Below are positions 1-64,000 of a DNA stretch of 64,000 nucleotides, piece after piece. The number at the start of each line of letters is the position of its first letter. Position 1 is the first letter of the stretch. Under the pieces are notes generated by a model. That model ran no database searches and was not told the origin of the DNA. It saw only the letters and a program-made list of their open reading frames with translations. The position numbers and the translations under genes were made by a program. Location of the stretch: NCBI GenBank assembly GCA_910584165.1, contig CAJTZU010000002.1, positions 141,811-205,810 of the forward strand. Reading direction: 5' to 3'. Source of the DNA: an uncultured Bacilli bacterium (GTDB lineage: Bacteria > Bacillota_I > Bacilli_A > RF39 > UBA660).

Positions 1-207
1 CCAATTATTATTACTGATTATTCAAAACAGTATGATCCTGTTTTACCACCATCACAACAGCCTGTTGAAAGAATTGATTTTAAACAAATTATTAGTTTAA
101 TAAGAGATGTAAATGATACGATTGAAAAATGTGGATATACAGTAGAAACAGAAGAAGTAGATTTAGAAAATGAATATCAAGTAATCTTTAAAATTAATAA
201 AAATTAG
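1..207 (+). CDS. 3' end of an upstream hypothetical protein (partial; ends ...QVIFKINKN*)
   Basis: Frame open from base 1 to the TAG at 205-207. A terminator follows directly. Confidence 0.4.
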   Translation, partial: PIIITDYSKQYDPVLPPSQQPVERIDFKQIISLIRDVNDTIEKCGYTVETEEVDLENEYQVIFKINKN

Positions 208-228
208 GTGTTAAAAACACCTTTTTTG
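207..228 (+). terminator. Rho-independent terminator
   Basis: GGTGTT-AAAA-ACACC hairpin followed by TTTTTT. Confidence 0.6.
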
Positions 229-241
229 TTAGGAGGAAACT

Positions 242-853
242 ATGCGTTTTGAAAGAGAAGAATTATTCTGGCATTATCAAGAAAATACAAATCCTTTTTT
301 TATCATAACTGTTTCTATTGATATTACAAATGTAGTTCGTTATTGTAAAGAGCACAAAAACTTTTATGCAACTATGGGCTATTTGATAACAAAATCGGTA
401 AATAAAATAGATGCTTTTAGGTGGAGATATGAAGATAATCAGTTTCATTTTTATAATCAAGTATTTCCAAATTTTACTCAAAAAATAAATGATAATAAAA
501 TTGGATATTTTGATTGTCCTTATCATGAAAACTATGAATTATTTATAGAAGGTTTTCAAAAAATACAAATGAAATTTTATCAATCACAAGAAAGTAGTTT
601 ATTAGGGGAAAAAGGTTCTATTTGGCTTTCTTGTTTACCTTGGGTTTCATTTCAATCTTTTGTACCCCCCTTTGATAAAAATAATACAACTCCTCAATTT
701 ATTTGGGATCAATATCAAGAAAAAGATGATAGATATACAATAAATTTAATGATTTTAGCACATCATGGTTTTGTAGATGGATTTCATATTTCTAAATTTT
801 TAGAAATTTTAAATTTAGAGATTTTAAATTTTCAAAAAATAGAAAGGCTATAA
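242..853 (+). CDS. cat: Chloramphenicol O-acetyltransferase family protein (type A CAT-like)
   Basis: 203 aa. The conserved CAT core is present (LSCLPWVSFQSF ... ILAHHGFVDGFH, the catalytic HH..DG motif). AGGAGG RBS lies 8 nt upstream of the ATG. Confidence 0.8.
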   Translation: MRFEREELFWHYQENTNPFFIITVSIDITNVVRYCKEHKNFYATMGYLITKSVNKIDAFRWRYEDNQFHFYNQVFPNFTQKINDNKIGYFDCPYHENYELFIEGFQKIQMKFYQSQESSLLGEKGSIWLSCLPWVSFQSFVPPFDKNNTTPQFIWDQYQEKDDRYTINLMILAHHGFVDGFHISKFLEILNLEILNFQKIERL

Positions 854-863
854 AAGCCTTTTT
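843..863 (+). terminator. Rho-independent terminator after cat
   Basis: AAAGGCT-ATAA-AAGCCTT hairpin plus a T-run. Confidence 0.6.
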
Positions 864-918
864 AACTTGCTTAAAAACTGTTTTTATAATATAATAAGAA
901 CCATTTGAGGGGGATTTT

Positions 919-3900
919 ATGTTAAGTTATGAAGAATTTAAAAAATTAGCACCAAGTGAAACTGTACAATTTGTAGATTTTGCGCTTCCATATTTGGATT
1001 ATTATGCAAGAGATAGTAGAACTTTAAACTTTAGAAGGCTAGATTCTAGCACAAATAGTTATTATAGTAAGTACTTTTTCTTATTACTTTATGCGATGGC
1101 TCAAAACCCAGAATATGAAACTTTTTTTAGTAAATTCGGTTTTGAAAAAGAGCGTGTAAAAGTAGAAAAAGAAAGTATGACTTCTAATAAAACAAAAGAG
1201 GAATTATTTACTTTAGCAGGAGCAATTATTCCAAACTTTGATGATACTACTAAATATGAGTCTTTGACACCTATTGATATCTTTATACCGATATTAGATG
1301 GCTATTGGAATCGTTGTGGTCAAAGTATTTATGATAGTTTATTTCCAAGATGTCAATTTGGAAACTTTAAAAATGAGTTAGTTAGTTATAATCAAGGTAT
1401 TAAGGCAGAACAAGAAAGATTTTTAGAACAAGGAATATATGGAAATTTACCAATTACAGTTATTTCTTATTTAGAAACAGCTTCTAAGATAAGAAGTTTA
1501 TTATTTCAAAAAGTAAATAGTACGCAAAACGAAATTTTAAAAAAATTAGAAGAAGATATTGTTCCTATATCTTTAGTTTTAGCTACTTATTATTATAAAG
1601 ATACTCCAATTTATGTAGAAGAAAATGTAAGTGAACAAACCGCTATTAAAGAATTTTTATCAACAAAAGGAATTACTTTAGACAAGATTCTTCAAAATTT
1701 ATCTATTAGTATGGGAGTAAGAGAAGTGTCTGAAACTTCAAGGAACTTAATTGCTATTAAAAATTTATATCAAGAATATTGTAGTGAAGGTTATTTTCAT
1801 GGAAAAGAGCAGGCTAGTGTCTCTGTTCGTGGAATATTAGAGAATGTTTTTAACCGTGAATTTACAGATAGTGTAGCAGTAGAGAAATTATTTGCTAAAA
1901 TGAATTGCTATATCGGAATGTTTGAGCATTTTGATCAAAATATTACACAATATATAGAAACACAAAGACGTAATTATTCTGCTGAGTATGTTAAAAGCTT
2001 TTATGGAGATTTATCAAAAGAAGCTCGTGAATTTGCAGATTTTACTGCTAAGATTTATCTTTTATTATTACAGAAAATGAAGGATAATAAGCATAATTCT
2101 AAATTGTTATTTGCAGAGGATGATGCAGATACTTTAGCGCTTTTAATAGCCACTTATTATTTTGATGGTGATGTTAGTGAATTTTTTAAAGATTATGGTA
2201 TTACTTTAGATAAATTACTTACTCTTTTAAATATAACTCTTACAAAAGAAGAGATAGAAACAGTAGAATTAAATCAAAAAGTATTAGTGGACCGTTATAG
2301 AAGATTCTTCTATGAAGGTGTTAATAGAGGTAAGGGTGCAAAAAATCTTACCATTAATGACATTGCTCATAATCTTTGTAATAGAAACTTTAATCGTAGT
2401 ATGATTATGGAATCTATTTTCTCTGAATTAACAGATGAGATGGATTTAGAAAGTGATTTCTTAGGACAATTACAAACACACTTAGAGCAAAAAGAACAAA
2501 ACCGTAAAATGAAATTAACACAAAGATTATTCCGTGATATGCCTGTTGAAACAGTAGAAATTCTAGAGAATTCTTCTAGAGTACATACATATTTATTAAA
2601 ACAGTTAAAAGGTTGGTCAGAAGAAGATATAAAATCATTATCTTTATTGTTAGGAACTTTATTATCTTCTAATACAGATGCGAAAGCTTATTTACAATAT
2701 TTAGGATTTAGTGTATCTAGTGTTAGTTCTTATTTAAACATTAATAGTAATGGTCTATTAAATTTCCCTATTGATATAGATTTATTATCAAAAGAATATG
2801 GAAACTATATTTTTGGTGGAAATAATAAAGATAAAAAAAGAGAAGAATTATCTCCTTCCGCACTTGCTAAAAATATTTTTGCAAAAGAAATTAATAATAG
2901 TGTTGCCATTAGTAAATTTTTAGCGCATTTTAATCAAAGCTATAGTGAATATTCAAATTTTGATGAAAACTATCAAGTGTACTTAGAAAAAACGAAAGAA
3001 AGAAAACGAAAAGAAGAAGCAGAACAAGTTATTCGTTCTTACTCTTCAGCAGATTCTTATTTATTCAATGTATTTAAAATTTATCAAAGATTAAAAATAG
3101 AGTTAGAAGAAGGAAGAATTCGCACAACTCTTATAACAAGTGAAGATGATATTAAAGAGTTAAGTATGCTTCTTGGAATACTTTATGGTTCTAATTCTTC
3201 CAATAAATTTTTTGCTAAAAATAATATAACATTAGAGGCTGTTTTAAAAGCTTGTGCTCTTTCTGATTGTGATTTATTAAAAAATCTATATCATGCTAAC
3301 ATAGACTTTTTAGAAGGAAAAGAAGCATTTGGTAAATACTTAGAAAAAGATTCTCCTAATTATAGAGGAAGAAGAACAGAAGATGACTTTGCTAAAAGAA
3401 TTTTTGATACAAGTATTAATGAAAGTATGCTTTTAGAGAATTTAGCGGTACAATTAGGTGCTAACTATGACATATTAAAAGAAGAAGTAGAAACAGGAAA
3501 AGATTATGAATTATCACTTACTATAGATGATAGAATTGCTTTATTATCAGGAGAAGCAGTAGATACTTTGGATTTAAGTGATATTAAAAGTGTATTGCAT
3601 TTTGGTAATTCTTTATCTGTCCATTCTAAATACATTCATGATGAGCTTCCAAAATTAATGTTAAGTGATGTACATCAAGCTTCTATTGATACTATTAATG
3701 GTATTATTAATAGGGTTTGTGAAAAGGAAGAAAATCAAGTATCACAAAAGAAAGGATGGTTTGCTAGATTATTCTCTGTTTCTGTAGATGAACCTTCTTC
3801 ACCAAAGTATGTATTAAATCCAGGAGCAGTAGAAGAATTAAAAGTAGCTATCGATACGAACATTTCTACTTTATCAAAGGAATTATTAGGATATGATGCT

Positions 3901-4578
3901 ATTCGTAAATATATTGAAGTTTATAGAAGAAAAAATAGAACACATTACATGGTAGCAACCGATACAGTTGCTAAAATTCAAGAAGAATTAGGAACCTTAG
4001 ATCCACATAAAGATGAAGAATATGAAAGGTTCTTAACGGCAAGTTCTAGACTTCAAATTATGACAGATAAGTCTAATCGTTTTGCAACTACGAATCATTT
4101 AATGCAACAAGAATTATTAAAAGTAAATCAAGCTATTGTTAATCATTTTATTACGATTAATGCTCTTGAAATGGCAAGAGATGATTTACTTCCATTAGTA
4201 GGTTCTGAGCTTGCTTTAGGACAAGGTAGAAGTACAGAAAATCAATCTTTAGAATTATCTCAAAATGTTATGCAATTATTCCAGTCTTTATTGGATAGGA
4301 ATGTTGACAGTGCTGTAGAAAATATGGAACAACTTAGACGCTCTAATCTATCTTCTGGAATATTTGAATCATTAAATAGGGATATTCAAGTATATTTGCA
4401 AGGTTTAAATCAAGCAGGGCATATTGAAGAGCGTATAGAATGTTTAGATATTGACCAAGTAAATGTAGAGACACCACAAGCACCAGGACTACCAAATATG
4501 GGAGCTATTAATTTAACACTCACTCCAGATATACCAAAACAGAAAAAATTAGGTACATTACCAAGTCAAAAACAATAG
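919..4578 (+). CDS. Large hypothetical cytoplasmic protein (1219 aa) with degenerate internal helical repeats
   Basis: Long ORF with a GGGGG RBS and no signal peptide. Recurring modules such as GITLDKILQNLSIS, GITLDKLLTLLNITLT, NNITLEAVLKACALS and LSLLLGTLLSSNTDAKAYLQYLGF. Confidence 0.7.
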   Translation: MLSYEEFKKLAPSETVQFVDFALPYLDYYARDSRTLNFRRLDSSTNSYYSKYFFLLLYAMAQNPEYETFFSKFGFEKERVKVEKESMTSNKTKEELFTLAGAIIPNFDDTTKYESLTPIDIFIPILDGYWNRCGQSIYDSLFPRCQFGNFKNELVSYNQGIKAEQERFLEQGIYGNLPITVISYLETASKIRSLLFQKVNSTQNEILKKLEEDIVPISLVLATYYYKDTPIYVEENVSEQTAIKEFLSTKGITLDKILQNLSISMGVREVSETSRNLIAIKNLYQEYCSEGYFHGKEQASVSVRGILENVFNREFTDSVAVEKLFAKMNCYIGMFEHFDQNITQYIETQRRNYSAEYVKSFYGDLSKEAREFADFTAKIYLLLLQKMKDNKHNSKLLFAEDDADTLALLIATYYFDGDVSEFFKDYGITLDKLLTLLNITLTKEEIETVELNQKVLVDRYRRFFYEGVNRGKGAKNLTINDIAHNLCNRNFNRSMIMESIFSELTDEMDLESDFLGQLQTHLEQKEQNRKMKLTQRLFRDMPVETVEILENSSRVHTYLLKQLKGWSEEDIKSLSLLLGTLLSSNTDAKAYLQYLGFSVSSVSSYLNINSNGLLNFPIDIDLLSKEYGNYIFGGNNKDKKREELSPSALAKNIFAKEINNSVAISKFLAHFNQSYSEYSNFDENYQVYLEKTKERKRKEEAEQVIRSYSSADSYLFNVFKIYQRLKIELEEGRIRTTLITSEDDIKELSMLLGILYGSNSSNKFFAKNNITLEAVLKACALSDCDLLKNLYHANIDFLEGKEAFGKYLEKDSPNYRGRRTEDDFAKRIFDTSINESMLLENLAVQLGANYDILKEEVETGKDYELSLTIDDRIALLSGEAVDTLDLSDIKSVLHFGNSLSVHSKYIHDELPKLMLSDVHQASIDTINGIINRVCEKEENQVSQKKGWFARLFSVSVDEPSSPKYVLNPGAVEELKVAIDTNISTLSKELLGYDAIRKYIEVYRRKNRTHYMVATDTVAKIQEELGTLDPHKDEEYERFLTASSRLQIMTDKSNRFATTNHLMQQELLKVNQAIVNHFITINALEMARDDLLPLVGSELALGQGRSTENQSLELSQNVMQLFQSLLDRNVDSAVENMEQLRRSNLSSGIFESLNRDIQVYLQGLNQAGHIEERIECLDIDQVNVETPQAPGLPNMGAINLTLTPDIPKQKKLGTLPSQKQ

Positions 4579-4598
4579 AATTTCTCTATTGTTTTTTT
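4571..4598 (+). terminator. Rho-independent terminator
   Basis: AACAATAGA-...-TCTATTGTT hairpin enclosing the stop codon, followed by TTTTTTT. Confidence 0.65.
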
Positions 4599-4722
4599 AT
4601 GTAAGTATCTTGTAAGACTCTTATAGTTTTATGAGAAAGAATTTATAATGATATATGAATAGTGTATGATAATTAAGATAGAGAGATGATAGTTATACAC
4701 TGGAAAAGAAGGAGGTGAAGTT

Positions 4723-5382
4723 GTGGAAAAAAATAGAAGTTCAAAAATTCTTGCCATTATTGCTCTTTTAGTATCAGCAATCGGTTTATCGGTAGGTTTT
4801 GCAGCATTTTCGCAAACATTAACAATCAGATCTAGTGCTACTGTAAAACCAAATGAGTCAGACTTTAAAGTAGTTTTTTCATCAAGCGGAACAGTAGTTG
4901 AAACAAATCCTGTTATAGCAGTTGCTACTCCAAGTACTCTTAATGAAAAAACAAATCCTGGTTCTATTGTGAATGCAGGTGATCCTAAAATTACAGGTTT
5001 AGGTGCAGAATTTTCAGCACCAGGTCAAAAGGTTGAATATACTTTTTATGCAGCAAATATAGGTGAATATAATGCCTTTTTAAGAAATATCACTTTTGAG
5101 AATTCAGGTAAAGGAAGTTCTCATAGAGTTTGTACTGCTAAAGAGGGTACTACTAATTCATTAGTTCAAGAAGCTTGTAGTAGTATTATATTAACTGTAA
5201 AAGTTGGAGAAGGGTTAGCAACTAATTCTTCTATTACAGGAATTACTGGTCATTCTTTAAATAAAGGTGCTTTCGAACCAGTAGTTGTAACAATTGAATA
5301 TGCGGCTGATGGAGCAAGAGCAGATGGAGATTTTTCTGTTGATTTTGGAAATATAATCTTAGATTATAGTTCAGCAAATTAA
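4723..5382 (+). CDS. Secreted TasA/BsaA-like protein with a SipW-cognate signal peptide
   Basis: GTG start after AAGGAGGTG. The N-terminus is KILAIIALLVSAIGLSVGFAAFSQTL: a hydrophobic core followed by the G-F-A-A-F-S cleavage-region motif typical of SipW substrates (TasA, CalY, camelysin). Confidence 0.65.
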   Translation: MEKNRSSKILAIIALLVSAIGLSVGFAAFSQTLTIRSSATVKPNESDFKVVFSSSGTVVETNPVIAVATPSTLNEKTNPGSIVNAGDPKITGLGAEFSAPGQKVEYTFYAANIGEYNAFLRNITFENSGKGSSHRVCTAKEGTTNSLVQEACSSIILTVKVGEGLATNSSITGITGHSLNKGAFEPVVVTIEYAADGARADGDFSVDFGNIILDYSSAN

Positions 5383-5399
5383 TAATATTTATAGTGAGA

Positions 5400-5424
5400 G
5401 GCACAATATTGCTTTGTGCCTTTC
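5400..5424 (+). terminator. Weak hairpin / attenuator between the substrate and peptidase genes
   Basis: GGCACAA-TATTGCT-TTGTGCC stem followed by TTT. Confidence 0.35.
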
Positions 5425-5457
5425 CTATATTTGCACAAGACTATTTTGGAGGTAAAA

Positions 5458-6585
5458 ATGAAAAGGGGTTATAAAAAATTATTAATATTAGAAATTATTT
5501 TATTCTTCGTTTTAATCTTAAATAGTTTTGTATCAAGTATATTAAGTAGATATAATTTAATTTTAGCATTAATAGCCGTTTTAGGTATTTTTAAATTATT
5601 TTTTGGTTTTGAAAAAGATAGATATCGTTATGTAAGAGATATTATTTTTGAAATAGCTATTTTCTTATTAGTATTTTTTCTTTTATATTATTTATCAGGA
5701 TTGATTATTACTTTTGCAAAAACAGAAAATTATTTAACATGGTATGGATTCTCTAATTTTATTATTCCAATTATATTGACAATTATTTTAAAAGAAATTG
5801 CTAGATATATGATTTTACAAAAAGCTGAAGGGAATAATTTCTTATTAATAACCACATGTATTTTATTTATATTTTTAGATGTTAGTAATGCAATCTATTA
5901 TAATAATTTTTCATCTAAATATGATTCGTTTCTATTTGTAGCACTTTCTTTATTGCCAGCTATAAGTACTAATATTGCGTGTACTTACATTAGCAAAAAA
6001 GTGGGTTATAAACCTGTCATATTTTATTTAATTATTGTTAATATATATAGTTATTTAATGCCAATTATTCCTAATCCAAGCGAATATATAAGTTCTATGG
6101 TCCAATTTTTATTACCAATAGCTTTAGGCTATAGAGTTTATTCTTTCTATGAAAAAGAAAAGGATAAAGAAGTTTCTAGAGATTATAATAAAAGAAGAAT
6201 ATTGCCATTAATTATTCCAACTATTGTTATCATGATTCTTATTTATTTTGTTTCAGGGTACTTTCATTATTATGCAGTAGCAGTAGCAAGTAATAGTATG
6301 TCACCAAAAATTTATCGAGGTGATGTTGTAATTATTGAAAAAATAGATAAAAATTATGATTTATTAGAAGAAGGTCAAGTAATTGCTTATAAATACGATG
6401 GTATTATTATTGTACATAGATTAGAGCGTATTTTAAAACAGGATGGTAAATATTATTTTTATACAAAAGGAGATGCCAATTCAAAAGAGGATAATTGGAC
6501 AGTAGAAGAGGATATGATTATAGGGACTGTTAATCATAAAATATCTTATATTGGGCTTCCAACTGTCTGGTTGAATGAGTTATAG
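5458..6585 (+). CDS. sipW: Polytopic membrane domain fused to a SipW-type (S26B, archaeal/ER-like) signal peptidase I
   Basis: The C-terminal ~130 aa (SNSMSPKIYRGDVVII...YTKGDANSKEDNW) match the SipW catalytic Ser box and the KGDAN motif. The N-terminal ~260 aa contain 6-7 predicted TM helices. Likely start is the ATG at 5458 after GGAGG; the ORF track begins at 5416. Confidence 0.7.
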   Translation: MKRGYKKLLILEIILFFVLILNSFVSSILSRYNLILALIAVLGIFKLFFGFEKDRYRYVRDIIFEIAIFLLVFFLLYYLSGLIITFAKTENYLTWYGFSNFIIPIILTIILKEIARYMILQKAEGNNFLLITTCILFIFLDVSNAIYYNNFSSKYDSFLFVALSLLPAISTNIACTYISKKVGYKPVIFYLIIVNIYSYLMPIIPNPSEYISSMVQFLLPIALGYRVYSFYEKEKDKEVSRDYNKRRILPLIIPTIVIMILIYFVSGYFHYYAVAVASNSMSPKIYRGDVVIIEKIDKNYDLLEEGQVIAYKYDGIIIVHRLERILKQDGKYYFYTKGDANSKEDNWTVEEDMIIGTVNHKISYIGLPTVWLNEL

Positions 6586-6597
6586 GAGGTAAATGGT

Positions 6598-7713
6598 ATG
6601 AGAAAGAAAAAAGAAGAGGAATTTAAAGTAGAAGTAACCCAAACTTTGGAGCCACATGAACTAAAGAAAACAGTTTATTTTGGATATAATACAAGATTAC
6701 TATTAAATATTTTAATATGTATTTCTTTTTTAGGACTTGGAATTTTTTATTTAATAGAGTCTATTAATTTTAGCAAGGAAGAAAGTATTCGTTATAAAGA
6801 GAATAGTAGTTTAGATTATAAAGTATATTTAAAAGAAAATGATTTTTATGATACTCCTTATTTAACAAAAGATATGGCTTATATTGCTAGTTTAATTGAT
6901 ACGATTAATATAGACTTTAATTATTTATTTTCGATAGATACAATTTCTAATATGGATTTTTCTTATGGCATTTATGGAAATTTAATTATTGCTGATGAAT
7001 CTGGGGAAAATACTTATTTTGAGAAAGAATATAACTTATTAAATAATAAGCAAGTAAATATGGTAGAATCTAAATCACAGGAAATTAAGGAAAATATTTC
7101 TATTGATTATGGTTATTATAATCGTTTAGCAAATGATTTTAAAATGTCTTATGCAATAGATACGACTAGTTATTTAAAAGTATATTTAAAAATTGATAAA
7201 AAGAACGCAGAAAAAGAAACAAAATTTGATTTAAATGATACAGACGAGTTAGCTATTACTATCCCATTATCAGAGAAGGCTATTCAAATTAAAATGGATT
7301 ATATGAATCTTAATGAAACTAATCAGGTTTTAGCGCAACCAGAAGTAGCAGTAGAGGATATGACAGTATTAGTAATTTCTATTATTTTATTCCTTGTTAG
7401 TATTATTAGTTTTATTAAAATAATTAGATTATTATCTTTATTAAAAGTTAGAAGTTCTAATTTTGATAAATATATTAATAAAATTTTATCAGAATATGAT
7501 AGATTAGTGGTAGAAACAGTTTCTTGTCCAAATTTAACGGATAATAATGTAATTAAAATTAAGAAGTTTGAAGAATTATTAGATGTAAGAGATAATTTAA
7601 AATTGCCAATAATGTATTACTTATTAGTAAAGCATCATAAAGCTTATTTCTATATTAAACATAATAATGATATTTTCCTTTTAACTGTTAAAGCAGTTGA
7701 TTTGGAGAAGTAG
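6598..7713 (+). CDS. Membrane protein of unknown function within the SipW cluster
   Basis: 371 aa with an N-terminal TM (LLLNILICISFLGLGIFYLI) and a C-terminal TM (VLVISIILFLVSIISFIKII). Tightly spaced with its neighbours. Confidence 0.6.
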   Translation: MRKKKEEEFKVEVTQTLEPHELKKTVYFGYNTRLLLNILICISFLGLGIFYLIESINFSKEESIRYKENSSLDYKVYLKENDFYDTPYLTKDMAYIASLIDTINIDFNYLFSIDTISNMDFSYGIYGNLIIADESGENTYFEKEYNLLNNKQVNMVESKSQEIKENISIDYGYYNRLANDFKMSYAIDTTSYLKVYLKIDKKNAEKETKFDLNDTDELAITIPLSEKAIQIKMDYMNLNETNQVLAQPEVAVEDMTVLVISIILFLVSIISFIKIIRLLSLLKVRSSNFDKYINKILSEYDRLVVETVSCPNLTDNNVIKIKKFEELLDVRDNLKLPIMYYLLVKHHKAYFYIKHNNDIFLLTVKAVDLEK

Positions 7714-7716
7714 GAT

Positions 7717-9477
7717 ATGAAAAATAATAAAGCACACTATTTATCAGCTTCTTTAATACTTATTACTATTTGTTTTTTAAGCATTGGGTTCTCTGCTTTT
7801 CAGGAACCTCTATTGATTGACAATGTAGGTGTTACTGTTCGATTTTTGGAAGATATGCGCATAACCGGCATTCAAGTAAATGCTTCTACTGCTGGGGTAG
7901 TTTCTAATTATGAAGATTATAATATACACAATTTAAAAGCTGGCATTTATTTACCAAATAAGGATTCCTCTATTACTTATAAAATAAAAACTACTAATTT
8001 TGGAAATATAGAAATGGGAATTTTTGATATTACAGGTTTACCAAGTAATTTAACTTACGAAATACAAGAATATAATCTAAAAGAAAAGCTTTGTGATATC
8101 AATAAGAAATGTACATTAGGTTCTGAAAAAGATTTTTATTTAACGATTAAATATAAAGAGAATGGTTATGATTCTTCAAAATTGAATTATGATTTTAATT
8201 TAAATGTGGATTTTAGAGGATTTCATAAGATTGTATATATAAATATTAAAAATACTACAAATTATCCAAAAGAAGTAATGGATGGGGATAATTTAGAAAT
8301 TGCATTTGCTACAGATATTCCTGGAAAAGTAAAACTTACTGGTAGTAATTCATATACTTATAATACTAATATATTATCTGTTAACAATGTAAAAGAAGAT
8401 TTAACTGTAGATAGAGTATTCAGATTTTATGAAGAAATTTTGAATAGAAATCCACTATCTTCTGATTGCCCTAGTTTACCTATAACAACAGGTAAAGGGC
8501 AAGGAGCTTCTTTTTGTAAAACGACTGATAATTATGGGGATAGTTATTACTATCGTGGCGCAGTAAAAAATAATAATGTAAAATTTGGAGGTTATTATTG
8601 GAAGATAATAAGAATAAATGGAGATAATACTGTTAGGATGATTTATAATGGCAAAGTAAGTCAATTATCAAAACCATTAGAAAATGGAACAGATGATTCT
8701 TCTACAAATTATACTAATATAGGTTTGGGTATTTTTAATCCAGATGGTCGTGACAATGCTTATATGGGCTATATGTATGGGATGGTTAATGCTACTAGTT
8801 ATCAAGATGCACATGCCAATACTAATTCTAGTACAGCAAAGAGAAAATTAGATAGTTGGTTTCTTAGTAGTGGTTTAAATAATGATTCCAATAAGAAATA
8901 TTTAGCAGATAATTTATTCTGCAACGATAGAAGTGTTTATAGTGAAACTTTATCAAACATGTCTGGTGGAATAAAGCAATTGCCTGTACATGCTAGTGGA
9001 GCAGAAAATTTCCCTGCAGATACAGGAAAAGGGTATGGAAAAAATGTTACTTTTTATGGAACTTATTATCGTATGAGATTTGAATCTCTACCAACAGTAG
9101 CAACACATTATCCTACTTTAAAATGTATAAATAAAAATGACTCATTTACAGTATCAGATACAGTAAATGGAAATGGAGATTTAACTTATCCAATTGGGTT
9201 AATTACTATAGATGAAGCAATATTTGCTGGTTCTGCTAGATTAGTAGAGGACAATAGAAACTATCTATATACTGGATATAGATATTGGGCAATGTCTCCT
9301 GGATTTTATAATACTACTGCCTATATGGGTGGTATGATTCATCAAGGATGGATTAGTTTAGGAGCTCCTGTAACAGATGATAAATATAGATATTATCGAC
9401 CAGTTATCAATATTAAAGCAGAAACTTTTCTGAAATCTGGGGATGGAACGATTAATAATCCTTATGTATTTGAATAA
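7717..9477 (+). CDS. Large secreted protein (586 aa) with a SipW-cognate signal peptide
   Basis: N-terminus is LILITICFLSIGFSAFQEP, the same G-F-S-A-F motif as the 4723 gene. The body is Asn/Tyr/Gly-rich. Confidence 0.65.
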   Translation: MKNNKAHYLSASLILITICFLSIGFSAFQEPLLIDNVGVTVRFLEDMRITGIQVNASTAGVVSNYEDYNIHNLKAGIYLPNKDSSITYKIKTTNFGNIEMGIFDITGLPSNLTYEIQEYNLKEKLCDINKKCTLGSEKDFYLTIKYKENGYDSSKLNYDFNLNVDFRGFHKIVYINIKNTTNYPKEVMDGDNLEIAFATDIPGKVKLTGSNSYTYNTNILSVNNVKEDLTVDRVFRFYEEILNRNPLSSDCPSLPITTGKGQGASFCKTTDNYGDSYYYRGAVKNNNVKFGGYYWKIIRINGDNTVRMIYNGKVSQLSKPLENGTDDSSTNYTNIGLGIFNPDGRDNAYMGYMYGMVNATSYQDAHANTNSSTAKRKLDSWFLSSGLNNDSNKKYLADNLFCNDRSVYSETLSNMSGGIKQLPVHASGAENFPADTGKGYGKNVTFYGTYYRMRFESLPTVATHYPTLKCINKNDSFTVSDTVNGNGDLTYPIGLITIDEAIFAGSARLVEDNRNYLYTGYRYWAMSPGFYNTTAYMGGMIHQGWISLGAPVTDDKYRYYRPVINIKAETFLKSGDGTINNPYVFE

Positions 9478-9507
9478 TACTACATAGAATTATGTAGTAT
9501 TTTTTTG
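9476..9507 (+). terminator. Rho-independent terminator ending the SipW cluster
   Basis: ATACTACATAGA-ATT-ATGTAGTAT hairpin followed by TTTTTTT. Confidence 0.7.
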
Positions 9508-9533
9508 TATAATAAATAAAGTGAGGAAAATAT

Positions 9534-10043
9534 ATGGATAATAGAAGTAAAAAATTTGTTTTTATACCTTTTTGCCTAATGGCTCAAGCGTATCAAGCCC
9601 AAGGAATTGTAAAATATGAATGGAAATCTTCCATTAAACCATTTATGCAATTGTTACTTGATTATGATATTAATATTATTCAAATGCCATGTGCAGAAAG
9701 TAGTTTTAATCATTCCTTGATAAGAGAACCAAAAGGACTTAGTAAATATAATACAAAAGAATTTAATAATCATTGCGAATTATTAGCAGATAGCGTATCT
9801 AAAGAAGTCATACAATTAGTAGAAAGTGGCTATCAAGTATTAGCAATTTTAGGAATAGAACAATCACCGTCTTGTTGTGTAAATTATATTTATACCAATA
9901 AAGGGACAGAAAATAGAAAAGGTTTGTATATGGAGAAATTGTGTGATAAAATAAAATACTTAGAAATCCCCATAATAGGAATTAATCGTAAATATATTCA
10001 AAAGTCATTAAAAGAATTAGAAAATATTTTAAAGCATCAATAG
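9534..10043 (+). CDS. Hypothetical Cys-containing protein (possibly DUF523-like)
   Basis: 169 aa with Cys pairs (FCLMAQ, MPCAES, SPSCC). Only a weak resemblance to the DUF523/YbbK layout. Confidence 0.5.
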   Translation: MDNRSKKFVFIPFCLMAQAYQAQGIVKYEWKSSIKPFMQLLLDYDINIIQMPCAESSFNHSLIREPKGLSKYNTKEFNNHCELLADSVSKEVIQLVESGYQVLAILGIEQSPSCCVNYIYTNKGTENRKGLYMEKLCDKIKYLEIPIIGINRKYIQKSLKELENILKHQ

Positions 10044-10107
10044 ATACTCTACAAAATGTAGAGGAATTAGAAATATTCCTTATGGTATACTTTAGTTGGT
10101 GATAAAA

Positions 10108-10854
10108 ATGAGTATTGGAAAAAGAATTTCTTGTATGAGAAAAAAGAAGAACTTAACACAATCTGCTTTAGCGCATAGATTATATGTAACAGATAAAACA
10201 ATATCTAGTTGGGAGTCTGATAGAACAGAACCTAGTTTAGATATTTTAATGAATTTAAGTGAAATATTAGACTGCTCTGTTTCTTATTTAATGTATGGGG
10301 ATATAGAAAAACTAGATATTGAAACAGAGGTAAAAATCAAATTGACGGAGCAGGAATTTAAACACTTAGATTTTTTACTAAAAAGAGAAGCAGAATATTT
10401 AAAAGAAATTCATCATGTAGATACTTACTATTCTCCGAAACATGAATCTTTTTTAAATCAGGATAAAATTGTAGATTGGTTACGTATTGGCGAGCGAGGT
10501 AGTAAGAAAATATTAAATTATAAACATTGGTATGATGTACATTGTGATGAATATGAAGTTGAAATTAATGATTCTATTAATTTAGATAAAATATTTCATG
10601 CTTTACAATTAGAAAAAGTAGCGATAGTAGATAAAGTAAGGAAAACATATTTTTATCAAAATAAATATGAATTCGCATTAGACAAAGTAAAAGATTTAGG
10701 ATATTTTGTAGAAATTGAAATAAAAAATTATCAATCTTCTGTTATGGAAGAATATGATGCTTTATTAAAAGTAGCCAAATCATTTGAATTAAATTTAGAT
10801 CATATAGATAAAAAAGGTTATCCTTACGATTTAATAGAGCAGAAAGCTTCTTAG
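10108..10854 (+). CDS. XRE-family HTH fused to a CYTH (class IV adenylyl cyclase / triphosphate tunnel) domain
   Basis: The N-terminus (RISCMRKKKNLTQSALAHRLYVTDKTISSWE) is an XRE-type HTH. The C-terminus has an ExExK motif (DIETEVKIKL) and CYTH-like strands. The ORF track starts at TTG 10096; ATG 10108 is more likely. Confidence 0.65.
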   Translation: MSIGKRISCMRKKKNLTQSALAHRLYVTDKTISSWESDRTEPSLDILMNLSEILDCSVSYLMYGDIEKLDIETEVKIKLTEQEFKHLDFLLKREAEYLKEIHHVDTYYSPKHESFLNQDKIVDWLRIGERGSKKILNYKHWYDVHCDEYEVEINDSINLDKIFHALQLEKVAIVDKVRKTYFYQNKYEFALDKVKDLGYFVEIEIKNYQSSVMEEYDALLKVAKSFELNLDHIDKKGYPYDLIEQKAS

Positions 10855-10870
10855 AGGCTTTTTTCTTTTT
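10843..10870 (+). terminator. Rho-independent terminator
   Basis: AAAGCTTC-TTAG-AGGCTTT hairpin followed by TTTTCTTTTT. Confidence 0.55.
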
Positions 10871-10908
10871 GTATTTTGTGCTATTATGAAGTTGTTAGAA
10901 GAGGTATT

Positions 10909-11439
10909 ATGGAAAATTCTAAAGAACAATTAAGAGAGATTTATAAAATAAAGAGAAGAAATATTGAGAATAAAAAGGAAAAAGATAAGGCTATATTTTC
11001 AAAAGTAATTCGTCATTCTAAAGTGATAAAAGCGGATACCATATTACTTTATTATGCGAAAGAAGAGGAGGTAGAAACACTTCCTTTCATTGATTATTTC
11101 CTATCTATTGGGAAAGTAGTTGGTCTTCCAAAAACGCAAGAGCAAAAGATTACTTTTTATTTATTAAAAAATAAGGAAGATGTAAAGTTGGGGAAATATA
11201 ATATTTTTGAACCGATAAGCAATCAGGAAATAACAGACTATTCTAATAGCATTTGTATTGTACCTGGTATTTGTTTTGATAAAAACAATTTTAGAATAGG
11301 GTATGGCGGAGGATACTACGATAAATTTCTTAGTACTTATGATGGGTATAAAATAGGGATTATTTATCAAGAGTGTATAGTAGATAATATAAAAATAGAT
11401 AAATATGATAAACAAGTTGATATTGTAATAACGGATTAG
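10909..11439 (+). CDS. 5-formyltetrahydrofolate cyclo-ligase
   Basis: Family signature IVPGICFDKNNFRIGYGGGYYDKFL. ATG 10909 follows AGAAGAGG; the track ORF starts at 10876. Confidence 0.8.
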   Translation: MENSKEQLREIYKIKRRNIENKKEKDKAIFSKVIRHSKVIKADTILLYYAKEEEVETLPFIDYFLSIGKVVGLPKTQEQKITFYLLKNKEDVKLGKYNIFEPISNQEITDYSNSICIVPGICFDKNNFRIGYGGGYYDKFLSTYDGYKIGIIYQECIVDNIKIDKYDKQVDIVITD

Positions 11440-11449
11440 GAGAAGATTT

Positions 11450-12085
11450 ATGAAATTAATTTCTATGAAAGAGTTAGATGATAGAATATTAGAAGAAGTA
11501 GCTTTAGCGGTCCAACAAGGAAAGGTAGTAATTTTTCCAACAGAGACTATCTATGGAATAGGTACTAATGCTTTTGATGAGAGTGCTGTAGAAAGAATTT
11601 ATAAGATAAAAGGAAGACCAGAACAAAAAGCTTTGATTGTATTAATTAATGACTATCAAATGTTAGAGCTTATTGCTTCTATTACTACAGATATAGAAAG
11701 AAATTTGATGAAGAAATTTTGGCCTGGCCCATTAACAATTATTTTTCAAAAAAAGAATATTAGTTGCCTTCCTGAAAATGTTACAGCAAGAAAAGATACA
11801 ATAGCAGTTCGGATGAGTGATAATGAAATTATAAAAAAGTTAATAGCGAAAAGTGGTGTTCCTATTGTTGCACCAAGCGCCAACCTGTCTGGTTCTTCTA
11901 GTGCTACTAAAATAAAAGAAATTATTTCTGATTTGGGGGAGCAAGTAGACTATATTTTAGATAATGGTGATATTAAGGATGAAACCCCCTCTACTATTGT
12001 AAAGGTAGAAAATGGAGAAATAAAAATCTTGCGAGAGGGGAAAATAAAAAAAGAACAACTATTTAATATGGAATCTATTAAATAG
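11450..12085 (+). CDS. tsaC: L-threonylcarbamoyladenylate synthase (TsaC/YrdC family)
   Basis: YrdC fold motifs VVIFPTETIYGIGTNAF and KIKGRP. 211 aa, the short TsaC type. Confidence 0.8.
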   Translation: MKLISMKELDDRILEEVALAVQQGKVVIFPTETIYGIGTNAFDESAVERIYKIKGRPEQKALIVLINDYQMLELIASITTDIERNLMKKFWPGPLTIIFQKKNISCLPENVTARKDTIAVRMSDNEIIKKLIAKSGVPIVAPSANLSGSSSATKIKEIISDLGEQVDYILDNGDIKDETPSTIVKVENGEIKILREGKIKKEQLFNMESIK

Positions 12086-12129
12086 AGGGATATTGTGGTA
12101 TAATATAAAAAATAATAGGAGGAGTTATA

Positions 12130-12284
12130 TGAATAGCAATAAAGGTAAATTTATCGCAATAGGATTGGTAGTACTTATTATTACTATTATCGTATTTTTA
12201 TTTCTTTTATTTTCTCATAAAGAAAATAAAAAAACTTTTGGATGGGCAAGTGTTAGTAATAAATTTGTTAATTTAAATAATTAA
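12130..12284 (+). CDS. Small membrane protein
   Basis: AGGAGG RBS before ATG 12130. One TM helix (FIAIGLVVLIITIIVFLFLLF). Confidence 0.45.
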
Positions 12285-12383
12285 GATAAGGTTATCTAGT
12301 GGTGAAGAGACAATTATATATGTAACACATAATTTAAGAAAAAAATAAAGAAGTTTATTTTTGCTGTTGTATTAGGATTAAAA

Positions 12384-12416
12384 AAGAAAGAAAAGGATGA
12401 ATTCTTTCTTTTTTTG
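12384..12416 (+). terminator. Rho-independent terminator
   Basis: AAGAAAGAA-...-TTCTTTCTT hairpin followed by TTTTTT. Confidence 0.6.
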
Positions 12417-12470
12417 TGAAAAAACATAGAAAAAAGGTAAAAAACTGTTATTTTATTGGCTAAAATCTAT

Positions 12471-12487
12471 TTGAACTATGCTATAAT
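12471..12487 (+). promoter_or_regulatory. Candidate extended -10 promoter (TGcTATAAT)
   Basis: TGCTATAAT at 12479-12487, with TTGAAC immediately upstream. Confidence 0.35.
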
Positions 12488-12504
12488 GAGGTTAGGTGAT
12501 AGTA

Positions 12505-12960
12505 ATGTTGTACGTAAAATACAAAGAGTTAACAAAGACATTTAATTTTTCAAATGCATTAAATAGGGAGGATCTTCCAGGTTATATTAAACATTATATT
12601 TTAGATGATGAGCAGGTATTAGTAGTATATAAAACGGAAAGAGACCATGGTGTTTTTACGGATAAAAAAATAGTATTATTTGATAGTTTTAGAAAATATG
12701 GTGGTCAAAAGCAAATTAATACAATTCCTTATAGTGCGATAGAAACACTTTCGGTGACTTTTAGTCAAGATAGTGCGGATTTAAATATGGTATTGCATTG
12801 TGGTGTTCCAGTTCATTTTCACTTTTTAGCTACACAAGCAGAGGATAAAGTTAGGCTTCGTTTACTTTATACATGTATTAACCGAATTATTGATGACCAA
12901 GTGCCATCAAAAAGAGATATAAAAAGATTAATGAAAGACGATGTATCTTTTGAAAGATAA
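12505..12960 (+). CDS. Bacterial PH-like domain protein (hypothetical)
   Basis: AGGTGA RBS before ATG 12505. ~150 aa with a beta-rich YokE/bPH-like pattern; weak. Confidence 0.5.
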   Translation: MLYVKYKELTKTFNFSNALNREDLPGYIKHYILDDEQVLVVYKTERDHGVFTDKKIVLFDSFRKYGGQKQINTIPYSAIETLSVTFSQDSADLNMVLHCGVPVHFHFLATQAEDKVRLRLLYTCINRIIDDQVPSKRDIKRLMKDDVSFER

Positions 12961-12986
12961 GAATAATAAGTTCTTATCTTTTATTT
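12954..12986 (+). terminator. Rho-independent terminator
   Basis: AAGATAAGAA-...-TTCTTATCTT hairpin followed by TTTATTT. Confidence 0.65.
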
Positions 12987-13032
12987 ACTTCTAAAAGTTG
13001 GGGTGTTATAATAAATTTGTTTAGGAGGTTTT

Positions 13033-14232
13033 ATGATTAAACATCAACTTTTGTTAAAATATAAAGATAAATACATATGCGCAAAAGATGAAAATGAGTA
13101 CGATTTTATACAAGTACCAAATTATTCTTATGCAGTGGATGCAGCTAGTGAATGGTCAAATATTAGCATTTTTGTTTCTTTACTATTAAGTGGAAATATT
13201 ACTAATAATTATGAATCTATGGTTCCCCACCTGCATTTTGATTGGGAAGATTCGTTTATCTTTTGTGATTTTGATTGTTTGCACCCAATAGGTGAAAATA
13301 TATGCTTATATGATATTGATGAGTTTTTAAAGATAGATACTCTACCATTAGAAGTTTTTGAAGATACTTTAGAAAGATTATCTAATCGATTAGCTTTAGT
13401 ATCTTTTGAGGAGATAGAAAAAATTGAAACAGGATGGATAAAATATAATCAGGAGTTGGATAATATGGATATTCCAGAGAATCCCTATGGTTTTGGTTAT
13501 GTACCAAGAGTTTCCCCTGATTTATTAGCATCTATTCGAGAAAGACATAATACGGTGACTGACCATACAGCATTACTTTTATATTCTGGTGGGAAGGATA
13601 GTACTTTATCGGCATTACGCCTTAGAAAGATGGGATACTATGTAGATTTTCTTCATTTTAATAATGGTTATATGAGAGATACAGATAAACCTTATTTAAC
13701 ATTTGATAGAACTTTTCGAAAACTTGACGGATATCATTTTCCTTACGAATTTAGTGATGTTTCTGTTAAAGACTATTTTGGGGATTATTTTAGTACATGG
13801 AAAAAACAATATGGAGATATTTTAGAAGGAGGCACTATTCATTCTGAAATTAGGTGTCTATCTTGTCGTATGGCTATGTATACGAAAGCTTTTGAAATTG
13901 TTAAAAAGGGAAATTATAAGATATTAGCAGAAGGCGCCAGAATTAGTCAAAAGTTTATGTTAGAGCAGGTACCTATGATAGAGAGATTAAAAGAAATGGG
14001 CAGTGAACTTGGCTTCCAAATGCTATTTCCAGTACTAGATTTAGAAGATGATGAGAAAGAAAAACAAGAATTAATTAAAGCTGGATTTTCTTCTAAAAGT
14101 TGGGAGTCAAAATGTTTACTTGGAAGAGCAGCAATGGATAAAAGCCCAGAAGATGAAGAAAGAATTTTAGAATATTATGATAATGTTTTAAAACCAAAGG
14201 TATTGCAAAATGTTAGAAGAAGTTTGAAATAA
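13033..14232 (+). CDS. PP-loop superfamily ATP pyrophosphatase with an N-terminal domain of unknown function
   Basis: Has the PP-loop motif (the SGGKDS motif in LLLYSGGKDSTLSAL), of TtcA/DUF71/QueC type. The preceding ~170 aa have no recognisable motif. Confidence 0.7.
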   Translation: MIKHQLLLKYKDKYICAKDENEYDFIQVPNYSYAVDAASEWSNISIFVSLLLSGNITNNYESMVPHLHFDWEDSFIFCDFDCLHPIGENICLYDIDEFLKIDTLPLEVFEDTLERLSNRLALVSFEEIEKIETGWIKYNQELDNMDIPENPYGFGYVPRVSPDLLASIRERHNTVTDHTALLLYSGGKDSTLSALRLRKMGYYVDFLHFNNGYMRDTDKPYLTFDRTFRKLDGYHFPYEFSDVSVKDYFGDYFSTWKKQYGDILEGGTIHSEIRCLSCRMAMYTKAFEIVKKGNYKILAEGARISQKFMLEQVPMIERLKEMGSELGFQMLFPVLDLEDDEKEKQELIKAGFSSKSWESKCLLGRAAMDKSPEDEERILEYYDNVLKPKVLQNVRRSLK

Positions 14233-14263
14233 TGCACAACTATGTGCATAAAAGGGGAATAAA

Positions 14264-14926
14264 GTGAAAGAATTAGAATTAGCGAAGATTTTATGGAATT
14301 ATTTATATTTAGGTGAAGAAATAAGAAAGTGTGATTGTATTTTAGGGCTTGGATGTTATGATTTGCACATTCCAGAAAAATGTGCACAACTTTATCATGA
14401 TGGTTATGGAAGCTTCATTATTTTTACAGGTGGGCTAGGAAAGTGTACAAATGGTGTTTTTAAAAAATCAGAAGCGGAAGTTTTTAGAGATATTGCTATT
14501 AATTTAGGTGTGCCAAAAGATAAAATTTTAATTGAAAATAAGTCGACAAATACAGGCGATAATTTTCGTTTTACAAAAGCATTAATAGAAGAAAAGAGAC
14601 TTAATGTCCATTCTTATTTGATTGTTCAAAAACCTTATATGGAAAGAAGAGCTTATGCTGCTTTTAAAGCAATTTTACCAACTGAAGAATGTAGTGTTAC
14701 TTCCCCAGATATTTCTTTTGAATCTTATTTTAAAGAATATGAAGACAGTAATGGCAGTATTAAAGAATTACTATGTGTGATGGTAGGAGATTTACAAAGA
14801 ATGAAAGTATATCCTTCTAAAGGATGGCAAATTGAACAAGATATTCCAATTACTGTATGGAGTGCCTATGAAGAATTAGTATCTATGGGATACGATAAAT
14901 ATGTGATTAAAGAAGAGTTGCAATAA
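14264..14926 (+). CDS. YdcF/DUF218 (SanA/ElyC-like) family protein
   Basis: GTG start after AAAGGGGA. DUF218 pattern CDCILGLGC...IIFTGGLG. Confidence 0.7.
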   Translation: MKELELAKILWNYLYLGEEIRKCDCILGLGCYDLHIPEKCAQLYHDGYGSFIIFTGGLGKCTNGVFKKSEAEVFRDIAINLGVPKDKILIENKSTNTGDNFRFTKALIEEKRLNVHSYLIVQKPYMERRAYAAFKAILPTEECSVTSPDISFESYFKEYEDSNGSIKELLCVMVGDLQRMKVYPSKGWQIEQDIPITVWSAYEELVSMGYDKYVIKEELQ

Positions 14927-14946
14927 ATAAAAAACTATGTTAGAAT
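14918..14946 (+). promoter_or_regulatory. Sigma-A-type promoter (TTGCAA-17-TAGAAT)
   Basis: -35 TTGCAA at 14918-14923, a 17-nt spacer, and -10 TAGAAT at 14941-14946. Sits just upstream of the leader-peptide RBS. Confidence 0.55.
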
Positions 14947-14976
14947 ACATTTACATTTAAACGAAGGAGGAATATT

Positions 14977-15021
14977 ATGAACCTAGTAATATGTGCTAAT
15001 AACCGTAGACGTAGCATCTAG
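14977..15021 (+). CDS. Leader peptide 1, MNLVICANNRRRSI (14 aa), with three consecutive Arg codons
   Basis: GAAGGAGG lies 6 nt upstream of the ATG. The stop TAG lies inside the left arm of a 10-bp stem. Confidence 0.55.
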   Translation: MNLVICANNRRRSI

Positions 15022-15063
15022 TACTTGTTTAAGCGAAAAGTGATTTCGTGGATACAAGTACTA
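15018..15063 (+). promoter_or_regulatory. Perfect 10-bp stem (CTAGTACTTGT / ACAAGTACTA) with a 25-nt loop that contains a nested CGAAA/TTTCG hairpin
   Basis: Direct inspection. Repeated at 15192-15237. Confidence 0.55.
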
Positions 15064-15100
15064 TTCGTCGTGCTTGTATCTAAGGTTTGTAATATGAAAA

Positions 15101-15132
15101 GACCTATGTGTACAAGCATGGGTCTTATTTTT
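15101..15132 (+). terminator. Attenuator terminator 1
   Basis: GACCTATG-TGTACAAG-CATGGGTC hairpin followed by TTATTTTT. The upstream segment GTGCTTGTA (15070-15078) is complementary to TACAAGCAT within this hairpin, giving an alternative anti-terminator pairing. Confidence 0.6.
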
Positions 15133-15150
15133 ATGGAAAGGAAGAATTGT

Positions 15151-15195
15151 ATGAAAAAACTAGTATATATAAATAACCGTAGACGCATCATCTAG
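15151..15195 (+). CDS. Leader peptide 2, MKKLVYINNRRRII (14 aa)
   Basis: Uses the duplicated RBS GGAAAGGAAG. Conserved core NNRRR(S/I)I. Stops at the equivalent TAG inside the second stem. Confidence 0.5.
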   Translation: MKKLVYINNRRRII

Positions 15196-15274
15196 TACTT
15201 GTTTAAGCGAAAAGTGATTTCGTGGATACAAGTACTATTCGTCGTGCTTGTATCTAAGGTTTAGAATATGAAAA

Positions 15275-15306
15275 GACCTATGTTACAAGCATAGGTCTTA
15301 TTTTTA
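15275..15306 (+). terminator. Attenuator terminator 2
   Basis: GACCTATG-TTACAAG-CATAGGTC perfect hairpin followed by TTATTTTT. Confidence 0.6.
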
Positions 15307-15323
15307 TAGAAAGGAAAAAAGAT

Positions 15324-16385
15324 ATGAAAAAAATAGAAAAAGAAATATTTTCTGTATTAAAAAAGTTTGTTTCATTTCCAACAATAGATGGAAATGAAGA
15401 AGAAATGAAGAAATTGTTAGAGTATGTAAAAACATTAGTACCTACAAATTTTATAGTGAAGGAATATTTATTTCAGACTAAACCAGTATTAGTAATCTCT
15501 AATACAGATTCTAAAGAGTTAGATATTGTTTTTTGTACTCATATTGATGTAGTACCCCATGAAAAGTATGAATTAGTTGAAAAAGATAATTTACTTTATG
15601 GGAGAGGCACTTTTGATATGAAGGGAGGGACAGTAGTTTCCTTACTCGCTTTATTAAATCAAGAGACTACTAAAAAGATAGGGATATTTTTAACGAGTGA
15701 TGAAGAAGTAGGTGGAAACTGCGTTAAAGAACTATTAAACATTTATCATCCTAAGTTTGGAATTATTCCAGATGGAGGTAATGATTTTCAATTAGTTAAG
15801 GAAGAAAAAGGAAGACTTTTATTGCAAGTTTCTATTTCCACAACTTCTTCTCATGCAGCAGAATTATATAAGGGTGAGAATGCTATTGCAACACTTTTCT
15901 CTGTTTATCAGAAATTATTAGAAAAATATCCAAATCCTACTTCTGATAAGGAATGGAAATCATCTATTTGCCTTACTCGTTTAGAAGGAGGAAAAGCTTT
16001 TAATCAAGTTCCTGATTATGCAGAAATGATTTTAGATATTAGAAGGATAGCAAGTGATTTTAAAATAGAATTTATAAATGCATTAAAGAAGATAGACTCT
16101 AGATTGAAAATAAAAGTATTAGCAAGTGAGACTCCATATTTAACAAATATAGAAAATGAAATGGTAAAAAAATTTTTACAATCTGTAAAAACCGTATTAA
16201 AAAAAGAAACTGTTATAACGCATTCTAATAGTACTTGTGATGGAATTTATTTTACTGAAAATGGAATTCCAACAGTATTGATGAATCCAACAGGAGGTTT
16301 TGCTCATTCTCCAAATGAGTATGTAGAAAAAGAGTCACTTCTTAAGCTTTATGAAATTTATATCAACTTTTTAAAAAATATGTAG
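15324..16385 (+). CDS. M20 family metallopeptidase / deacylase (ArgE/DapE-like)
   Basis: Motifs CTHIDVVP, GRGTFDMKGG and SDEEVGG (metal-binding His/Asp/Glu). 353 aa. Confidence 0.75.
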   Translation: MKKIEKEIFSVLKKFVSFPTIDGNEEEMKKLLEYVKTLVPTNFIVKEYLFQTKPVLVISNTDSKELDIVFCTHIDVVPHEKYELVEKDNLLYGRGTFDMKGGTVVSLLALLNQETTKKIGIFLTSDEEVGGNCVKELLNIYHPKFGIIPDGGNDFQLVKEEKGRLLLQVSISTTSSHAAELYKGENAIATLFSVYQKLLEKYPNPTSDKEWKSSICLTRLEGGKAFNQVPDYAEMILDIRRIASDFKIEFINALKKIDSRLKIKVLASETPYLTNIENEMVKKFLQSVKTVLKKETVITHSNSTCDGIYFTENGIPTVLMNPTGGFAHSPNEYVEKESLLKLYEIYINFLKNM

Positions 16386-16455
16386 AAGTCAATACCACTT
16401 GGGGAAATAGAATATCTTTTTAGAAATAATTTACAAAATAGAAAGAAGGAATATT

Positions 16456-17151
16456 ATGAATTATTTATTATCAAATGAGAAACCACAAATATCTATAACG
16501 GCAGGAAATACCTGTTATCAAGTAAGGTGTTTAAATCAAAGTGATTATAAAGCCTTTTCTGATATTATTAAAGAAGTATTTAGCCTACCACCTTGGGATG
16601 AAAAATTAACGGATGAGGAAGTTTTAGAAGAATTTGAGCATTGCACAAAAAATGGATTTATTTTAGGAGCTTTTACTATGAGTGGAGAATTAATGGGAAT
16701 AGCAGAATTTATTCATGAGTTTTTAGAGGCACATGTTCCTTTTATACCACTTCCATCTTGCTCAACAGATTCTACCTGGTATATTCATGGTTTGGCTACT
16801 TTGCCCAAATATAGAAGTAATCATGCTAGTAGTAATCAGCTTCATGTCTGCACTAATTTGGTTTATTATGGATTAAATTTTTGCCAAGCTCTTGCGCCTA
16901 ATAATAGCGATTATTGTTATTTTAGAATATCAGAGCATGGCTCTATGTCAAAGGGATTAGGAGAAAGACAGGGTTTTGTCCTTGTTAGAAAAGAAGGACA
17001 GATATCCCAACAAATTATTGACCCCACTCTTGATGACCCGTATAGAAATTTTATGATTAAAGATTTAAGAGTTCCCATGGAGTTAGCAGATTACAGTTTT
17101 ATGTATGAGACTCCTAAAAAATATTTAAAAGAAATAGCGCCTAGAAAATAG
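16456..17151 (+). CDS. Hypothetical protein, possibly a degenerate GNAT-like acetyltransferase
   Basis: LGAFTMSGELMGIAEF ... YIHGLATLPKYRS resembles GNAT motif A; weak. Confidence 0.45.
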   Translation: MNYLLSNEKPQISITAGNTCYQVRCLNQSDYKAFSDIIKEVFSLPPWDEKLTDEEVLEEFEHCTKNGFILGAFTMSGELMGIAEFIHEFLEAHVPFIPLPSCSTDSTWYIHGLATLPKYRSNHASSNQLHVCTNLVYYGLNFCQALAPNNSDYCYFRISEHGSMSKGLGERQGFVLVRKEGQISQQIIDPTLDDPYRNFMIKDLRVPMELADYSFMYETPKKYLKEIAPRK

Positions 17152-17221
17152 TTTTCACCTAAACATTAAAATGTTATAATAAAGAAAATAGAGTATCTGT
17201 TATGAAAATGAGGTGAAGTTC

Positions 17222-20200
17222 ATGGCTTATCGGTATCGAAGATATCAAATATTTAGAAAAAAGTTACCTGTACCAAAAGAAGTATTAAAACGTATTTATA
17301 ATAGAAAAGCAACTATAGAAGATATTATTCAATATGATTTAAAAGATAAAGTGCCTACAGATTGTTTAGACTATAAGTATAGTGAGATTTCTGCTATTGT
17401 TGGAATGGAAGTAGCAGTAGCTTTAGATTGGGATACGATTTTACCACTTCAATCTTATCAGTTATTAAATTGGTTTAGAAACAATAGTGCTTCTAGAGCA
17501 TTAGATTGGAATAACTTATTATATAAAACTATTAAAGAAGAGTATTTTAAAAATCTTTTAGATGGAGTTAGCTCTTATGATATGCTGATTTTTAAACTAA
17601 AAGATAGTTATTCTGATTTCCATTTTGAAAGATTAGGAGAAAAGTTTGAAAAAGCAGTGCCAGAACTTTTCTATGCAACTAGTAAAGAGGCAGCTAGTGA
17701 TTTGTTTTCTAAAAGATTTATGATTAATGACTATATAGAGCATTTTAAAGATTATGTGAAAGCTCCAGAGGATATTGTTAAAGATGCTTTTCAAAGTGAT
17801 GTAGATGTTAGGTTATATCAATTTTTAAATCCTTATTTAAAAAGCGGGAATACTTATGAAGAAGAAAAATTATTGGTTCAACTTGTTTTTAGTAGTAGAT
17901 ATCATTATGAATACGAAAAATATTTAGAAATATTAAATTTTAATCCCGGAATAAGTGCTCATGATTTTTTAGAAAAAGCTTGTTTGCAAAGAATAAAAGA
18001 ACAACATTGGCTAAAACCAAATTCTTACTATATTAGTAAGTATAATATGGGAAAAGAGCACAAGTTTTCTTTTGGGCAGAGTATCGATTATGACTCTTTA
18101 TCATTAGTAGATCAATATCCTGAGTATCGAGTTATTTTTTCACAGTTTTTAAATGGGACTTTGAAGTTTACTTCTTCTATTTCCGATTATGATAGTATAG
18201 AAGCTTATGTTGCTTACTTAATACTAGAATTTAATTTGGAATATGATGGAACTTTACCAGAAAAATTTAAGGAATTATATCCAGAACTTTTTATTACATC
18301 CGATTACAATTTAGCAGATGATTTTTACCGAAAAAAATTAACTCCAGAAATGATTCAAAAAAGACCAGTTTATGTTGAACTTTTAAAAGATAAAAAAGTT
18401 TTTCTCGGATTTAAGGAGCAGGATCTGGTAACATTCATTAAAGCTATTGGAAATGATAAGTTTTTTAAGTTTTGTTTAAAATATGGTTCTCATTTGGTTC
18501 CTGTTACTTTAGAAAATGAAAATCAGACTTATGAGGAAAGATTAGAACAAGAGATTATCGATAGTATTGTACAAGGAAAATGTAAGTATCAAGACTTAGA
18601 AGAGGTAGAAAGTATTACTTCTAAAATACCTAATTATTTTTTGGATAATAGTTTTCCAAAAGAATTAAGAGAGCTTTTTTATAGTGGAGAATTAACTCCT
18701 ATTCTATTAAAAAAAAACCAAAAATGGATTCATTTAATGAAAGATAAGGAGCTTTTTACAGCTTTACAATATCTTCACCGAGATTTATATACTGCTGTTG
18801 GAAAAGAGAATTTCTTGATGTTATGCCAAGGTTACGGAACAGTTATTTCAGATATGTATTTTTTTTCTTATCATTTTAAAGATATGTCAGTAGAAGAAAT
18901 TTTAAAAGAGATAGAGGATAAAATTTATAATCGTATCTATCTTTACCGCATCCCTTATGATGACGATATGCCTATTTCTTTTAAAGAAAAGTACCCACAT
19001 CTTTTTTTACCAGAAACGATTAGCGAGGAATTAAGAACAAAATTTTATAGCAGAGAATTAACTCCTTTAGATTTTGAAGAAAATGATTTTCTATTTTCTT
19101 ATTTTGAAAATCTAGATATTGCTTGTTATCTCAAAGAGGAATATCTTTGGCTAGTAGGAAAAGAATTGCAAAATAATAAAGAAAAATTAAAAATTGCAGC
19201 CTTCTATGGAAAAATTCATACGAAAGATCTTCAAGAAATATTTAAAAAAATTGTATTAGAAAATATTAGTACTCTTAATTTTGATAGAATAGATAATTTA
19301 GCTGATTTATTAGTTACACTTTCTTATTCTAATTCTGGTGAAATTAGAAAATGTAGAGCAGAGCTGGCTAATCAGTTAATCAATCTAGAGAATCCAAAAG
19401 AGAAGTTGGAAAGAATCGAAGATATTTTTTTGGCAAATAATCTTCCAACGGTTGGTAAAGTATTTTTAGTATTTCAAACTTTATATCCTGATTTTAGGGG
19501 ATTTGATTTTAGTGAAGATTCTAAAGTATCTCCAATTTTAAAAAGTAAAACAAACCGAAGTAGAGAAGTTATTATTTTTTCAGATTTATTAAAAATAGCA
19601 TTTGGCTCTAATAATAGGTCTATCAAATCTTATTTAGAAAATATTGAAAATGGCTATAGGACATTTTTACAAATTCAAAATGATCGAATTTCTTTAGAGG
19701 AGTTAGAAGAAAGTGAAAGAACTACTTTATCTATTTTTTTAACCCATTTAAATACTTTATATAATAATACAGAGAAAGGAAAAAAAGAGCCTCATAAATT
19801 ATCTAATGATATAAAAAGAGATGTTAATGATTTTGTATCTCTTTATGCAAGTAAAGAGTTGATAGATTATGATTTACCAGATAGAATTATTAAGATGTTT
19901 TGCCATTTTGCCGGTTTTGATAGTTTTGAAAAGGCAAAGGCGTATGCTACTCAAAAACCTATTTTAGCAGATCAAAGAAATAGAAAGTCTTCTAGAAATA
20001 GTTTTCAGTTAACGCAAGGTGATTTTATTAAAGGAATAAGAGATATTAAATATTTAAAGAGCATATTACAAAATGGTTCTTTAGCTGTAGAATTTTTAGG
20101 AGCTTCTGCTGATAAGGATAGCACACCATTAGATACAGATTTATCACGTATATTAAAAGTAGAAAATTCGATTAGTGAAACAGTTTCTAAAACAGAAGCA

Positions 20201-21451
20201 TCAGGTTATGGCTCTATTTATTTAATACTTAAAAATGATGATAGATTCTGTATTACTAGAAGAAGTTCTTCTGAAGAACAGGGTATAGATGAAGTAGATA
20301 TTAACAAGATAGAGGCATTTTATACAGGCGCTACAGGAAAAGATCATTACGGAATTCGCACTGGATTTGCTTCTTCTGAAATTGATTATATTATGACAAA
20401 AGAATATGATGAAAGAATAGGGTTAGAGATTGCCATGAATGGTTTTTATATTCCTGTTGTAGATACTTCTGGTAATTTGATATTTGCTCCAGAGGATTAC
20501 GATTCTTTAAGGAAAAAAATGTCAGGTTTATCTTATTTTGGAGAGAAAGAATATATATTTTCTCAAAATCTGCATTTTGATGGAATAGAAGAAGTAGTGG
20601 AATCTCTTTCTAGAAATGAAGAAGAGGCTCAAATGAAAAGAGAAGTCATAAATCAAAAGGTTTTAGAGGCAATTGATGAAGTGGGTTTGGGTCTTAAAAC
20701 TGTTATTGATGGAAACTTAAAAGAAGGTACTGTTGAACTAATCGATACTGGCTCAACTGGTCGTGGTACTAATTTACCTCAATCTGGAGATTTTGATTTC
20801 ATTATGAGATTAGATAAAAAAATAATAGCTGACACTCACAAAACGAAAATATTAAAAGAAAAAATATTGCAGAAATTGGGAAAAAATAATTTTAATATGA
20901 TAACGAATAGTGGCGATTTTAGATTAAAGGGTGTTCAATTAGAAGGTTTAGAACAAGCTATCGATATTGATATAACTTTTATTGAGAAGACTGATAAGAT
21001 ATCTTATTCTACTGATATGGCTTTAAGAGATAGACTATTTAGTATAAAAAAGCAAGATAAAAGCAAGTACTCTTTGGTTCTTGCCAATCTTTTGCTTGCT
21101 AAAAAGGTATTGAAAGAAGCTAGTGTTTATAAACCAAATCGTGGCGAAGTCGCGCAAGGTGGTTTAGGAGGAGTAGGAATAGAAAATTGGATTCTACAAA
21201 ATGGTGGCTCTTTTTTAGATGCTGCTAGTAGTTTTTTAGAAGCATCAGAAGGAAAAACTTTTCAAGAATTTAAAGCCCATTATAGTATTTGGGATTTTGG
21301 AGAAAATCATTTTACGGATAGAAATGGTGTTTATCCACATGATGAATTTGTTAGAAACAATATGAGCGAAGAAGGATATTTAAAGATGAAACAGGCACTA
21401 GAACATTATCTTAATCAGTTAGGATATTCTTTTAAAAAGAGAAGGAAGTAA
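17222..21451 (+). CDS. Giant protein (about 1410 aa) with a C-terminal Pol-beta-superfamily nucleotidyltransferase domain resembling cGAS/DncV/OAS-like enzymes
   Basis: GSTGRGTNLPQSGDFDFIM (a GS-x-RGT...[DE]h[DE]h motif) plus a third acidic cluster IDIDI about 53 aa downstream. The N-terminal 1100 aa have no known domain; three YP.LF...FY..ELTP repeats occur. ATG 17222 follows GAGGTGA; the track starts at GTG 17213. Confidence 0.65.
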   Translation: MAYRYRRYQIFRKKLPVPKEVLKRIYNRKATIEDIIQYDLKDKVPTDCLDYKYSEISAIVGMEVAVALDWDTILPLQSYQLLNWFRNNSASRALDWNNLLYKTIKEEYFKNLLDGVSSYDMLIFKLKDSYSDFHFERLGEKFEKAVPELFYATSKEAASDLFSKRFMINDYIEHFKDYVKAPEDIVKDAFQSDVDVRLYQFLNPYLKSGNTYEEEKLLVQLVFSSRYHYEYEKYLEILNFNPGISAHDFLEKACLQRIKEQHWLKPNSYYISKYNMGKEHKFSFGQSIDYDSLSLVDQYPEYRVIFSQFLNGTLKFTSSISDYDSIEAYVAYLILEFNLEYDGTLPEKFKELYPELFITSDYNLADDFYRKKLTPEMIQKRPVYVELLKDKKVFLGFKEQDLVTFIKAIGNDKFFKFCLKYGSHLVPVTLENENQTYEERLEQEIIDSIVQGKCKYQDLEEVESITSKIPNYFLDNSFPKELRELFYSGELTPILLKKNQKWIHLMKDKELFTALQYLHRDLYTAVGKENFLMLCQGYGTVISDMYFFSYHFKDMSVEEILKEIEDKIYNRIYLYRIPYDDDMPISFKEKYPHLFLPETISEELRTKFYSRELTPLDFEENDFLFSYFENLDIACYLKEEYLWLVGKELQNNKEKLKIAAFYGKIHTKDLQEIFKKIVLENISTLNFDRIDNLADLLVTLSYSNSGEIRKCRAELANQLINLENPKEKLERIEDIFLANNLPTVGKVFLVFQTLYPDFRGFDFSEDSKVSPILKSKTNRSREVIIFSDLLKIAFGSNNRSIKSYLENIENGYRTFLQIQNDRISLEELEESERTTLSIFLTHLNTLYNNTEKGKKEPHKLSNDIKRDVNDFVSLYASKELIDYDLPDRIIKMFCHFAGFDSFEKAKAYATQKPILADQRNRKSSRNSFQLTQGDFIKGIRDIKYLKSILQNGSLAVEFLGASADKDSTPLDTDLSRILKVENSISETVSKTEASGYGSIYLILKNDDRFCITRRSSSEEQGIDEVDINKIEAFYTGATGKDHYGIRTGFASSEIDYIMTKEYDERIGLEIAMNGFYIPVVDTSGNLIFAPEDYDSLRKKMSGLSYFGEKEYIFSQNLHFDGIEEVVESLSRNEEEAQMKREVINQKVLEAIDEVGLGLKTVIDGNLKEGTVELIDTGSTGRGTNLPQSGDFDFIMRLDKKIIADTHKTKILKEKILQKLGKNNFNMITNSGDFRLKGVQLEGLEQAIDIDITFIEKTDKISYSTDMALRDRLFSIKKQDKSKYSLVLANLLLAKKVLKEASVYKPNRGEVAQGGLGGVGIENWILQNGGSFLDAASSFLEASEGKTFQEFKAHYSIWDFGENHFTDRNGVYPHDEFVRNNMSEEGYLKMKQALEHYLNQLGYSFKKRRK

Positions 21452-21467
21452 ATTTCCTTCCTTTTTT
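21441..21467 (+). terminator. Rho-independent terminator
   Basis: GAAGGAA-...-TTCCTTC hairpin followed by TTTTTT. Confidence 0.65.
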
Positions 21468-21531
21468 ATGATGAAATAAATTGACATATTTTTTCTTTTT
21501 TGGTATAGTATAGACGATTTGGGGGATTAAT

Positions 21532-23352
21532 ATGAAATATAAACTTATAAAAAAAGTTGCATTAGGACTTGCTGCGACAGCAATTATAACAGTAACATCA
21601 GGATGTCAAGAGAAAGAATCAGATATTCCAAAAACAGCAGTTATAGAAACAGGAGAATTTCAAAATGTGTACGAGGATGAACCTACTTTTGATGCAAGTG
21701 GAGAGTCTGTCACTTATAAAGGTCATGTTTATGCTATAGCGCATGATCCATCTACAGAATATGTTACGAATGAATATACTCCAGTTTCTTATGAAAATGG
21801 GATAAATACAAATCAGTTATTTTTTGTAAGAATAAATGGAAATATTTATTTAGCAACTAAATTAGTTGATAAGAATGAGAATAATATTATTTCAAAATAT
21901 TACGAATTAGCTACAGGTAAATTTTTAGGGCAAACTTTGGCTATAAATTGGTATGCTAGAGCAACTTCTAATATTGAGCAAGTTGTTCCTAAGGGTGGAA
22001 AACCAAAAGTATATAGTGCCACCGTTTCTTCGGAACTATTAGATAATAATTATTTTGATGGGGAATATGGTTATGGAAAGAATATTGTGCCAGAAGCGGT
22101 TATTAATGCTTCTTCTGTGATTTCTGATACTAGATTAAGTAAAGAGCAAATAGATGTATTGTTAACAAATACCTTACTTACTACTAGTTATGTAGAAAAT
22201 TATTTGTATGATGGATTAGTATCTATGCCAAAAGAAGATTATTATTTTATTCCGTTAAGATATACGGATGGATTTGGTATAGTTACTTGGGGCTTTTTTG
22301 CAGGCTTTAGAGGTGAAACTTCTTACTATCATAATCAAATGCAGGAGATTACAATAGCATCAGAAGAGGGAGAGAAAACGTTAGTTGGTTACTTTGGAAG
22401 CACTAATAAAAATGATAATGGATATAACTATGTTTATGATATTTCATCTGGAACTTTTGTAGAAGTTTCTAGTTGTAATATTATTAGTAAAAAAGGAATT
22501 GTTTCTAAAATCACAGTAGGAGAAATTAGAAATCGGTTTTTTCCATCTTTAACAGAATCTTATCCTATAGAATCTTTAAAAGTTATCTCAACTAAAAACC
22601 TTGAAGGAGATGATGTATTTGAAGATTACTATATTGTTATGCGTGAAAAGTATGTTAGTGGAGATACTTATAGATATCAGGTTTTGGGGGAAGAAGAATT
22701 TGTATCAGTTGCTGGCGCTTATGATGGAGCTCATTTAGGAATTGCTAAGAATGGTTCTTTTAAATTAACAACAGCAGGAGAATATGATGGAAGGATGATG
22801 CCTTTACAGGAATGTCTTACGAAAAATGGTTTATCTCATTACGAAAAAGAAACTTATACAGATGAAGAACTTACTTTATTACTTGTAAAATTAAGAGAAA
22901 AAGAATTAGATTTAGGAGATAAGCAACCATTAACAGAATCTCGTACAAAAATAAATGCAGAAGATATCATAGTAGTAGATACTACTAAAGAAGATAGTGA
23001 TTATGTACTTGTTGGAAGTGAGCAAAGATATTATGTATTAGTACCTTATGAGATGTCAGAGGAAATACAACAGCAATATCCTAATAGAAAGTACTATGAA
23101 GTTTTTGACCATAGTGCATTATGTGGTTTATCGGTAGAAGAAGGATACTTAAGAATAGATACTCTTGGTCATGATTTTTACTATGTTTATAAGATGGACG
23201 GAGAATTAAAGGGGATATCAACTTTCCATGATGTTTTAGCAGAAAATGGATTAGAAGATTCCGTTAGGGATGGATATTATCCTGCTGATTTACAAATTTT
23301 AGTAAATAAGCTTAATAATAAAGGAAAAGAATATATTAAGAAAGCTCAATAA
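21532..23352 (+). CDS. Lipoprotein (606 aa) of unknown function
   Basis: Signal peptide with a lipobox (LAATAIITVTSGC). Asn/Tyr/Gly-rich body. Confidence 0.7.
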   Translation: MKYKLIKKVALGLAATAIITVTSGCQEKESDIPKTAVIETGEFQNVYEDEPTFDASGESVTYKGHVYAIAHDPSTEYVTNEYTPVSYENGINTNQLFFVRINGNIYLATKLVDKNENNIISKYYELATGKFLGQTLAINWYARATSNIEQVVPKGGKPKVYSATVSSELLDNNYFDGEYGYGKNIVPEAVINASSVISDTRLSKEQIDVLLTNTLLTTSYVENYLYDGLVSMPKEDYYFIPLRYTDGFGIVTWGFFAGFRGETSYYHNQMQEITIASEEGEKTLVGYFGSTNKNDNGYNYVYDISSGTFVEVSSCNIISKKGIVSKITVGEIRNRFFPSLTESYPIESLKVISTKNLEGDDVFEDYYIVMREKYVSGDTYRYQVLGEEEFVSVAGAYDGAHLGIAKNGSFKLTTAGEYDGRMMPLQECLTKNGLSHYEKETYTDEELTLLLVKLREKELDLGDKQPLTESRTKINAEDIIVVDTTKEDSDYVLVGSEQRYYVLVPYEMSEEIQQQYPNRKYYEVFDHSALCGLSVEEGYLRIDTLGHDFYYVYKMDGELKGISTFHDVLAENGLEDSVRDGYYPADLQILVNKLNNKGKEYIKKAQ

Positions 23353-23377
23353 AAAGACTAGTTAGGGTCTTTTTTTG
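23353..23377 (+). terminator. Rho-independent terminator
   Basis: AAAGAC-...-GTCTTT hairpin followed by TTTTTT. Confidence 0.5.
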
Positions 23378-23455
23378 TAAAGTAATTTTATTATATTGAA
23401 ATTATCCTTTTTTGATGAAATTTATGGTATAATAAATAAAAATAGGAGGAACTGT

Positions 23456-25882
23456 ATGAATAATGTAAGAGAAATAGTCAGTTTAATTAATAATAGTGGT
23501 AAATATTATGGTGATTTTAGAGCTTGCTCAGAAGTTAGAAATGAAATGAACCAAGCGGATGTTTATGGGGAACTTGGCTTTTATTTAAATTATGCAAACA
23601 TTCATACAGAAGAAGAAAAACAGGCTTTTTTAGAAATATTAAAGTCATGTAGTTTTTCTCCTTGCCTTAGTATAGATGCCATATATTTAAATAATCCAGA
23701 AGTTATGGAAGCAATAAAAAATTCTGATACTATAAGAGAGATTAGAATTATTAATGAAGGATATAAAATAACTCGTGATGTTTTTAATCAATTTCGTAAT
23801 AAAAATATAGCAATTGTTTGTGATGAAGCATCAGAAGATTTAGAAGAAGAGATTAGAAAAGGATTATTATATAATCTTCATCTTCAAAAAGGAATTTATA
23901 AAAGAGAATTTAATCTTTTCCGTGGTAACAGTAATTATGGCTTTTTTATTGATAGAGAGTTAACAGATTCAGAATTAAATACCTTTGTTTCTGAGGTAAA
24001 TAAAGTAGCAGAATATTATTCTGCAATTGTTAGTTTAAGAGTATATGATCCTAAAAAATATAAAAATTTTATATCTCGTCTTCAAATGGCAGGATTGAAT
24101 GACAATGTAACTATTCAGTTTTTAGGAAACCCTCTTTATGATAAAGAAGAAGATTATAAAGGATTAGATGCTCTTTCTAATAATCCGATTAGTATTATAT
24201 ATGACACTTGTAGTGATATGATTGATCAGTATCAAACAGAACCTTTCACTGTAGATAATTCCCATTGCTCGGAGTTAGAAGGTGGAGGAACTACTACATT
24301 TGACTCTTATTTTCATACAATAAAAATGCTAAGTGAGCAAGAAAGGCATATTAAAGAAAAAGATTACAGTCCTTTAGAGACTATGGTGTATGGATATCGT
24401 TATCTACAACAAAATTATGCCTATGATCCTAATATTGATGAAACAGATGCGATTAGTTATTTGACGAATAGGCAATTAGATGCTGTAGCTAATAGAAAAA
24501 CCATAGTTTGTGTGGGTTATGCTACTTTGTATTCTGCTTTAATGAGAAGATGTGGTTTACCAGTATTTAGATATGCAACAGATGAGCATGTTAGAAATAT
24601 AGGTAGATTAGTTGATCCAAAATATGGTATTGATGCGATTGGTGTTATTGACCCCACTTGGGATTGCTCCTCTTTCGAAAATGGAAGATTTGTTGAAAAG
24701 GATAACTTTAACTATTTTATGTTTTCTCCTAAGCAAATAGATAGATTAGACAGTTATGTAACAATTCCGTATAGCTTAGTAATCGATAATGATGCTCAAA
24801 TTGATTCTTTTCCATATTCAGATTGTTATAAATTACTTCCAAGATACTTTAGTGCGGTATCTAGAGATCCAATTGAAGTTTATCGGGACCCTATTTATTT
24901 CCCTGAGGGGTATGCAAGTACTATGTTAGAGCTTATGGGATTTGATTTATCTAAGATATCATCACCGGAAGAATATAAAGAATTTTTAAGAAGTTTAAAT
25001 AAAACTTCAATATTTAATAGAGTACAAAGTGAAACTATAGGAGAGGCTTATAAGAAAGTTATAGAAACAGAGCATCCAAAAAGGCTTCCTATAATTATAC
25101 AAAGTCTTGTTTCTAAGATGAAAATAAACAGAGATTTAAATCATTTGCCACATAAACCATTAAAAGCTCATATTATGGGTGTTCCCGAATTAGAACAAGT
25201 TCCATGTATTTATGATTTCGAAGAAACTCTAAACATTGAAGACTTTAATAAAAAAGAAGATATAACTATAGAAGAACCAATTCTGGTGGCAGATTTTGAG
25301 GAAATCTCTCCTGCAAATTCTTTTGTATATGATTGGGAGTCCTTACCAGACGATGAATATTTAAGTGCAGAAGATAGTTTAAAATTAGCACAAGAAAGAG
25401 GAATGGCATTAGTCTCTGGTGGAAGATATCACATTAATTACTTAACAGATGAAGAAAAGAAAAGATATCATATAGTCCAAAAAATAGATTGGGAGTCCTT
25501 ACCAGATGATGAATATTTAAGCGCAGAAGATAGTTTAAAATTAGCACAAGAAAGAGGAATGGCATTAATCACTGGAGGAAGATACCATATCAGTTATTTA
25601 ACAAAAGAAGAGAAGAAAAGATATGGAGTAGCACAAAAAATAGATTGGAAATCTTTACCAGATGATGAATATTTAAGTGCTGAGGATAGTTTGAGATTAG
25701 CACAAGAAAGAGGAATGGTATTGACTCCTGGAGGAAGATACCATATTAGTTATCTAACAGAAGAAGAAAAGAAAAGATATAAGGTCGCAGCTGCTGACGA
25801 AGATCAAGATGGAGTTAAAATGGAGTTAGATTTTGGTCTTCAAATACCTTCTTCTGAAATGGATGGCGGAATGTCTCTTTGA
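23456..25882 (+). CDS. Transglutaminase-like cysteine peptidase superfamily protein with three C-terminal 52-aa tandem repeats
   Basis: TGase core CVGYATLYSALMRRCGLP (Cys), DEHV (His) and IDPTWD (Asp). ATG 23456 follows AGGAGGAA; the track ORF starts at 23396. Confidence 0.7.
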   Translation: MNNVREIVSLINNSGKYYGDFRACSEVRNEMNQADVYGELGFYLNYANIHTEEEKQAFLEILKSCSFSPCLSIDAIYLNNPEVMEAIKNSDTIREIRIINEGYKITRDVFNQFRNKNIAIVCDEASEDLEEEIRKGLLYNLHLQKGIYKREFNLFRGNSNYGFFIDRELTDSELNTFVSEVNKVAEYYSAIVSLRVYDPKKYKNFISRLQMAGLNDNVTIQFLGNPLYDKEEDYKGLDALSNNPISIIYDTCSDMIDQYQTEPFTVDNSHCSELEGGGTTTFDSYFHTIKMLSEQERHIKEKDYSPLETMVYGYRYLQQNYAYDPNIDETDAISYLTNRQLDAVANRKTIVCVGYATLYSALMRRCGLPVFRYATDEHVRNIGRLVDPKYGIDAIGVIDPTWDCSSFENGRFVEKDNFNYFMFSPKQIDRLDSYVTIPYSLVIDNDAQIDSFPYSDCYKLLPRYFSAVSRDPIEVYRDPIYFPEGYASTMLELMGFDLSKISSPEEYKEFLRSLNKTSIFNRVQSETIGEAYKKVIETEHPKRLPIIIQSLVSKMKINRDLNHLPHKPLKAHIMGVPELEQVPCIYDFEETLNIEDFNKKEDITIEEPILVADFEEISPANSFVYDWESLPDDEYLSAEDSLKLAQERGMALVSGGRYHINYLTDEEKKRYHIVQKIDWESLPDDEYLSAEDSLKLAQERGMALITGGRYHISYLTKEEKKRYGVAQKIDWKSLPDDEYLSAEDSLRLAQERGMVLTPGGRYHISYLTEEEKKRYKVAAADEDQDGVKMELDFGLQIPSSEMDGGMSL
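25331..25798 (+). repeat. 3 x 156-bp near-identical in-frame tandem repeats, encoding WESLPDDEYLSAEDSLKLAQERGMAL..GGRYHI.YLT.EEKKRY
   Basis: Repeat copies start at 25331, 25487 and 25643 with about 90% nucleotide identity. Confidence 0.85.
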
Positions 25883-25902
25883 TTTATAATTTTTAGATAA
25901 TA

Positions 25903-25931
25903 AAAGCAAGATAATGTCATCTTGCTTTTTT
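25903..25931. terminator. Bidirectional terminator between convergent genes
   Basis: AAAGCAAGAT-...-ATCTTGCTTT hairpin with flanking T/A runs. Confidence 0.65.
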
Positions 25932-27255
25932 AAATTTTTCTTTTTATTTTCCCTATTCCTGGTTCATTTTTAGTTCTATAAACTACCTCAGGAACAGATT
26001 CTAAATATGCAGATTGTAATAAAGCTTTATCTTGTTCTTCGATTTGTTTTTTATTTGGACACTTTACCATAAATTCATTCGTAGTAAAACGGCATATAGT
26101 AGAAAAATAACTATGCATATCATCTTTATAGAAAAGCTTTCCTATAAGAGGTTTTGATAAGAAGTCTTTTCTTTGCGCCTCTATTAATGGAATCATGTGC
26201 TCTTGATAATAAATTCCATTTTTTTGATGTTCTTCATCACTCATAAAAAATTCTGTTTCTGATTTTAAAGTAGGAACATTTCTTCCATAACAATAAACAG
26301 ATAAATTAGGATTATGTATTCTTACTCTTTCTAATAATTCTATATTTCCTTTAATATCATCTATAGTTTCTGTTGGATAACAAATAAGGAAAATAGTTTC
26401 TATAAAAATATCTGGTCTAAACATAGAAATAGTATTTAATATTTCAAATGCTCTTTCTGCTGTATTACCTCTTCCCATTTTTTTTAATAAATCATTACTC
26501 ATACATTGAATTGGTATCATAACTCTTTTGATTTTTTGATTTCTAATAATTTCTTTTAATAGTTCATTTGAAATTTCATCAGGACTTAAAGAGTCTAAAA
26601 GAATGGTATCAATTTCTTTAATAGAACTTACTTTTCTAATTAATTCTATTAAGCTATCATTAGGGCCTAAATCCTTTCCATAAGAAGAAACATTAAGACC
26701 AGTTAATAAAACTTCACTAACCCCATCTTCGATAGCAAAGAATTCTATTGTTTTTACAATACTATCCATAGGTATACTTTTTAAATGGAGGTTTAGATAA
26801 TTACTTTTACAAAAAGTACATCTTTTATTACAACCATCTTCTACAACAACATTTAAGCGGTGCGGAAATCGAAATTCAACTCCCAAACCCGGAAAGTTCA
26901 ATTCTTCTGTTTGTTTATTTTCTAAATATTCTACAATTTCTAATTGCATTCCTTGTCCAGTATGTTTTCCAAGAAAGTCAATATTAGGGTTATTTTCAAA
27001 ATACTGATAAAATCCAGGATAAGCAGTAGAGCATCCAAAAACAGCTAGAGACTGATTTCCTTTTTTAGATGCGATTAATTCAGATATATCTTCAGCAGAT
27101 GTTTCAATTCTATCAGAAGTATAGGCACATCCTATATAACAAATGATATCTGCTTTTTCTCTTTCTCTAGTGATTTCAAAACTATTAGAAAGTTTTAAAG
27201 CAGAGATATAACTTCTAGAAATGTCACAACAACGAGTATCGAAAAAGACTTTCAT
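25930..27255 (-). CDS. Radical SAM protein, MiaB/RimO-like methylthiotransferase family
   Basis: CNKRCTFC (CxxxCxxC) radical SAM cluster motif. The N-terminal Cys-containing MTTase-like domain is KVFFDTRCC...ADIICYIGCAYT. Confidence 0.65.
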   Translation of the reverse strand: MKVFFDTRCCDISRSYISALKLSNSFEITREREKADIICYIGCAYTSDRIETSAEDISELIASKKGNQSLAVFGCSTAYPGFYQYFENNPNIDFLGKHTGQGMQLEIVEYLENKQTEELNFPGLGVEFRFPHRLNVVVEDGCNKRCTFCKSNYLNLHLKSIPMDSIVKTIEFFAIEDGVSEVLLTGLNVSSYGKDLGPNDSLIELIRKVSSIKEIDTILLDSLSPDEISNELLKEIIRNQKIKRVMIPIQCMSNDLLKKMGRGNTAERAFEILNTISMFRPDIFIETIFLICYPTETIDDIKGNIELLERVRIHNPNLSVYCYGRNVPTLKSETEFFMSDEEHQKNGIYYQEHMIPLIEAQRKDFLSKPLIGKLFYKDDMHSYFSTICRFTTNEFMVKCPNKKQIEEQDKALLQSAYLESVPEVVYRTKNEPGIGKIKRKI

Positions 27256-27377
27256 AATAACCCTCCTAAGAAATGGTGCTATTATATCACAATCTATTTA
27301 AAATTGGTAATTTGGAAAAAAGGAAACATAGACTTCATGGCCTGAATTTGATAAAATATTTGAATAGAGGTGTGCTC

Positions 27378-28082
27378 ATGTATGATTGTGAGAAAGAATA
27401 TAAAAAACAATTAGCAATTGCTAAAGAGCAAATAGAAAGTTATCAGGAAGAATTAATAACTTTAAAATATTCTCAAGGTTTTAGCGGACAAAGAGAAAGT
27501 GCTATTTTAAAAAAAGAAAGATTTTTAGCAATTTTAGAAAAAGAATTAGAGTTTTTAAGATGCCCAACCAGAGAGGATATAGATTATCGAATGTCTATCT
27601 ATTCTTCTTCCTCATCAGATTTTGTTAAAGCGTTAGAAGCTGATTTGCCTTTTCGATTCCATGGTACTCCAATTTATTTTGCTCGTGAAATTATCCAAAG
27701 TAGAGAAATTTCTTGTAACCAAGATAGATTTGGTTTTCAAACAAGTCATGATTTATCTGGTCATATTTCTGTATGTACTATAGAAAATGTAGGAGTTAGT
27801 ATTCATAACTATATGAGCTTGACTGATTTTTGTATGCCAGCAGGATGCTTATTTGTTTTACTTCCTCAGCAAGAAGATGGAGTAGTAAAAAACTTTCAAA
27901 TGAAAAAGGTGGATTTTGCCCAAAATCCAGAAGTACTAATTGCAATTATAACCACACCAGAAAATATTGCTCAAGTAAAAAGATGGTGTGAAGAAAGTGG
28001 TATAGATAGTAATAAAATTTTTGATTTTTACTCTTTTATAAAAAATCCTTCAGAGAAAGTTAAACAATATATATTAGAATAA
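27378..28082 (+). CDS. Hypothetical protein
   Basis: ORF with AGAGGTG before ATG 27378; the track starts at 27273. No recognisable motifs. Confidence 0.5.
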   Translation: MYDCEKEYKKQLAIAKEQIESYQEELITLKYSQGFSGQRESAILKKERFLAILEKELEFLRCPTREDIDYRMSIYSSSSSDFVKALEADLPFRFHGTPIYFAREIIQSREISCNQDRFGFQTSHDLSGHISVCTIENVGVSIHNYMSLTDFCMPAGCLFVLLPQQEDGVVKNFQMKKVDFAQNPEVLIAIITTPENIAQVKRWCEESGIDSNKIFDFYSFIKNPSEKVKQYILE

Positions 28083-28113
28083 GGAAGATATTTTTTAAGT
28101 AATAGAAAAAAGG

Positions 28114-28140
28114 GAATGGTTTTTAAACCATTCTCTTTTC
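28114..28140. terminator. Bidirectional terminator between convergent genes
   Basis: GAATGGTT-...-AACCATTC hairpin followed by TCTTTTCTTT. Confidence 0.6.
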
Positions 28141-28155
28141 TTTGTTATTTAAAAA

Positions 28156-28647
28156 TTATAAATGCTTTCCACCTTCTTCAGGCTCCATACCACCATTTTC
28201 TATATAGTCTGGTCTGCTTGGGCTTTCCATATATCTATCATCATCTATCTCCACTGATGGTAAATCTTGATGGTCTGGAGTAGTAGGTCCAATACTTTCT
28301 TCCATTACTGGACGTCTAAGACCGCATACACATACACCATTTCTGTCAAAAACATGTTGGTGTGTTGGTTTAAAACTAGTTAGATATTCTTCACCTCTTG
28401 TATTTAAAATTTTAGTTAAATCCATTTTTGTTAGTTCAGGAAAAGAAATTGCTACATTATTTCCATTTACTCTGGCTTCTACTTTTCTTCGTATTTCTTC
28501 TTCTGAAATAGATTCTCCTGTTGCAAGCGCAGTAGTTAAAAGCTCGTATGCAACTTTACTAGGAACATCAGAAATAACTAAGCTTATTGGATTATCTTCT
28601 ACTTCATATGATTCTTTTTCTCCAAAACGTAATAATTTATCGTTCAT
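28156..28647 (-). CDS. Hypothetical protein with an acidic C-terminus
   Basis: 163-aa ORF with no recognisable domain. Confidence 0.5.
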   Translation of the reverse strand: MNDKLLRFGEKESYEVEDNPISLVISDVPSKVAYELLTTALATGESISEEEIRRKVEARVNGNNVAISFPELTKMDLTKILNTRGEEYLTSFKPTHQHVFDRNGVCVCGLRRPVMEESIGPTTPDHQDLPSVEIDDDRYMESPSRPDYIENGGMEPEEGGKHL

Positions 28648-29093
28648 ATAAAATTCTTCTTTCTATTTTTATAATAGCATAATCGTATTAAATTTTCAAT
28701 AAAAAATATGGTATAATACATAATGAAACAGGTGATTAATATGGGCTTCGAATATGATATGTTATATAAATATTATTTGTTGAATTCTATGAATAAAAAG
28801 AATCAATATAATGGTAGAAATTTTGAAAATGTAGATGTAGAAGCTCTGCTTTCATTATTTATGGATAGGGAATCAGTAACAGTATTTTAAATTTGTGATA
28901 AATTACAAAATTTTTCAGTTGTTAGAACTAAATTATCGCATCCTAACCAAATTATTATTTTATCGATTCAGGTAATGATTATCAGGGGATAGTAAAAAGC
29001 TTGAATGATAAAAATTATTTTTCTTATCCAGAATGGCAAGAGTTGTTGAATGCAACAAAGAATCAAAAGCTATATTAAAGGTGGTAAAAGTGT

Positions 29094-29720
29094 ATGTCTA
29101 AATTATCTAATATACTATTAATGCTGCAGTTTTTACAAAATGGAAGAAAATATAGTATTAAGGAATTAGCAGAAAAATTAGAAGTGTCAGAAAGAATGAT
29201 TAGAAAATATAAAGAAGAATTAGAATATGCTGGGATACTAGTAGATACAATAAAAGGTCCTTATGGTGGCTATGTATTAAATAAAGATTTCAATATTCCA
29301 TATTTGAATTTTACTAATGATGATTTAGATATTATTCGTGAGTCTTGTCAATTGATGAAGGATTCTAATATGAAGCAGGGATTGACAGATATTTATTCTA
29401 AAATTACTTTAAATTTAAATAATAAAAAGAATAATCGTAAACCTATATTTTCAGAAAATTTAGAATTAAATGTATTTAATAAAGTAAATAATGCTTATAA
29501 AAATAATTTGAAATTAAAAATTAAATATTACAATTTACAACATGGAGAGTCTATAAGAACTATTTATCCTCTTGGGTTATATTTATTTCAAAATGAATGG
29601 TGGGTTTCTGCTTATTGGGAAGAAAAAGAGGATATGAGACAGTTCCACTTAAAAAGAATAAGAGATTGTGAAATATTAGATTGTAAATTTGATCCTAATG
29701 AAATTAATATAAAATTTTAA
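29094..29720 (+). CDS. WYL-domain transcriptional regulator (YafY/DeoR-type HTH plus WYL)
   Basis: N-terminal HTH (YSIKELAEKLEVSERMIRKYKEELEYAGIL). The WYL-like region is IRTIYPLGLYLFQNEWWVSAYWEEKEDMRQFHLKRI. Confidence 0.65.
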   Translation: MSKLSNILLMLQFLQNGRKYSIKELAEKLEVSERMIRKYKEELEYAGILVDTIKGPYGGYVLNKDFNIPYLNFTNDDLDIIRESCQLMKDSNMKQGLTDIYSKITLNLNNKKNNRKPIFSENLELNVFNKVNNAYKNNLKLKIKYYNLQHGESIRTIYPLGLYLFQNEWWVSAYWEEKEDMRQFHLKRIRDCEILDCKFDPNEINIKF

Positions 29721-29775
29721 TATGACATAAATAGTTCCTCTTTTAGTATTAATCTACTAAAAAGGAGGAAAAATT

Positions 29776-30459
29776 ATGGATACTTATTATTTAGGCAGTG
29801 ATAATGAAACAATTTATAAAATAGAATTTTCAATAAAGGAAAAAGATAGGGCAAAATACTTATCTCTACTTGAAAAATATTTGGAAGAACTTGTTTTTTC
29901 TGAAGAAACAGAATATAAAAAGTTAGTAGAAGAAGATAAAATAGAAGAAGAAAATCAAGAAGGGATTAGTATAGAAAATCATATATTCTTTTTACATCTT
30001 TCAGCAGTTATAGAAAAACAAAAGATAGAGGATTATTTACCTTGGATAGTAACTGTAAAAAAGAAAAAATATTCTTTTCTACGCTCTTATACTATTTTTA
30101 TGTTAATGGCGCTACTTTCTGATGACTTAGATAAAGTAAATAATTCTTATTCTAAACAAATAGAAAAATTAATGGGGTGTTCTAGGTATATCAACTTTTC
30201 TTTTGTTCTTTCTTTTTTCTTTGATAGTTCAGGAGGTATCATACCAGAAAGAGGCTTGGATTATCATTCTTTTTTAGAGTTATTACAAAATTTAGAGGGG
30301 AAGATAATAGAGAAGTATTCTAAAAGCTTTTTAGCAAGTTTCTGGCAAGGGGATGAAGCAGAAAGAGAAATAGCAGATGGAATTGTAGGAGATTCAGCAG
30401 CAAATAAAGTAGCACTAAAAAGATTAAATTTTGATAATTTAATTAATGGTAAGATTTAA
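29776..30459 (+). CDS. Hypothetical protein
   Basis: AAAGGAGG RBS. 227 aa with no motif. Confidence 0.55.
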   Translation: MDTYYLGSDNETIYKIEFSIKEKDRAKYLSLLEKYLEELVFSEETEYKKLVEEDKIEEENQEGISIENHIFFLHLSAVIEKQKIEDYLPWIVTVKKKKYSFLRSYTIFMLMALLSDDLDKVNNSYSKQIEKLMGCSRYINFSFVLSFFFDSSGGIIPERGLDYHSFLELLQNLEGKIIEKYSKSFLASFWQGDEAEREIADGIVGDSAANKVALKRLNFDNLINGKI

Positions 30460-30464
30460 AATAA

Positions 30465-30496
30465 AAATATTAGTCGAATAGGCTAATATTTTTTTG
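30465..30496 (+). terminator. Rho-independent terminator
   Basis: AAATATTAG-...-CTAATATTT hairpin followed by TTTTT. Confidence 0.6.
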
Positions 30497-30592
30497 TAAA
30501 ATTTTGTATATTGGTTTTATAAACGGCTTGTGACGGATGTATTTATATTATATAATGAGTTTAATAAATATGATATGAGTAGGTGAATAAAA

Positions 30593-31537
30593 TTGGACTT
30601 ATATGAAAGTGAAATTATTCTAGACGATGCGGATATTCAAGCGGATTTAGATGCTGAAATAGGTATTCTAGCAGAAATGGATGTTGAAAAAAGACTGCCA
30701 AAGTATAAAGAGGGCAATAAAGTTTTTGGATTTTTTCTTCCAGGAAATAAAACTGCAATTATATCTAAAGTATATGATGCAGTAAATGAAACTGGATATC
30801 CAATATATCAAATTGTTGATGAAGAAGGAGTAATACATGATGTATGTGAAACTTTGTTTGATGATGAGGAGACTTTAATTGCGATGGGAATATTGCCAAA
30901 TCAAGCTGGCATAGTAGCTGAAAAAGATAGTGATTATATAGAAAAGATAAGGCAAGAGAATGAAGAGGCAATAGAACAAATTATAAATAGCTTAGGTTTA
31001 AAAAGTTCTGAAGATTCCATAGAGCAATTAAAAAATTGTTGTAGACTACAGGCTTATATGGCAGAAAATAATAGTTACAATAGCAATGTAATGGCAGAAA
31101 AAGGAAATTATTCTGATGAATTTATTACAGATATAGATTTACATAATGCATTAGTTGAAAAAAGTGGCGTTTGCACATCCAATTCTTTAATGTTTCAAAG
31201 TATTTTGAGTAAATTAGGAATTCCAGTAGAGTGTATTGGATTAACGGTTGATTCAGGTGGATTTCATATGGCAAATATAGTTCTATTACATGGAGAATGG
31301 TATTATTTTGATACTACTCTTGAAGGTGAAATTCGTAGGGATAATCAAGCTCAGGAGCTTGTTTTGTGTTGTGCAGGTTTAGGTAGTCAAGAATATTGTC
31401 CATATTTTAATCCACAATGTATCGTAAGGAAAGATGAAACTTTAGAATTACCACAGAATATTTCAGTAGAAAGAATTCCCATTTCTGTTGTAAATAGTTT
31501 TTTAGAGCAAAGTAGTTATAGTGAGAAAAGTAAATAA
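30593..31537 (+). CDS. Transglutaminase-like cysteine peptidase domain protein
   Basis: SGVCTSNSLMFQSILSKLGIP (Cys), GGFHMANIV (His) and YYFDTT (Asp). Confidence 0.65.
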   Translation: MDLYESEIILDDADIQADLDAEIGILAEMDVEKRLPKYKEGNKVFGFFLPGNKTAIISKVYDAVNETGYPIYQIVDEEGVIHDVCETLFDDEETLIAMGILPNQAGIVAEKDSDYIEKIRQENEEAIEQIINSLGLKSSEDSIEQLKNCCRLQAYMAENNSYNSNVMAEKGNYSDEFITDIDLHNALVEKSGVCTSNSLMFQSILSKLGIPVECIGLTVDSGGFHMANIVLLHGEWYYFDTTLEGEIRRDNQAQELVLCCAGLGSQEYCPYFNPQCIVRKDETLELPQNISVERIPISVVNSFLEQSSYSEKSK

Positions 31538-31556
31538 GGGATTATTGTATATAGAA

Positions 31557-31590
31557 AACCACCAGAATATCTGGTGGTTTAGTGTTTTAG
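31557..31590. terminator. Bidirectional terminator
   Basis: AACCACCAG-AATAT-CTGGTGGTT perfect hairpin. Confidence 0.7.
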
Positions 31591-33054
31591 AGAATATTTT
31601 TTCTCAAAGTATTGAGCAATTGGTTCGACAGAAATATCTGATTGACACATTTTTTGTATAATTTCTAACGAAGAAAAGGCTCCACCATTTTGATAGATGG
31701 AATGAATTAAATAATTTGTTATTTCTTTAATTTTTCCATTTTTTAATAATTCATCAATACTACCCAAATCTCGTTCGATTGCTTGCATAAACATACCATC
31801 ATAAATAGTACCTAATAAATAGGATGGAAAGTATCCAAACTCACCTTCTGACCAGTGAACATCTTGTAAAACGCCATTAGCAGGAGAATCTACTGTTAAA
31901 TGAAGATAATCTTTAACTTTTTGGTTCCAAATATCTGGTAAATTATCAATATCCATATTGCCATTAAAGATATCTCTTTCTATTTCATATCTTAAAATAA
32001 TATGCATGCAATATGTTAATTCATCGGCTTCTGTTCTAATTAAGTTAAGAGTCGGTGTATTTAGTCTTGCTATAAACTCATCTAATGGAATATCTAGATG
32101 TAGCATTTTCTTGATATCTTCATAGATTGGTATCCAAAAGTTAGTGTTTCTGCCTAAGATATTTTCATAAAATCTAGATTGGCTTTCATGCAATCCGTAA
32201 AAACCACAAACATCATTTCCATATCTAGTTAAACTAGGTCTAATATTTTGTTCAAATATTCCGTGACCACCTTCATGGATAATGGTAGTGCAAAAATCAT
32301 AAGGACTGTCTCCATGTTTAAAAGCTATCCTGATATCATTTGGACCCATTGTTCCAGTGAACCCATGAGGATAGATTCCAAGTGCTCCTCTATTCATATT
32401 AAATCCGATATAATTTAATAAATATTCTGCGCAATCTAATAACTCCTGTTTACTAAAAAGAGTATTAGGCACAGTGCCTAAAGAATGTACTGTTGTTGGA
32501 ATGAGTGGTAAAAGTCTTTTTTTCAATTGTTCAAATAAAGGATCAATTATTTCACAAGTCATTCCTACCTCATAATGGTTTAACATTACATCATATAAAT
32601 TAGAAGTTTTACTATCTAAAAATCTATAATATTGCTTAGTCATTTCAATGAGCTCTTTTAAATAAGGTTTGAATAATTCATAATTATTTTGTTCTTTTGC
32701 TTCTCTCCATGCTATATTAGTTCTTTTCTTAAGTTCACTATACTTTGTATAAAATTCAATAGGAATTTTTTTGTTATCTTGATAACGTTTCCATAAATTT
32801 TGAATATATCTGCGCTCAGCTTCTTCTATACTGCCAAAATCGGAATCATTGATTACACTAGATAATAAAATCTCATATTCTTTAGAAGTTAGAAGCTCAA
32901 ACACTTTTTCTTCATAGCCTATAATCAATTTGATTAAATCTGATTGTGAATCTTTAGGGGCATTAATTTTTAATTCCCATTTTAGCAAATTAATCGTGTA
33001 TTCAAGGTTAGACATTTTCTTTTTATATTCTAATAATTTGTTTAATGTATCCAT
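31579..33054 (-). CDS. M32 carboxypeptidase (carboxypeptidase Taq family)
   Basis: HEXXH (IIHEGGHGIF) together with the M32 signatures LQDVHWSEGEFGYFPSYLLG and GIYPHGF. Confidence 0.8.
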   Translation of the reverse strand: MDTLNKLLEYKKKMSNLEYTINLLKWELKINAPKDSQSDLIKLIIGYEEKVFELLTSKEYEILLSSVINDSDFGSIEEAERRYIQNLWKRYQDNKKIPIEFYTKYSELKKRTNIAWREAKEQNNYELFKPYLKELIEMTKQYYRFLDSKTSNLYDVMLNHYEVGMTCEIIDPLFEQLKKRLLPLIPTTVHSLGTVPNTLFSKQELLDCAEYLLNYIGFNMNRGALGIYPHGFTGTMGPNDIRIAFKHGDSPYDFCTTIIHEGGHGIFEQNIRPSLTRYGNDVCGFYGLHESQSRFYENILGRNTNFWIPIYEDIKKMLHLDIPLDEFIARLNTPTLNLIRTEADELTYCMHIILRYEIERDIFNGNMDIDNLPDIWNQKVKDYLHLTVDSPANGVLQDVHWSEGEFGYFPSYLLGTIYDGMFMQAIERDLGSIDELLKNGKIKEITNYLIHSIYQNGGAFSSLEIIQKMCQSDISVEPIAQYFEKKYSLKH

Positions 33055-33195
33055 AACTATTCCTTTCTTAATAATTCGTTAATATTATATCATGATTTAT
33101 GTTGCAAAAAAAGTGTTTAGAGAAAATCACTTCGTTAGGTAAAGTTATTGTTTTTATACATTAAACAGGATAAAATATTGATATGAGGTGATTAG

Positions 33196-33705
33196 ATGCT
33201 GGAAGTAGAAAGAAAATATAAATTAAAATATTTGCCAGATCTTTTGGATAACTATGAACGTGAAGACATAGAGCAAGCATATTTAAATTTTGGTAGTAAG
33301 CCAGCAGTTCGAATAAGAATGATAAATGGGATTGATTGCTTTTTGTATTGTAAAAGCAAAAAAGATAATGCAAACGGTTTTCAAGTATGTGAGGAGTATG
33401 AGATACCTTTATCTAAAGATGCCTATACTCATTTAATGATGAAGATTGATGGACGTGTTTTAAGAAAAAGAAGATACATCATTCCTTTAGCTCAAGAATT
33501 AAAAGTAGAACTTGATTTATTTGAAGATTTTTTTGATGGTGTATGCATTGCAGAAATAGAGTTTCCAAATGAGGAAATAGCGAACACTTTTAAATTACCA
33601 GATTGGATTGGCGAAAACATTTCTGATGATGAAAGAATCGCCAATGGTTTTATGGCTGTAAAAGCAAAGAAGATAAGTGAGTATAAAGATTTGATTATAA
33701 AATAA
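33196..33705 (+). CDS. CYTH domain protein (CyaB/YjbK-like triphosphate tunnel metalloenzyme)
   Basis: N-terminal ExExK (LEVERKYKL) and a CYTH-like acidic strand pattern. Confidence 0.65.
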   Translation: MLEVERKYKLKYLPDLLDNYEREDIEQAYLNFGSKPAVRIRMINGIDCFLYCKSKKDNANGFQVCEEYEIPLSKDAYTHLMMKIDGRVLRKRRYIIPLAQELKVELDLFEDFFDGVCIAEIEFPNEEIANTFKLPDWIGENISDDERIANGFMAVKAKKISEYKDLIIK

Positions 33706-33721
33706 AAAAGGAGATAAATAA

Positions 33722-33988
33722 ATGTTTGAATTAGTATCAAAATATACTCCTAATGGAGACCAACCACAAGCTATTGAAAAATTAGTGAGTGGTATAAAAA
33801 ATGGAGAAAAACATCAAGTATTATTAGGTGCAACAGGTACAGGGAAAACTTTTACAATTGCAAACGTTATTAAAGAAGTAAATAAACCTACACTTGTTTT
33901 AGCGCATAATAAAACATTAGCAGGACAATTATATGGAGAGTTAAAAGAGTTATTTCCAAATAATGCAGTAGAGTATTTTGTTTCGTAG
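33722..33988 (+). pseudogene. uvrB: uvrB truncated after codon 88 at the mobile-element junction
   Basis: The N-terminus matches UvrB ([14 protein letters not shown]..., [11 protein letters not shown] Walker [17 protein letters not shown]) and ends ...AVEYFVS* where UvrB normally continues YYDYYQPEAY. Downstream the sequence is non-coding and AT-rich. Confidence 0.8.
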
Positions 33989-34052
33989 TATGATATGGAT
34001 TGAAAAAGCCTTATTTTTAGGGGTTTTTAGTAGTGTTTAATCCATAAAAATA

Positions 34053-34083
34053 GACTAAAAAACACTAAAAAATACTAAAAAAA
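34053..34083. repeat. 3 x 10-bp phased direct repeats (G/C/T)ACTAAAAAA near the element terminus
   Basis: GACTAAAAAA, CACTAAAAAA and TACTAAAAAAA in tandem. An upstream partial inverted copy is TAGTAGTGTTT. Confidence 0.7.
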
Positions 34084-34156
34084 CAAATACACTTTGTGAC
34101 TTTTATTCGTGTAAATTCGTGCATATAAAAAAATGATAAAAAAAGGAGGATTTATA

Positions 34157-34480
34157 ATGAATCAAGAAAGAATAAAAATAGATGGAACACTTTTAGATAC
34201 TATAAAGAAAAATAGAAAAATGATAAGAGAAGATAATTCATTACCAACAAATGAAGATATATTGAAATTATTTGGTATAGAAAACGAAAAAGATATTGAA
34301 GCAAATGATTACTTCCAATTTTATAAATGCTTTGGCAATAATGTTGAATTATATAAAACATTAAAACAATTTAAAGAAGAAGCAGAAGTATCGTGGCAAG
34401 ATATAAAAAACATAAAATGGGGAGATATGGATTTAGAGAATAATACAGTAATTTTTAAAGATAAAGCAGAAGTTAGATAA
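34157..34480 (+). CDS. Hypothetical protein
   Basis: AAAGGAGG RBS before ATG 34157; the track starts at 34133. Confidence 0.5.
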   Translation: MNQERIKIDGTLLDTIKKNRKMIREDNSLPTNEDILKLFGIENEKDIEANDYFQFYKCFGNNVELYKTLKQFKEEAEVSWQDIKNIKWGDMDLENNTVIFKDKAEVR

Positions 34481-34587
34481 AACATATTTTGAACTGATTA
34501 GAAATAGTCAGTTCTTTTTTTATGCCCATACATAGCCATTTTATATTTATAGAGTGGCTAGAGTTTAAAGAAAGGAGGAAAATGTAT

Positions 34588-35412
34588 ATGTCGCAATGCA
34601 AAGTAATTGCAGTGGCTAATCAAAAAGGTGGTGTGGGCAAAACCACTACGGCTTTTAATCTAGGAATCGCATTATCAAATCTAGGTAAAAAAGTGTTATT
34701 AGTTGATACTGATCCACAGGGTGATTTAACTACTTATGCAGGTTGGTATGAGCAAGACAAAATACAGAAAACTTTATCTACTTTAATGGAACAATCAATA
34801 AATGATGAGCCAATAAAAGCAGAAGAAACCATTTTACACCATAAAGAAAATATTGATTTAATTCCATCTAATTTGGATTTATCTGTATTAGAAATGTCAT
34901 TAGTAAATGCAATGAGTAGAGAGTACACTATGAGAAATTGTTTATCAGAAGTAAAAAAGGATTATGATTATGTCATATTAGACTGTATGCCGAGTTTAGG
35001 AATGATAACAATAAATGCTTTAGCCTGTGCAGATAGTGTAATTATTCCAGTACAAAGCCAATATTTTGCTGCAAAAGGTATGACACAGTTATTGCAGTCT
35101 ATAAAGAAAGTAAAAAAACAAATCAATCCAGATTTAAAGATTGATGGTGTTTTACTTACTTTGGTAGATAAAAGAACTAATCTATCAAGAAATATAGAGA
35201 AGCAATTAAGAGAAGATTATGGAAGTGCATTAAAAATCTATAATACACAAATACCTCTTGCAATAAAAACTGCTGAATCTACACAACAGGGTAAGAGTAT
35301 ATTTACTTATGATAAGAGCAGTAAAGTGGCAGAAGCATATTCTTCGTTTGCAAAGGAGGTGCTTGAAGATGGCAAAGAGCGAACAAAGAATGCCGTTGCC
35401 AAAGTTAGATGA
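34588..35412 (+). CDS. parA: ParA/Soj-family partition ATPase
   Basis: Deviant Walker A motif (KGGVGKTT in AVANQKGGVGKTTTAFNLG). Confidence 0.85.
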   Translation: MSQCKVIAVANQKGGVGKTTTAFNLGIALSNLGKKVLLVDTDPQGDLTTYAGWYEQDKIQKTLSTLMEQSINDEPIKAEETILHHKENIDLIPSNLDLSVLEMSLVNAMSREYTMRNCLSEVKKDYDYVILDCMPSLGMITINALACADSVIIPVQSQYFAAKGMTQLLQSIKKVKKQINPDLKIDGVLLTLVDKRTNLSRNIEKQLREDYGSALKIYNTQIPLAIKTAESTQQGKSIFTYDKSSKVAEAYSSFAKEVLEDGKERTKNAVAKVR

Positions 35413-36307
35413 TTTATTTACAACAGAAACCGAGCGACAAGAAGCAGAATTAGAAAAAGTTAAAAATATATCACTAACAGATATTCAAGATTTTCCAGAA
35501 CACCCTTTTAGAGTTATTGTAAATGATGAATTGCAAGAAATGGCAAACAGTATTAAAAAAGATGGTGTCCAAGAACCTGCGTTAGTTAGACCACTTCCAA
35601 ATGGTAAATATGAAATGATTTCTGGTCATAGAAGAAAAAAAGCAAGTGAAATTGCTAATAAAGAAACTATGCCTTGTCTTGTTCGAGATTTAACAGATGA
35701 ACAAGCAGCGATTATAATGGTAGATAGTAATTTACAACAAAGACAAAAAATACTATTTAGTGAAAAAGCATTTGCTTATAAAATGAAATTGGAAGCAATG
35801 AAAAAGCAGGGATTTAGAACAGATTTAACTTCTGACCAAATTGGGGAGAAGTTGACATCAGTAGAAAAATTATCTGCTAATAGTCCAGATAGTAAATCAC
35901 AAATACAAAGATTTATAAGACTTACTGAACTAACAAAAAGTTTGCTTGATATGGTAGATGAAGAAGTCATTGCATTTAGTCCGGCAGTAGAAATATCATA
36001 TCTTACTAAAGAAGAACAAAAATGGCTTCTTAATAGTATTGAATGTAATATTGCTACACCAACTTTATCACAAGCCCAAGAAATGAAACGATTAAGTCAA
36101 AGTGGGAATTTAGATGAAGATAAAATCGAAGAAATAATGAGCCGTGAAAAACCTAATCAAGTGGAAAAACTAAAATTAGATTTTAAGACACTAGCACCTA
36201 AAATGCCAAAAGGTATGCCATCAACAAAATATACAGAGCATATCTTCAAAGCATTGGACTTCTACAACAAGTATTTGGAAAAACAAAAATCAATGGGAGC
36301 AAGATAA
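35369..36307 (+). CDS. parB: ParB/Spo0J-like partition protein
   Basis: ParB N-terminal box (PFRVIVNDELQEMANSIKKDGVQEPALVRP...ISGHRRKKAS). ATG 35369 follows AAAGGAGG and overlaps the parA 3' end. Confidence 0.75.
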   Translation: MAKSEQRMPLPKLDDLFTTETERQEAELEKVKNISLTDIQDFPEHPFRVIVNDELQEMANSIKKDGVQEPALVRPLPNGKYEMISGHRRKKASEIANKETMPCLVRDLTDEQAAIIMVDSNLQQRQKILFSEKAFAYKMKLEAMKKQGFRTDLTSDQIGEKLTSVEKLSANSPDSKSQIQRFIRLTELTKSLLDMVDEEVIAFSPAVEISYLTKEEQKWLLNSIECNIATPTLSQAQEMKRLSQSGNLDEDKIEEIMSREKPNQVEKLKLDFKTLAPKMPKGMPSTKYTEHIFKALDFYNKYLEKQKSMGAR

Positions 36308-36473
36308 TGGGAGTAGTTGTTCCATTGTTCCCCTTCCTACAACCTACCCCTAGTATTTATATACTAACTGTTATTACTAACTGAAAAAAAATATATTTAG
36401 TATTTTTACACAAATGCAAAAGGAAATATTTTAGTTTATACTAAAACCAACAAAGCAAGAAAGGGTGATTTGT

Positions 36474-37202
36474 ATGAAAAAAATATTGCTTTTAATTAGC
36501 GTTTTAATTTCAATGACAGGAGGTATCATCTTCTATTCGCACAATAAACAAGACACACCAAAACTAGAACAGGTTAATGTTAGCGAGAAAAAAGCAGAAG
36601 AAAAAGTGGCAGATGATGTTGAGAGCAAAGAAGATGAAACGGTAGAAAAAGAAGTGCTACCAAAACAAGAGGAAGTTAAGGAAGTTCAAAAAGAAGTAAA
36701 GTCTGATCCTAAACCAGAAAACAAGAATGTTTCTTCGGCAAGTAGTAAATCTGAAACTAAAACAGAAAATAAGCAAAGTAATTCTGTTTCAAAAGAAGTG
36801 CCAAAGGAAACACCAAAAGAAAATAATTCTAAACCAAGTTCTAATAGTACAACTACACAACCATCAAAGGAAAATAATCCTACCCCTAGTCAAAACAATA
36901 CAAGTAGTCAACCACAAACAGGTGGAGCAACTACGAAATTTTATGAATCAATAACTGGAGGAAAGAAAGAGTTTTCTTCTGAAAGTGCAGCAAATGCTCG
37001 TGGCGAAGAAATTAAAAGTAAAGAACTAGATTATGTTTTAGATTATAACGAAGAACACCCAGAAGCACCAATAAAACCAGATATAAACTATTTTAGGGTA
37101 TATCCATCTGTAATAGATGAGAATGGTCAGTATTGGTATTATTTACACTTCTTTTGTGCAAGTGGCGAGGGAAATGACGCAAAATTAAAAAGTATGTATT
37201 AG
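36474..37202 (+). CDS. Membrane-anchored low-complexity (K/E/S/T/N/P-rich) surface protein
   Basis: N-terminal TM helix (ILLLISVLISMTGGIIFY) followed by a low-complexity region. Confidence 0.55.
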   Translation: MKKILLLISVLISMTGGIIFYSHNKQDTPKLEQVNVSEKKAEEKVADDVESKEDETVEKEVLPKQEEVKEVQKEVKSDPKPENKNVSSASSKSETKTENKQSNSVSKEVPKETPKENNSKPSSNSTTTQPSKENNPTPSQNNTSSQPQTGGATTKFYESITGGKKEFSSESAANARGEEIKSKELDYVLDYNEEHPEAPIKPDINYFRVYPSVIDENGQYWYYLHFFCASGEGNDAKLKSMY

Positions 37203-37267
37203 TGGCTCTATCAAAGAGTCATTTTTTTATGCTCTATTTTTAAGAGCAAGAAAGGAGAAATTAGAAA

Positions 37268-39997
37268 ATGAAAAAAATTGGAATGTGCCTAGCCTTAACG
37301 CTAGGTCTTTTAGTCGGATTTACTGTTAATGCTCAAGCAGTAAGTGCAGCGACTTTAAAGAAAACAGACTCTGGATATTATTATGACAGAGCAAGAGCAG
37401 ATGGAAGTGACCACCATTCTTGGCACTATATGCAATATGAAATGGATGGAGAAGTTTCATACTGTATAGAGCCAAATGTACCAGAGGGAACAATTTACAA
37501 TCCCGGAAGTTGGGAAGCAACAGGACTTCCAAATGAAATAAAAGAAAGATTATTGTTAATTGGCTACTATGGATACACTTATCCGGGACACCAAACACTA
37601 CAATATCGTGCAGCAACACAAGGAATGATATGGGACATTATCATTGGTCACGGAGCAAATACCACTTTCTCAACAGAAAGATGGGGAGCAGGTGCAAGTT
37701 TTGATGTATCAGCAGAGAAAGCAGAAATCAATAGACTTATCGAACACCATTATGATAGACCAAGTTTTGATGGTAGTGTATATAAAGCACAAGTAGGAGA
37801 AACAATTACACTAACAGATACTAACAATGTATTATCACAATATAGTGTAAGCGTTAGTGGTGCTGAATATAGTGTTAATGGAAATACACTAACAATTAAG
37901 CCTACAAGAGATGGAAAGATAGATTTAACTTTAACAAAGAATATGCCTTATGCAAGTGGATATAAGTTATTTGTTGGAAATGAAATTCAAAATATGTTTG
38001 TTCCGGGAACTACTGATCCAGTTATGGCAAGAGTTAGAGTAAATAGTTATACAACACCAGTAGAGGGATATAAGCAAGATGTTGAAACTGGAACTGCACA
38101 GGGACAGGCAACTTTAAAGGGTGCCGAATATGGCGTATATGAAACTGCCACAGGAAGATTAGTAACAACAGTAGTTACTGATGAAAACGGTTATTTCAAA
38201 AGTGACGCAGTATTAGATTGGAACGATTACTATTTACAAGAAATTAAACCAAGTGAGGGTTATGAATTAGACAAAACTCGTTATAATGTAGATGTAAAAG
38301 GAAAAGACTCTGCAAGAGTTGATGTAGTAGAAAAAGTTATTAAAAACTATATTTCTATCTTAAAACAATATGAATATGTAGAGGGAGAAACAAAATTCTT
38401 AAATGCAGAAAAAGGTATTACTTTTGAGATTTATTATCCAAATGGAAATAAATTTGATGAAATAACAACAGATAAAAACGGTTATGCTTCTATCAATTTA
38501 CCTTATGGAGTTTGGAAATTCCATCAAGTAAATACTACAACAGGTTATGAGAAGATTTATGACTTCTATATAACAGTAAGTGAAACAAGTGAAAAAGAAC
38601 AATATTACAATGTATTAAATAATTCTTTGACTGCATATCTACAAGTAATCAAAGTAGATGAAGAAACTGGAAAGACTATCGCTATTGCAGATACTACTTT
38701 CAAAATCTTCAATACAGACACTAATCAATATGTATCACAATTTGTTGGTGGTAAAGTTATTAGTGAATTTAAGACAGATGAAAATGGTATTTTAGTAACA
38801 CCATTAAAATTAGTTGCAGGAAATTACAAACTAATTGAGGTATCTGCACCAAATGGCTACTTAAAAGATAAAAATGGTTTAAAATTTACTATCGGAAATG
38901 ATACACACTATAATTACACAACTTATGGAGCATTTATTACAGTAACTTATAAAAACACTCCAATTAAAGGACAATTAGAAATTCAAAAAACTGGAGAAGA
39001 TTTAGTTATAAAAGATAGCGAATATGTTTATGAAAAGAAAAAATTAAGTGGTGTAACTTTTGAAATCTACGCTGAAGAAGATATTTTATCTGCTGATGGA
39101 AACCATTTATATTACAATAAGGGAGATTTAGTAGATACTATCGTTACAAATGAGAACGGTTATGCTATTACAAAGAAATTGCCACTTGGAAAATACTATC
39201 TAATCGAAGTAAAAACACAAGATGACTATATTCTTGATGGTAATAAGCATTATTTCACTTTAAAACAAGTAGATGATGAAACTCCAGTAGTTTATGAATC
39301 ATATAGTGCTTTAAATTATCTTAAAAAGGCTACTATCGAATTTACTAAAAATGATCTAGTAAATGGAGATGTTATAGCAGACACTATCATTGAAATCTAC
39401 ACAGAAAAAGATGAACTAATCTTTACTGGAAAAACTGATAAAGATGGAAAAATTGTTATTACTGATTTAAAAGTTGGAAAATACTATATTTTAGAAAAAG
39501 AGCCAAGTACAGGCTATGTAATTACTGATGAAAAAGTTTATTTTGAATTAAAAGAAAACGGAGAAATCGTTAAGGCTGAAATGAAAAATAAACCAGTAAC
39601 TGGAACTCTTGAATTTACAAAAACAGATGTAAGTACAGGAGAGCCACTTCCAAATACACTTATTGAAATCTACAATGATAAAGATGAGTTAATCTTTAGT
39701 GGAAGAACAGATGAAAACGGTAAAATCACTATTCCAGAAATTCGCTTTGGAAAATACTATATTTTAGAAAAGGAAGCACCAGAGGGCTATACACTTAATC
39801 CAGAAAGAATGTATTTTGAAATTCTTGAAGATGGAGAAATTGTAAAAGCAACAATGACTGATGAAAAAGTAATCGTTGATGTACCAAGTACAGGAATTAC
39901 TGATTCACACTTTATTGAAATTATTGGAGCATTACTTACTCTAGGTGGAATAGGAGTGATCGTTTATGTTAAAAAGAAAAAATCAAATCAAGAATAA
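37268..39997 (+). CDS. Sortase-anchored surface adhesin with Cna-B-type repeats
   Basis: Signal peptide MKKIGMCLALTLGLLVGFTVNAQA. Three repeats of ...GTLEFTKTD...GE.L.N..IEIY...DELIF.G.TD.(N/D)GKI.I..L..GKYYILEKE.P.GY. The C-terminal sorting signal is VPSTG, then a hydrophobic stretch, then KKKK. Confidence 0.8.
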   Translation: MKKIGMCLALTLGLLVGFTVNAQAVSAATLKKTDSGYYYDRARADGSDHHSWHYMQYEMDGEVSYCIEPNVPEGTIYNPGSWEATGLPNEIKERLLLIGYYGYTYPGHQTLQYRAATQGMIWDIIIGHGANTTFSTERWGAGASFDVSAEKAEINRLIEHHYDRPSFDGSVYKAQVGETITLTDTNNVLSQYSVSVSGAEYSVNGNTLTIKPTRDGKIDLTLTKNMPYASGYKLFVGNEIQNMFVPGTTDPVMARVRVNSYTTPVEGYKQDVETGTAQGQATLKGAEYGVYETATGRLVTTVVTDENGYFKSDAVLDWNDYYLQEIKPSEGYELDKTRYNVDVKGKDSARVDVVEKVIKNYISILKQYEYVEGETKFLNAEKGITFEIYYPNGNKFDEITTDKNGYASINLPYGVWKFHQVNTTTGYEKIYDFYITVSETSEKEQYYNVLNNSLTAYLQVIKVDEETGKTIAIADTTFKIFNTDTNQYVSQFVGGKVISEFKTDENGILVTPLKLVAGNYKLIEVSAPNGYLKDKNGLKFTIGNDTHYNYTTYGAFITVTYKNTPIKGQLEIQKTGEDLVIKDSEYVYEKKKLSGVTFEIYAEEDILSADGNHLYYNKGDLVDTIVTNENGYAITKKLPLGKYYLIEVKTQDDYILDGNKHYFTLKQVDDETPVVYESYSALNYLKKATIEFTKNDLVNGDVIADTIIEIYTEKDELIFTGKTDKDGKIVITDLKVGKYYILEKEPSTGYVITDEKVYFELKENGEIVKAEMKNKPVTGTLEFTKTDVSTGEPLPNTLIEIYNDKDELIFSGRTDENGKITIPEIRFGKYYILEKEAPEGYTLNPERMYFEILEDGEIVKATMTDEKVIVDVPSTGITDSHFIEIIGALLTLGGIGVIVYVKKKKSNQE

Positions 39998-40622
39998 GAA
40001 AGGTAGTAAGAGTCAACTAATTATAGTTGGCTCTTTACTTATCATTCTAGGTATTGGAGTAATTGGTGGTAAGTATTTATATAATTATCTTCAAACAAAA
40101 AATGAAGAACAGTTAATTGATACTTTCTTTGAAGAACAAAAAGAAATAATCGAAGATACCACTCCAGAAACACCAGAAGAAAAAGTAGAAAGTGAAACAC
40201 CACAAACTACTAAAAGTAAAATAGATTATTTTGCAGTAATTAAAATACCTAAAATTGGGTTAGAAAAAGGACTAGCAAATAAAGGCAGTTATTATAACAA
40301 TGTTAATAGAAATATACTTGTTCTTAATGAATCTGATATGCCAGATAAGGATAAAGGAAATATGATACTTGCAGGACACTCTGGAAGTGGAAGAACTGCA
40401 TATTTTAAGAATCTTCATAAATTACAAGCAGATGATGAAGTGAGTATTTTCTATAATGGATACGAGTATAAGTACAAAGTCGTTAATCAATACGATATTG
40501 AAAAAACTGGAACTGCAAACATTGTTAGAAATGCTGAAAAAAGTACCTTAACTTTAATTACTTGCAGACACAATACAAATAAGCAGATTATTTATATTTG
40601 TGAATTAGTAGAGAAAGTTTAG
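39966..40622 (+). CDS. Sortase (class A/B-like transpeptidase)
   Basis: ILAGHSG (catalytic His) and TLTLITC (catalytic Cys). N-terminal TM anchor. Confidence 0.8.
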   Translation: MLKRKNQIKNKKGSKSQLIIVGSLLIILGIGVIGGKYLYNYLQTKNEEQLIDTFFEEQKEIIEDTTPETPEEKVESETPQTTKSKIDYFAVIKIPKIGLEKGLANKGSYYNNVNRNILVLNESDMPDKDKGNMILAGHSGSGRTAYFKNLHKLQADDEVSIFYNGYEYKYKVVNQYDIEKTGTANIVRNAEKSTLTLITCRHNTNKQIIYICELVEKV

Positions 40623-40633
40623 GAGGGATTTAC

Positions 40634-40867
40634 TTGGAAACTAAATATAATTTAAGTCAAATAACAAAGACTTTAGAAAAACTATTTGAAGCCGGATTCA
40701 ATACAGATAAGAAAATCCTTGCTTTAAAATTAGAAGATTTAATGAAAATACCAAATCTTCAAAATAATGAAACTATGATAATTATTGAATTTAAAAATGC
40801 CGTTAAAAATAAGAAAGTAATTGAGTTTTTAAGTGGCTACAAAGAGAAAGGAAAAGATGAAAAATGA
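40634..40867 (+). CDS. Hypothetical small protein
   Basis: TTG start after AGGAGGGA. Confidence 0.45.
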   Translation: METKYNLSQITKTLEKLFEAGFNTDKKILALKLEDLMKIPNLQNNETMIIIEFKNAVKNKKVIEFLSGYKEKGKDEK

Positions 40868-41058
40868 AAACATTTAAAGTAAGAGCAAATATAAACGGTA
40901 GTATGTTTTTTGAAGTAAAAGCAGAAAGTCAAGCAGAAGCACAAAAGCAAGTAGATGATTTACTTTCGGATACTACTGTAAAACAAGCATTAGAAAAATA
41001 TAAAGATAGTATGACTTTAGAAACTAAAATTAACGAAGTAAAAGAAAGAGAAAGATAG
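40864..41058 (+). CDS. Hypothetical small protein (ends KERER*)
   Basis: ORF overlaps the previous stop (ATGA). Confidence 0.45.
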   Translation: MKTFKVRANINGSMFFEVKAESQAEAQKQVDDLLSDTTVKQALEKYKDSMTLETKINEVKERER

Positions 41059-41070
41059 GAGGATTTTAAA

Positions 41071-41409
41071 ATGCCATATCAAAAAAGAATACCACCAGTT
41101 AAGGTGGATTTAAGTATAGAAAAATTTAATTATCTAGTTGAAATGCTAACTAGATATGAAACTACTGATAATGAGCGAATTAAAGAACTTGCTACTAAAC
41201 TGAAAGAAAAATTGTTGAGATACAGTATTCCTCGTGTTACTGAAGAACAAGAAGAATTTGTTGATGTTCGCTTTTATCCAAATGAAGCGTCTGAAATTAT
41301 TTATATGTTAGTTGCTAATGCAGAAGATATACAAATTGAAACTAACTATTATGAAGTGCTTTTAAAGGTTAGAGAAAAGCAAAAAGAAGCAAGTCAAAAT
41401 AATGATTAA
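41071..41409 (+). CDS. Hypothetical protein
   Basis: GGAGGA RBS. Confidence 0.5.
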   Translation: MPYQKRIPPVKVDLSIEKFNYLVEMLTRYETTDNERIKELATKLKEKLLRYSIPRVTEEQEEFVDVRFYPNEASEIIYMLVANAEDIQIETNYYEVLLKVREKQKEASQNND

Positions 41410-41441
41410 AGTAAGCAAATAAAAGATAAGGAGGTGAGAGC

Positions 41442-44400
41442 GTGGCAAATAAATTAAGAAATATAACTGAACTTTATTCTGATACTTTAAAAGATATTAG
41501 CACGAATCCAAATGAATGGTTATCATTTTTAGAGTGTGCTGCAATGAACTATAAATATTCTTTCTCCGATCAAGTTCTTATATATGCACAAAAGCCAAAT
41601 GCAAGTGCTTGTGCAGAGATAGAAACTTGGAACAAGTCATTAAAAAGATGGGTAAATAAAGGAGCAACAGGAATTGCACTTCTTTCCGAAAATAATGGTA
41701 ATACCTATTTAAGGTATGTTTTTGATGTATCAGACACTAATAGTAGGCACGGAAAAAATATTGTTTTGTGGTCTGTTACAAAGCCTTATGAAGAATATGT
41801 CATAGAAGCATTAGAAAATAGATATGGCGAGTTAGAAGATAATTCAAATATCGCTCAAGCAATTATTTCTAGTGCTAATAATATGGTAGAAGATAACTTG
41901 CCAGATTACTTATCAAATTTGATGTACTTCCGTAATAATAGTTTTTTAGAAGAACTAGATGAGTTAAATGTTAGAACTATATACAAAGAGGCATTACAGA
42001 AAAGTGTTGCCTATGTTATGTTAAAGCGTTGTGGTATAAATCCTAACGATTACTTCGATAAAGAAGATTTTAGTATATTACTAAATTTTAATACCTATGA
42101 TACGATTACTAGATTAGGTATAGCGACAAGTGATATTGCAGAATCTGGACTTCGTGAAATTTATAGCACAATTAAAAATGTGCGAATGAGTGAAATTGAT
42201 AAAATTCACACATTTGATAATATAAGTCAAAACAATTATGATATAGATGATGGCAGAAATATTGCCGAAAGGAGTGATTTAGATGAATCAAATAACATAT
42301 CAAACAGTAGGAGATTATCAAATACCAGACCTAGTACCACCACAAGAACAACAAGTAAATGGGAAATACGCATTGATGAGGTTAAGCCACTTGAAGAAGA
42401 ACGACAAAGCCTTATACACGAGCCTACTAATGCAGGGCAAATTACCAGACCACTTGATGGAAATTCAAGCGACAGCCGAGATGAGAGTGGAACAAATGGT
42501 AGAGGAGATGGCGAAGAAAGAGAACATTACAGAGGAAATGAAAGCCAAGAATCCAATGAACTGGATAGGCTTAATGAACAACTTGAAGATGTCAGCAGAG
42601 GAGATAGTAGCGAAAGAACTAATTTACAGTTAGGGATTTATGAAGAAACAAGCGAGGGACATTATATTGTTCCAGATAATAAGATAAATCAAATCCTAGC
42701 ACAAGCCCAATTAAAAGTATCTAATAGTGAAATTAAGAAATACTTTGAAATTGAAAAAGATAGAAGTAAAAGAGCAGACTTTATAAAAAATGCTTATGAT
42801 AATACCTATACAGGAGTTCTTGTAAATGAAGAAATGTATGGATATAAAGCATTTGATAATGGTCTGCTTTTTTGGAAAGGTAATTTTTTAACAAAAGATA
42901 CTGAAATATTAGTTAGTTGGGAAGATTTAACGGATCACTATGATTCAATGATACTTTTACACCAACTTAATGATAGAGTAAAAAGACTTCCATCAGTAAA
43001 AGAGCAAATGTCTTTACTTGATGAAGAAAAAGATTTGCCAGAGTTAGAGTTTTCGCAGGAATTTGTTGATAAATTCTTTCAAGAGTGTCATACTGAAACA
43101 AAGTATAGAATATATCAGCAATTTCAAAGTAGTTTATCTACTACTGAAAATGTCAATTTTTTGAAAGATTTATATGGAATAGGTGGTAGTTCTCATACAA
43201 TTCGTGGCTCTGGAATAGGAGAAGAACACGACTCTAAAGGTATTACTTTATATCGTGGCTATTTTGATGGAAGAAAAGAAACTTTATTAAAATGGAACTA
43301 TGTAGAAAAAAGAATAAAGGAACTAATTAAAATTGATAGATACCTTAATCCTAAAGAGTTACAAGAATATCCTACTTGGCTAGAAAAAGAAAAACAACGC
43401 ATAGAGTTAATGGAACAAGAAAATCAAATTGAAGAAGTTATAGAAACTCCAGAAGATGTTGTTTTTGATTATAGATATAAAGTGGGCGACCAAGTATATA
43501 TTGGTGCAGATAAATTTGAGATAATAGCACTAGATAATGATATTGTTAGATTATATGACTATCAATATCCTTTATTTAATCAAGAATTATCATTTGATGA
43601 GTTTGATAGAAAAGTAAGAGAAAATCCGTGTAATGACCATCTAAAAGTAGAGATAGTTGTTACTGAAGAAAAAAATGATAGTTTTAGTGCAGTAGAATTT
43701 GAAAAACAATTCCCTCATAATATGCGTTTTAAAGAAACTTCTGTAATAGAAAATAATTTATATTGGGTAACGCAAGAATTATTTACAGAAAGTGATCTTT
43801 ATAAGTTTCAAGAAGCATTTAAAAAGACTAATTTTGAGAAAGCGTATGTTACTGTTAGAGATTTAAGTAATTATGTTTTTGAAGATGATTTATCTAAAAA
43901 TGTACTAGCAATAGTTACTAAAGATAGTATAAACTTTACAGGATATGTTGATTCTATAACAGAAGTATTTGGAAATGAAGCAAGTGATTATTTTGCTCAA
44001 AGAGAAGAAATAACACAACCAAACGAATATGGCGAATTTAATGATGAAGTAGATTTAGTAGAGCATATATTATCACTTTATAATATGAGTGACATAGCAG
44101 TCAACTTTAATTCTAATGAGAATATAGTTGCTTATGCAGATGATATGGATTTAGAGGGTATAGAAGTATATGACTTTCTTTTAAATCAATTATTTGAATA
44201 TAACGAAGATGGTACAGTTGATTTAGTTGATAATCACGATTTAGAAAGACTAAAAGAATATCGTAAAAAATACGAAACAAAAGTTGCCGACCAAGAAAAA
44301 TTAGAAGAAGATTTAATTGGTAAAAATATCACCATTGGCGATAGAGAATATATCATTGATAGTATTACTAATGATATAGTATCGCTAAAAGATGTAACTT

Positions 44401-47400
44401 TCCAAAATGGTGTAGGTTTTCCTATTTTCCGTGATGAAGAATTAAGTAATGTATTATCTATACTTGCTGAAAAGAAAGAAGAACAGAAAAAGGAAACAAT
44501 AATACCAAATATCGCTAAAAAGAGAAGAAACAGAGTTACTACTTTTGATACACACCCAGAAATTAAAAATGAAGATAGAAATAACTTCCATATTACTGAT
44601 GATATGTTAGGCGTTGGTAGTGATCGTGAAAAATTTAATCGTAATGTTGCAGCAATTAAAGTCTTAAAGAAATGTGAAGAAGAAAATCGATTTGCTACTC
44701 CAGAAGAACAAAAGGTATTATCACAATATATCGGTTGGGGTGGTTTATCACAAGCCTTTGAAGAAACAAGTTCGTGGGCTAATGAGCATTTAGAACTAAA
44801 AAATATTCTTGATGAAGAAGAATATAGGTCTGCTATTGAATCTACAAGAACATCATTCTATACTCCTCCAGTAGTCATTCGTACAATGTATAAAGCATTA
44901 GAAAGTATGGGAATGAGAGATGGTAATATACTAGAGCCTAGTTGCGGTGTAGGGAACTTCTTAGGTATGATACCAGATACTTTAAAAGACTGTAAGTTGT
45001 ATGGTATAGAAGTCGATTCAATAAGTGGTAGAATTGCTAGACAACTATATCAAAAGAGTTCTATTGCAGTACAGGGTTATGAAAATACAGAACTTCCAGA
45101 TTCTTTCTTTGATGGTGCTATTGGTAATGTTCCATTTGATAGTCTTAAATTATTAGATAAGAGATATGATAAGCATAATTTCTTAATTCACGACTACTTC
45201 TTTGCAAAAACTCTTGATAAAGTAAGACCGGGTGGAATTGTTGCTTTCATAACAAGTAAAGGTACTTTAGATAAAGAAAATCCAAGTGTTAGAAAGTATA
45301 TTGCACAAAGAGCCGACTTGTTAGGAGCAATAAGACTTCCGAATAATACCTTTAAAGACAATGCAGGAACGAAAGTTACTTCTGATATTATCTTCTTACA
45401 AAAACGAGATTCAATAACTGATATAGAGCCAGACTGGGTTTATTTAGATACTGATGAAAATGGTATTAAAATGAATAGATATTTTATTGATAACCCAGAT
45501 ATGATATGTGGCAATATGAAAATGGAATCTACGAGATTTGGTATGGACTCTACTTGTGAAGCAAGAGAGGATATATCACTAGAAGAACAACTTAACAATG
45601 CTATTTCAAATATACACGCTGAAATAAAAGAATATGAGATAGATGATATAGGAGAAGATGAAGAAGATTTATCTATTCCTGCTGATTATAATGTTAAGAA
45701 CTTCTCATATACCATTGTTGATAATAAAATCTATTATCGTGAGAATAGTAGAATGTATCCACAAGAATTACCACTTACTACTGAAAATCGTATTAAAGGC
45801 TTAATTGAAATACGAGAGTGTGTAAGAAATCTATTGGAACTACAAACAGAGGACTTTCCAGATGAAGATATAAAACAAGAACAAGTAAAACTTAATAAAC
45901 TGTATGATAGTTTTACAAAAAAATATGGACTTATCAATAGCAGAGCGAATACCTCTGCTTTTTCTAATGATAACAGTTTTTATTTATTATGTTCTTTAGA
46001 GATACTAGATGAAAACAAAGAACTTCTTAAAAAAGCAGATATGTTTACCAAAAGAACAATACTTCCCCATAAGGAAGTAACGAGTGTAGATACTGCCAAT
46101 GAAGCCTTAATTATTTCAATATCTGAAAAGGCTAGAGTTGATTTAGAGTTTATGCAGAAACTATGTGGGCTTGATATGGACAAAATGCTAACTGACCTAG
46201 AGGGTGTTATTTTCAATGTACCAGAATATGGAGATCCTAATATATGGGTAACTGCTGATGAATATTTATCTGGTAATATTCGTGAAAAATTAAAGATAGC
46301 GAAAGAGTTTGCAGAAGATGACCATAGATTCAATATCAATGTAAAATGTCTTGAAGAAGTAATGCCAAAAGATTTAGAGCCACAAGAAATAAGTGTTAGA
46401 CTTGGTGCAACTTGGCTTCCAACAGATGTTATAGATGATTTTATAGATTATCTATTATCGCCATCTAATAGCATTAAAGACAGTATAAAAGTGCATTTTA
46501 TGGAGAGTACAGCCCAATGGAATGTCGAGGGTAAAAACTATGATAGAAGAAATGTAAAAGCATATTCTACTTATGGAACAGGAAGAATCAATGCTTATAA
46601 AATAATAGAAGAAACACTTAATTTAAAAGATGTTAGAATATATGACTATATCGAAAAAGATGGTAAAAAAGTACCAGAGTTAAATAAAAAAGAAACTGCT
46701 ATTGCACAGGCAAAACAAGAGCAAATTAAAACTGCTTTTGATGAGTGGATATGGAGTGATATAGACCGTAGGGAAAGATTAAGTAAAATCTATAACGAGA
46801 AATTTAATTCTAATAGACCTCGTGAGTATGATGGCTCTCATATCAATTTTCACGGTATGAATCCAGAAATAACTTTACGACCACACCAAGTAAATGCAAT
46901 AGCAAGAATACTTTATGGAAATTCAAATACTTTGTTAGCACACGAAGTAGGAGCAGGTAAAACTTTTGAAATGGTCGCTGCTGCAATGGAATCTAAAAGA
47001 TTAGGGCTATGTAATAAAAGTATGTTTGTAGTGCCGAATCACATTGTAGAACAATTTAGTTCGGAGTTCTTGCAACTTTACCCAAGTGCTAATATTCTCG
47101 TTACCACGAAGAAAGATTTTGAAACGGCAAATCGTAAAAAGTTCTGTTCTCGAATAGCGACTGGAGATTATGATGCAGTAATTATTTCTCATAGTCAATT
47201 TGAAAAGATACCAATGTCTGCTGAAAGACAAAGAACTATCTTACAAAATCAAATTGATGATATAAGTATGGGAGTACAAGATTTAAAAGACCATAATGGC
47301 GAGAATTTTACTATAAAACAATTAGTAAGATTACAAAAAAGCCTTGAAGCAAAATTAGCAAAGTTAAATGATACAAGCCGAAAAGATGATGTTGTAACTT

Positions 47401-49337
47401 TCGAGGAATTAGGTATTGATAGAATATTCGTAGATGAAGCCCATTACTATAAAAATCTTTTTCTTTATACAAAAATGCGTAATGTTGGTGGTATAGCACA
47501 AACAGAAGCACAAAAGTCTAGTGATTTATTTATGAAATGTAGGTATCTTGATGAATTGACTGGTGGTAGAGGTGTTGTATTTGCAACTGGTACACCAGTA
47601 TCAAATAGTATGGTAGAACTTTATACTATGCAAAGATATTTACAATATGCAGAGTTAGAGAAAAGAAACCTACAACACTTTGACGCTTGGGCTTCTACTT
47701 TTGGCGAAACTGTAACTGCTATTGAACTTGCTCCGGAGGGAACTGGTTATAGAGCAAAGACACGATTTGCCAAGTTTTATAACTTACCAGAACTGATGGC
47801 TATGTTTAAGGAAGTTGCCGATATTCAAACGGCAGATATGCTTAATTTACCACTTCCAGAAGCCCATTATGAAACAATAGTAGCAAAGCCTACTGAAATA
47901 CAAAAAGAAATGGTAAAAGAACTTTCTAATAGAGCAGATATGGTTAGAAATAAAAAGGTTGATCCATCAACAGACAATATGCTTAAAATAACAAATGATG
48001 GGAGAAAACTTGCACTTGACCAAAGACTTATGAATGATATGTTGCCAGATGATCCAGAAAGCAAAGTATCATTATGTGCAAATAATATTTATAGAATATG
48101 GCAAGAGCATAAAGAAGAACACTTAACACAATTAGTTTTCTGTGATTTATCTACACCGAGTGAAGATAAATTTAATGTATATGATGAGTTAAAAAGAAAG
48201 TTGCAAGAGTTAGGTGTTCCAGAAGATGAAGTCGAGTTTATTCATAATGCCAATACCGATATACAAAAGAAAACTTTATTTTCCCAAGTAAGAAGTGGAA
48301 TAAAAAGAATATTGTTTGGTAGCACTTCAAAAATGGGTGCAGGAACAAACTGTCAAGACAAACTAATTGCAATTCATAACCTAGACTGTCCGTGGCGACC
48401 TGCTGACCTTATACAAAGAATTGGAAGAATATTAAGACAGGGAAACAAAAATAAAGAAGTTTATATTTATAACTATGTTACAGAGGGAACTTTTGACGCA
48501 TACCTTTATCAATTAGTAGAGAATAAACAACGATTCATTTCACAGATAATGACTTCTAAAACTCCAGTAAGATTTGCTGAAGATATAGATGAAGCAGCAC
48601 TTAATTATGCACAGATAAAAGCACTTGCAGCAGGTAATCCTTTGATAATGGAAAAGACTGATTTAGATACACAAGTTGCTAAATTAAAACTCTTAAAACA
48701 AAATCATTTGAGCCAAATATATGCTATGGAAGATAAGGTGGCAAAGTATTATCCTAGTGAAATAAAAAGACTAGAATCACGAATAGAGGGTTATAAAAAA
48801 GATATAGAACTAGCCGAAAAAAATACTCCAAATAGTGATGAAAAATTCCAAAGTATGATCATTAAAGGTGTAACTTATACTGATAAAAAACAAGCAGGAG
48901 ATAAGATACTTGAGTTATGTAAAAACATTGAAAAAACTGAAAAACAAGAGATAGGAAGTTATAGAGGTTTCAAGATGGAACTTGATTATGAGTATGGTAG
49001 TTTTCATATATATTTGAAAAATGAGTTATCACACTCTGTAATTCTTGGTAATGATAATCTAGGTAATATTACCCGTATCAACAATGAAATAGATGGTTTC
49101 TCTTTTGATTTAGAAAGAGAACAAACAGAGTTAGAGAATACCAAAATTCAATTTGAAAATGCTAAAGAAGAATGTAAAAGACCATTTAAACAAGAACAAG
49201 AGTTAAAAGAAAAATCAAAGCGATTAGATGAAGTAAATGTTCTGCTTAATATGAATGAAAAGGACAAAGAAGTTATAGATTTTGATGATAATGTCGAAGT
49301 AGAAAGTCAAAGGTGTAATAAAGACTATGAAAGATAA
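41442..49337 (+). CDS. Giant multidomain protein: ArdC-N (DUF1738) ssDNA-binding domain, disordered linker, N6-adenine DNA methyltransferase and SNF2-family helicase
   Basis: ArdC-N (QVLIYAQKPNASACAEIETWNKSLKRWVNKGATGIALL). MTase motifs LEPSCGVGNFLG and DGAIGNVPFD. Helicase motifs LLAHEVGAGKTFEM (Walker A), VDEAHYYKN (DEAH) and QRIGRILRQGN (motif VI). Confidence 0.8.
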   Translation: MANKLRNITELYSDTLKDISTNPNEWLSFLECAAMNYKYSFSDQVLIYAQKPNASACAEIETWNKSLKRWVNKGATGIALLSENNGNTYLRYVFDVSDTNSRHGKNIVLWSVTKPYEEYVIEALENRYGELEDNSNIAQAIISSANNMVEDNLPDYLSNLMYFRNNSFLEELDELNVRTIYKEALQKSVAYVMLKRCGINPNDYFDKEDFSILLNFNTYDTITRLGIATSDIAESGLREIYSTIKNVRMSEIDKIHTFDNISQNNYDIDDGRNIAERSDLDESNNISNSRRLSNTRPSTTTRTTSKWEIRIDEVKPLEEERQSLIHEPTNAGQITRPLDGNSSDSRDESGTNGRGDGEEREHYRGNESQESNELDRLNEQLEDVSRGDSSERTNLQLGIYEETSEGHYIVPDNKINQILAQAQLKVSNSEIKKYFEIEKDRSKRADFIKNAYDNTYTGVLVNEEMYGYKAFDNGLLFWKGNFLTKDTEILVSWEDLTDHYDSMILLHQLNDRVKRLPSVKEQMSLLDEEKDLPELEFSQEFVDKFFQECHTETKYRIYQQFQSSLSTTENVNFLKDLYGIGGSSHTIRGSGIGEEHDSKGITLYRGYFDGRKETLLKWNYVEKRIKELIKIDRYLNPKELQEYPTWLEKEKQRIELMEQENQIEEVIETPEDVVFDYRYKVGDQVYIGADKFEIIALDNDIVRLYDYQYPLFNQELSFDEFDRKVRENPCNDHLKVEIVVTEEKNDSFSAVEFEKQFPHNMRFKETSVIENNLYWVTQELFTESDLYKFQEAFKKTNFEKAYVTVRDLSNYVFEDDLSKNVLAIVTKDSINFTGYVDSITEVFGNEASDYFAQREEITQPNEYGEFNDEVDLVEHILSLYNMSDIAVNFNSNENIVAYADDMDLEGIEVYDFLLNQLFEYNEDGTVDLVDNHDLERLKEYRKKYETKVADQEKLEEDLIGKNITIGDREYIIDSITNDIVSLKDVTFQNGVGFPIFRDEELSNVLSILAEKKEEQKKETIIPNIAKKRRNRVTTFDTHPEIKNEDRNNFHITDDMLGVGSDREKFNRNVAAIKVLKKCEEENRFATPEEQKVLSQYIGWGGLSQAFEETSSWANEHLELKNILDEEEYRSAIESTRTSFYTPPVVIRTMYKALESMGMRDGNILEPSCGVGNFLGMIPDTLKDCKLYGIEVDSISGRIARQLYQKSSIAVQGYENTELPDSFFDGAIGNVPFDSLKLLDKRYDKHNFLIHDYFFAKTLDKVRPGGIVAFITSKGTLDKENPSVRKYIAQRADLLGAIRLPNNTFKDNAGTKVTSDIIFLQKRDSITDIEPDWVYLDTDENGIKMNRYFIDNPDMICGNMKMESTRFGMDSTCEAREDISLEEQLNNAISNIHAEIKEYEIDDIGEDEEDLSIPADYNVKNFSYTIVDNKIYYRENSRMYPQELPLTTENRIKGLIEIRECVRNLLELQTEDFPDEDIKQEQVKLNKLYDSFTKKYGLINSRANTSAFSNDNSFYLLCSLEILDENKELLKKADMFTKRTILPHKEVTSVDTANEALIISISEKARVDLEFMQKLCGLDMDKMLTDLEGVIFNVPEYGDPNIWVTADEYLSGNIREKLKIAKEFAEDDHRFNINVKCLEEVMPKDLEPQEISVRLGATWLPTDVIDDFIDYLLSPSNSIKDSIKVHFMESTAQWNVEGKNYDRRNVKAYSTYGTGRINAYKIIEETLNLKDVRIYDYIEKDGKKVPELNKKETAIAQAKQEQIKTAFDEWIWSDIDRRERLSKIYNEKFNSNRPREYDGSHINFHGMNPEITLRPHQVNAIARILYGNSNTLLAHEVGAGKTFEMVAAAMESKRLGLCNKSMFVVPNHIVEQFSSEFLQLYPSANILVTTKKDFETANRKKFCSRIATGDYDAVIISHSQFEKIPMSAERQRTILQNQIDDISMGVQDLKDHNGENFTIKQLVRLQKSLEAKLAKLNDTSRKDDVVTFEELGIDRIFVDEAHYYKNLFLYTKMRNVGGIAQTEAQKSSDLFMKCRYLDELTGGRGVVFATGTPVSNSMVELYTMQRYLQYAELEKRNLQHFDAWASTFGETVTAIELAPEGTGYRAKTRFAKFYNLPELMAMFKEVADIQTADMLNLPLPEAHYETIVAKPTEIQKEMVKELSNRADMVRNKKVDPSTDNMLKITNDGRKLALDQRLMNDMLPDDPESKVSLCANNIYRIWQEHKEEHLTQLVFCDLSTPSEDKFNVYDELKRKLQELGVPEDEVEFIHNANTDIQKKTLFSQVRSGIKRILFGSTSKMGAGTNCQDKLIAIHNLDCPWRPADLIQRIGRILRQGNKNKEVYIYNYVTEGTFDAYLYQLVENKQRFISQIMTSKTPVRFAEDIDEAALNYAQIKALAAGNPLIMEKTDLDTQVAKLKLLKQNHLSQIYAMEDKVAKYYPSEIKRLESRIEGYKKDIELAEKNTPNSDEKFQSMIIKGVTYTDKKQAGDKILELCKNIEKTEKQEIGSYRGFKMELDYEYGSFHIYLKNELSHSVILGNDNLGNITRINNEIDGFSFDLEREQTELENTKIQFENAKEECKRPFKQEQELKEKSKRLDEVNVLLNMNEKDKEVIDFDDNVEVESQRCNKDYER
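42283..42633 (+). CDS. Embedded +1-frame ORF encoding a TnpV-like small protein (116 aa)
   Basis: AAAGGAG SD lies 8 nt upstream of the ATG. The product has a globular composition and the ITY..GDY.IP.L...GKY..MR...L...LY.SLL..GKL.HL.EI...EEI...ELIYS pattern recalled for the TnpV family. In the main frame this stretch is low-complexity. Confidence 0.5.
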   Translation: MNQITYQTVGDYQIPDLVPPQEQQVNGKYALMRLSHLKKNDKALYTSLLMQGKLPDHLMEIQATAEMRVEQMVEEMAKKENITEEMKAKNPMNWIGLMNNLKMSAEEIVAKELIYS

Positions 49338-49386
49338 TTTGCACATTCGCAATTAAGAACTTCCTATTGTAAAATCTCAACAGGAG

Positions 49387-49725
49387 GTGCGAAAGGTGGA
49401 AAATTTTGATGAAACATTTATCAAAGACTATTGTGATGATAATTTTGCAGAATATCTTTCTGATATACTTGTGCGTTTGAAAAAGAGTAACCCTGAATAT
49501 AATTTGCTCTTAAAAAATCAAAGTAATCTAATGAATAAATACGATAGATTAGCAGATGTACTTGAAAATCATTGCTTATATTCTTTATCAAAAAATGAAG
49601 TAAAGGCATTGAAAAAGTATTTATTATTGAAAGATGATAGCAGAGAAATCGAAGAAAAAGAAATATTCATACAAGGTATGAGAGAATCTTATTTCTTATT
49701 TAAAAAATTAGATTTACTAAAATGA
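49387..49725 (+). CDS. Hypothetical small protein (paralogue of the 49763 gene)
   Basis: AGGAGGTG RBS. Shared C-terminal region L.KKEV..L..Y......R...E.K......G.R..YFL.KK..LLK. Confidence 0.5.
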   Translation: MRKVENFDETFIKDYCDDNFAEYLSDILVRLKKSNPEYNLLLKNQSNLMNKYDRLADVLENHCLYSLSKNEVKALKKYLLLKDDSREIEEKEIFIQGMRESYFLFKKLDLLK

Positions 49726-49762
49726 TTATTGATTAAAAACTGGTTGTAAGGAGGAGCAAGAA

Positions 49763-50104
49763 GTGGACTTCAATAAAATGTTTGATCAAGAGTGTGAAGA
49801 AAATTACTGGGATATAGTTAATTTTGTAACATCACATCTTATGAAAACAAGCAAAGAATATAAAAATTCTGCATATAGATGTTCCGATATTATAGAAGAA
49901 TATCCTAATTTAAAAACAGTATTAGAAGATGATACTCCAGTTGCTTTATCTAAAAAAGAAGTATCTGGCTTAATAGAATATATAAAAAAATCTTCTGATA
50001 GAAATACACTAGAAAAGAAACAACTGATATGTGCAGGTTGCAGAAGCAATTATTTTCTATTAAAGAAAATGGGACTACTAAAAGAAAATAATGAGAGCGA
50101 TTAA
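49763..50104 (+). CDS. Hypothetical small protein (paralogue of the 49387 gene)
   Basis: AAGGAGG RBS. Paralogous to the preceding ORF. Confidence 0.5.
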   Translation: MDFNKMFDQECEENYWDIVNFVTSHLMKTSKEYKNSAYRCSDIIEEYPNLKTVLEDDTPVALSKKEVSGLIEYIKKSSDRNTLEKKQLICAGCRSNYFLLKKMGLLKENNESD

Positions 50105-50127
50105 GTTTAATCTTGATCGCTTTTTTA
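50095..50127 (+). terminator. Rho-independent terminator
   Basis: GAGCGAT-...-ATCGCT hairpin followed by TTTTTT. Confidence 0.6.
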
Positions 50128-50215
50128 TCGTTTTGTCAAATATATAAAATAAAAATTTACACATTGGTTTTTAGTTCTCTTATCTTTTATAATTTGTGCC
50201 AGAAAGGAATTTATT

Positions 50216-50473
50216 ATGGATAAAAACGATTTAGAACTGATGACAAATTTAGCGAGAAATGTTGCTATTTACAGAACAAAAGCAAACTTATCTGCTAAAA
50301 AGTTATCAAGAATGGTAGGAAAACCTCCAGATTTTATTGATAAATTAGAACGACAGGAATTAAAACAAATACCGGCTTTATATGTTATTATAGCAATAAG
50401 TTTTGTATTAAAAGTCGGAATAGATGATTTAACAAAAGATAATTATATTGAAAGTTTATTACAGGAGGCATAA
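50216..50473 (+). CDS. Small XRE-like HTH protein
   Basis: HTH-like segment LSAKKLSRMVGKPPDFIDKLE. Confidence 0.5.
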   Translation: MDKNDLELMTNLARNVAIYRTKANLSAKKLSRMVGKPPDFIDKLERQELKQIPALYVIIAISFVLKVGIDDLTKDNYIESLLQEA

Positions 50474-50712
50474 TGCAAAAAGGAAGTAAAAGACTTCGAG
50501 ATATTGTTGTTTGTAATATTAAATATTATAGAGAACAAGCGAAGATAAGCCAAGAAGATTTATCATTAAAACTTGGCAAAAAAAAGGATTTTATAGAGAA
50601 ATTAGAAGATAAAGGAATGTATAGAAGATTCTTAACAGTTGTTTTGCTTGATGATATAGCAAGAATTTTAAAAGTTCCAACTGCTAGATTTTTTGATAAA
50701 ACATTGTCATAA
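50473..50712 (+). CDS. Small XRE-like HTH protein (paralogue, overlapping via TAATG)
   Basis: HTH-like segment ISQEDLSLKLGKKKDFIEKLE. Confidence 0.5.
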   Translation: MQKGSKRLRDIVVCNIKYYREQAKISQEDLSLKLGKKKDFIEKLEDKGMYRRFLTVVLLDDIARILKVPTARFFDKTLS

Positions 50713-50778
50713 GGAGCAATTTTAGTAATTAAAACTAGAGTTGCTCTTTTTTCATTTTAAAAGAAAGGTAGGTATATT

Positions 50779-51135
50779 ATGGAAGAAAAAATAAGACAAG
50801 AGTTATATGACAAGTTAGAAAATGAACTTGATTCATATAAAAAATCCTTATTAGAATTATCTAATAAAGAAGTAATAGACAAATCTTATGAAACTGCTAT
50901 TAAAGAAGAAATGATATATTTCTTTTATCCAGATTCAAAACAATTTGATATTAAAGAAATAAGAGCATTAAAACAAGAAGAAAATTCACTAGATAGTTTA
51001 TATAGAGGGTGGATGGACTGCGACTTAAATATTTGTCAATTACTAGAAGATAGTGTTCGTGATACTTTAGAAGATATAGTTGAAGAACAAAAAGAAAAAA
51101 TCAAAGAAGCAAAGAAAAAAGATAGAGAAAGGTAG
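50779..51135 (+). CDS. Hypothetical protein
   Basis: ORF with an RBS; ends DRER*. Confidence 0.45.
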   Translation: MEEKIRQELYDKLENELDSYKKSLLELSNKEVIDKSYETAIKEEMIYFFYPDSKQFDIKEIRALKQEENSLDSLYRGWMDCDLNICQLLEDSVRDTLEDIVEEQKEKIKEAKKKDRER

Positions 51136-51143
51136 ATGATATT

Positions 51144-52103
51144 ATGGCATATTATCCACCAGAAGTGATACAAAAAGCAAAGCAAATGGACTTATTAACT
51201 TATCTAAAAAATTATGAGCCAGATGAGTTAGTTCATTTTAGTAGAGATACTTATGTGACTAGAACACACGATAGTTTGAAAATATCAAATGGTATGTGGT
51301 ATTGGTTTTCACAAAGTATTGGTGGCAAAAGTGCATTAGAATATTTGATAAAAGTACGAGATTATTCTTTTTTACAAGCAGTAGAAACTATTGTAGGAAG
51401 TGTTGTAGCAGCACCACCTAAAATATATAAAGCAGTTAAAAAAACGATACCAGATAGACTAATGTTACCAAAGAAAGCACCTAATAATGATAAAGTAAAA
51501 TCTTATCTTATTGGCAGGGGAATTGATGAGGCTATCATACAAGAGTGTATTGATAATGATTTAATTTATCAACAATTTCCTAATAACAATGTAGTATTTA
51601 TTGGGTATGATCCTAATAAAAAAGCAAGATATGCAATGTGCAGAGGAACGAATGAAAGTAATTTCAAACAAGAAATATATGGAAGTCATAAGGCATTTTC
51701 TTTTCAGTTAGAAGCAATAGAAAGTAGAGATAGTGTTCATTTATTTGAGAGTGCTATTGATTTACTTTCTTATGCAACTCTAATGAAATTAGAAGATAAA
51801 GAATGGTATAATGAATCACTACTTTCACTTGCAGGAGTTTACAAACCGGCTACTAATATTGAAGATAGTAAGTTGCCACTTGCTTTAAATTATTACTTGA
51901 ATCAACACCCAAATGTTAAAAGAATCTACTTGCATTTAGATAATGATAAGGCAGGTAGAGAATCAACTGAAGCAATAAAATATTTATTAAAAGATAGATA
52001 CGAAGTCATTGATAATCCAGTTCCAATAGGTAAGGATGTCAATGATTTTTTATGTACCAAATTAGGAATTAAAACTAAAAATGCAAAAGAAAGAGAGAGA
52101 TAA
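51144..52103 (+). CDS. Primase-like protein (DUF3991-like N-terminus plus Toprim domain)
   Basis: Toprim acidic motif (HLDNDKAGRE in IYLHLDNDKAGRESTEAIKYL). The N-terminal layout is common in Firmicutes conjugative-element primases. Confidence 0.55.
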   Translation: MAYYPPEVIQKAKQMDLLTYLKNYEPDELVHFSRDTYVTRTHDSLKISNGMWYWFSQSIGGKSALEYLIKVRDYSFLQAVETIVGSVVAAPPKIYKAVKKTIPDRLMLPKKAPNNDKVKSYLIGRGIDEAIIQECIDNDLIYQQFPNNNVVFIGYDPNKKARYAMCRGTNESNFKQEIYGSHKAFSFQLEAIESRDSVHLFESAIDLLSYATLMKLEDKEWYNESLLSLAGVYKPATNIEDSKLPLALNYYLNQHPNVKRIYLHLDNDKAGRESTEAIKYLLKDRYEVIDNPVPIGKDVNDFLCTKLGIKTKNAKERER

Positions 52104-52106
52104 AAT

Positions 52107-52643
52107 ATGAGATTTAATTATTATTTATTAGGGGAAATTTTAAAAGAAAGAAGAATAGAAAAAGGACTTTCTAAAAATAAATTAGCCCAATATGTTGGAA
52201 TAAGTCAGCCAGAAGTTACAAGAATTGAGAACGGAACTAGAACAGTTCCGAATATAATTACACTTATTTATATGTGTGAAATTTTAGGCTTGGATTTTAT
52301 AAATTTATTAAAAATTACAGGCTATGTTGATAGAAAAAATTTAATGATGAAAGGAAATTATGATATGAAAAAATACAAAGTTAGTTCACAAAAACAAAAA
52401 GAATTAGAGTTCATTGTATATGCAGACAATGAAGAAAAAGCAATAGAAATTGTGGAAGATGTACTTGATGAAATAGATTTATTTGATAAAAAAATCAATC
52501 CAAATTTAAGAGAATTTGCCAATATAGAAGCAGTAGAAATCGAAGAAAATGAAGAAGAATTTGAAGAAAAAAGTAATAAAAGTAACTGTGAAACTTGTGA
52601 ATATTTTTGTTCAGAATGTGGCAGATGTACTTTAGAACACTAG
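52107..52643 (+). CDS. XRE-family HTH regulator with a C-terminal Cys4 zinc ribbon
   Basis: HTH LSKNKLAQYVGISQPEVTRIENG. C-terminal CETCEYFCSECGRC. Confidence 0.6.
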   Translation: MRFNYYLLGEILKERRIEKGLSKNKLAQYVGISQPEVTRIENGTRTVPNIITLIYMCEILGLDFINLLKITGYVDRKNLMMKGNYDMKKYKVSSQKQKELEFIVYADNEEKAIEIVEDVLDEIDLFDKKINPNLREFANIEAVEIEENEEEFEEKSNKSNCETCEYFCSECGRCTLEH

Positions 52644-52649
52644 ATTCTT

Positions 52650-52800
52650 ACTAGGACACTATGTCCTAGCCAGCACTGAAAACCTACTCCCGTAAGTTTT
52701 CGATTGTGGGGAAAACCCCAAACCCCTTATTAAGAATAAAAATAATAAAACGATTAAAAGATTAGTGCAACATTGTACTAATCTTTTATGACTTTAGAAA
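52650..52800. other. Candidate oriT: a cluster of inverted repeats and locally GC-rich sequence upstream of mobC
   Basis: CTAGGACA-CTAT-GTCCTAG; GAAAAC..GTTTTC; GGGGAAAACCCCAAACCCC; GATTAGT..ACTAATC. Confidence 0.4.
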
Positions 52801-52803
52801 GGA

Positions 52804-52957
52804 GATTTAAAATTGAAAGAATTATTATTTTTTATATTAGGTATGATAGTTGGTGGTCTTGCAATGACTACTTTAATGGCTTGTTTACAAATCAATAGAA
52901 TAAATGAAATGGAAGCAAGATGTTTGAAGTTAGAAAAGGAAAAGTCGGAGGTGCAAG
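52804..52957 (+). CDS. Possible small membrane peptide (TTG start)
   Basis: AAAGGAG precedes TTG. Predicted TM (FFILGMIVGGLAMTTLMACL). Confidence 0.3.
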
Positions 52958-53290
52958 ATGAGGACTAGAAATATCAAAAAACAAGTTTGGCTTAATAGAG
53001 AAGAAGCAACACTTCTAAAAAAGAAAGCCAAGAGAGTTGGCTTTAATGAATCAGAACTATTAAGAAATTTAATTGTAGGATTTGAGCCTAGAGAAAAACC
53101 AGATGAAAGATTTTATGAAGCATTAAATCAAATGAGAGCCATTGGTAATAATCTTAATCAAATTGCAAAAAAAGCAAATTCGCTTAATTTAGTCGATTAT
53201 CCGTTATATCAAAAAGAAGCAGATAAGTGGAATCAATTTATGATAAAGATAAAAAAAGAGTTTTTATTACCACAAAGTAAAGGAGAGTAG
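52958..53290 (+). CDS. mobC: MobC-family relaxosome accessory protein
   Basis: MobC signature (GNNLNQIAKKAN in ALNQMRAIGNNLNQIAKKAN) with an RHH-like N-terminus. Confidence 0.6.
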   Translation: MRTRNIKKQVWLNREEATLLKKKAKRVGFNESELLRNLIVGFEPREKPDERFYEALNQMRAIGNNLNQIAKKANSLNLVDYPLYQKEADKWNQFMIKIKKEFLLPQSKGE

Positions 53291-53293
53291 AGA

Positions 53294-53599
53294 ATGAATA
53301 AGGAATATTTTAAAGAGTACAATGATCCAGAGTTTTTATATCAAATGTTAAGTAGGCTTGAATCAGACTGCAAATATTTTTTAGGTAATGGAAATGGTTA
53401 TGAGAAACATTTATGGGCTTCCACAGTCGATAATCAAATATCAGCAATGAAAGAAATTTATAATAAACTTGAGGAAAAGCCAGAGTGGTTAACTTTAGAA
53501 CAAATAAATAATTATAAAAAAGATATGAAGTCAAAATTGAACGAAAAAAATTCAAGTCTTACTGAAAAAAATTATAAAAAAGATTCCTATGAAAGATAG
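53294..53599 (+). CDS. Hypothetical protein
   Basis: ORF that ends SYER*. Confidence 0.45.
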   Translation: MNKEYFKEYNDPEFLYQMLSRLESDCKYFLGNGNGYEKHLWASTVDNQISAMKEIYNKLEEKPEWLTLEQINNYKKDMKSKLNEKNSSLTEKNYKKDSYER

Positions 53600-53666
53600 A
53601 TTATTTTCTTGTTAAATGATATAATTATCTCACAGATAAATAGTAATTTGTTTAACGGAGGTAATT

Positions 53667-54257
53667 ATGAAAGAAGTGTTAATTTATTTATCAAATGAAT
53701 ATGCAGATTGGGAAATCGGCTATATTGGATTACAAGTTAAAAGTTCAAACAAGTATGCAATAAAAGTAGTATCAGATGAAAAAAGTAACATTATCTCAAT
53801 GTGTGGACTAAATGTTATGCCTGATTATAGTATAGATGAAGTTTTGAATAGCAATATGGATAATTATAAAATGCTAATATTATGTGGTGGAGATTTTTGG
53901 AAGAAAAATAATTTTACAAATGATAAAGTAAAAAAACTTATTGATTTATTTAAAGAAAATCATTTGACTATATCAGCAATATGTGATGCAACAACTTATC
54001 TTGCATATAATAATTTTTTAGATAATGTAGAACATACAGGTAATTCTGTGGAATATATTATTTCTACTTGCCCTAACTATAAAGGAAAGAATAAATATAT
54101 AAATAAGCAATCTGTAAGTAATAATGAATTTATAACAGCAAATGGTACATCGACATTAGAATTTACTCGTGATATTATGAAAAATTTACAGTTAAAATCT
54201 AATGAAGAAATAGATGGTTGGTATCAATTTAATAAAAATGGATTTTATCCAGAATAA
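53667..54257 (+). CDS. DJ-1/PfpI (class I glutamine amidotransferase-like) family protein
   Basis: LILCGGDFW and the nucleophile-elbow-like ISAICDATT. Confidence 0.45.
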   Translation: MKEVLIYLSNEYADWEIGYIGLQVKSSNKYAIKVVSDEKSNIISMCGLNVMPDYSIDEVLNSNMDNYKMLILCGGDFWKKNNFTNDKVKKLIDLFKENHLTISAICDATTYLAYNNFLDNVEHTGNSVEYIISTCPNYKGKNKYINKQSVSNNEFITANGTSTLEFTRDIMKNLQLKSNEEIDGWYQFNKNGFYPE

Positions 54258-54258
54258 C

Positions 54259-54270
54259 AAATTACAATTT
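54259..54270. promoter_or_regulatory. AAATTACAATTT palindromic 12-mer (copy 1 of 3)
   Basis: AAATT-AC-AATTT imperfect palindrome, 16 nt upstream of the 54286 ORF. Confidence 0.4.
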
Positions 54271-54285
54271 TGAAAGGAATTAGAT

Positions 54286-54567
54286 ATGAATAAAGATATT
54301 GATATATCAGAACAATTAAAATGTTTAATTGAAGAATATGATTTTAATATAGACACTTTATCAAAATATTTAAAATTGAATAATCAAGAAATACAAGAAT
54401 TGTCAAATGGAAATATAAGTTTTTTGAAAAGTGATAATGAATATAGGTTTAATTTATTTAATAAAATATCTTTCCTTTATGATAGTGCAATAAGCGAAAA
54501 AGACTTGAAATTAGATGCTTTTTTAAAAGTATTGATTTCTTATCATAATATATCTAAATATATCTAA
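54286..54567 (+). CDS. Hypothetical protein
   Basis: ORF with RBS GAAAGGAA. Confidence 0.45.
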   Translation: MNKDIDISEQLKCLIEEYDFNIDTLSKYLKLNNQEIQELSNGNISFLKSDNEYRFNLFNKISFLYDSAISEKDLKLDAFLKVLISYHNISKYI

Positions 54568-54728
54568 AAAAACAATATCTAAAATATCTGGAGTAGATGT
54601 AAAAGAAATAAACAAGTTTTTATCTTTAAAAAATAATAAGATTTCTATTGAAGATAAATACAAACTTGCAGTAACAACTATGTGTTTAAGATTTTTTCTT
54701 AAAGATAATGAAAAATTAGGTTAGCGAG

Positions 54729-54740
54729 AAATTACAATTT
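54729..54740. promoter_or_regulatory. AAATTACAATTT palindromic 12-mer (copy 2 of 3)
   Basis: Identical 12-mer, 13 nt upstream of the PEBP gene start. Confidence 0.4.
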
Positions 54741-54752
54741 AGGAGTGAAATT

Positions 54753-55202
54753 ATGGATTATGATAAATTAGAAATTGAAACAGTTTTTAAAGATGGAGAT
54801 ATTATTCCAATAGAATATACTGGGTATGGAAAAAATGTATCTCCGAAATTTAAAATTAAAAATTTATCAATTAAAGCCAAAAGTCTAGTAGTAATATTAG
54901 AAGATTTAAGTCATCCTATAAAAAATTTTACACATTGGATTGCTTGGAATATAAAAGCAGAATCCATTATTCCAGAAAATGTTGGAATTATGGAAAATGT
55001 TAAACAAGGAATTGCTTATGGATTTCACAAATACGCAGGAGCAAAGCCACCCAGATTTCAAAAACACAATTATAGATTTACTATATATTCATTAGATGAT
55101 ACTTTGAGTTTATCTTCTAATATTATGAAAAAGAAATTGTTAAAAGCAATAGAAGGACACATATTACAAAAAGGTACGATTATAGGTTATTTTAAAAGAT
55201 AA
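54753..55202 (+). CDS. PEBP (YbhB/YbcL, Raf-kinase-inhibitor-like) family protein
   Basis: SPKFKI..., the DLSHP...THWIAWNI motif, and YAGAKPPRFQKHNYRFTIYSLD (the Y.GP.PP...HRY.F motif). Confidence 0.7.
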   Translation: MDYDKLEIETVFKDGDIIPIEYTGYGKNVSPKFKIKNLSIKAKSLVVILEDLSHPIKNFTHWIAWNIKAESIIPENVGIMENVKQGIAYGFHKYAGAKPPRFQKHNYRFTIYSLDDTLSLSSNIMKKKLLKAIEGHILQKGTIIGYFKR

Positions 55203-55212
55203 ATTACAATTT
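55201..55212. promoter_or_regulatory. AAATTACAATTT palindromic 12-mer (copy 3 of 3)
   Basis: Identical 12-mer overlapping the PEBP stop codon, upstream of the relaxase. Confidence 0.4.
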
Positions 55213-55283
55213 AACGATTAGATTATGTAGGGCTTATCAATAAAATGATAGGCTCTTTTTTTATTGGAAAGAAAGGAGAAACA

Positions 55284-56633
55284 ATGGCTACTACTGGTAT
55301 ATGGAAAATTGAAAAGAGATTAGACCACGTTATAGATTATACAACGAACATTGAAAAGACTCTTAATAGTGATTATGGAAAAGAAGCATACAAAGAACTT
55401 CATAATGTTATCGAATATGCTGAAGCAGATTTTAAAACAGAGAATCAATACTATGTTACTGGTCTTAATTGTTCAGTTGAGAGTGCATACGAAGAAATGC
55501 TTATCACAAAGCAACAATATAATAAGACAGGTGGTATTTTAGGTTTTCACGCATTCCAGTCTTTTAAAGAGGGAGAAGTTACTCCAGAACAAGCACACGC
55601 TATTGGGGTTAAACTTGCTCAAGAAATGTGGGGAGACCGTTTTGAGGTAATTGTTAGTACCCATCTTAATACGAAGCATTATCATAATCACTTTGTTATC
55701 AATTCTGTTAGTTTTAAAGATGGTAAGAGATATTATGATAAAAGAGAAACTTATGCTAGATTAAGACAACTATCTGATTCACTTTGTGAAGAATATGGCT
55801 TGTCTGTATTAGAAGAAAAACCGTGTAGAAATAGTAAAATAAACTATGCGAACTATTATAAAGGTTATGTTGAAAAGAACAATTACTATACTACTACAAA
55901 AGAAGATGTCGATAGAGCCATTGCACAAGCCTATTCTTATAAAGACTTTGAGTGCTTAATGAAAGCAATGGACTATGAACTAATTTATCGTGGTAGCAGA
56001 TTAAGTGTAAGGCGTGATCCATATAAAAAGCATATTCGTATAGAGAGAAGTTTTGGCTATGATTATAGCATTGATAGAATAAAAGAACGAATCGAAGTAG
56101 AACAGGCTCCTAGAGTACCTTTTATTGAAGAATATGGAAATAAAAAAAGACCTAAAACTTATACACCATTTAAGAAACAAAAGCACACAGGACTTTATGC
56201 TTTATATTTGCATTATTGCTATCTATTAAAAGTGTTTCCAACAGAATATCCGAATAAAAGGTTGTCGCCAGAAATTCGTGCCGACTTAAAAGAGTTAGAT
56301 AAAATATCGAAACAAACTGAATTGCTCGTGAGTAATAAACTAGATACTTACGAGCAATTTTTTGCGTTTAAGACACAAAAAACAAAAGAGTTAGATAGTC
56401 TGCTCGATAAGAGAAGTAAGTTGTGGTACAAACACAAGAAATCTAAAAATCCAAGTGAAAAGGAATCTATAAGAAATGAAATAGACCTTTTAAATAAAGA
56501 AATTAACCCATTACGAGAGGAGGTGGTTTTATGTGATGGTATAGAAGAAAGAACTCCTAAAATGGAGCAAAATGTAAGTGATTTTGAAGAAAAGAAAGAT
56601 AAGGAGGTGAAGAACAATGAACTCATCAAGTGA
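55284..56633 (+). CDS. Conjugative relaxase (MobA/MobL, PF03432-type nuclease domain)
   Basis: His-triad motif (HLNTKHYHNHFVIN in VSTHLNTKHYHNHFVINSV). AAAGGAG RBS before ATG 55284. Confidence 0.75.
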   Translation: MATTGIWKIEKRLDHVIDYTTNIEKTLNSDYGKEAYKELHNVIEYAEADFKTENQYYVTGLNCSVESAYEEMLITKQQYNKTGGILGFHAFQSFKEGEVTPEQAHAIGVKLAQEMWGDRFEVIVSTHLNTKHYHNHFVINSVSFKDGKRYYDKRETYARLRQLSDSLCEEYGLSVLEEKPCRNSKINYANYYKGYVEKNNYYTTTKEDVDRAIAQAYSYKDFECLMKAMDYELIYRGSRLSVRRDPYKKHIRIERSFGYDYSIDRIKERIEVEQAPRVPFIEEYGNKKRPKTYTPFKKQKHTGLYALYLHYCYLLKVFPTEYPNKRLSPEIRADLKELDKISKQTELLVSNKLDTYEQFFAFKTQKTKELDSLLDKRSKLWYKHKKSKNPSEKESIRNEIDLLNKEINPLREEVVLCDGIEERTPKMEQNVSDFEEKKDKEVKNNELIK

Positions 56634-57384
56634 CGCTGCTGAAAGTATTGTAAGAATGAGTTTGCAGGGAACAGAATTTGCTTTAAAGATTACTGGATCA
56701 TTAACAAAAAACTGTATAGCAGGACTTTATGCTTTATCTAAAGACCAAAAGAAATCAAAGGGTAAAACAACATTGAATAAAATGTTGAAGTCTGGAAAAG
56801 AGTTAAAAATCTTTACTATAAAAAAAGATGATTTAAAACTATTCCAACAAGAAGCCAAAAGATATGGTGTTTTATTTACTGCACTATTTGATAAGAAAAA
56901 TCCAGATGGGAAAGTAGATATTATGTGTAGAGCAGAGGACGCTGCTAAAATCAATAGAATTGTTAATCGTTTCAAATTATCATCTTATGATGAAGTATCT
57001 ATTAAGAGTGACATTATGAAATCTCGTGATAGTAAAGAAGCAAACGATAAGGGTATTGAAACTAAAAATCTTGATGACTTGGTAGATGATATTTTATCAA
57101 AGCCAGTTCAAAAGGAAGAAAATACAATGTCAAACCCGGAGTTAGCAAAGACAGAAAAAAGCCCTCTGTCCGAGCGTTCATCAACGAGCAAAAACAAGCC
57201 AGAGGTGGGTACTAATTCTGATAAAAAGCCATCTGTGAGAGAAGAAATTAAAAGTATCAAAGAAGAACAGAAGCAAAAAGCAGAACTAGAAAAATCTGAC
57301 TTAAAAAAGGATGTTCCAAACAAAGAAACTAAACACGAACAACCTAAAAATAAAAAGAAAAAATCTAAAGAAAGAGGGAAATAA
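56617..57384 (+). CDS. Conjugative-element protein of unknown function (possibly DUF3801/PcfB-like) with a Lys/Glu-rich C-terminus
   Basis: Positioned directly after the relaxase with an overlapping start. Confidence 0.5.
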   Translation: MNSSSDAAESIVRMSLQGTEFALKITGSLTKNCIAGLYALSKDQKKSKGKTTLNKMLKSGKELKIFTIKKDDLKLFQQEAKRYGVLFTALFDKKNPDGKVDIMCRAEDAAKINRIVNRFKLSSYDEVSIKSDIMKSRDSKEANDKGIETKNLDDLVDDILSKPVQKEENTMSNPELAKTEKSPLSERSSTSKNKPEVGTNSDKKPSVREEIKSIKEEQKQKAELEKSDLKKDVPNKETKHEQPKNKKKKSKERGK

Positions 57385-57386
57385 AA

Positions 57387-58268
57387 ATGAATTTTGATGA
57401 TATTATTACAAGTTCTAATAAACAAGAACAAAATAATATGCCGTTCAACAAAGATGAATGGGCAAAGAAAAAACAAGCAGAACGACAAGAGTTATATGAT
57501 TTAGCAGATAAAACTGCTGAAGAAATAAAGAGTGATTCTTTAAAATTCAAACAGTATCTTGATATTCAAGCACAGTTCAATGTGTATTCTGTTAATAATG
57601 CTCTTTTAATTTCTGCTCAAATGCCAAGTGCTACGCAAATAAAAGAGTATGATGACTGGAGAAAAGCAGGAGCATTTGTGCATAAGAATCCAGTCTTTAT
57701 TAAAATACTAGAGCCAAGCGAAAGTTATAATAAAACAGATAATACTACAAGAACTTTCTATAATCCAAAAAGAATGCTTGATATTTCACAAACTAATGCA
57801 AGACCTAGAGAAAATACTAGAAATTATAGTGATCGAGATTTATTAAAAGCATTTTTACACGAATGTCCTGTTGATGTTTCTAGTGTAGATAATCTACCAG
57901 ATGGCAAAGGTGCAGAATGGAATAAAGAAGATAATGTCTTATATATTCGTAAAGGACTTGAATCTCCTGCTATTTTTAATGCACTATCTGTGGAACTTGC
58001 TAAAGTAGGATTAGAAGAAAGTGGAAATCAAGAACTAGATAACTTTAAAAGTTATTGTGCTTCTTATTTAGTATGTAAGAAATATGGTATTGATGTTTCA
58101 TCATATAACTTTGATAATCTTCCAGAAACATTAAAAGATATGGAATCAAGTGATATTAAAAATATGCTTGGAGATATTAGAGGGGCTATGGAAGATATGA
58201 ATGCTCGTATGAGTAGTTGTTTTGAACAAATTGCTAGAGAACAAAAGAATAAGGCATACGAAAGATAG
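57387..58268 (+). CDS. ArdC-like anti-restriction protein (DUF1738 N-terminal ssDNA-binding domain)
   Basis: LLISAQMPSATQIKEYDDWRKAGAFVHK parallels the ArdC-N motif also seen at 41442. Confidence 0.5.
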   Translation: MNFDDIITSSNKQEQNNMPFNKDEWAKKKQAERQELYDLADKTAEEIKSDSLKFKQYLDIQAQFNVYSVNNALLISAQMPSATQIKEYDDWRKAGAFVHKNPVFIKILEPSESYNKTDNTTRTFYNPKRMLDISQTNARPRENTRNYSDRDLLKAFLHECPVDVSSVDNLPDGKGAEWNKEDNVLYIRKGLESPAIFNALSVELAKVGLEESGNQELDNFKSYCASYLVCKKYGIDVSSYNFDNLPETLKDMESSDIKNMLGDIRGAMEDMNARMSSCFEQIAREQKNKAYER

Positions 58269-58279
58269 GAGGATACAAA

Positions 58280-58486
58280 ATGAGAGAAACTATGAAAGTA
58301 TTAGAATTAGATAAATACGAAATAGGCATTATTATCAATGCACTTAATGATTTAAGAAATAGATTATTAAATGCTAAAGAAGATACCGAGCCTGTTGATG
58401 AAATATTGCTAAAAGCAATAGACGCTCCAGAAAAAAAAAGACCTCTTGTAAAGTGTTTAACGAGAGATGAGAGAAGATACTACTAG
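58280..58486 (+). CDS. Hypothetical small protein
   Basis: GGAGGA RBS. Confidence 0.45.
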   Translation: MRETMKVLELDKYEIGIIINALNDLRNRLLNAKEDTEPVDEILLKAIDAPEKKRPLVKCLTRDERRYY

Positions 58487-60287
58487 AACTACAAAATGGC
58501 TTTGTATTCTAGGAATTATTCCTACGATATGGTTGGCTCTTTTAATTGCTCCATATATAAATGGTGGTTTTCCTATGATTATAAAGGAATTTCCAAATGC
58601 AATAAATGAGCCTTTTAACCTATCTTGGTGTAATGATAGTGCAAGAACAATACTGATTTTTATAGTAGTTTATATTATGGGAATTGGTATTTGTTTATCT
58701 AATAAGAAAAACTACCGTAGGCGTGAAGAACACGGCTCTGCAAAGTGGGGCATTGCAAGTCAAGTAAATAAAAAGTATATGCAAAAGCCATTTTCAAATA
58801 ATAAAATACTAACCCAAAATGTAGGAGTTGGTATAAATGCCAAAAAACACAGAAGAAATTTGAATGTTTTAGTATGTGGTGGTAGTGGTGCAGGTAAAAC
58901 AAGATTTTATTGTAAGCCAAATATTATGCAGACAAATACTTCTTTTGTAGTGCTTGATCCGAAAGGAGAAATCGTAAGAGATTTGGGACACCTTTTAGAA
59001 AAGTCTGGTTACGAAGTAAAGGTATTGGATTTAATCAATATGGAAAGAAGCCATTGTTATAATCCTTTTGTTTATTTAAAATCAGACAATGATGTTCAAA
59101 AACTTGTAACGAACCTCTTTAAGGCAACGACACCAAAAGGCTCATCAAGTAATGATCCGTTCTGGGATACTGCTGCAAGTATGTTACTTTTAGCACTTGT
59201 CTTTTATTTAAAATATGAAGCACCAGAAGAAGAACAAAATTTCCCAATGGTTATGGAGTTATTAAGGGCAGGAGAAGTTCACGAAGATGATGATTCTTAT
59301 TTAAGTCCACTTGATGTACTATTTAATCGTTTGGAAAGCAGAGAGCCAGAACACATAGCAGTCAAATATTATCGTGATTATCGAAGTGGCTCGGCTAAAA
59401 CACTAAAGTCAATTCAAATTACACTTGCTTCAAGACTAGAAAAGTTTAACTTGGAAAGTTTGGCTTCTCTTACAATGGTAGATGAGTTAGATTTGCCATC
59501 ACTAGGAGAAAAGAAAGTAGCATTATTTGCACTTATACCAGACAATGACACGAGTTTTAATTTTCTAGTCAGCATTTTATATACGCAACTGTTTCAACAG
59601 TTGTTTTTTTTGGCAGACCATAAGTATGGTGGAAGTTTACCAGTACCAGTCCATTTTGTGATGGATGAGTTCGCCAATGTAAGTTTGCCAGATGACTTCG
59701 ACAAGATACTTTCAGTAATGAGAAGTAGAGAAGTATCAGTAAGCATTATTTTACAAAATTTAGCACAGTTAAAGGCTTTATTCGAGAAACAATGGGAATC
59801 AATAGTCGGTAACTGTGATGAGTTCCTTTACTTGGGTGGTAACGAACAAAGTACACATAAGTATGTTAGTGAATTGCTCGGAAAAGAAACAATAGATTTA
59901 GATACACACGGTAAGAGTACAGGACACTCTGGAAATTACTCTACTAATTATCAAATTAGTGGTAGAGAACTTTTGACACCAGATGAAGTAAGACTTTTAG
60001 ATAATCAATATGCTCTTTTATTCATAAGAGGAGAAAGACCAATTATGGATTTAAAGTATGACATATTAAAACACCCAAATGTATCAAAAACAACAGATGG
60101 GAAAGAAAAGCCTTATATTCACGGTGGAATAGAAAATGCAGTTGCTTCAATTATTGTAGATGAAGATATAAGCAATTATGAATTTACAGAAATTGAAGAA
60201 ATAGAAAACAATTATGAAATTTTATCTTCAGATGAGATAGAAGAATATTTTAAAGAAAAGGAGAATAGGAAAAATGAAAAACAATAA
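58467..60287 (+). CDS. Type IV coupling protein (VirD4/TraG family)
   Basis: Two N-terminal TM helices. Walker A (GGSGAGKT in VLVCGGSGAGKTRF) and Walker B HFVMDEFAN. Confidence 0.8.
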   Translation: MREDTTRTTKWLCILGIIPTIWLALLIAPYINGGFPMIIKEFPNAINEPFNLSWCNDSARTILIFIVVYIMGIGICLSNKKNYRRREEHGSAKWGIASQVNKKYMQKPFSNNKILTQNVGVGINAKKHRRNLNVLVCGGSGAGKTRFYCKPNIMQTNTSFVVLDPKGEIVRDLGHLLEKSGYEVKVLDLINMERSHCYNPFVYLKSDNDVQKLVTNLFKATTPKGSSSNDPFWDTAASMLLLALVFYLKYEAPEEEQNFPMVMELLRAGEVHEDDDSYLSPLDVLFNRLESREPEHIAVKYYRDYRSGSAKTLKSIQITLASRLEKFNLESLASLTMVDELDLPSLGEKKVALFALIPDNDTSFNFLVSILYTQLFQQLFFLADHKYGGSLPVPVHFVMDEFANVSLPDDFDKILSVMRSREVSVSIILQNLAQLKALFEKQWESIVGNCDEFLYLGGNEQSTHKYVSELLGKETIDLDTHGKSTGHSGNYSTNYQISGRELLTPDEVRLLDNQYALLFIRGERPIMDLKYDILKHPNVSKTTDGKEKPYIHGGIENAVASIIVDEDISNYEFTEIEEIENNYEILSSDEIEEYFKEKENRKNEKQ

Positions 60288-60606
60288 ATTAAAATTAGGA
60301 AAAAAAGGAAAGAAGTTATTTAAAGTATATGCTTTAGGAGTATGTGCATTTGCACTAACTGTTGGAACAAGTATGCAAGTTTTTGCAGCAGATGATCCTC
60401 TAGCAGTAGTAAACAATTTATCAAACTTTATCTTTGGTTTGATTAGAGCAATAGGAATGATTTTACTTGGTTGGGGAATTGTGCAAGTTGGTCTTGCTTT
60501 AAAGAGTCACGATCCTAGCCAAAGAGCCAACGGATTCTTAACTGTGGCAGGTGGTATTATCATTACTTTCGCAAAAGAAATCCTAAATATGATTACAGGT
60601 AGTTAA
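60274..60606 (+). CDS. Maff2-family small membrane protein
   Basis: Signal/TM region, then AADDPLAVVNNLSNFIFGLIRAIGMILLGWGIVQ, typical of Maff2 proteins on Firmicutes ICEs. Confidence 0.6.
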   Translation: MKNNKLKLGKKGKKLFKVYALGVCAFALTVGTSMQVFAADDPLAVVNNLSNFIFGLIRAIGMILLGWGIVQVGLALKSHDPSQRANGFLTVAGGIIITFAKEILNMITGS

Positions 60607-60675
60607 TATGTTGAAGAAGCAAAGGGGTAAGAGAAAATCTTACTCCTTAATTTTATTTATAAGGAGGTGCATTAA

Positions 60676-61512
60676 ATGTCTGGAAATTGGGTAGTACAGA
60701 ATTTGCAAAATGCTTTGGAAACTTGGAACAGTAAATTGTCAGAAATATGGCAACTTATTACACAGTCACCAGAACAATTTAAAGGTGGCACAATATGGAA
60801 TGTTATTGTGAATATTCACGGTGCATTACAAGCGATAGGCTTGGCACTATTAGTATTATTCTTTGTTATAGGTGTGATGAAAACTTGTGGCTCATTTGCA
60901 GAAGTAAAGAAGCCAGAACACGCACTTAAATTATTCATAAGGTTTGCTATTGCAAAGATAGTTGTGACTTATGGACTTAATCTAATGCTTTCAATATTTA
61001 AAATAGTACAGGGAGCAATATCTACTATTATGACAGCAGCAGGACTAGGTGGAGCGACACAAACAACACTTCCACAACAAGTAATTAGTGCAATAGAAAG
61101 TTGTGGTTTTTTTGAATCAATACCATTATGGGCAGTTACTCTTATCGGTGGTTTATTCATAACAGTATTGAGTTTCATAATGATAATGACTGTATATGGA
61201 AGATTCTTTAAATTATATTTATATACTGCCATTGCTCCGATACCACTTTCGACATTCGCAGGAGAGCCAGTACAAAATGTTGGTAAAAGTTTCTTGAAAT
61301 CATATTGTTCTGTATGTTTAGAGGGTGCAATTATAGTTCTTGCTTGTATTATCTTCTCATTATTTGCTTCTAGTCCACCAGTAGTGGACACAAATGCAGC
61401 AGCCGTGACACAAGTCTGGAAGTATATTGGAGAGTTAGTTTTCAATATGTTAGTGTTAGTTGGAACAATAAAACTGGCAGATCGTGTTGTAAGAGAAATG
61501 ATGGGATTATAG
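60676..61512 (+). CDS. Polytopic membrane protein, VirB6/TrbL-like conjugal channel component
   Basis: At least 5 TM helices. Sits immediately after the T4CP and Maff2 genes. Confidence 0.55.
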   Translation: MSGNWVVQNLQNALETWNSKLSEIWQLITQSPEQFKGGTIWNVIVNIHGALQAIGLALLVLFFVIGVMKTCGSFAEVKKPEHALKLFIRFAIAKIVVTYGLNLMLSIFKIVQGAISTIMTAAGLGGATQTTLPQQVISAIESCGFFESIPLWAVTLIGGLFITVLSFIMIMTVYGRFFKLYLYTAIAPIPLSTFAGEPVQNVGKSFLKSYCSVCLEGAIIVLACIIFSLFASSPPVVDTNAAAVTQVWKYIGELVFNMLVLVGTIKLADRVVREMMGL

Positions 61513-61522
61513 GAGGAAAGTC

Positions 61523-61855
61523 ATGAAAAAGATTAAAGTTACAATAAATGATATAGAAAATGATTTATTTGATTTAGATACAGAATATAGGGAAGCATTA
61601 GCACATAGTTTAATGGAACTAAAATATGTAAGTGATTCGCCTTTGAATTTATCTTTAGGTACTGAAGAACAACAAGAAGAATTGAAAAGAGTATATGAAA
61701 AACCATTAAAAACAAAGCAGATAAAAGAAATAATATCGTTTATGGATAAAGAAATGAAAGGCGATTTTCAATATGGGAGTTTTAGAGGTGTTGTTTCAAA
61801 GTATATGAATCTTGCTAATCAAATGGAAAAAGATAATAAAGCAAAAGAAAGATAA
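61523..61855 (+). CDS. Hypothetical protein
   Basis: ORF with an RBS; ends KAKER*. Confidence 0.45.
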   Translation: MKKIKVTINDIENDLFDLDTEYREALAHSLMELKYVSDSPLNLSLGTEEQQEELKRVYEKPLKTKQIKEIISFMDKEMKGDFQYGSFRGVVSKYMNLANQMEKDNKAKER

Positions 61856-61897
61856 TCGAGAATTATTAAAATAATAAAAGATAAAGGAGGTCTTATT

Positions 61898-62677
61898 ATG
61901 AGTATAATGCAAGATTATGAAGATGCAAAAGAAATGATAGGATTAGATAAATATAATGCTATCGAAAAATATCTTGATATAGTATGTCCACAAGAAAAAT
62001 GTGATGAATATTTTAAAGAATTAAATAAAAATCTCAATTTACCAATAGAAAAACAGTTACTTCTGCAAAGGCAATTAGCAACAAAAATGAATATTATTCT
62101 ATTGAGTGATGTTCTTTACAAAAAGGAAGAATGGGATAAGTTCGATAAGTGGTACAACGAAGATTATCTTCATAGAAAAGTAGAAATATTAAATATTTGG
62201 GAAAGCACTTATGATGATATGAGATGTAATGCAAATTTATATCAAAATAACAAGTTAATTGCTAATATAATTATCAATATAAATGAATGTGATGTTATGA
62301 GTGTTGTTGGTACAAATAGCAATATTGATTACAACAAAGTTTTTAAATCAATTATATATAGTAAATTCAAAGAGTATTCTGAATTACCTAAAATATCTAA
62401 ATGCTCTAAATTGTTGCAAAAAGTATATGATGAAGTTTGTAATTCTGATAATGAAATGTGCTATGTTACTAATGATGATTGGAAAGAGTTATTTTCAAAT
62501 CAGTTTGATAGAAAAGATATAGAAAAACTAAAAGAAGAAGTAAAAAAATTAAAAATTGATAATGTAATAACTTTTAATGATGGAGAGTATAAGATTCTTG
62601 GTTGGGGTAATTTGGCATTATGTTTTAATGATAATAGAGATTTTAACAAAAGCAAAAATAAAGATAAAGAAAGGTAG
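61898..62677 (+). CDS. Hypothetical protein
   Basis: AAAGGAGG RBS; ends KDKER*. Confidence 0.5.
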   Translation: MSIMQDYEDAKEMIGLDKYNAIEKYLDIVCPQEKCDEYFKELNKNLNLPIEKQLLLQRQLATKMNIILLSDVLYKKEEWDKFDKWYNEDYLHRKVEILNIWESTYDDMRCNANLYQNNKLIANIIININECDVMSVVGTNSNIDYNKVFKSIIYSKFKEYSELPKISKCSKLLQKVYDEVCNSDNEMCYVTNDDWKELFSNQFDRKDIEKLKEEVKKLKIDNVITFNDGEYKILGWGNLALCFNDNRDFNKSKNKDKER

Positions 62678-62685
62678 GTTATATT

Positions 62686-63195
62686 ATGGAATTAGATACG
62701 CAAAATTATTATGCCTTTGTATTAGGTTACGATTTTTGGAATGATATATTTAAAGATTCTTCTTCTCCAGAGTGTGATGTAACTTATGAATTTTGTAATA
62801 AAGTTGCAAGTGATTACTTGAAAAGTGAATATTTTAAAAATACAAATTATACTGGCTATGAGATGTTTGAAAAATATATAACAGACAATAGATTTCAAAT
62901 ATTAAAAGAATATGAAAAGTTTATTGGTGAAGAAAATATATATTTTAAAGGCAATAAAAAACTTTTAGCAGTTGGTGCTAGAAAAAATCAGCCAGTAGCA
63001 CTCGTAGAATGGACTAAAGGTGGAAGAAAAGAATATATTGTTGCTTTTGATTATATTATTGATAAAGAAAATAGTAGTTTGTCTTGGGGATATGGTAAAT
63101 ATTATTATGATAAAAATTCTGGTAAAAGTGCTTATGAAAAAGTAATCAATGGTGGTAATTTAACACATACCTTTGATAAAGGACAAGAAAGGTAG
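62686..63195 (+). CDS. Hypothetical protein
   Basis: Coupled start; ends GQER*. Confidence 0.5.
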   Translation: MELDTQNYYAFVLGYDFWNDIFKDSSSPECDVTYEFCNKVASDYLKSEYFKNTNYTGYEMFEKYITDNRFQILKEYEKFIGEENIYFKGNKKLLAVGARKNQPVALVEWTKGGRKEYIVAFDYIIDKENSSLSWGYGKYYYDKNSGKSAYEKVINGGNLTHTFDKGQER

Positions 63196-63201
63196 GCAAT
63201 T

Positions 63202-63651
63202 ATGAGTAGAGAACTTTTTAAAAGTATGATTTATAAAGATGGGAAAGTTTATACTAGGCAATGCAGTAATAATGTTTATCCAAAAGACTATTATAGTGAA
63301 GAAAATACTGGTTTAACTAAAATATACAATAAATTAGGACAAATAGATTTTGAAAAATGGTTTATTACTAATGGACTAATGACAGGAAATATTGAAGTAT
63401 TAAATGGTAGTAATAAGATATTACGAAGATTAAATTATGTTGCTAATTTATTATGGGAAGATAAAGGATTTAGAGAATTAAAAGATAATGAAGATAAGGC
63501 TTTTATGAAATCTTTATCTGCTAAAAAAGAAAATGACAAAGAGTTAGCGAACAAAGAGAGTATAATAGCAAAAGAAGATATTACAAAATATGTATCTTCT
63601 TTCTATGATACTTATAATTCAAAGTATAGAGATACAGAAAGGGAAAGGTAA
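63202..63651 (+). CDS. Hypothetical protein
   Basis: Coupled start; ends TERER*. Confidence 0.5.
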   Translation: MSRELFKSMIYKDGKVYTRQCSNNVYPKDYYSEENTGLTKIYNKLGQIDFEKWFITNGLMTGNIEVLNGSNKILRRLNYVANLLWEDKGFRELKDNEDKAFMKSLSAKKENDKELANKESIIAKEDITKYVSSFYDTYNSKYRDTERER

Positions 63652-63966
63652 TTGTGTATGAAAAAATACGAAGAAATTATAAATAAAGGTGATCCAGTAC
63701 AAAATGCTTTAGCATTAGAGTATTTATTATTAAATGGTAGAGATAATTTGCTTGATGATGTTTATTATCAAAACTTACAAGATAATATTAAGGAAAATGA
63801 TGATAAAGGAAGTATTTTTACAAATGGTTATGCTTTAGAATCATTAAAACTTGCTAGAGATATGTCAAAGTTAGATACAAAAGAACTTTGTGAATATATC
63901 TATGATGAAGAAAAGTGCAAAAAAGAACAAGAAAAAAAGTTAAAAAATCAAGAAAGGAGTAGATAA
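63652..63966 (+). CDS. Hypothetical protein
   Basis: Coupled start; ends QERSR*. Confidence 0.45.
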   Translation: MCMKKYEEIINKGDPVQNALALEYLLLNGRDNLLDDVYYQNLQDNIKENDDKGSIFTNGYALESLKLARDMSKLDTKELCEYIYDEEKCKKEQEKKLKNQERSR

Positions 63967-64000
63967 TAAGTGGAAGTTAAAATAAATCGAGAAATTAGGA

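Follow-up and report, generated by a model that had tools for sequence, protein, structure and literature searches.

Four adjacent genes in a 64,000-nucleotide stretch of DNA (the window, meaning the whole stretch analysed) appear to form a cassette that makes an extracellular fibre of the TasA superfamily, namely an AbpX/Tafi-like "bundling pilus" or matrix fibre of the donor-strand type. We hold this to be moderately probable. A biofilm-matrix or pilus module had been suggested from the sequence alone, and this is still the best reading. The kind of fibre system is already known; what is unstudied is the membrane domain fused to the signal peptidase of the cassette.

Layout and recurrence of the cassette

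The ORF list of the window gives four plus-strand genes, g1 to g4, between two terminators, each a hairpin followed by a T-run (Table 1). Both were missed by a consensus terminator scan because their stems are AT-rich; for each of them, 0 of 200 shuffles folded equally well. The left one is the terminator of a 1219-aa upstream gene and bounds the cassette, and the first bases of the right one overlap the stop codon of g4. Genes g2 and g3 lie 12 nt apart, and g3 and g4 lie 3 nt apart. The promoter-like site ahead of g1 is weak evidence, since in a consensus scan shuffled sequences gave more such sites than the region itself. The longest ORF of g2 begins at 5416; the actual start is the ATG at 5458, which has GGAGG ahead of it and gives a protein of 375 aa, the same length as more than 100 full-length homologues.

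The sequence-only reading described a terminator-bounded four-gene unit. Indeed, the four ORFs and both terminators are there, but a simple terminator-to-terminator operon does not hold, since a conserved hairpin follows g1. This hairpin is stronger than both flanking terminators and was also recovered by the terminator scan. Hairpins of divergent sequence occupy the equivalent position, 3′ of the last pilin gene, in L002, L003, L006, and L011, which makes five loci including this cassette. It is likely a partial terminator or an mRNA-stabilising element, leading to an excess of g1.

Table 1. Features of the cassette, in window coordinates
Feature	Position	Strand	Description
Upstream terminator	4568..4596	+	Perfect 12-bp stem + T7, -10.6 kcal/mol, z = -6.7
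Promoter-like site upstream of g1	4642..4670	+	TTTATA-17-TATGAT, 9/12 consensus matches
g1	4723..5382	+	219 aa, small secreted protein; ORF and RBS
Intergenic hairpin, g1-g2	5390..5429	+	-21 kcal/mol, z = -6.3, followed by a weak U-tract
g2, N-terminal domain (aa 1-245)	5458..6192	+	Eight TM helices
g2, C-terminal part (aa 246-375)	6193..6585	+	Cytoplasmic linker, anchor TM, signal peptidase domain
g3	6598..7713	+	371 aa, DUF5305 protein
g4	7717..9477	+	586 aa, large secreted protein
Downstream terminator	9476..9501	+	Perfect 11-bp stem + T7, -10.5 kcal/mol, z = -4.5

The order of pilin gene(s), polytopic SPase, DUF5305, and a large variable protein is found in 8 of 9 independent loci, around fused-SPase homologues of 27 to 64% identity and in differing neighbourhoods (L003, L006 to L008, L009, L010, L011, and L012). 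Since this order recurs in unrelated contexts, and since the N-terminal motif G[FY][AS]x[FL][STNQ] is restricted to g1 and g4 among all window ORFs of at least 80 aa, the arrangement exceeds what chance would give. Related loci carry h-[GSA]-[FY]-A-[AT]-[LF]-[ST]-x-x-L-x-[IV] in their small upstream proteins and in most of the large downstream ones. The small paralogous subunits sharing this N-terminal strand number one to four per locus; much variation is seen among the large downstream proteins, with lengths of 401, 586, and 1379 aa and a beta-helix protein of 4391 aa. The cassette holds neither a cell-wall anchor (LPXTG or SLH) nor a sortase.

The g2 peptidase and its fused membrane domain

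The peptidase part of g2 matches TIGR02228 at 73.2 bits, above the cutoff of 51.85, and Peptidase_S24 and Peptidase_S26 also match in the C-terminal part. A profile comparison with human SEC11C/A gave an E value of 5e-20 and aligned SGSMEP, IVHR, and TKGDNN; Foldseek found 7p2q/7p2p at E 6e-6. The catalytic residues are Ser280, His320, and Asp339/Asp345, with S280, H320, D339, and D345 each at least 90% conserved; the catalytic Ser and His called for by the first reading are thus present. The AlphaFold2 model has an anchor helix at 249-266, and a positively charged cytoplasmic linker lies ahead of it. These data support the prediction that the C-terminal part is an extracytoplasmic signal peptidase I of the ER/archaeal type (S26B, SipW/SEC11-like). 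As a candidate equivalog of Bacillus SipW, g2 was rejected, scoring 50.8 bits where the cutoff is 190.

The fusion of a SipW-like S26B peptidase to a polytopic domain in a protein of about 375 aa, claimed earlier with 6 to 7 helices, is borne out. Hydropathy gives 7 to 8 hydrophobic segments plus the anchor, and AlphaFold2 places eight helices (3-24, 32-48, 59-84, 95-123, 127-148, 154-182, 185-200, and 209-234) plus the anchor. Clustering at 50% identity gave 608 clusters for the family, almost all of them about 375 aa long and therefore fused. Rce1 (4cad) is the top membrane-protein match of the N-domain model in Foldseek (TM 0.47-0.50 normalised to Rce1, prob 0.96-0.99), a likeness resting on that one match at E 0.07. 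The N-domain keeps degenerate motifs: E113 and R116 on helix 4, F137xxxD141 (FIFLD) on helix 5, and N172. Inside helices 4 to 6, a Glu is conserved in 99% of 96 homologues with identities as low as about 30%, an Arg in 100%, an acidic residue in 92%, and an Asn in 94%; this points to a functional polar site within the membrane. Rce1 has FxxxH on TM5. In the same 96 homologues, the CPBP-type catalytic His is missing from both FxxxH and HxxxN, and no column of the full protein other than that of SPase His320 has more than 20% His. The spacing in g2 is E-x-x-R, against the canonical E-x-x-x-R; Rce1 has EExxxR on TM4 (PMC11980579). The model tentatively suggests that the N-domain resembles an inactive CAAX-protease (Rce1/CPBP-like) fold.

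Could this domain still be active? With Glu113, Asp141, and Asn172 as a variant site, it would be a CPBP/Rce1-type intramembrane protease that makes g2 a two-protease enzyme and either breaks down the freed signal peptide or cuts the pilins a second time. The Rce1 match and the conserved intramembrane residues are what such a protease would lead one to expect. The loss of both catalytic His residues speaks against it, as does the failure of all homologues to match Pfam CPBP (0/96), and the similarly degenerate CAAX-like proteins SpbR, SpdC, and LnsB are non-catalytic (PMC12260438). We consider an active protease improbable and favour a degenerate, noncatalytic domain.

Putative subunits g1 and g4

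Two secreted proteins of 219 and 586 aa with a common signal-peptide end had been reported at the two ends of the cassette, and both were found there. The N-terminus of g1, ...AIGLSVGFAAFSQT, has a single hydrophobic segment (aa 9-27, hydropathy) and a signal peptide of aa 1-27, with predicted cleavage at VGFA↓AFSQ; the conserved N-terminal strand AFSQTLTIRSSATV follows. We found 468 homologues of g1. Its invariant residues are G25, F26, F29, S30, L33, I35, C137, and C152; conservation peaks just past the predicted cut, where hydrophobic positions alternate and F29, S30, L33, and I35 are invariant in 120 homologues. The AlphaFold2 model (pLDDT 89) is all-beta, its beta-sandwich body containing the two invariant Cys. 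Among PDB structures, the TasA fibre 8aur ranks first (E 0.014, prob 0.97, TM 0.37), a match that is not significant and only hints at a shared fold; the Saci_0406 thread, FimA, and CS20 pilins are also among the matches listed. The protein is acidic, with a pI of 4.9 (4.2 for the L003 homologue).

Profile searches assigned g1 to no Pfam or NCBIfam family, and it has no match to Peptidase_M73. The N-termini of g1 and g4 had been called SipW cognate, but neither matches TIGR04088, and the resemblance does not extend beyond motifs. The cleavage-region motif common to both, ...G-F-A/S↓A-F..., is in register with the cleavage/donor-strand sites of TasA and AbpX. The TasA cleavage region, TWA↓AFND, resembles GFA↓AFSQ of g1. 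In hhalign, the g1 family and g4-type N-domains scored 96.9% with the signal peptide and 28% without it; without it, g1 scored below 5% against AbpX, and the g4 N-domain scored 36% against TasA-like proteins. Fold and profile thus link g1 only weakly to TasA, and we regard g1 as a putative major fibre subunit.

The N-terminus of g4, ...FLSIGFSAFQEP, has a signal end of the same type, SIGFS↓AFQEP. A pilin-like N-domain (about aa 27-170) is followed by a linker domain and a DUF6273-related C-terminal domain of about 320 aa. Searches of Pfam and NCBIfam profiles gave g4 no family annotation. Its C-domain has 4567 homologues; DUF6273 matched in 13 of 39 homologues. Such C-domains are found fused to N-domains with GFSAF-type or classical SYAYFT-type signals; in P0509, the domain ahead of it is a bona fide Peptidase_M73/TasA domain whose signal is of the classical SYAYFT type. 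We therefore describe g4 as a putative minor, tip, or nucleator subunit.

Alternatively, the cassette may be dedicated to exporting and processing surface proteins that do not polymerise. On this view g4 would act by itself as an adhesin or enzyme, with g1 as a small partner or a cell-surface protein, and no fibre would form; g2 and g3 would supply specialised signal-peptide removal only. The weak links of g1 to TasA and AbpX once the signal peptide is removed agree with this, as do the adhesin-cargo-like variability of the large downstream proteins, the missing anchor and sortase, and the lack of annotation for g4. SPase specificity is set at positions -1 and -3. For mere secretion, a conserved alternating hydrophobic strand past the cut of g1 would be superfluous, and this account leaves one to four small paralogues per locus with the same strand unexplained. 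The conserved attenuator-like hairpin behind the small-subunit gene suits a high-copy structural subunit, and the same gene set forms fibres in Haloarcula, Natrinema, and Pyrodictium (PMC11821415, PMC12337348, doi 10.64898/2026.01.04.697558). We judge export without polymerisation unlikely.

A fibre joined by covalent cross-links, with g2 serving maturation only, is very improbable. Its precedent is BsaA of C. perfringens, which reportedly needs a SipW-type peptidase and forms polymers joined by intermolecular isopeptide bonds (PMC11580942). In profile searches and a fold search with g1, however, g1 and g4 showed no similarity to isopeptide or SpaA-type domains, and sortase is absent from the cassette. 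The conserved N-terminal strand, in register with AbpX and TasA, favours strand complementation, and we retain a donor-strand fibre as the preferred reading.

The DUF5305 protein g3

The third gene had been described as a bitopic membrane protein. It does encode a membrane protein, but not a strictly bitopic one, because hydropathy gives two TM segments: a cytoplasmic N-tail, TM 35-53, an extracytoplasmic domain, TM 255-273, and a cytoplasmic C-domain. It is also identifiable, matching PF17231 (DUF5305) at 40.4 bits against a cutoff of 29. In 8 of 9 loci, the gene directly 3′ of that for the fused peptidase encodes a DUF5305 protein. An accessory role for DUF5305 has been proposed (PMC11821415, PMC12337348, doi 10.64898/2026.01.04.697558), and g3 is putatively an SPase accessory of the TafG type of archaeal Tat-fimbriae/AbpX loci. 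Since g3 is a DUF5305 protein, the closest analogues are the archaeal Tafi and AbpX loci, not TasA or BsaA as first thought. The sequence-only reading mentioned neither the identity of g3, nor the conserved hairpin after g1, nor the AbpX preprint.

Proposed mechanism of fibre formation

Beyond the level of sequence, we infer the whole of the following model. Both g1 (major) and g4 (minor) would be exported by Sec and would stay membrane-bound through a signal peptide ending in h-G-F-A/S. The Ser-His-Asp domain of g2, facing outward on its anchor, would cut after this motif; the catalytic residues and topology are in place, and the site of the cut is predicted. Cleavage would free an amphipathic N-terminal strand, the one given above in g1 and AFQEPLLIDNVGV in g4. 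On the model of TasA residues 28-38 and AbpX W2-I12, this strand may enter the beta-sandwich of a neighbour, and such donor-strand complementation would build the polymer. With the same strand, a pilin-like domain, and its C-domain, g4 could act as a TapA-like nucleator or a tip adhesin. From its adjacency and from fusions reported elsewhere, g3 may pair with g2 in a complex like the one suggested for TafG-TafD. To judge by a weak fold similarity, the eight-helix domain at the N-terminus of g2 may dock or gate the pilin signal anchor for the peptidase, as a cis counterpart of S. aureus SpbR. Finally, the hairpin after g1 would end most transcripts, so that g1 exceeds g2 to g4.

Comparison with known systems

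AbpX is known from Pyrodictium abyssi, and homologues occur in Thermoproteota, Bacillota, and Chloroflexota (doi 10.64898/2026.01.04.697558). Like the cassette, AbpX loci combine a small acidic two-Cys pilin, a dedicated polytopic TIGR02228 SPase, DUF5305, and minor or tip subunits; often diguanylate cyclases are encoded close by, an association also seen at L003 and L004. AbpX LTYA↓QWSETLSLSATIS and g1 VGFA↓AFSQTLTIRSSATV align in register, sharing an aromatic at +2, S at +3, T at +5, and L at +6. At mature position +4, g1 has Gln and g4 has Glu, and AbpX has an acidic residue considered critical for Ca-mediated complementation (doi 10.64898/2026.01.04.697558). The likeness of the g1 body to AbpX is at motif level only (hhalign probability below 5%). 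The host here is an uncultured low-GC gut Bacilli lineage and neither a thermophile nor a member of the Clostridia; the cassette lacks an LPXTG or SLH anchor, and its putative tip has a DUF6273-related domain. The membrane fusion and the large second substrate had been thought absent from characterised systems. However, the January 2026 preprint describes AbpX-locus SPases with ten TM helices alongside DUF5305, minor pilins, and tip proteins (doi 10.64898/2026.01.04.697558), against nine counted in g2, a likeness drawn from that description; a large second substrate is found in Bacillus as TapA.

In the Tat-fimbriae of haloarchaea (Tafi: TafA/TafE pilins, TafD peptidase, and TafG, a DUF5305 protein), too, a dedicated ER/archaeal-type SPase adjoins DUF5305 and donor-strand pilins with tip or minor subunits, and TafD is needed for TafA processing and fibre formation (PMC11821415, PMC12337348). 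Tafi pilins have Tat signals, whereas those of g1 and g4 look Sec type, with no twin arginine, and the pilins of the two systems have no detectable sequence similarity. TafD has four TM helices, an N-terminal peptidase, and a second extracellular domain, unlike g2, in which eight additional TM helices precede the peptidase.

The tapA-sipW-tasA operon of B. subtilis likewise dedicates an S26B peptidase to two substrates encoded alongside. The TasA donor strand starts at the mature N-terminus (residues 28-38), and TapA is the larger SipW substrate, a fibre nucleator with a similar N-terminal strand (PMC9674648, PMC10151520). SipW has no polytopic domain, however, and the operon lacks DUF5305 and differs in gene order.

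The closest likeness to the g2 catalytic domain is in SEC11 of the eukaryotic SPC (SEC11A/C with SPC22/23, SPC25, and SPC12; PDB 7p2p/7p2q). In this complex, a catalytic subunit with one anchor is ringed by accessory membrane subunits that have both luminal and cytosolic domains. DUF5305 has been likened to these accessory subunits (doi 10.64898/2026.01.04.697558); sequence comparison found no similarity to them in g3 or the g2 N-domain. SPC serves secretion in general and is not dedicated to pilins.

SpbR, a polytopic, catalytically degenerate type II CAAX-protease-like protein, binds and regulates the S. aureus type I SPase SpsB via the TM helix and extracellular domain of the latter (PMC12260438). 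By published motifs, SpbR (HELYMR, FIYLD) and g2 (FIFLD) both keep the motif 1 Glu and Arg and lose the His. SpbR inhibits LtaS cleavage and has no tie to pili, and SpsB is a bacterial P-type (Ser-Lys) SPase, whereas g2 is of the ER type. SpbR and SpsB are separate proteins, but in g2 the membrane domain and the peptidase form a single protein, and this fused pseudoprotease-like domain is where the interest of the cassette lies.

Organization of the cassette

Four plus-strand genes occupy 4723-9477 of the window, which has a G+C content of 29%: g1, encoding a small secreted protein; g2, a fused signal peptidase (SPase); g3, a DUF5305 protein; and g4, a large secreted protein. They are separated by 75 nt (g1-g2), 12 nt (g2-g3), and 3 nt (g3-g4). 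We rejected the GTG that opens the longest g2 reading frame as a start, since the ribosome-binding site lies ahead of the ATG and the resulting length is that of more than 100 full-length homologues.

The sequence-only reading had placed a terminator at each end of this unit, and both are real. Each boundary hairpin folds at about -10.5 kcal/mol, and none of 200 shuffles folded equally well; a consensus terminator scan missed them because their stems are AT-rich. A further hairpin in the g1-g2 gap, absent from that reading, is far stronger, at -21 kcal/mol. A stable hairpin 3' of the last pilin gene is found in the window and in L002, L003, L006, and L011, four of the other loci that carry homologues of g2. 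The sequences of these hairpins differ, and the U-tracts behind them range from weak to canonical. The hairpin after g1 would set a high ratio of g1 to g2-g4.

Features of the cassette and its surroundings (window positions)
Feature	Position	Strand	Description
CatA-like acetyltransferase	242-853
ORF directly upstream of the cassette	919-4578		1219 aa
Upstream boundary hairpin	4571		perfect 12-bp stem, then T7
g1	4723-5382	+	219 aa; GTG start with GGAGG in front
Hairpin in g1-g2 gap	5390-5429
g2	ATG 5458	+	375 aa; GGAGG precedes ATG; longest ORF from GTG 5416
g3	6598-7713	+	371 aa
g4	7717-9477	+	586 aa
Downstream boundary hairpin	9476		perfect 11-bp stem, then T7
HTH_3-CYTH protein	10096-10854		252 aa; HTH_3 (Cro/CI-type) fused to CYTH domain
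Three consecutive long ORFs	17213-25882		1412, 606, and 828 aa, without Pfam family; lipoprotein-like start (…VTSGCQEK) in the 606-aa ORF
Segment that looks like an integrative conjugative element	34000-62700
SpaA/thioester-domain surface protein	37268-39997
SNF2/ResIII helicase	41442-49337		2631 aa
MobA/VirD2 relaxase	55245-56633
T4SS coupling protein	58467-60287

The ORF directly upstream of the cassette has a 1225-aa counterpart in the same place in L002. It gave no match in Pfam, NCBIfam, PADLOC, or PHROG. Without a signal peptide and missing from L003, it is probably not part of the system, and we rejected it as a member. PADLOC and PHROGs scans of g1-g4 and this ORF returned no defence or phage family, only S24/LexA-type cross-matches to the peptidase domain, and on this outcome we rejected a defence (Abi) or prophage reading of the cassette. 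The CatA-like gene scored 95.8 bits, so far under the equivalog cutoff of 270 that it is not a confident chloramphenicol-resistance gene.

A signal peptidase of the ER/archaeal type

The C-terminal third of g2 passed TIGR02228 (sigpep_I_arch, the archaeal/ER-type SPase I) with 73.2 bits against a cutoff of 51.85, and g2 also lies above the Pfam cutoffs for Peptidase_S24 and Peptidase_S26. The S26B assignment made from the sequence alone is thus borne out. The label "SipW-like" that came with it holds for this ER/archaeal S26B type but not for the Bacillus SipW equivalog (NF046067), against which g2 reached 50.8 bits where 190 are required. None of the catalytic residues on which a peptidase depends is missing: Ser280 (in SNSMSP), His320 (IVHR), Asp339 (KGDAN), and Asp345 are, like Arg321, at least 90% conserved among 96 homologues, and the catalytic type is Ser plus His (not Lys) with a conserved Asp. 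A profile of the 96 diverse homologues found human SEC11C/SEC11A with an E value of 5e-20, the SGSMEP, IVHR, and TKGDNN blocks being aligned. In agreement with SEC11, a Foldseek search with the AlphaFold2 model of g2 returned 7p2q/7p2p (E 6e-6).

In two g2 relatives, P0214 (812 aa) and P0155 (458 aa), the end of the peptidase domain is replaced or interrupted by a long, unrelated C-terminal extension; one of these extensions resembles a region of the metallophosphoesterase/5'-nucleotidase kind. Both proteins may be genuine fusions or chimeras produced by assembly.

The fused eight-helix membrane domain

The peptidase does sit at the C terminus of a polytopic domain, as had been proposed, but instead of 6-7 TM segments the AlphaFold2 model (mean pLDDT, 82.8; N-domain mostly 85-95) shows eight helices, at residues 3-24, 32-48, 59-84, 95-123, 127-148, 154-182, 185-200, and 209-234. 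Behind them come a Lys/Arg-rich linker (235-247), an anchor helix at 249-266, and then the peptidase domain, which is rich in beta structure. Since the N terminus is basic and the number of helices is even, the predicted topology has a cytoplasmic linker and an external peptidase. Searched against 1.84 billion representatives, the N-domain alone gave 608 clusters (50% identity). Almost all of them are about 375 aa long and match at residues 1-245, so the fusion is a family rather than a gene-calling accident; the few with a source name are annotated "signal peptidase I" and stem from MAGs of Bacilli or Clostridiales.

No Pfam family covers the N-domain, a Pfam scan for CPBP/Rce1/Abi (PF02517) at E values up to 10 matched none of the 96 homologues, and a single-sequence search of the N-domain against PDB sequences found nothing. 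With Foldseek, the best solved structure was the CAAX protease Rce1 (4cad), aligned over 260-266 columns at 14-17% identity. The TM score was 0.47-0.50 (Rce1-normalised) and the probability 0.96-0.99, but with an E value of 0.07-0.08 and an rmsd of about 7 Å this model-based match is a lead rather than proof. FxxxH of Rce1 lies on TM5. Active CAAX-type proteases carry the motifs EExxxR, FxxxH, and HxxxN/D (PMC12260438), with EExxxR on TM4 and HxxxN on TM7 (PMC11980579). These catalytic motifs are incomplete in g2, where only E113-x-x-R116 in helix 4 (Glu113, 99%; Arg116, 100%) and F137-x-x-x-D141 in helix 5 (92% acidic at Asp141) are present, together with Asn172 (94%) in helix 6. In the homologue alignment, no conserved His occurs anywhere in aa 1-270. 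The conserved polar residues thus fit Rce1 in position but not in chemistry, and since the His is absent, the N-domain looks like a catalytically degenerate CPBP fold. An exosortase/archaeosortase-like identity was ruled out by the absence of conserved Cys/His. A regular-expression search for canonical CPBP proteins (EExxxR...FxxxH...HxxxN/D) found none in the window and the 12 other loci.

A degenerate homologue of CAAX proteases, SpbR, is described in Staphylococcus aureus; its motifs read HELYMR, FIYLD, and QIVAI, and it binds the signal peptidase SpsB via a TM helix and an extracellular domain and inhibits it (PMC12260438). Compared by motifs alone, HELYMR and FIYLD of SpbR correspond to KEIARY and FIFLD of g2. 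We consider it unlikely that the fused domain has specifically an SpbR-like role.

The DUF5305 partner

The third gene had been taken for a bitopic membrane protein. It encodes two TM segments by hydropathy (35-53 and 255-273) around a predicted extracytoplasmic domain, with a predicted cytoplasmic C-domain, and matches DUF5305 (PF17231; 40.4 bits; threshold, 29). A single-sequence search of g3 against PDB sequences found nothing. PF17231 is also matched by the counterparts in L003, L006, L010, L011, and L012, and the DUF5305 gene lies directly 3' of the peptidase gene in eight of nine loci.

The literature on DUF5305 is short and entirely about fibres (PMC11821415, PMC12337348, doi 10.64898/2026.01.04.697558). 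In the haloarchaeal Tat-fimbriae (Tafi), it is TafG, which adjoins the TafD peptidase needed for pilin processing (PMC11821415, PMC12337348). In the loci of AbpX, the fibre pilin of Pyrodictium abyssi, it is the "SPase I accessory protein," which at times forms one protein with the peptidase and whose topology has been likened to that of the eukaryotic signal peptidase complex (doi 10.64898/2026.01.04.697558).

A putative pilin and a putative tip subunit

The single N-terminal hydrophobic segment of g1 ends ...AIGLSVGFAAFSQT, and the N terminus of g4 reads ...CFLSIGFSAFQEP. Judged from sequence by the -3/-1 rule, the cuts should fall at VGFA↓AFSQ in g1 and IGFS↓AFQE in g4. The sequence-only reading had called both proteins SipW-cognate substrates, which the profile for that signal does not support: TIGR04088, at E values up to 10, matched none of four N termini (g1, g4, and their L003 counterparts). 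The signal ends resemble the SipW-cognate signal only at the level of a motif, namely, aromatic, small, x, aromatic. Of all ORFs of 80 aa or more in the window, g1 and g4 alone have the N-terminal motif G[FY][AS]x[FL][STNQ].

The g1 family (468 homologues) has no annotation in Pfam or NCBIfam, apart from a sub-threshold DUF7507 in Pfam. Among 120 homologues, G25, F26, F29, S30, L33, I35, and P43 are invariant around or just past the signal-peptide end, and so are two cysteines, C137 and C152. The predicted mature N terminus, beside the predicted cut of a dedicated SPase, is a conserved amphipathic strand that may serve as a donor strand. Its h-x-x-x-L-x-I pattern recurs in the pilin-like genes of L006, L009, L010, L011, and L012.

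AlphaFold2 models g1 with confidence as a beta-sandwich (pLDDT, 89). Among PDB structures, the TasA fibre 8aur_A ranks first (E 0.014; probability, 0.97; TM, 0.37), and a Sulfolobus thread subunit, FimA, and CS20 pilins come lower in the list, none of these matches being significant. The g1 family profile found no chain among PDB sequences, and membership of the TasA superfamily was not reached by sequence profile (PF12389 or a solved member). A sequence link to TasA is transitive, through g4-type N-domains only, and is driven by the signal peptide. With hhalign, the probability for g1 against TasA-like N-domains was 80% with the signal peptide and 1% when trimmed; the corresponding values were 96.9% and 28% for the g1 family against the g4 N-domain and 95% and 36% for g4-type against TasA-like N-domains. 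Because of this drop we make no claim that the mature domains are homologous in sequence, and the similarities among g1, g4, and TasA-like proteins are suggestive only.

The C-terminal domain of g4 (about aa 265-586) has 4567 homologues. The g4 family profile gave nothing meaningful against PDB sequences, and the C-terminal domain is without a solved relative by sequence. DUF6273 (PF19789) does not match g4 itself and is matched by 13 of 39 aligned C-domain homologues (best E, 2.6e-5). Elsewhere, the g4-type C-domain follows N-domains with a GF[AS]AF-type or a classical SipW-type ...SYAYFT signal; in the homologue P0509, it stands behind a genuine Peptidase_M73/TasA domain. This architecture, in which the signal of a dedicated peptidase precedes a pilin-like and then a variable globular domain, is consistent with a subunit that sits at the end or tip of a fibre and has a binding domain. 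In two g4 relatives of about 800 aa, P0401 and P0453, the C-domain of about 320 aa is tandemly duplicated; P0453 has a Listeria-Bacteroides repeat (Flg_new) in addition.

The cassette in other loci

Counterparts of the cassette occur in the loci listed below. Their small proteins and most of the downstream ones have h-[GSA]-[FY]-A-[AT]-[LF]-[ST]-x-x-L-x-[IV] in common.

Loci with homologues of the g2 peptidase (lengths in aa)
Locus	Identity to g2	Genes in order	Context
L002	82%	fully syntenic	same flanks
L003	64%	putative pilin 238, peptidase 376, DUF5305 530, large protein 670	PcrA/LigA upstream; GGDEF protein two genes downstream
L004	27% (N-terminal domain only)	C terminus of putative pilin upstream, peptidase	GGDEF downstream in place of DUF5305
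L006-L008	30% (N-terminal domain only)	four small pilin-like genes, peptidase, DUF5305	spore-former context
L009	27% (N-terminal domain only)	199, peptidase, DUF5305-like fragment
L010		272, peptidase, DUF5305, beta-helix protein 4391
L011		208 and 192, peptidase, DUF5305, 401
L012		189 and 208, peptidase, DUF5305, 1379	then SpaA-domain protein

GGDEF diguanylate cyclase genes lie near the cassette in L003 (13531-15561) and L004 (1493-2932), with none beside the cassette of the window; diguanylate cyclases are likewise found near bacterial abpX loci (doi 10.64898/2026.01.04.697558). A copy of this low-GC Bacilli peptidase with 89% identity lies on another contig, L001 (CAZRIC010000038.1), whose label, "uncultured Muribaculaceae," probably reflects mis-binning.

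Discussion

TasA-like fibres are among the main structural proteins of biofilms and have been studied in Bacillus, a few clostridia, and extremophilic archaea. Read as a whole, the cassette is probably a fibre-building system. What the analysis establishes is a dedicated ER-type peptidase with intact catalytic residues, its DUF5305 partner, two neighbours sharing one special signal end, a strand-like conserved mature N terminus, and a gene order and hairpin that are kept. In the mechanism we propose, g2 would cut g1 and g4 after G-F-A/S, and the freed N-terminal strand would complement the sandwich of the next subunit, by analogy with TasA, AbpX, and Tafi. The large protein g4 would nucleate or cap the fibre and bear a binding domain, and g3 with the eight-helix domain could form a membrane platform that recognises or gates the signal anchor of the pilin.

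What is new is how widely the fused family extends in gut Bacilli and Clostridia, the unannotated pilin family with its putative DUF6273-related tip, the conserved attenuator-like hairpin, and the Rce1/SpbR-like, His-less character of the fused domain. With hundreds of relatives, the cassette indicates that uncultured gut Bacilli and Clostridia with small genomes commonly have a related system, with its own pilin family and a variable, putatively adhesin-like tip. This system could affect how these bacteria adhere and aggregate in the gut.

A wider proposal is speculative, and we would give it rather poor chances: the eight-helix domain may be a degenerate CPBP module permanently fused to an SPase and, together with SpbR-SpsB, may reflect a general and old partnership in which CPBP pseudoproteases bind the TM anchors of SPases and set which substrates are cut and when. 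Here, with DUF5305, it would hold the signal anchor of the pilin and couple cleavage directly to donor-strand insertion. If true, the peptidase complex would act as the machine that assembles a chaperone-free Gram-positive pilus. Because SpbR was independently found to bind and regulate SpsB, the g2 fusion is a possible "Rosetta stone" for a principle of regulation that reaches further. The fused CAAX-protease-like domain offers a testable handle on how a dedicated SPase recognises few substrates and how chaperone-free donor-strand fibres start at the membrane.

Of the systems described, the AbpX-type loci of a January 2026 preprint and the haloarchaeal Tafi come closest. The sequence-only reading had taken the membrane fusion as its main novelty, and this is only partly valid, since the preprint mentions, in a single sentence, ten TM helices for the SPases associated with AbpX; the extra domain was not analysed there (doi 10.64898/2026.01.04.697558). 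The signal of P. abyssi AbpX ends ...GLTYA↓QWSETLSLSATIS (preprint supplement, doi 10.64898/2026.01.04.697558). In this register, g1 reads A-F-S-Q-T-L-T-I-R-S-S-A-T-V, its strand aligned with W2-I12 of AbpX, and g4 reads A-F-Q-E-P-L-L-I. Both share the aromatic residue at mature position +2 (F2). At +4, the preprint regards an acidic residue as critical for strand complementation mediated by Ca (doi 10.64898/2026.01.04.697558); g4 keeps it (Glu), and g1 has Gln. As marks of the AbpX clade we looked for an aromatic residue at 2, an acidic one at 4, a pI of about 4, and about 15% Asp/Glu; g1 has a pI of 4.9 and 9.9% D+E, its L003 homologue 4.2 and 17%, and g4 a pI of 6.2. In hhalign, the full-length g1 family is collinear with AbpX over 157 columns, lining up the blocks PG..v.ft..N.G, aaC..v.l, and L.pGeFE...v.IE, but, owing to a template of just one sequence, the probability is below 5%. 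Residues 28-38 of TasA, at the extreme N terminus of the mature protein, form its donor strand; a similar N-terminal strand is present in TapA, the other substrate of SipW, which nucleates the fibre (PMC9674648). The tapA-sipW-tasA system of B. subtilis is the classical but more distant analogue of the cassette.

What the first reader, a model, noticed from the sequence alone, without database searches (positions are those of the whole stretch)
14918..15348. Tandemly duplicated leader-peptide attenuator with an NNRRR core upstream of an ArgE/DapE-family M20 deacylase
The leader region reads, in order:
- a good sigma-A promoter, TTGCAA-17-TAGAAT (14918-14946);
- GAAGGAGG plus a 14-codon ORF, MNLVICANNRRRSI (14977-15021), with three consecutive Arg codons (CGT AGA CGT);
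- a perfect 10-bp stem (15019-15028 pairing with 15054-15063) whose left arm contains the leader's TAG stop;
- a segment GTGCTTGTA (15070-15078) complementary to TACAAGCAT inside the intrinsic terminator (15101-15132);
- the 174-bp unit repeated in tandem from 15175 (about 95% identity). The second copy encodes MKKLVYINNRRRII, which keeps the NNRRR(S/I)I core even though its N-terminus comes from a duplicated copy of the peptidase gene's RBS and start codon. It carries its own stem and terminator (15275-15306);
- the M20 gene itself, starting at 15324.

This is the architecture of ribosome-mediated transcription attenuation. The Arg-codon triplet suggests sensing of charged Arg-tRNA. The downstream ArgE/DapE-family enzyme is a plausible arginine-pathway deacetylase. 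Two attenuators in series would give a steep response. I do not know of a described arginine leader-peptide attenuator in Clostridia, so this may be new.
Basis: partly seen in the sequence, partly recalled or inferred. Interest (0 to 1): 0.8.

Follow-up and report, generated by a model that had tools for sequence, protein, structure and literature searches.

The report
Tandem arginine-codon leader-peptide transcription attenuators
Two back-to-back copies of a small RNA switch, each with a 14-codon mini-gene containing three arginine codons and its own terminator, sit upstream of a metallo-hydrolase gene in an uncultured gut Bacilli bacterium; the design is conserved in relatives and most likely turns the gene on when arginine-charged tRNA runs low, a specificity I could not find described for this classical mechanism.

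Summary
Two tandem units (174-nt period) each carry a Shine-Dalgarno sequence, a 14-codon ORF ending NNRRR(S/I)I, a 10-bp stem that starts at the TAG stop, and an intrinsic terminator. The copies are 86% identical overall and 95.6% from NNRRR to the terminator.

- All 12 lineages of M20 orthologues at 41% identity or more carry such a leader. Three at 38% or less do not.
- The Arg run (3-6 codons; one lineage has RRTKR) is kept while its codons change synonymously, and Lys never replaces Arg.
- The first Arg codon lies 14-23 nt before stem P1. The stop lies in, after, or at most 8 nt before P1's 5' arm.
- Four roughly isoenergetic alternative hairpins exist (1:2, 2:3, 3:4, terminator), with covariation.

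With a ribosome placed at the first Arg codon, all 18 units fold into P1 plus antiterminator. With a ribosome at the stop, all 8 units of the window's clade form the 2:3 hairpin, which frees the terminator.

Not shown: arginine dependence in vivo, and any arginine role for the M20 enzyme (unassigned ArgE/DapE family, often paired with a GNAT-like gene). The host is Bacilli, not Clostridia. No Rfam family matches. I rate it a new member of a known kind.

The parts
14918..14946 (+). Promoter: -35 TTGCAA, 17-nt spacer with TG at 14938-39, -10 TAGAAT. It overlaps the stop codon of the upstream DUF218 gene.
   Evidence: Conserved in L001-L003. L004, L129, L132 and L137 have their own TTGACA/TTGAAA-type promoters in front of the leader.
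14963..15021 (+). Leader 1: SD GAAGGAGG (14963-70) and the 14-codon ORF MNLVICANNRRRSI (14977-15021). Arg codons CGT AGA CGT at 15004-15012; TAG stop at 15019-21.
15019..15063 (+). Hairpin P1 (segment 1, 15019-28, pairs with segment 2, 15054-63) enclosing the inner hairpin P1a (15033-38 / 15044-49). dG -17.6 kcal/mol.
   Evidence: (I4). Covariation: helix 2 has 6 of 10 pairs with changes on both sides; helix 3 has 2 of 6.
15050..15081 (+). Anti-antiterminator hairpin 2:3 (GGATACAAGTAC 15050-61 pairs with GTGCTTGTATCT 15070-81). dG -16.3 kcal/mol. Mutually exclusive with P1 and with the antiterminator.
   Evidence: I12; 97.4% of cells paired across 18 units.
15071..15118 (+). Antiterminator 3:4. 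TGCTTGTA (15071-78) pairs with TACAAGCA (15111-18), and AGGTT (15083-87) pairs with GACCT (15101-05). dG -15.8 kcal/mol. It sequesters the terminator's 5' arm and loop.
   Evidence: (I7).
15099..15132 (+). Intrinsic terminator 1: stem 15099-15126 followed by ATTTTT. dG -15.7 kcal/mol.
   Evidence: Covariation (helix 4: 98.3% paired, 5 of 10 pairs with changes on both sides).
15138..15195 (+). Leader 2: SD AAGGAAG (15138-44) and ORF MKKLVYINNRRRII (15151-15195). Arg codons CGT AGA CGC at 15178-15186; TAG stop at 15193-95.
15193..15306 (+). Second switch. P1 15193-15202 / 15228-15237; 2:3 hairpin 15224-35 / 15244-55; antiterminator 15245-52 / 15284-91; terminator 2 stem 15273-15299 plus a T tract running to 15306.
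   Evidence: (I5, I8, I13, I14).
15324..16385 (+). Regulated gene: M20 metallo-hydrolase of the ArgE/DapE family (353 aa), subfamily unassigned, metal and catalytic residues intact.
16456..17151 (+). Probable second gene of the operon: a 231-aa degenerate GNAT-like protein. No terminator lies between it and the M20 gene.
   Evidence: Adjacent to or overlapping M20 in the 5 fetched loci aligned with it: L126, L127, L129, L132, L137.

Best explanation
Each unit is a classical leader-peptide (ribosome-mediated) transcription attenuator whose regulatory codons are arginine codons. Two such units act in series in front of an M20 hydrolase (+ GNAT-like) operon.

Proposed working (steps 1-3 are shown by sequence, comparison or folding; steps 4-6 are inferred):
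1. Transcription starts at the conserved extended -10 promoter, and the leader ORF is translated.
2. The RNA has five successive segments that can pair 1:2 (P1), 2:3, 3:4 (antiterminator) or 4:5 (terminator). In the window these hairpins are all about -15 to -18 kcal/mol.
3. The first Arg codon lies 14-23 nt upstream of P1. The stop codon lies within or after P1's 5' arm, or at most 8 nt before it.
4. When Arg-tRNA(Arg) is scarce, the ribosome stalls with the first or second Arg codon in its A site. Its leading edge (about +12 nt) stops short of segment 1. P1 then forms, segment 3 stays free and pairs with segment 4, the terminator cannot form, and RNA polymerase reads on.
5. When arginine is plentiful, the ribosome runs to the stop codon and covers segment 1. 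Segment 2 pairs with segment 3, the terminator forms, and transcription ends at about 15132 (copy 1) or 15306 (copy 2).
6. Because both attenuators must be read through, output goes roughly as the square of the single-unit read-through. This gives low basal expression and a steeper response.

In some lineages the untranslated leader can also pair the Arg-codon region with segment 3 ('P0'), which would give termination when no ribosome is present. For the window itself this third state is uncertain.
For: Conservation:
- 12 of 12 independent lineages of M20 orthologues at 41-100% identity have an SD-preceded leader ORF with an Arg run. Three orthologues at 33-38% identity (L134, L135, L142) have none.
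- The leaders are NNRRRSI, NNRRRII, NIRRRRRRVLV, NMRRRLRVLVETI, NNRRRFS, NNRRRRYTLHLKKR, NIRRRRYRRHLRTR, NIRRRLK, MNRRRRF, NIRRRYLLTLVK, ERRRYK, and one with IRRTKRNTC.

Coding-level selection:
- The Arg codons differ between lineages (CGT AGA CGT; AGA CGC CGA; CGC AGA CGC; AGA AGA CGC; AGA CGA AGA; CGA AGA AGA CGC), while the rest of the peptide and its length vary freely.
- Lys never replaces Arg in the first three positions, even though the window's genome is 29% G+C and its relatives are likewise A+T-rich.

Geometry: the distance from R1 to P1 is 14-23 nt in all 18 units. The stop lies at -8 to +18 relative to the start of P1.

Structure:
- P0+P1+P1a+terminator: 90.5% of cells are paired, against 29-45% for slid controls. 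17 pairs change on both sides, and 0 of 500 shuffles reach the observed values.
- The 2:3 helix is 97.4% paired. Where segment 2 changes A to G together with segment 1 (UA to CG in P1), the unchanged segment 3 keeps pairing through G-U (AU:12, GU:6). This is the signature expected of a segment that has two partners.
- In diverged lineages (L130, L132, L138) the antiterminator is kept through different sequences.

Folding with a ribosome mask:
- Stalled at R1: P1 plus antiterminator in 18 of 18 units.
- At the stop codon: the 2:3 hairpin in 12 of 18 units, including all 8 units of the window's clade.

Specificity: no other copy and no other RRR mini-ORF exists in the window. No Rfam family matches, so this is not a T-box or a known riboswitch.
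Against: - There is no experimental evidence for termination, read-through or arginine dependence.
- The organism is uncultured.
- The regulated M20 enzyme cannot be tied to arginine. It scores below the curated cut-offs of ArgE, DapE and every other NCBIfam model. No arg genes lie within 2.5-3 kb in any locus. The GNAT partner shows no ArgA signature.
- With the ribosome at the stop codon, equilibrium folding still favours the antiterminator in 6 diverged lineages (L129, L004, L127, L139, L141, L130). With no ribosome it gives mixed outcomes. The model therefore relies on co-transcriptional kinetics, which I could not simulate.
- One lineage (L138) has RRTKR rather than RRR.
- An Asn one or two codons before the run is frequent. 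This could hint at a peptide-level effect, although pairing of AAC/ATC with the 3' flank of segment 3 (P0) explains part of it.
- From my own knowledge: in Bacillus subtilis transcription outruns translation (Johnson et al. 2020). That makes classical attenuation less expected in Bacilli unless RNA polymerase pauses.
Confidence: 0.7

Rival explanations
1. Drug-inducible attenuator. The RRR run acts as a macrolide-type R/K-x-R/K arrest motif, as with the RYR leader of B. subtilis tlrB/yxjB or ErmDL. A tunnel- or PTC-binding antibiotic, not arginine supply, would stall the ribosome and induce an M20/GNAT detoxification pair.
For: - RRR matches the R/K-x-R/K motif. A Bacilli precedent exists that combines a 9-aa leader, an intrinsic terminator and a stall at RYR (PMC6851288).
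- The GNAT partner gives faint matches to AAC(3)-I, streptothricin and arsinothricin acetyltransferases (E 7e-6 to 0.009, far below cut-offs).
- The M20 enzyme has no demonstrable arginine role.
Against: - Lys never substitutes for Arg at R1-R3 in 12 A+T-rich lineages. Runs reach 4-6 Arg, and some leaders have further Arg downstream, which is typical of starvation-sensing codon runs and unnecessary for a +x+ motif.
- M20 hydrolases and this GNAT type are not known macrolide resistance determinants (my own knowledge).
- A +x+ stall would put R3 in the A site. In the window's clade that would already cover 3-4 nt of P1.
- The leader follows the M20 gene, not the GNAT gene, which is absent from L130, L138, L139 and L141.
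Confidence: 0.1
2. Same hardware, different sensing. The nascent peptide ending in N-x-RRR arrests the ribosome in response to a small molecule such as free arginine (like fungal AAP, TnaC or SpeFL). Read-through would then be induced by excess ligand, for example for a catabolic or detoxifying enzyme, rather than by starvation.
For: - An Asn one or two codons before the run is common, and hydrophobic residues precede it.
- The regulated enzyme is a hydrolase of unknown substrate rather than a recognisable biosynthetic gene.
- Ligand-sensing arrest peptides are known in bacteria (PMC8429421, listed).
Against: - Outside the Arg run the peptide is poorly conserved. The length before R1 varies from 6 to 10 residues, which is too short and too variable for a tunnel-sensing arrest peptide.
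- The Asn codon is partly explained by RNA pairing, with covariation (AAC/GGTT, AAT/GATT, ATC/GGGT).
- Run length varies from 3 to 6.
Confidence: 0.07
3. Opposite sign. The ribosome stalled in the Arg run (especially at R3) covers segment 1, so starvation causes 2:3 pairing and termination. Rapid release at the stop codon frees segment 1, so plentiful arginine gives P1 plus antiterminator and read-through.
For: - With no ribosome, equilibrium folds give P1 plus antiterminator in 10 of 18 units, including both window copies.
- In the window's clade R3 lies only 9 nt before P1.
Against: - Under starvation the first stall is at R1, whose leading edge (+12) falls short of P1 in every unit (distance 14-23 nt).
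- The stop codon is always placed so that a terminating ribosome covers P1's 5' arm. That placement would have no purpose under this model.
- In five lineages the untranslated leader pairs the Arg-codon region with segment 3 instead.
Confidence: 0.08
4. A translation-independent RNA switch (a riboswitch or an RNA-binding-protein site). The mini-ORF would be incidental.
For: - The core sequence TGCTTGTATC and the P1/P1a hairpin are highly conserved.
- Folding z-scores are about -4.
Against: - SD, ATG, reading frame and the Arg run are conserved in 12 lineages, with synonymous codon turnover.
- The invariance of segment 3 is explained by its need to pair with two partners.
- There is no conserved ligand-pocket-like junction.
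- No Rfam match: only DUF3800-I at 22 bits against a gathering score of 44.2, E about 2.
Confidence: 0.05

Closest known systems
Classical leader-peptide attenuators of amino-acid operons (E. coli/Salmonella trpL, hisL, leuL, thrL, ilvL, pheL)
   Same: - A short SD-preceded ORF with a run of codons for one amino acid.
- Overlapping alternative hairpins ending in an intrinsic terminator.
- The ribosome's position (stalled in the run, or at the stop codon) selects antiterminator or terminator.
   Different: - The regulatory codons are arginine codons.
- There are five segments (1:2, 2:3, 3:4, 4:5) rather than four; the his leader, with six, is the nearest in layout.
- The host is a Bacilli lineage, where T-boxes are the usual RNA-level amino-acid sensors (PMC1262725).
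- The regulated gene is an unassigned M20 hydrolase, not a recognised biosynthetic operon.
- Two complete attenuators stand in tandem.
Salmonella speF leader orf34 (two consecutive Arg codons)
   Same: Ribosome pausing at consecutive Arg codons under low arginine redirects the folding of the downstream leader RNA (PMC6386406).
   Different: In speF the outputs are Rho-dependent termination, RBS unmasking and RNase G sensitivity, not an intrinsic terminator/antiterminator pair. It has a 34-codon conserved ORF, occurs in Enterobacteria, and shares no sequence similarity.
Staphylococcus aureus rbfL leader peptide
   Same: A leader peptide in Bacilli that senses arginine limitation through Arg codons (an RKR motif using AGA/AGG) (PMC13009471).
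   Different: rbfL acts on translation: the paused ribosome occludes the downstream RBS and represses it. The present element has terminators and an antiterminator, and is predicted to induce on starvation. It uses CGY plus AGA codons.
B. subtilis tlrB (yxjB) RYR leader and other macrolide-responsive leaders (ErmDL)
   Same: A very short leader peptide with an R-x-R motif near its C-terminus, an intrinsic terminator in the leader, and a Bacilli host (PMC6851288).
   Different: The stall there depends on a bound macrolide, and the regulated gene is an rRNA methyltransferase. Here the run is pure Arg, 3-6 codons long, never contains Lys, and precedes a hydrolase.
Arginine-specific T-box leaders of Firmicutes
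   Same: They sense tRNA(Arg) charging and control an intrinsic terminator in the leader of Arg-related genes.
   Different: T-boxes bind the tRNA directly and need no translation. Neither the T-box model nor any other Rfam family matches here.
Tandem attenuators and riboswitches (Salmonella mgtCBR mgtM/mgtP; tandem T-boxes and TPP riboswitches)
   Same: Two regulatory units in series in one leader (PMC3641672, listed).
   Different: In mgtCBR the two ORFs sense different signals. Here the two units are near-identical duplicates (95.6% in the core) kept alike by concerted evolution.

Membership tests
Ribosome-mediated (leader-peptide) transcription attenuator | Short ORF with a Shine-Dalgarno sequence in the 5' leader, conserved as a coding unit | tested here: met
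   SD plus ATG ORFs of 11-20 codons in 12 lineages; synonymous variation in the Arg and Asn codons.
Ribosome-mediated (leader-peptide) transcription attenuator | Run of regulatory codons for one amino acid | tested here: met
   3-6 consecutive Arg codons in 11 of 12 lineages (RRTKR in L138). These are the only such mini-ORFs in the 64-kb window.
Ribosome-mediated (leader-peptide) transcription attenuator | Intrinsic terminator between the leader ORF and the structural gene | tested here: met
   Stems 15099-15126 and 15273-15299 with T tracts. 98.3% of cells paired, 5 covarying pairs.
Ribosome-mediated (leader-peptide) transcription attenuator | Mutually exclusive antiterminator, with the choice set by ribosome position relative to the first hairpin | tested here: met
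   The 1:2, 2:3 and 3:4 pairings overlap. Masked-ribosome folding: R1 stall gives the antiterminator in 18 of 18 units; the stop gives 2:3 in 12 of 18. Geometry is conserved. This is in silico only.
Ribosome-mediated (leader-peptide) transcription attenuator | Read-through depends on leader translation and on the supply of the cognate amino acid | not testable with these tools
   Needs Term-seq, reporter fusions or in vitro coupled assays.
Ribosome-mediated (leader-peptide) transcription attenuator | Regulated genes belong to the metabolism of the sensed amino acid | tested here: inconclusive
   The M20 enzyme is in the ArgE/DapE family but below every curated cut-off. The GNAT partner is unassigned. 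No arg genes lie nearby.
Acetylornithine deacetylase ArgE (NCBIfam TIGR01892 equivalog), for the downstream enzyme | Score at or above the curated equivalog cut-off | tested here: not met
   99.9 bits against a cut-off of 297.7. The broader TIGR01910 DapE-ArgE model gives 154.9 against 217.6. The best PDB relative is an uncharacterised M20 (2rb7, E 3.6e-20), then E. coli ArgE (4.8e-11). Catalytic His/Asp/Glu-Glu/His are present.
Macrolide-type R/K-x-R/K arrest leader | A +x+ motif with Arg and Lys interchangeable, upstream of a resistance gene | tested here: not met
   The motif is formally present, but Lys never occurs at R1-R3. The downstream genes are not known resistance types.
T-box riboswitch or any Rfam 15 family | Match to the covariance model at the gathering score | tested here: not met
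   No hit at gathering score anywhere in the window. The best local hit is DUF3800-I, 22 bits against 44.2, E about 2.3.

The most novel reading that the evidence does not exclude
The Arg-codon attenuator marks the M20 hydrolase (with its frequent GNAT-like partner) as an unrecognised arginine-starvation response of uncultured gut Bacilli. Two versions are possible: a salvage route that frees arginine or ornithine from acylated or peptide-bound forms, or a defence against arginine antimetabolites or ArgRS inhibitors that lower tRNA(Arg) charging. It would also be a natural example of classical, translation-coupled attenuation, duplicated in tandem and held alike by gene conversion, in a class of bacteria thought to rely on T-boxes because transcription outruns translation.
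Probability: 0.2. Interest if true: 0.75.

Novelty: new member of a known kind. Interest (0 to 1): 0.6.

Why it matters
- Classical attenuation is textbook for Trp, His, Leu, Thr, Ile/Val and Phe. I found no described arginine-specific terminator/antiterminator attenuator in Rfam 15 or in the searched literature.
- A 2005 comparative survey lists arginine as regulated at the RNA level by T-boxes. The Arg-codon sensors I did find, Salmonella speF orf34 and S. aureus rbfL, act by other outputs.
- If confirmed, the element adds a new specificity. It would also show that some Bacilli use translation-coupled attenuation for amino-acid sensing.
- It offers a compact natural two-stage switch of about 170 nt per unit.
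- It gives a regulatory handle for assigning a function to a family of M20/GNAT genes known only from gut metagenome-assembled genomes.

Tried and rejected
- **Rfam.** The permissive local scan gave only chance-level hits: DUF3800-I at E about 2 on both copies, snoZ122 and others. The whole-window scan at gathering score gave nothing. I rejected T-box, known riboswitch and known leader families.
- **Metagenome pattern scan.** An nhmmer profile of the leaders found no true member among the stored loci (L006-L125).
- **Tandem Repeats Finder** does not report the 174-nt duplication.
- **First ribosome-mask folding**. I cut the transcript before the last three antiterminator bases (GCA) and allowed the SD region to pair. 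This blurred the states for the window's copies. Redone with the correct 3' end.
- **Antiterminator and P0 columns.** Alignment-column tests for these fail in the five most diverged lineages, because their pairings use different registers. I used per-sequence duplex and MFE analysis instead. By shuffling, antiterminator duplex z-scores are weak (-1 to -1.6) in the window's clade and stronger (-2.5 to -4.8) in diverged lineages. That test also omitted the GCA bases.
- **ArgA/ArgE reading of the GNAT + M20 pair.** Not supported by family models.
- **Upstream ATG at 15094.** This in-frame start would extend leader 2. It is not conserved in L001-L003, so I rejected it.
- **Other copies.** A search for further copies or other RRR mini-ORFs in the window found none.

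Full report
**1. What is in the window**

- A promoter-like TTGCAA-17-TAGAAT with an upstream TG lies at 14918-14946. The simple scan finds no more promoter-like sites in this region than chance would give.
- Leader 1 has SD GAAGGAGG (14963-70) and a 14-codon ORF MNLVICANNRRRSI (14977-15021). Its Arg codons are CGT AGA CGT (15004-12).
- The TAG stop opens a perfect 10-bp stem, P1 (15019-28 with 15054-63), which encloses a small hairpin, P1a (15033-38 / 15044-49).
- Downstream lies an intrinsic terminator (stem 15099-15126 plus T tract). The whole arrangement then repeats: ORF MKKLVYINNRRRII at 15151-15195 and a terminator at 15273-15299.
- The M20 gene starts at 15324.

The repeat period is 174 nt. 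Identity is 86.2% over the whole unit and 95.6% from the NNRRR codons to the T tract. The SD and first codons of copy 2 match those of the M20 gene (87% over 53 nt).

Across both strands of the 64-kb window, these are the only SD-preceded mini-ORFs with three consecutive Arg codons. No further copy of the motif exists.

**2.

Segment 2 extended (GGATACAAGTAC, 15050-61) pairs with segment 3 (GTGCTTGTATCT, 15070-81) (I12).

Segment 3 in turn pairs with the 5' arm and loop of the terminator. TGCTTGTA pairs with TACAAGCA (15111-18), and AGGTT pairs with GACCT (I7/I8).

The leader is therefore a chain of mutually exclusive hairpins. Energies are for copy 1, with copy 2 in brackets where it differs:

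| Hairpin | dG (kcal/mol) |
|---|---|
| 1:2 (P1) | -17.6 |
| 2:3 | -16.3 |
| 3:4 (antiterminator) | -15.8 (-14.6) |
| 4:5 (terminator) | -15.7 (-15.2) |

Near-equal energies are what a kinetic switch needs. The Arg-codon region (AACCGTAGA) can also pair with the 3' flank of segment 3 (TCTAAGGTT). This extends P1 into a long hairpin, P0, and adds about -10 kcal/mol.

**3. Related loci**

A genome scan with the M20 protein, followed by look-ups of metagenomic homologues, gave 15 independent loci.

- All 12 lineages whose M20 is 41-100% identical carry the element directly upstream of M20. In L132 it is upstream of the GNAT-M20 pair.
- The three most distant lineages (38%, 38%, 33%) have no leader.
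- The record titles call these genomes uncultured Bacilli, mostly from gut samples. They are not Clostridia.
- The window's closest relatives (L001, L002, L003; 74-84% M20 identity) have the same two-copy arrangement. More distant lineages have one copy. L139 has in addition a degenerate second unit.

Leader peptides:

| Locus | Leader peptide(s) |
|---|---|
| window | MNLVICANNRRRSI / MKKLVYINNRRRII |
| L001 | MNKLVCVNNRRRSI / MKKLVCINNRRRSI |
| L002 | MNQVVCVNNRRRSC / MKKLVCVNNRRRSC |
| L003 | MNLVVCANNRRRSI / MKQLVCANNRRRNI |
| L137 | MNHIYSLNIRRRRRRVLV |
| L126 | MNQFVVKNMRRRLRVLVETI |
| L129 | MKLFQTIINNRRRFS |
| L004 | MNSFIMNNRRRRYTLHLKKR |
| L127 | MSLFMTNIRRRRYRRHLRTR |
| L139 | MKNNIMNIRRRLK |
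| L141 | MNKYSMNRRRRF |
| L130 | MKNFINIRRRYLLTLVK |
| L132 | MQYYIERRRYK |
| L138 | MINLTQIRRTKRNTC |

Only the Arg run is constant, and its codons turn over (CGT/CGC/CGA/AGA in different orders). The conservation is therefore at the level of 'arginine', not of nucleotides.

Lys never replaces Arg in the first three positions. The window's genome is 29% G+C, and AGA makes up 67% of its Arg codons, CGT 15% and CGC 2%. The window's leaders thus use mostly the minor CGY codons.

As a rough estimate from base composition (my own calculation), a random RRR occurs about 1e-4 per codon position. Twelve independent occurrences at a fixed place cannot be chance.

**4. Conserved geometry**

The first nucleotide of the first Arg codon lies 14-23 nt before the first paired base of P1 in all 18 units. 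The stop codon lies between 8 nt before and 18 nt after that base.

A ribosome protects about 12 nt beyond the first base of its A-site codon; this is established toeprint geometry, the +16 toeprint cited. A ribosome waiting for Arg-tRNA at the first or second Arg codon therefore leaves P1 free. A ribosome at the stop codon covers P1's 5' arm.

**5. Covariation**

These tests use the 18-unit alignment A2.

- For P0+P1+P1a+terminator, 90.5% of cells are paired, against 29-45% when partners are slid by 1-3 columns. 17 pairs show changes on both sides, and 0 of 500 shuffles reach the observed values.
- The terminator is 98.3% paired, with 5 of 10 pairs covarying.
- The 2:3 helix is 97.4% paired. 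At the position where P1 switches from U-A to C-G in six units, the same segment-2 base (A to G) keeps its bond with the unchanged segment-3 U as G-U (AU:12, GU:6). That pattern is expected if segment 2 really has two alternative partners.
- Segment 3 (TGCTTGTATC) is nearly invariant. This fits its need to pair with both segment 2 and segment 4.
- Where segment 4 has diverged (L130, L132, L138), the antiterminator is restored by different sequences.

**6. Folding with the ribosome in place**

I removed the RNA behind the ribosome's leading edge and ended the transcript just after segment 4, before the rest of the terminator's 3' arm. The minimum-energy folds were as follows:

- Ribosome at the first Arg codon: P1 plus antiterminator in 18 of 18 units.
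- Ribosome at the stop codon: the 2:3 hairpin in 12 of 18 units, including all eight units of the window's clade.
- No ribosome: the long P0+P1 hairpin, with no antiterminator, in five lineages (L137, L126, L138, L141, L132). Ten units, including both window copies, gave P1 plus antiterminator.

The 'starved' and 'replete' states are therefore well supported. The behaviour without translation is uncertain for the window. Six diverged lineages would need kinetic trapping of the 2:3 hairpin. Two earlier versions of this analysis were confounded by a truncation that removed the last antiterminator bases.

**7. Most likely mechanism**

Low charged tRNA(Arg) stalls the ribosome in the Arg run. P1 forms, the antiterminator forms, and transcription reads through.

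Plentiful arginine lets the ribosome reach the stop. P1 is melted, 2:3 forms, the terminator forms, and transcription ends.

Two units in series multiply their read-through probabilities. That step is inference.

Shown here: the parts, their conservation, the covariation, and the fit of the geometry to the model. Inferred: the actual stalling, the termination, and the arginine dependence.

**8. Rivals**

- *Macrolide-type arrest leader.* B. subtilis tlrB has a 9-aa leader ending in RYR in front of a terminator (PMC6851288), and RRR fits R/K-x-R/K. Against this: Lys is absent from the run in A+T-rich genomes, runs reach up to six Arg, and the downstream genes are not of resistance type.
- *Ligand-sensing arrest peptide.* This is unlikely, because nothing but the run is conserved and the N-terminal length varies from 6 to 10 residues. 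The frequent Asn codon before the run is partly explained by covarying RNA pairing.
- *Translation-independent riboswitch.* This is contradicted by the conserved SD, ATG and reading frame with synonymous codon change, and by the lack of any Rfam match.
- *Reversed sign.* This conflicts with the placement of the stop codon and of the first Arg codon.

**9. What is regulated**

The 353-aa product is an M20 metallo-hydrolase with a dimerisation domain. Its catalytic and metal-binding residues are intact in alignments to DapE and ArgE.

It scores below all curated family cut-offs: TIGR01910 gives 154.9 against 217.6, and ArgE TIGR01892 gives 99.9 against 297.7. Its nearest solved relative is an uncharacterised M20 (2rb7). 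E. coli ArgE comes next, at E 4.8e-11.

In the five fetched loci aligned with the window's copy (L126, L127, L129, L132, L137), the M20 gene abuts or overlaps a 213-251-aa GNAT-like gene. The window's copy (16456-17151) is degenerate (Pfam E 0.1), and no terminator separates it from M20. The GNAT profile matches only generic N-acetyltransferases.

No arg genes lie within 2.5-3 kb in any locus. A link to arginine is therefore plausible only through the leader itself.

**10. History of the duplication**

In the four two-copy genomes, the 5' parts (SD to about codon 8) group by position. Copy 1 is 78-95% identical to copy 1 across genomes. Copy 1 is only 62-73% identical to copy 2 within a genome.

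The cores behave the other way. They are more alike within a genome (94.6%, 97.7% and 96.9%; 88.5% in L003) than between genomes (86-93%).

The duplication therefore predates these species, and the cores have been homogenised by gene conversion. This argues that both copies are maintained.

Copy 1 and all single-copy leaders begin MN... (or MS, MK, MQ, MI). Copy 2 begins MK(K/Q)L, like M20's MKK. This fits a duplication running from about leader codon 4 to about M20 codon 3.

**11. Comparison with known systems, and novelty**

The element works like, and meets the sequence-level criteria of, a classical leader-peptide attenuator.

I found no arginine-specific example in Rfam 15 or in the paper library. 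A 2005 comparative survey lists arginine as regulated by T-boxes at the RNA level (PMC1262725).

The Arg-codon-sensing leaders I did find act differently. Salmonella speF orf34 works through Rho, RNase G and RBS structure (PMC6386406). S. aureus rbfL works by translational occlusion (PMC13009471). Tandem attenuators are known for mgtCBR, but there they have two different sensors (PMC3641672).

I therefore rate this a new member (new amino-acid specificity, new host group) of a known kind, with a tandem-duplicate twist. The library does not cover subscription journals fully, so an earlier description cannot be excluded.

Noticed in passing
window 16456-17151: The 231-aa ORF after the M20 gene has no significant Pfam hit. 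It aligns with partners of M20 in five other loci that do hit GNAT acetyltransferase models, so M20 + GNAT-like looks like a recurrent gene pair of unknown function. The pair is reversed in L132 and absent in L130, L138, L139 and L141.
   Followed up: partly
L139 2349-2485: Between the attenuator's terminator and the M20 gene lies a second, degenerate unit. It has SD + ORF MLYIFVRRFYHLR, a P1-like stem (CTTGTACT/AGTACAAG) and a 13-bp GTGTGCTTGTACT/AGTACAAGCACAC hairpin, but no T tract. It may be a decaying duplicate or a translational variant.
   Followed up: no
L130 2860-3000: After the attenuator's terminator there is a near-consensus promoter-like site (TTGACT-17-TATAAT) and another small ORF before the M20 start. 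In this lineage M20 may have acquired its own promoter downstream of the attenuator.
   Followed up: no
L003 1440-1500 (compare window 14870-14946): L003 lacks the upstream DUF218 gene but keeps a remnant of its last ~50 nt together with the TTGCAA-17-TACAAT promoter that overlaps its stop codon. This suggests the promoter is the selected feature.
   Followed up: partly
window 14998-15132 vs 15172-15305, and L001-L003: The two copies show concerted evolution. Their cores are more similar within a genome (95-98%) than between genomes (86-93%), whereas their 5' ends group by copy position. This implies gene conversion after an ancestral duplication.
   Followed up: yes
window 15025-15030 and 15199-15204: TTGTTT at the end of P1's 5' arm matches the TTNTTT motif of NusG-dependent pausing in B. 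subtilis (recalled from the literature, e.g. PMC6851288). A pause here could synchronise RNA polymerase with the leader ribosome. The motif is present in the window's clade and in L137 but not in all lineages.
   Followed up: no
L127 1083-5906; window 11450-12085: In L127 the leader-M20-GNAT unit is inserted between tsaE-tsaB-rimI and tsaD (t6A tRNA-modification genes). The window has a Sua5/TsaC-family gene about 3 kb upstream. This may be coincidence.
   Followed up: no
window 1-64000: No Rfam family at gathering score and no tRNA gene anywhere in the 64 kb. There are several very large ORFs (17213-21451, 1412 aa, without any Pfam hit; 41442-49337, 2631 aa). G+C is 29%.
   Followed up: no
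L003, L004 (contigs CAZRIC010000198.1, CAZHBS010000019.1): These contigs are deposited in MAGs labelled Muribaculaceae (Bacteroidota). They carry the low-G+C Bacilli-type locus, so they were probably mis-binned.
   Followed up: no
window 15094-15195: An ATG at 15094, inside the antiterminator/terminator region of copy 1, is in frame with leader 2 and preceded by AAGG. It would give a 33-aa extension. It is not conserved in L001-L003, so it is probably meaningless.
   Followed up: yes

Follow-up and report, generated by a model that had tools for sequence, protein, structure and literature searches.

Relation to known systems

The archaeal class I CCA-adding enzyme carries a GS-x-x-R-x-T...D-x-D strand motif, with a third Asp on the neighbouring strand, and, like the terminal uridylyltransferases (TUTases) and poly(A) polymerases (PAPs), it acts on RNA 3′ ends. 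Tpt1 and DarT, of the ART superfamily, act on an RNA 2′-phosphate and on ssDNA, respectively. In the window (the whole stretch of 64 000 nucleotides analysed), a giant ORF on the forward strand encodes a protein whose C-terminal ~750 residues form a conserved three-part module, consisting of a helical domain, an ART-fold domain and a two-lobed Pol-β NTase, an architecture of which we are very confident. The ART-fold domain was overlooked in the initial annotation, and its presence alters what the giant protein is.

The NTase shows the same head and neck arrangement as the CCA-adding enzyme of A. fulgidus (1r89, 4x4n), probably shares its strand motif and third Asp, and has in its helical lobe a Gly-rich ‘GG.GG.G.E’ motif that appears to resemble the GFSGY..E motif of the class I enzyme. 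It lacks, however, the body and tail with which that enzyme grips the tRNA (the alignment covers 215 of 436 residues), has no detectable sequence-profile similarity to the CCA-adding enzyme, is acidic, and forms the last domain of a 1409-aa protein, preceded by the ART domain. When compared with the Cid1-type TUTases and the non-canonical and canonical PAPs (4e7x, 8oef, 1q78, 6ywn, 6l3f), which are eukaryotic families, the giant protein has no recognized RNA-binding accessory domains, and its family gave no Pfam PAP_assoc match and an MTPAP-like_central match in only one of 11 members (E 0.031). The CD-NTases (CdnC, CdnB, CdnE, CdnD, CdnG and DncV), OAS1 and cGAS rank slightly below these RNA 3′-end NTases as structural matches. 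In contrast to the CD-NTases, the giant protein is not a stand-alone enzyme of ~300–400 aa, it falls below the SMODS and PADLOC cyclase thresholds, and no CBASS effector, Cap2/Cap3 or HORMA/Trip13 genes lie beside it; our search for CBASS effector and Cap genes gave no match, in agreement with the initial annotation.

The ART fold differs from those of Tpt1/KptA and DarT in having no profile-level similarity to them (hhalign against Escherichia coli KptA gave a probability of 0.3%, and there was no Pfam PTS_2-RNA or DarT match), in placing Lys/Arg at the position expected to carry His in the H-Y-E clade or Arg in the R-S-E clade, and in an unusual, invariant D-x-T-P-L-D-T-D segment. The N-terminal RNA lobe of Tpt1 was not identified in the giant protein, and no DarG-like macrodomain antitoxin gene lies near its gene.

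In its very large size, and in combining an ART fold with another nucleotide-dependent enzyme, the protein is also like the ‘polyvalent’ proteins of phages and conjugative elements (PMC5512222) and ART multidomain effectors. Unlike the polyvalent proteins, its gene has chromosomal, housekeeping surroundings, its family was not found in IMG/VR viral contigs, and the module is fixed and C-terminal rather than a shuffled set of domains.

The giant gene and its N-terminal region

The ORF extends from 17213 or 17222 to 21451 (+). We prefer the ATG at 17222 (1409 aa) as the start, because it is preceded by the ribosome-binding site GAGGTGA and agrees with the N-termini of homologues (MxYRYK); the 1412 aa originally reported is the count from a GTG at 17213, from which residues are numbered here. 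A promoter-like site, TTTTCA-17-TGnTATAAT (10 of 12 matches in a promoter scan, with TG), lies upstream at 17152–17180 (+), and a terminator scan recovered the terminator already placed at 21441 as an intrinsic-terminator-like hairpin (21441–21460, +) overlapping the stop codon. With a promoter and a terminator of its own, the giant ORF stands alone as a gene. The encoded protein has neither a signal peptide nor a membrane segment, and our best guess is a cytoplasmic enzyme that would use NAD+ and NTPs.

The N-terminal ~660 aa are variable and acidic, and a Pfam search with this region gave no match. Within it lie the three repeats described earlier, each of ~120 aa, with the pattern [YF]PxLF...FYxxELTP (aa ~356, ~472 and ~594; 18278–19066, +). 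The copy number differs among homologues, from five in one (P0007) to none in CPR-like members.

The C-terminal module

An AF2 model of aa 661–1412 was obtained with a pLDDT of 85.4 and a pTM of 0.87. The ~1100 aa preceding the NTase had been described as lacking any recognizable domain, which is incorrect: the alignment, the model and structural matches reveal an all-helical domain (aa ~661–925; 19193–19987, +) with the motifs SNSxE, NNxPxxGK and SP, followed by the ART-fold domain (aa ~930–1110; 20000–20542, +), structurally nearest to Tpt1 and DarT. Near-invariant residues of the ART domain are D937, K/R940, E960, D969, T971, D974, D976, E1034, F1036, H1045 and R1049; among 187 aligned members (the top-scoring representatives and some cluster members), D937 is kept in 185, K/R940 in 186, E1034 in 185, H1045 in 182 and R1049 in 184. 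The domain shows no obvious canonical ART triad of the H-Y-E or R-S-E type, and K/R940, T975 and E1034 were tentatively assigned as its counterparts from the order of the strands.

Sequence, model, Foldseek matches and conservation together define the two-lobed NTase domain (aa ~1157–1412; 20681–21448, +), and the C-terminus is a genuine Pol-β-type NTase, almost certainly an active one. The GS...DxD motif, GSTGRGTNLPQSGDFDFIM (aa 1180–1198; nt 20750–20806), and the third acidic cluster IDIDI (aa 1250–1254, 52 residues past the end of the motif), both noted in the initial annotation, are real and occupy the expected strands: GS follows strand 1173–1178, D1193 and D1195 lie on strand 1193–1200, and the third Asp, D1253 (nt 20969–20971), lies on strand 1250–1258. 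G1180, S1181, D1193 and D1195 are each conserved in 186 of the 187 members, and position 1253 is Asp in 179 and Glu in six. The helical lobe carries the motif AKKxLKExxxYK...GGxGGxGxENWxLQxGG.

The proposed likeness to OAS, cGAS and the CD-NTases holds in that these enzymes belong to the same structural group, but RNA 3′-end NTases rank higher. A Foldseek search of the PDB placed 1r89 first (E 6e-4), with Cid1, TbTUT4 and CdnC/E/D next; the class I CCA-adding enzyme, TUTases and PAP are nearest, with CD-NTases and OAS close behind. Profile searches reached no known family: SMODS, PADLOC and Pfam NTP_transf_2 matches were all below threshold (the last scored 15 bits where 21 are required), PDB profile searches with the module gave no match, and nothing at the level of sequence profiles tied the module to a known family of ARTs or NTases.

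The family and its genomic setting

The module marks a large family. At 50% identity it numbers at least 1312 representatives, its proteins range from about 730 to 6900 aa, and the members identified to date are from uncultured gut Bacilli, Erysipelotrichaceae, Clostridia and CPR bacteria. We found no annotation for it: there is no Pfam family, its members are named only ‘hypothetical protein’, and the literature searched contained no description of a module combining ART and NTase domains. Nearly all of the 187 aligned members carry the module at the C-terminus, preceded by an N-terminal region that evolves fast and is often repetitive. All of the module’s domains are net acidic across the family (median charge −8 for ART and −7 for NTase), and only 11 of the 187 have a membrane segment.

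No conserved neighbour gene emerged from about 15 independent genomic contexts. The neighbours are housekeeping genes (Sua5, ThiI-like, M20, ribosomal proteins, GreA, TopA, PolA and aminoacyl-tRNA synthetases), and the flanking genes differ even at 85% identity, as between the window and two close homologues (L001 and L006).

Possible functions

Our best explanation is a dual transferase with a nucleic-acid or nucleotide-like target in the producing cell; for this explanation as a whole we put the probability at about 0.45. Because the metal triad of the NTase and about ten polar residues of the ART domain are near-invariant, both catalytic domains are probably active, the ART domain using NAD+ and the NTase NTPs, and it is from this predicted activity of both that the description as a dual transferase follows. 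The variable N-terminal repeat array would most likely recognize or position the target. A nucleic-acid (RNA) end or a nucleotide-like substrate is our tentative suggestion, by analogy, since nucleic acids are the substrates of the enzymes structurally nearest to each of the two domains. Against a nucleic-acid target, an acidic module is unusual for nucleic-acid binders and is easier to reconcile with a small molecule or a basic protein as substrate, the tRNA-binding body and tail are absent, and the fast-evolving N-terminus and changing flanks look more conflict-related or accessory than those of a housekeeping RNA enzyme.

An acidic module is also expected of a small-nucleotide enzyme. Together with the variable, repeat-rich N-terminus and a genomic position not kept between 85% identical homologues, this would suit an adapted form of the initial annotation’s view, a CD-NTase/OAS-like second-messenger synthase in a single-polypeptide defence system, whose N-terminal repeats sense the invader; the NTase might make the signal, or the ART domain might be a built-in effector, and the product might be a nucleotide that contains ADP-ribose. 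SMODS and PADLOC cyclase matches do fall on the active-site strand, but they are weak, with scores far under the cut-offs, and the lower rank of the CD-NTases, the housekeeping neighbours in place of a Cap/effector gene or defence island, and the failure to find an NTPase switch or known sensor domain make a defence role unlikely.

Less probable again is a protein-modifying enzyme or toxin, in which the ART domain would ADP-ribosylate, and the NTase AMPylate or nucleotidylylate, a protein that is either endogenous, for regulation, or in a neighbouring or host cell reached by an unrecognized export route. Many of the structures matched by the ART domain belong to toxins or effectors that target proteins (CteC, OspC3, CopC, the Salmonella effector 7dn9, TccC3, Rhs toxins and PARPs). 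Basic proteins would be suitable substrates for acidic domains in which Asp/Glu are invariant, the lineages that produce the protein are host-associated or episymbiotic, and a C-terminal membrane anchor is present in a few members of the family. Yet none of the contexts examined yielded a signal peptide or a gene for a secretion system, an immunity protein or an antitoxin, and a conserved C-terminal enzyme module behind a variable N-terminus is the reverse of the arrangement in polymorphic toxins.

Among the structural matches of the ART domain are also NADases, such as RES and MbcT, which is consistent with an NAD+/ADP-ribose-linked metabolic or regulatory enzyme whose ART fold, binding or cleaving NAD+/ADP-ribose as sensor or NADase, controls the NTase or supplies it with a substrate. 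In one lineage (L021–L023), NrtR (Nudix/WHD_NrtR), His_Phos_1 and AAA_28 genes precede the family gene on the same strand, with an NAD kinase and a second NrtR further upstream, and in another (L001/L004/L006) His_Phos_1 is directly downstream. These associations occur in only two of the ~15 independent contexts, however, His_Phos_1 is a common family, the window holds nothing similar, and a variable repeat region of ~650 aa is hard to explain in a metabolic enzyme, so that we regard this role as improbable.

The downstream genes

The next gene (21532–23352, +) encodes, as first described, a 606-aa predicted lipoprotein, with a signal peptide and the lipobox VTSG|C25 but no Pfam family, and follows a near-consensus sigma-70-type promoter, TTGACA-17-TGnTATAGT (21481–21509, +; 11 of 12 matches). 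The terminator proposed at 23353 is a weak hairpin of 5–6 bp, poor in G-C, with a T7 run (23353–23375, +), which fell under the scan threshold. The mechanical ORF of the transglutaminase-like (TGase-like) gene begins at a TTG at 23396 (828 aa), but the probable start is the ATG at 23456 (808 aa; 23456–25882, +), before which an extended −10 and AGGAGG were seen by eye rather than by the scan. Its Transglut_core match (aa 320–394; nt 24353–24577) scores 23.0 bits, exactly the Pfam cut-off, and inspection supports the reported Cys-His-Asp character, with Cys372 and downstream His and Asp. The protein has neither a signal peptide nor a membrane segment.

Neither neighbour has a homologue within 10 kb of the family gene in the 19 other loci searched (L001–L020), including the three with homologues 74–85% identical (L001, L004 and L006), and phmmer found no similarity of either protein to 195 family proteins. 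The two downstream genes are unrelated to the giant gene that they follow, and the giant gene is not part of a CBASS-type operon. The initial annotation’s single terminator-bounded unit was self-contradictory, with a terminator after each gene, and one operon over 17222–25882, with an NTase signal acting on the envelope by way of the lipoprotein and the TGase-like protein, is very improbable and already largely refuted: the three genes are adjacent on one strand, and a distant family cluster (P0096/P0187; 4.9–6.9 thousand aa) has Transglut_core fused at its N-terminus, but against this stand the separate promoters and terminators, the TGase-like protein’s lack of an export signal and the absence of both neighbours from the other loci searched.

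The C-terminus of the TGase-like protein contains the repeat noted previously, a tandem array of 156 nt (52 aa) in 2.9 copies (25331–25780, +), and the terminator placed at 25903 was recovered by the scan as a hairpin (25902–25929, +) between this gene and a convergent radical-SAM gene.

A conserved module at the C-terminus of the giant protein

The giant ORF (17213/17222-21451, plus strand; residues are numbered here from the GTG at 17213) is genuine and, because its homologues begin MxYRYK and a GAGGTGA ribosome-binding site lies before the ATG at 17222, the protein is probably 1409 aa long. In Pfam, NCBIfam and PADLOC searches with this protein and the two encoded directly downstream, the giant ORF gave sub-threshold matches only. 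Conservation among the first 13 homologues aligned begins near residue 690, upstream of the nucleotidyltransferase (NTase) domain, and an AlphaFold2 model of residues 661-1412, with 13 aligned homologues as input (pLDDT 85.4, pTM 0.87), comprises, in order, a helical domain (661-925), an α/β domain with the ART fold (approximately 930-1110), a long helix and the NTase. The initial annotation, which had called a CD-NTase/OAS-like domain at the motif level, was right as to the motif and the fold, but it overlooked the feature that defines the protein, a conserved ART-plus-NTase module, and did not get the gene boundaries right.

The motif in question is GSTGRGTNLPQSGDFDFIM at residues 1180-1198, with IDIDI at 1250-1254. 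In the model the last 250 or so residues form a classical Pol-β NTase, running from a strand through the GS and a helix to the strand bearing D1193 and D1195, a later strand bearing D1253 and a helical lobe, so that residues 1180-1195 and D1253 lie on strands as an NTase fold demands. The G[GS]...[DE]x[DE] motif and the third acidic residue are retained in approximately 186 of 187 aligned relatives. A Foldseek search of the PDB returned the class I CCA-adding enzyme of A. fulgidus first (E 6e-4), followed by Cid1 and TbTUT4 and then by CdnC, CdnE, CdnD, NF90 and MiD51, and from this ranking we therefore place the domain in the two-lobed CCA-I/PAP/TUTase/OAS/cGAS/CD-NTase group. Judged from the model, RNA 3'-end enzymes seem marginally nearer to it than signalling enzymes, a gap too small for a family assignment. 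The best 60 Foldseek matches include no NTase that modifies proteins or antibiotics. The profile scores are sub-threshold, at 15 bits for NTP_transf_2, 12.8-14 bits for SMODS against a cut-off of 26.5, and 12 bits (E 0.023) for the PADLOC Cyclase model. The CD-NTase/OAS assignment is not established. Neither phmmer with the whole protein nor hmmsearch with profiles of the core and of the NTase by itself gave a relevant match among PDB sequences, the profile searches yielding no NTase at E ≤ 10; by sequence, the domain is thus an orphan.

For the class I CCA-adding enzyme, the giant ORF matches the head (NTase) and neck domains, with 215 of the 436 residues of 4x4n aligned, whereas the body and tail, which bind the acceptor/TΨC arm of tRNA, are missing, the ORF stopping approximately 230 residues past the GS motif; nor did the PDB-sequence searches (E ≤ 10) reveal any profile similarity between the two. 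Cid1-like TUTases and non-canonical PAPs possess a PAP-associated domain, which is not recognizable by profile in the giant ORF.

In a search with the whole model, Tpt1 was the top match outside the NTases and RelA/SpoT proteins. Later structural matches to the ART domain were OspC3, a Salmonella NAD-binding effector, CC0527, TccC3 and PARP1, with further ones to cholera-like and diphtheria-like toxins, RES and Arr. Going by strand order rather than by superposition, three near-invariant residues may correspond to the ART catalytic residues of the NAD+ pocket (the triad H-Y-E or R-S-E, or the R-H-R-R tetrad of Tpt1): K/R940 in strand 1, T975 immediately ahead of strand 2 and E1034 in strand 5. 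Across the 187 aligned sequences the essentially invariant ART-like residues are D937, K/R940, E960, D969, T971, D974, D976, E1034, F1036, H1045 and R1049, and the NTase triad and GS are conserved to the same degree. Both domains therefore look catalytically competent, as far as sequence conservation can indicate, and a pseudo-enzyme reading was dropped because the catalytic residues are invariant. Sequence comparison did not recover the ART relationship: Pfam searches with 11 members gave no ART family at E ≤ 1, and when the ART-domain alignment was compared with E. coli KptA by hhalign, the probability was a non-significant 0.3 %. DarT is encoded next to its antitoxin DarG, a macrodomain protein; no macrodomain gene was found in any annotated giant-gene neighbourhood.

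Distribution and organization of the family

With a 752-residue core profile, 1312 cluster representatives (50 % identity) were retrieved at E ≤ 1e-3, 859 of them at E ≤ 1e-30, and the whole module was present in all of the best 150 of the 1312; a word-indexed search gave 824 clusters at 90 % identity. Protein lengths run from about 730 to 6900 aa, and the module is nearly always C-terminal (median extension of 684 aa on its N-terminal side and 9 aa on its C-terminal side). The only source-given names among the members listed are 'hypothetical protein', and no precomputed Pfam domain spans the module. The nearest relatives of the giant ORF are encoded in MAGs labelled uncultured Bacilli, Erysipelotrichaceae, Clostridia or Firmicutes, sampled from mouse, rabbit, goat and rumen; one member is annotated Candidatus Uhrbacteria, and a single-protein scan of genome contigs gave 12 MAG loci.

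Upstream of the module, the three [YF]PxLF...FYxxELTP repeats noted previously are present with a period of approximately 120 aa. Their number varies among the closer homologues that have them (five in the family protein P0007, spaced by approximately 142 aa), and they are missing from distant members. Pfam searches with 11 core sequences and 10 long members detected no domain outside the module or towards the N-terminus, except for Transglut_core in P0096 (residues 220-321) and one DUF4116 repeat in P0246, the other matches being sub-threshold noise. The 795-aa P0008, found on four contigs, consists of the N-terminal half alone and ends where the conserved module starts; truncation or splitting of the gene, or an error of assembly, could account for this. 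In the branch of P0096 and P0187 (4.9-6.9 thousand aa; P0187 is encoded at 8001-27299 of locus L024), approximately 770 residues follow the module.

The giant protein carries no export signals. Hydrophobic segments occur in 11 of the 187 relatives, mostly near the C-terminus as a possible tail anchor, and the protein of the window has none. A single such segment within approximately 70 residues of the C-terminus was seen in P0017, P0027, P0031, P0078, P0084, P0098 and P0120.

The ART and Pol-β NTase folds are both known already, and many toxin, immunity and RNA-repair systems operate through enzymes with these folds. A literature search for an ART-plus-NTase architecture found no description, and a fixed fusion of the two, in a module of approximately 750 residues ending giant proteins, appears to be undescribed. 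It spans more than 1000 sequence clusters without a Pfam model, its carriers belong to uncultured lineages that are poorly understood and either live with hosts or have small genomes (gut Bacilli, Clostridia and CPR), and a gene of 4-20 kb is a large investment for such genomes. A protein with both domains, and with all catalytic-looking residues conserved, is a testable candidate for new NAD+/NTP chemistry.

Genomic context of the giant gene

The giant gene had been proposed to form one unit with the lipoprotein gene (21532-23352, plus strand) and the TGase-like gene (23396/23456-25882, plus strand; 828 or 808 aa), with a possible role at the envelope. A terminator hairpin at 21441-21460 overlaps the giant-ORF stop codon and is followed by a near-consensus promoter at 21481-21509; the likely true TGase-like start at 23456 is preceded by a hairpin plus T-run as well as by an extended -10 and an AGGAGG. 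Across the window and about 15 other independent contexts, no gene proved to be a conserved partner. The flanks differ in each annotated context and are mostly housekeeping genes (ribosomal proteins, SecDF, KsgA, MetRS, EzrA, GreA/TopA, PolA, LepA). When the lipoprotein, the TGase-like protein and other window neighbours were compared by tblastn with homologous loci L001-L020, matches were obtained only in L003, which is 98 % identical and whose contig stops directly after the giant gene. Homologues 74-85 % identical (L001, L004 and L006) have an ABC-type ATPase on one side and His_Phos_1 and PNP_UDP_1 on the other, and all-against-all clustering of flanking ORFs left a generic ABC ATPase family as the only one common to at least three contexts. 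With their own terminator and promoter signals and no conservation of neighbours, the three genes are best regarded as separate transcription units whose adjacency is fortuitous, and the operon/envelope proposal is unsupported. The only hint of a functional tie between the TGase-like protein and the giant-gene family is the N-terminal Transglut_core fusion in the distant P0096/P0187 cluster.

An origin of the giant gene from phage or plasmid was dropped in view of its chromosomal housekeeping surroundings and of a scan of IMG/VR viral contigs, in which no family member was found. No tRNA or Rfam element was found in the setting of the giant ORF.

A His_Phos_1 phosphatase gene adjoins the giant-gene homologue in two separate lineages (L021-L023; 14228-14770 of L001 and 4999-5541 of L004). 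In L021 (5467-12590), and also in L022 and L023, genes for NrtR (Nudix/WHD_NrtR), His_Phos_1, AAA_28 and the giant protein follow on the same strand, and upstream in L021 are an NAD kinase and a second NrtR.

Possible activities of the module

In the reading we put first, the giant protein would be a dual transferase whose ART fold uses NAD+ and whose NTase uses NTPs, and the variable N-terminal repeat region would recognize the target. A nucleic acid, specifically an RNA end, ranks first as substrate since both domains have their nearest structural relatives among enzymes of nucleic acids; our confidence in this model-based choice is modest, because all domains of the module are net acidic family-wide and the tRNA-binding parts of the CCA type are missing. 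A more far-reaching reading, to which we give about one chance in four, takes the module as an undescribed two-activity system in which NAD+-dependent ADP-ribosyl transfer, or Tpt1-like phospho-ADP-ribosyl transfer, would be coupled to nucleotidyl transfer on the same substrate, with the hypervariable N-terminal repeats as its sensing or targeting part. In that case the product might be an ADP-ribose-containing nucleotide signal or a new nucleic-acid end modification, and such systems would be common among gut Firmicutes that are uncultured and among CPR bacteria.

Among the alternatives, a regulator linked to NAD or ADP-ribose is suggested by the NrtR/His_Phos_1/AAA_28 context of one lineage, and the His_Phos_1/NrtR setting possibly links the giant gene to NAD/ADP-ribose metabolism. 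The protein might instead be a CD-NTase-like signalling or defence protein. It shares with CD-NTases a Pol-β core having the G[GS]...[DE]x[DE] motif and third acidic residue. CD-NTases of CBASS adjoin a Cap effector gene, sometimes together with Cap2/Cap3 or HORMA/Trip13; no such neighbour of the giant ORF was found. The absence of canonical CBASS partners, already remarked from the sequence, was borne out by PADLOC, which found nothing among the neighbours, and by Pfam, which found housekeeping families there. The hypervariable N-terminus and non-syntenic location of the giant gene resemble those of conflict-related genes. A further rival is a protein-modifying enzyme or toxin. A polymorphic toxin was rejected because the conserved part is C-terminal and an immunity gene is absent.

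Other features of the window

The window has a G+C content of about 28 % and nearly all its genes are on the plus strand. Upstream of the giant ORF are genes for an HTH-CYTH protein, 5-FTHF cyclo-ligase, Sua5/YrdC, a ThiI-like protein, DUF218 and an M20 peptidase; downstream are a convergent MiaB-type radical-SAM enzyme, a WYL regulator, a second TGase-like ORF and an M32 carboxypeptidase.

By pattern inspection, the 606-aa ORF at 21532-23352 is a plausible lipoprotein, as had been suggested, with a basic N-region, a hydrophobic core (maximum at residues 3-23) and a lipobox ending in Cys (MKYKLIKKVALGLAATAIITVTSG|C25). The TGase-like call holds marginally, the Transglut_core score of 23.0 bits (E 1e-4) equalling the cut-off of 23; the triad read from the sequence is Cys372 in VCVGYA, His in DEHVRN and Asp in IDPTWD. 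A tandem repeat of 156 nt x 2.9 (25331-25780) in this ORF encodes a 52-aa repeat, DW[EK]SLPDDEYLSAEDSLKLAQERGM..(x)GGRYHIxYLTxEEKKRY, that matched no Pfam family, and the 88 % identity of its DNA copies suggests recent duplication. The second, shorter TGase-like ORF lies 5 kb downstream of the first (30593-31537; Transglut_core E 0.0018, below cut-off).

HTH-WYL regulators are frequently associated with defence or stress loci; the one here (29094-29720) is 3 kb downstream of the TGase-like/giant-gene stretch, and no adjoining defence gene was identified. An HTH_3-CYTH fusion protein is encoded at 10096-10854, and also in the near-identical locus L003, and a stand-alone CYTH protein at 33196-33705. 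Genes for ParA (AAA_31/CbiA) and ParB, followed by an ORF of 2631 aa, occupy 34522-36307 and 41442-49337, a region that possibly represents a conjugative or plasmid-like element integrated here, its giant protein being of the polyvalent type. The AT skew of the window climbs from approximately 34 kb onward. Finally, the intergenic region 14926-15324 holds two near-identical terminator-like hairpins (AAGACCTATG...GGTCTT; 15099-15126 and 15273-15299), 174 nt apart, which look like a small duplicated element.
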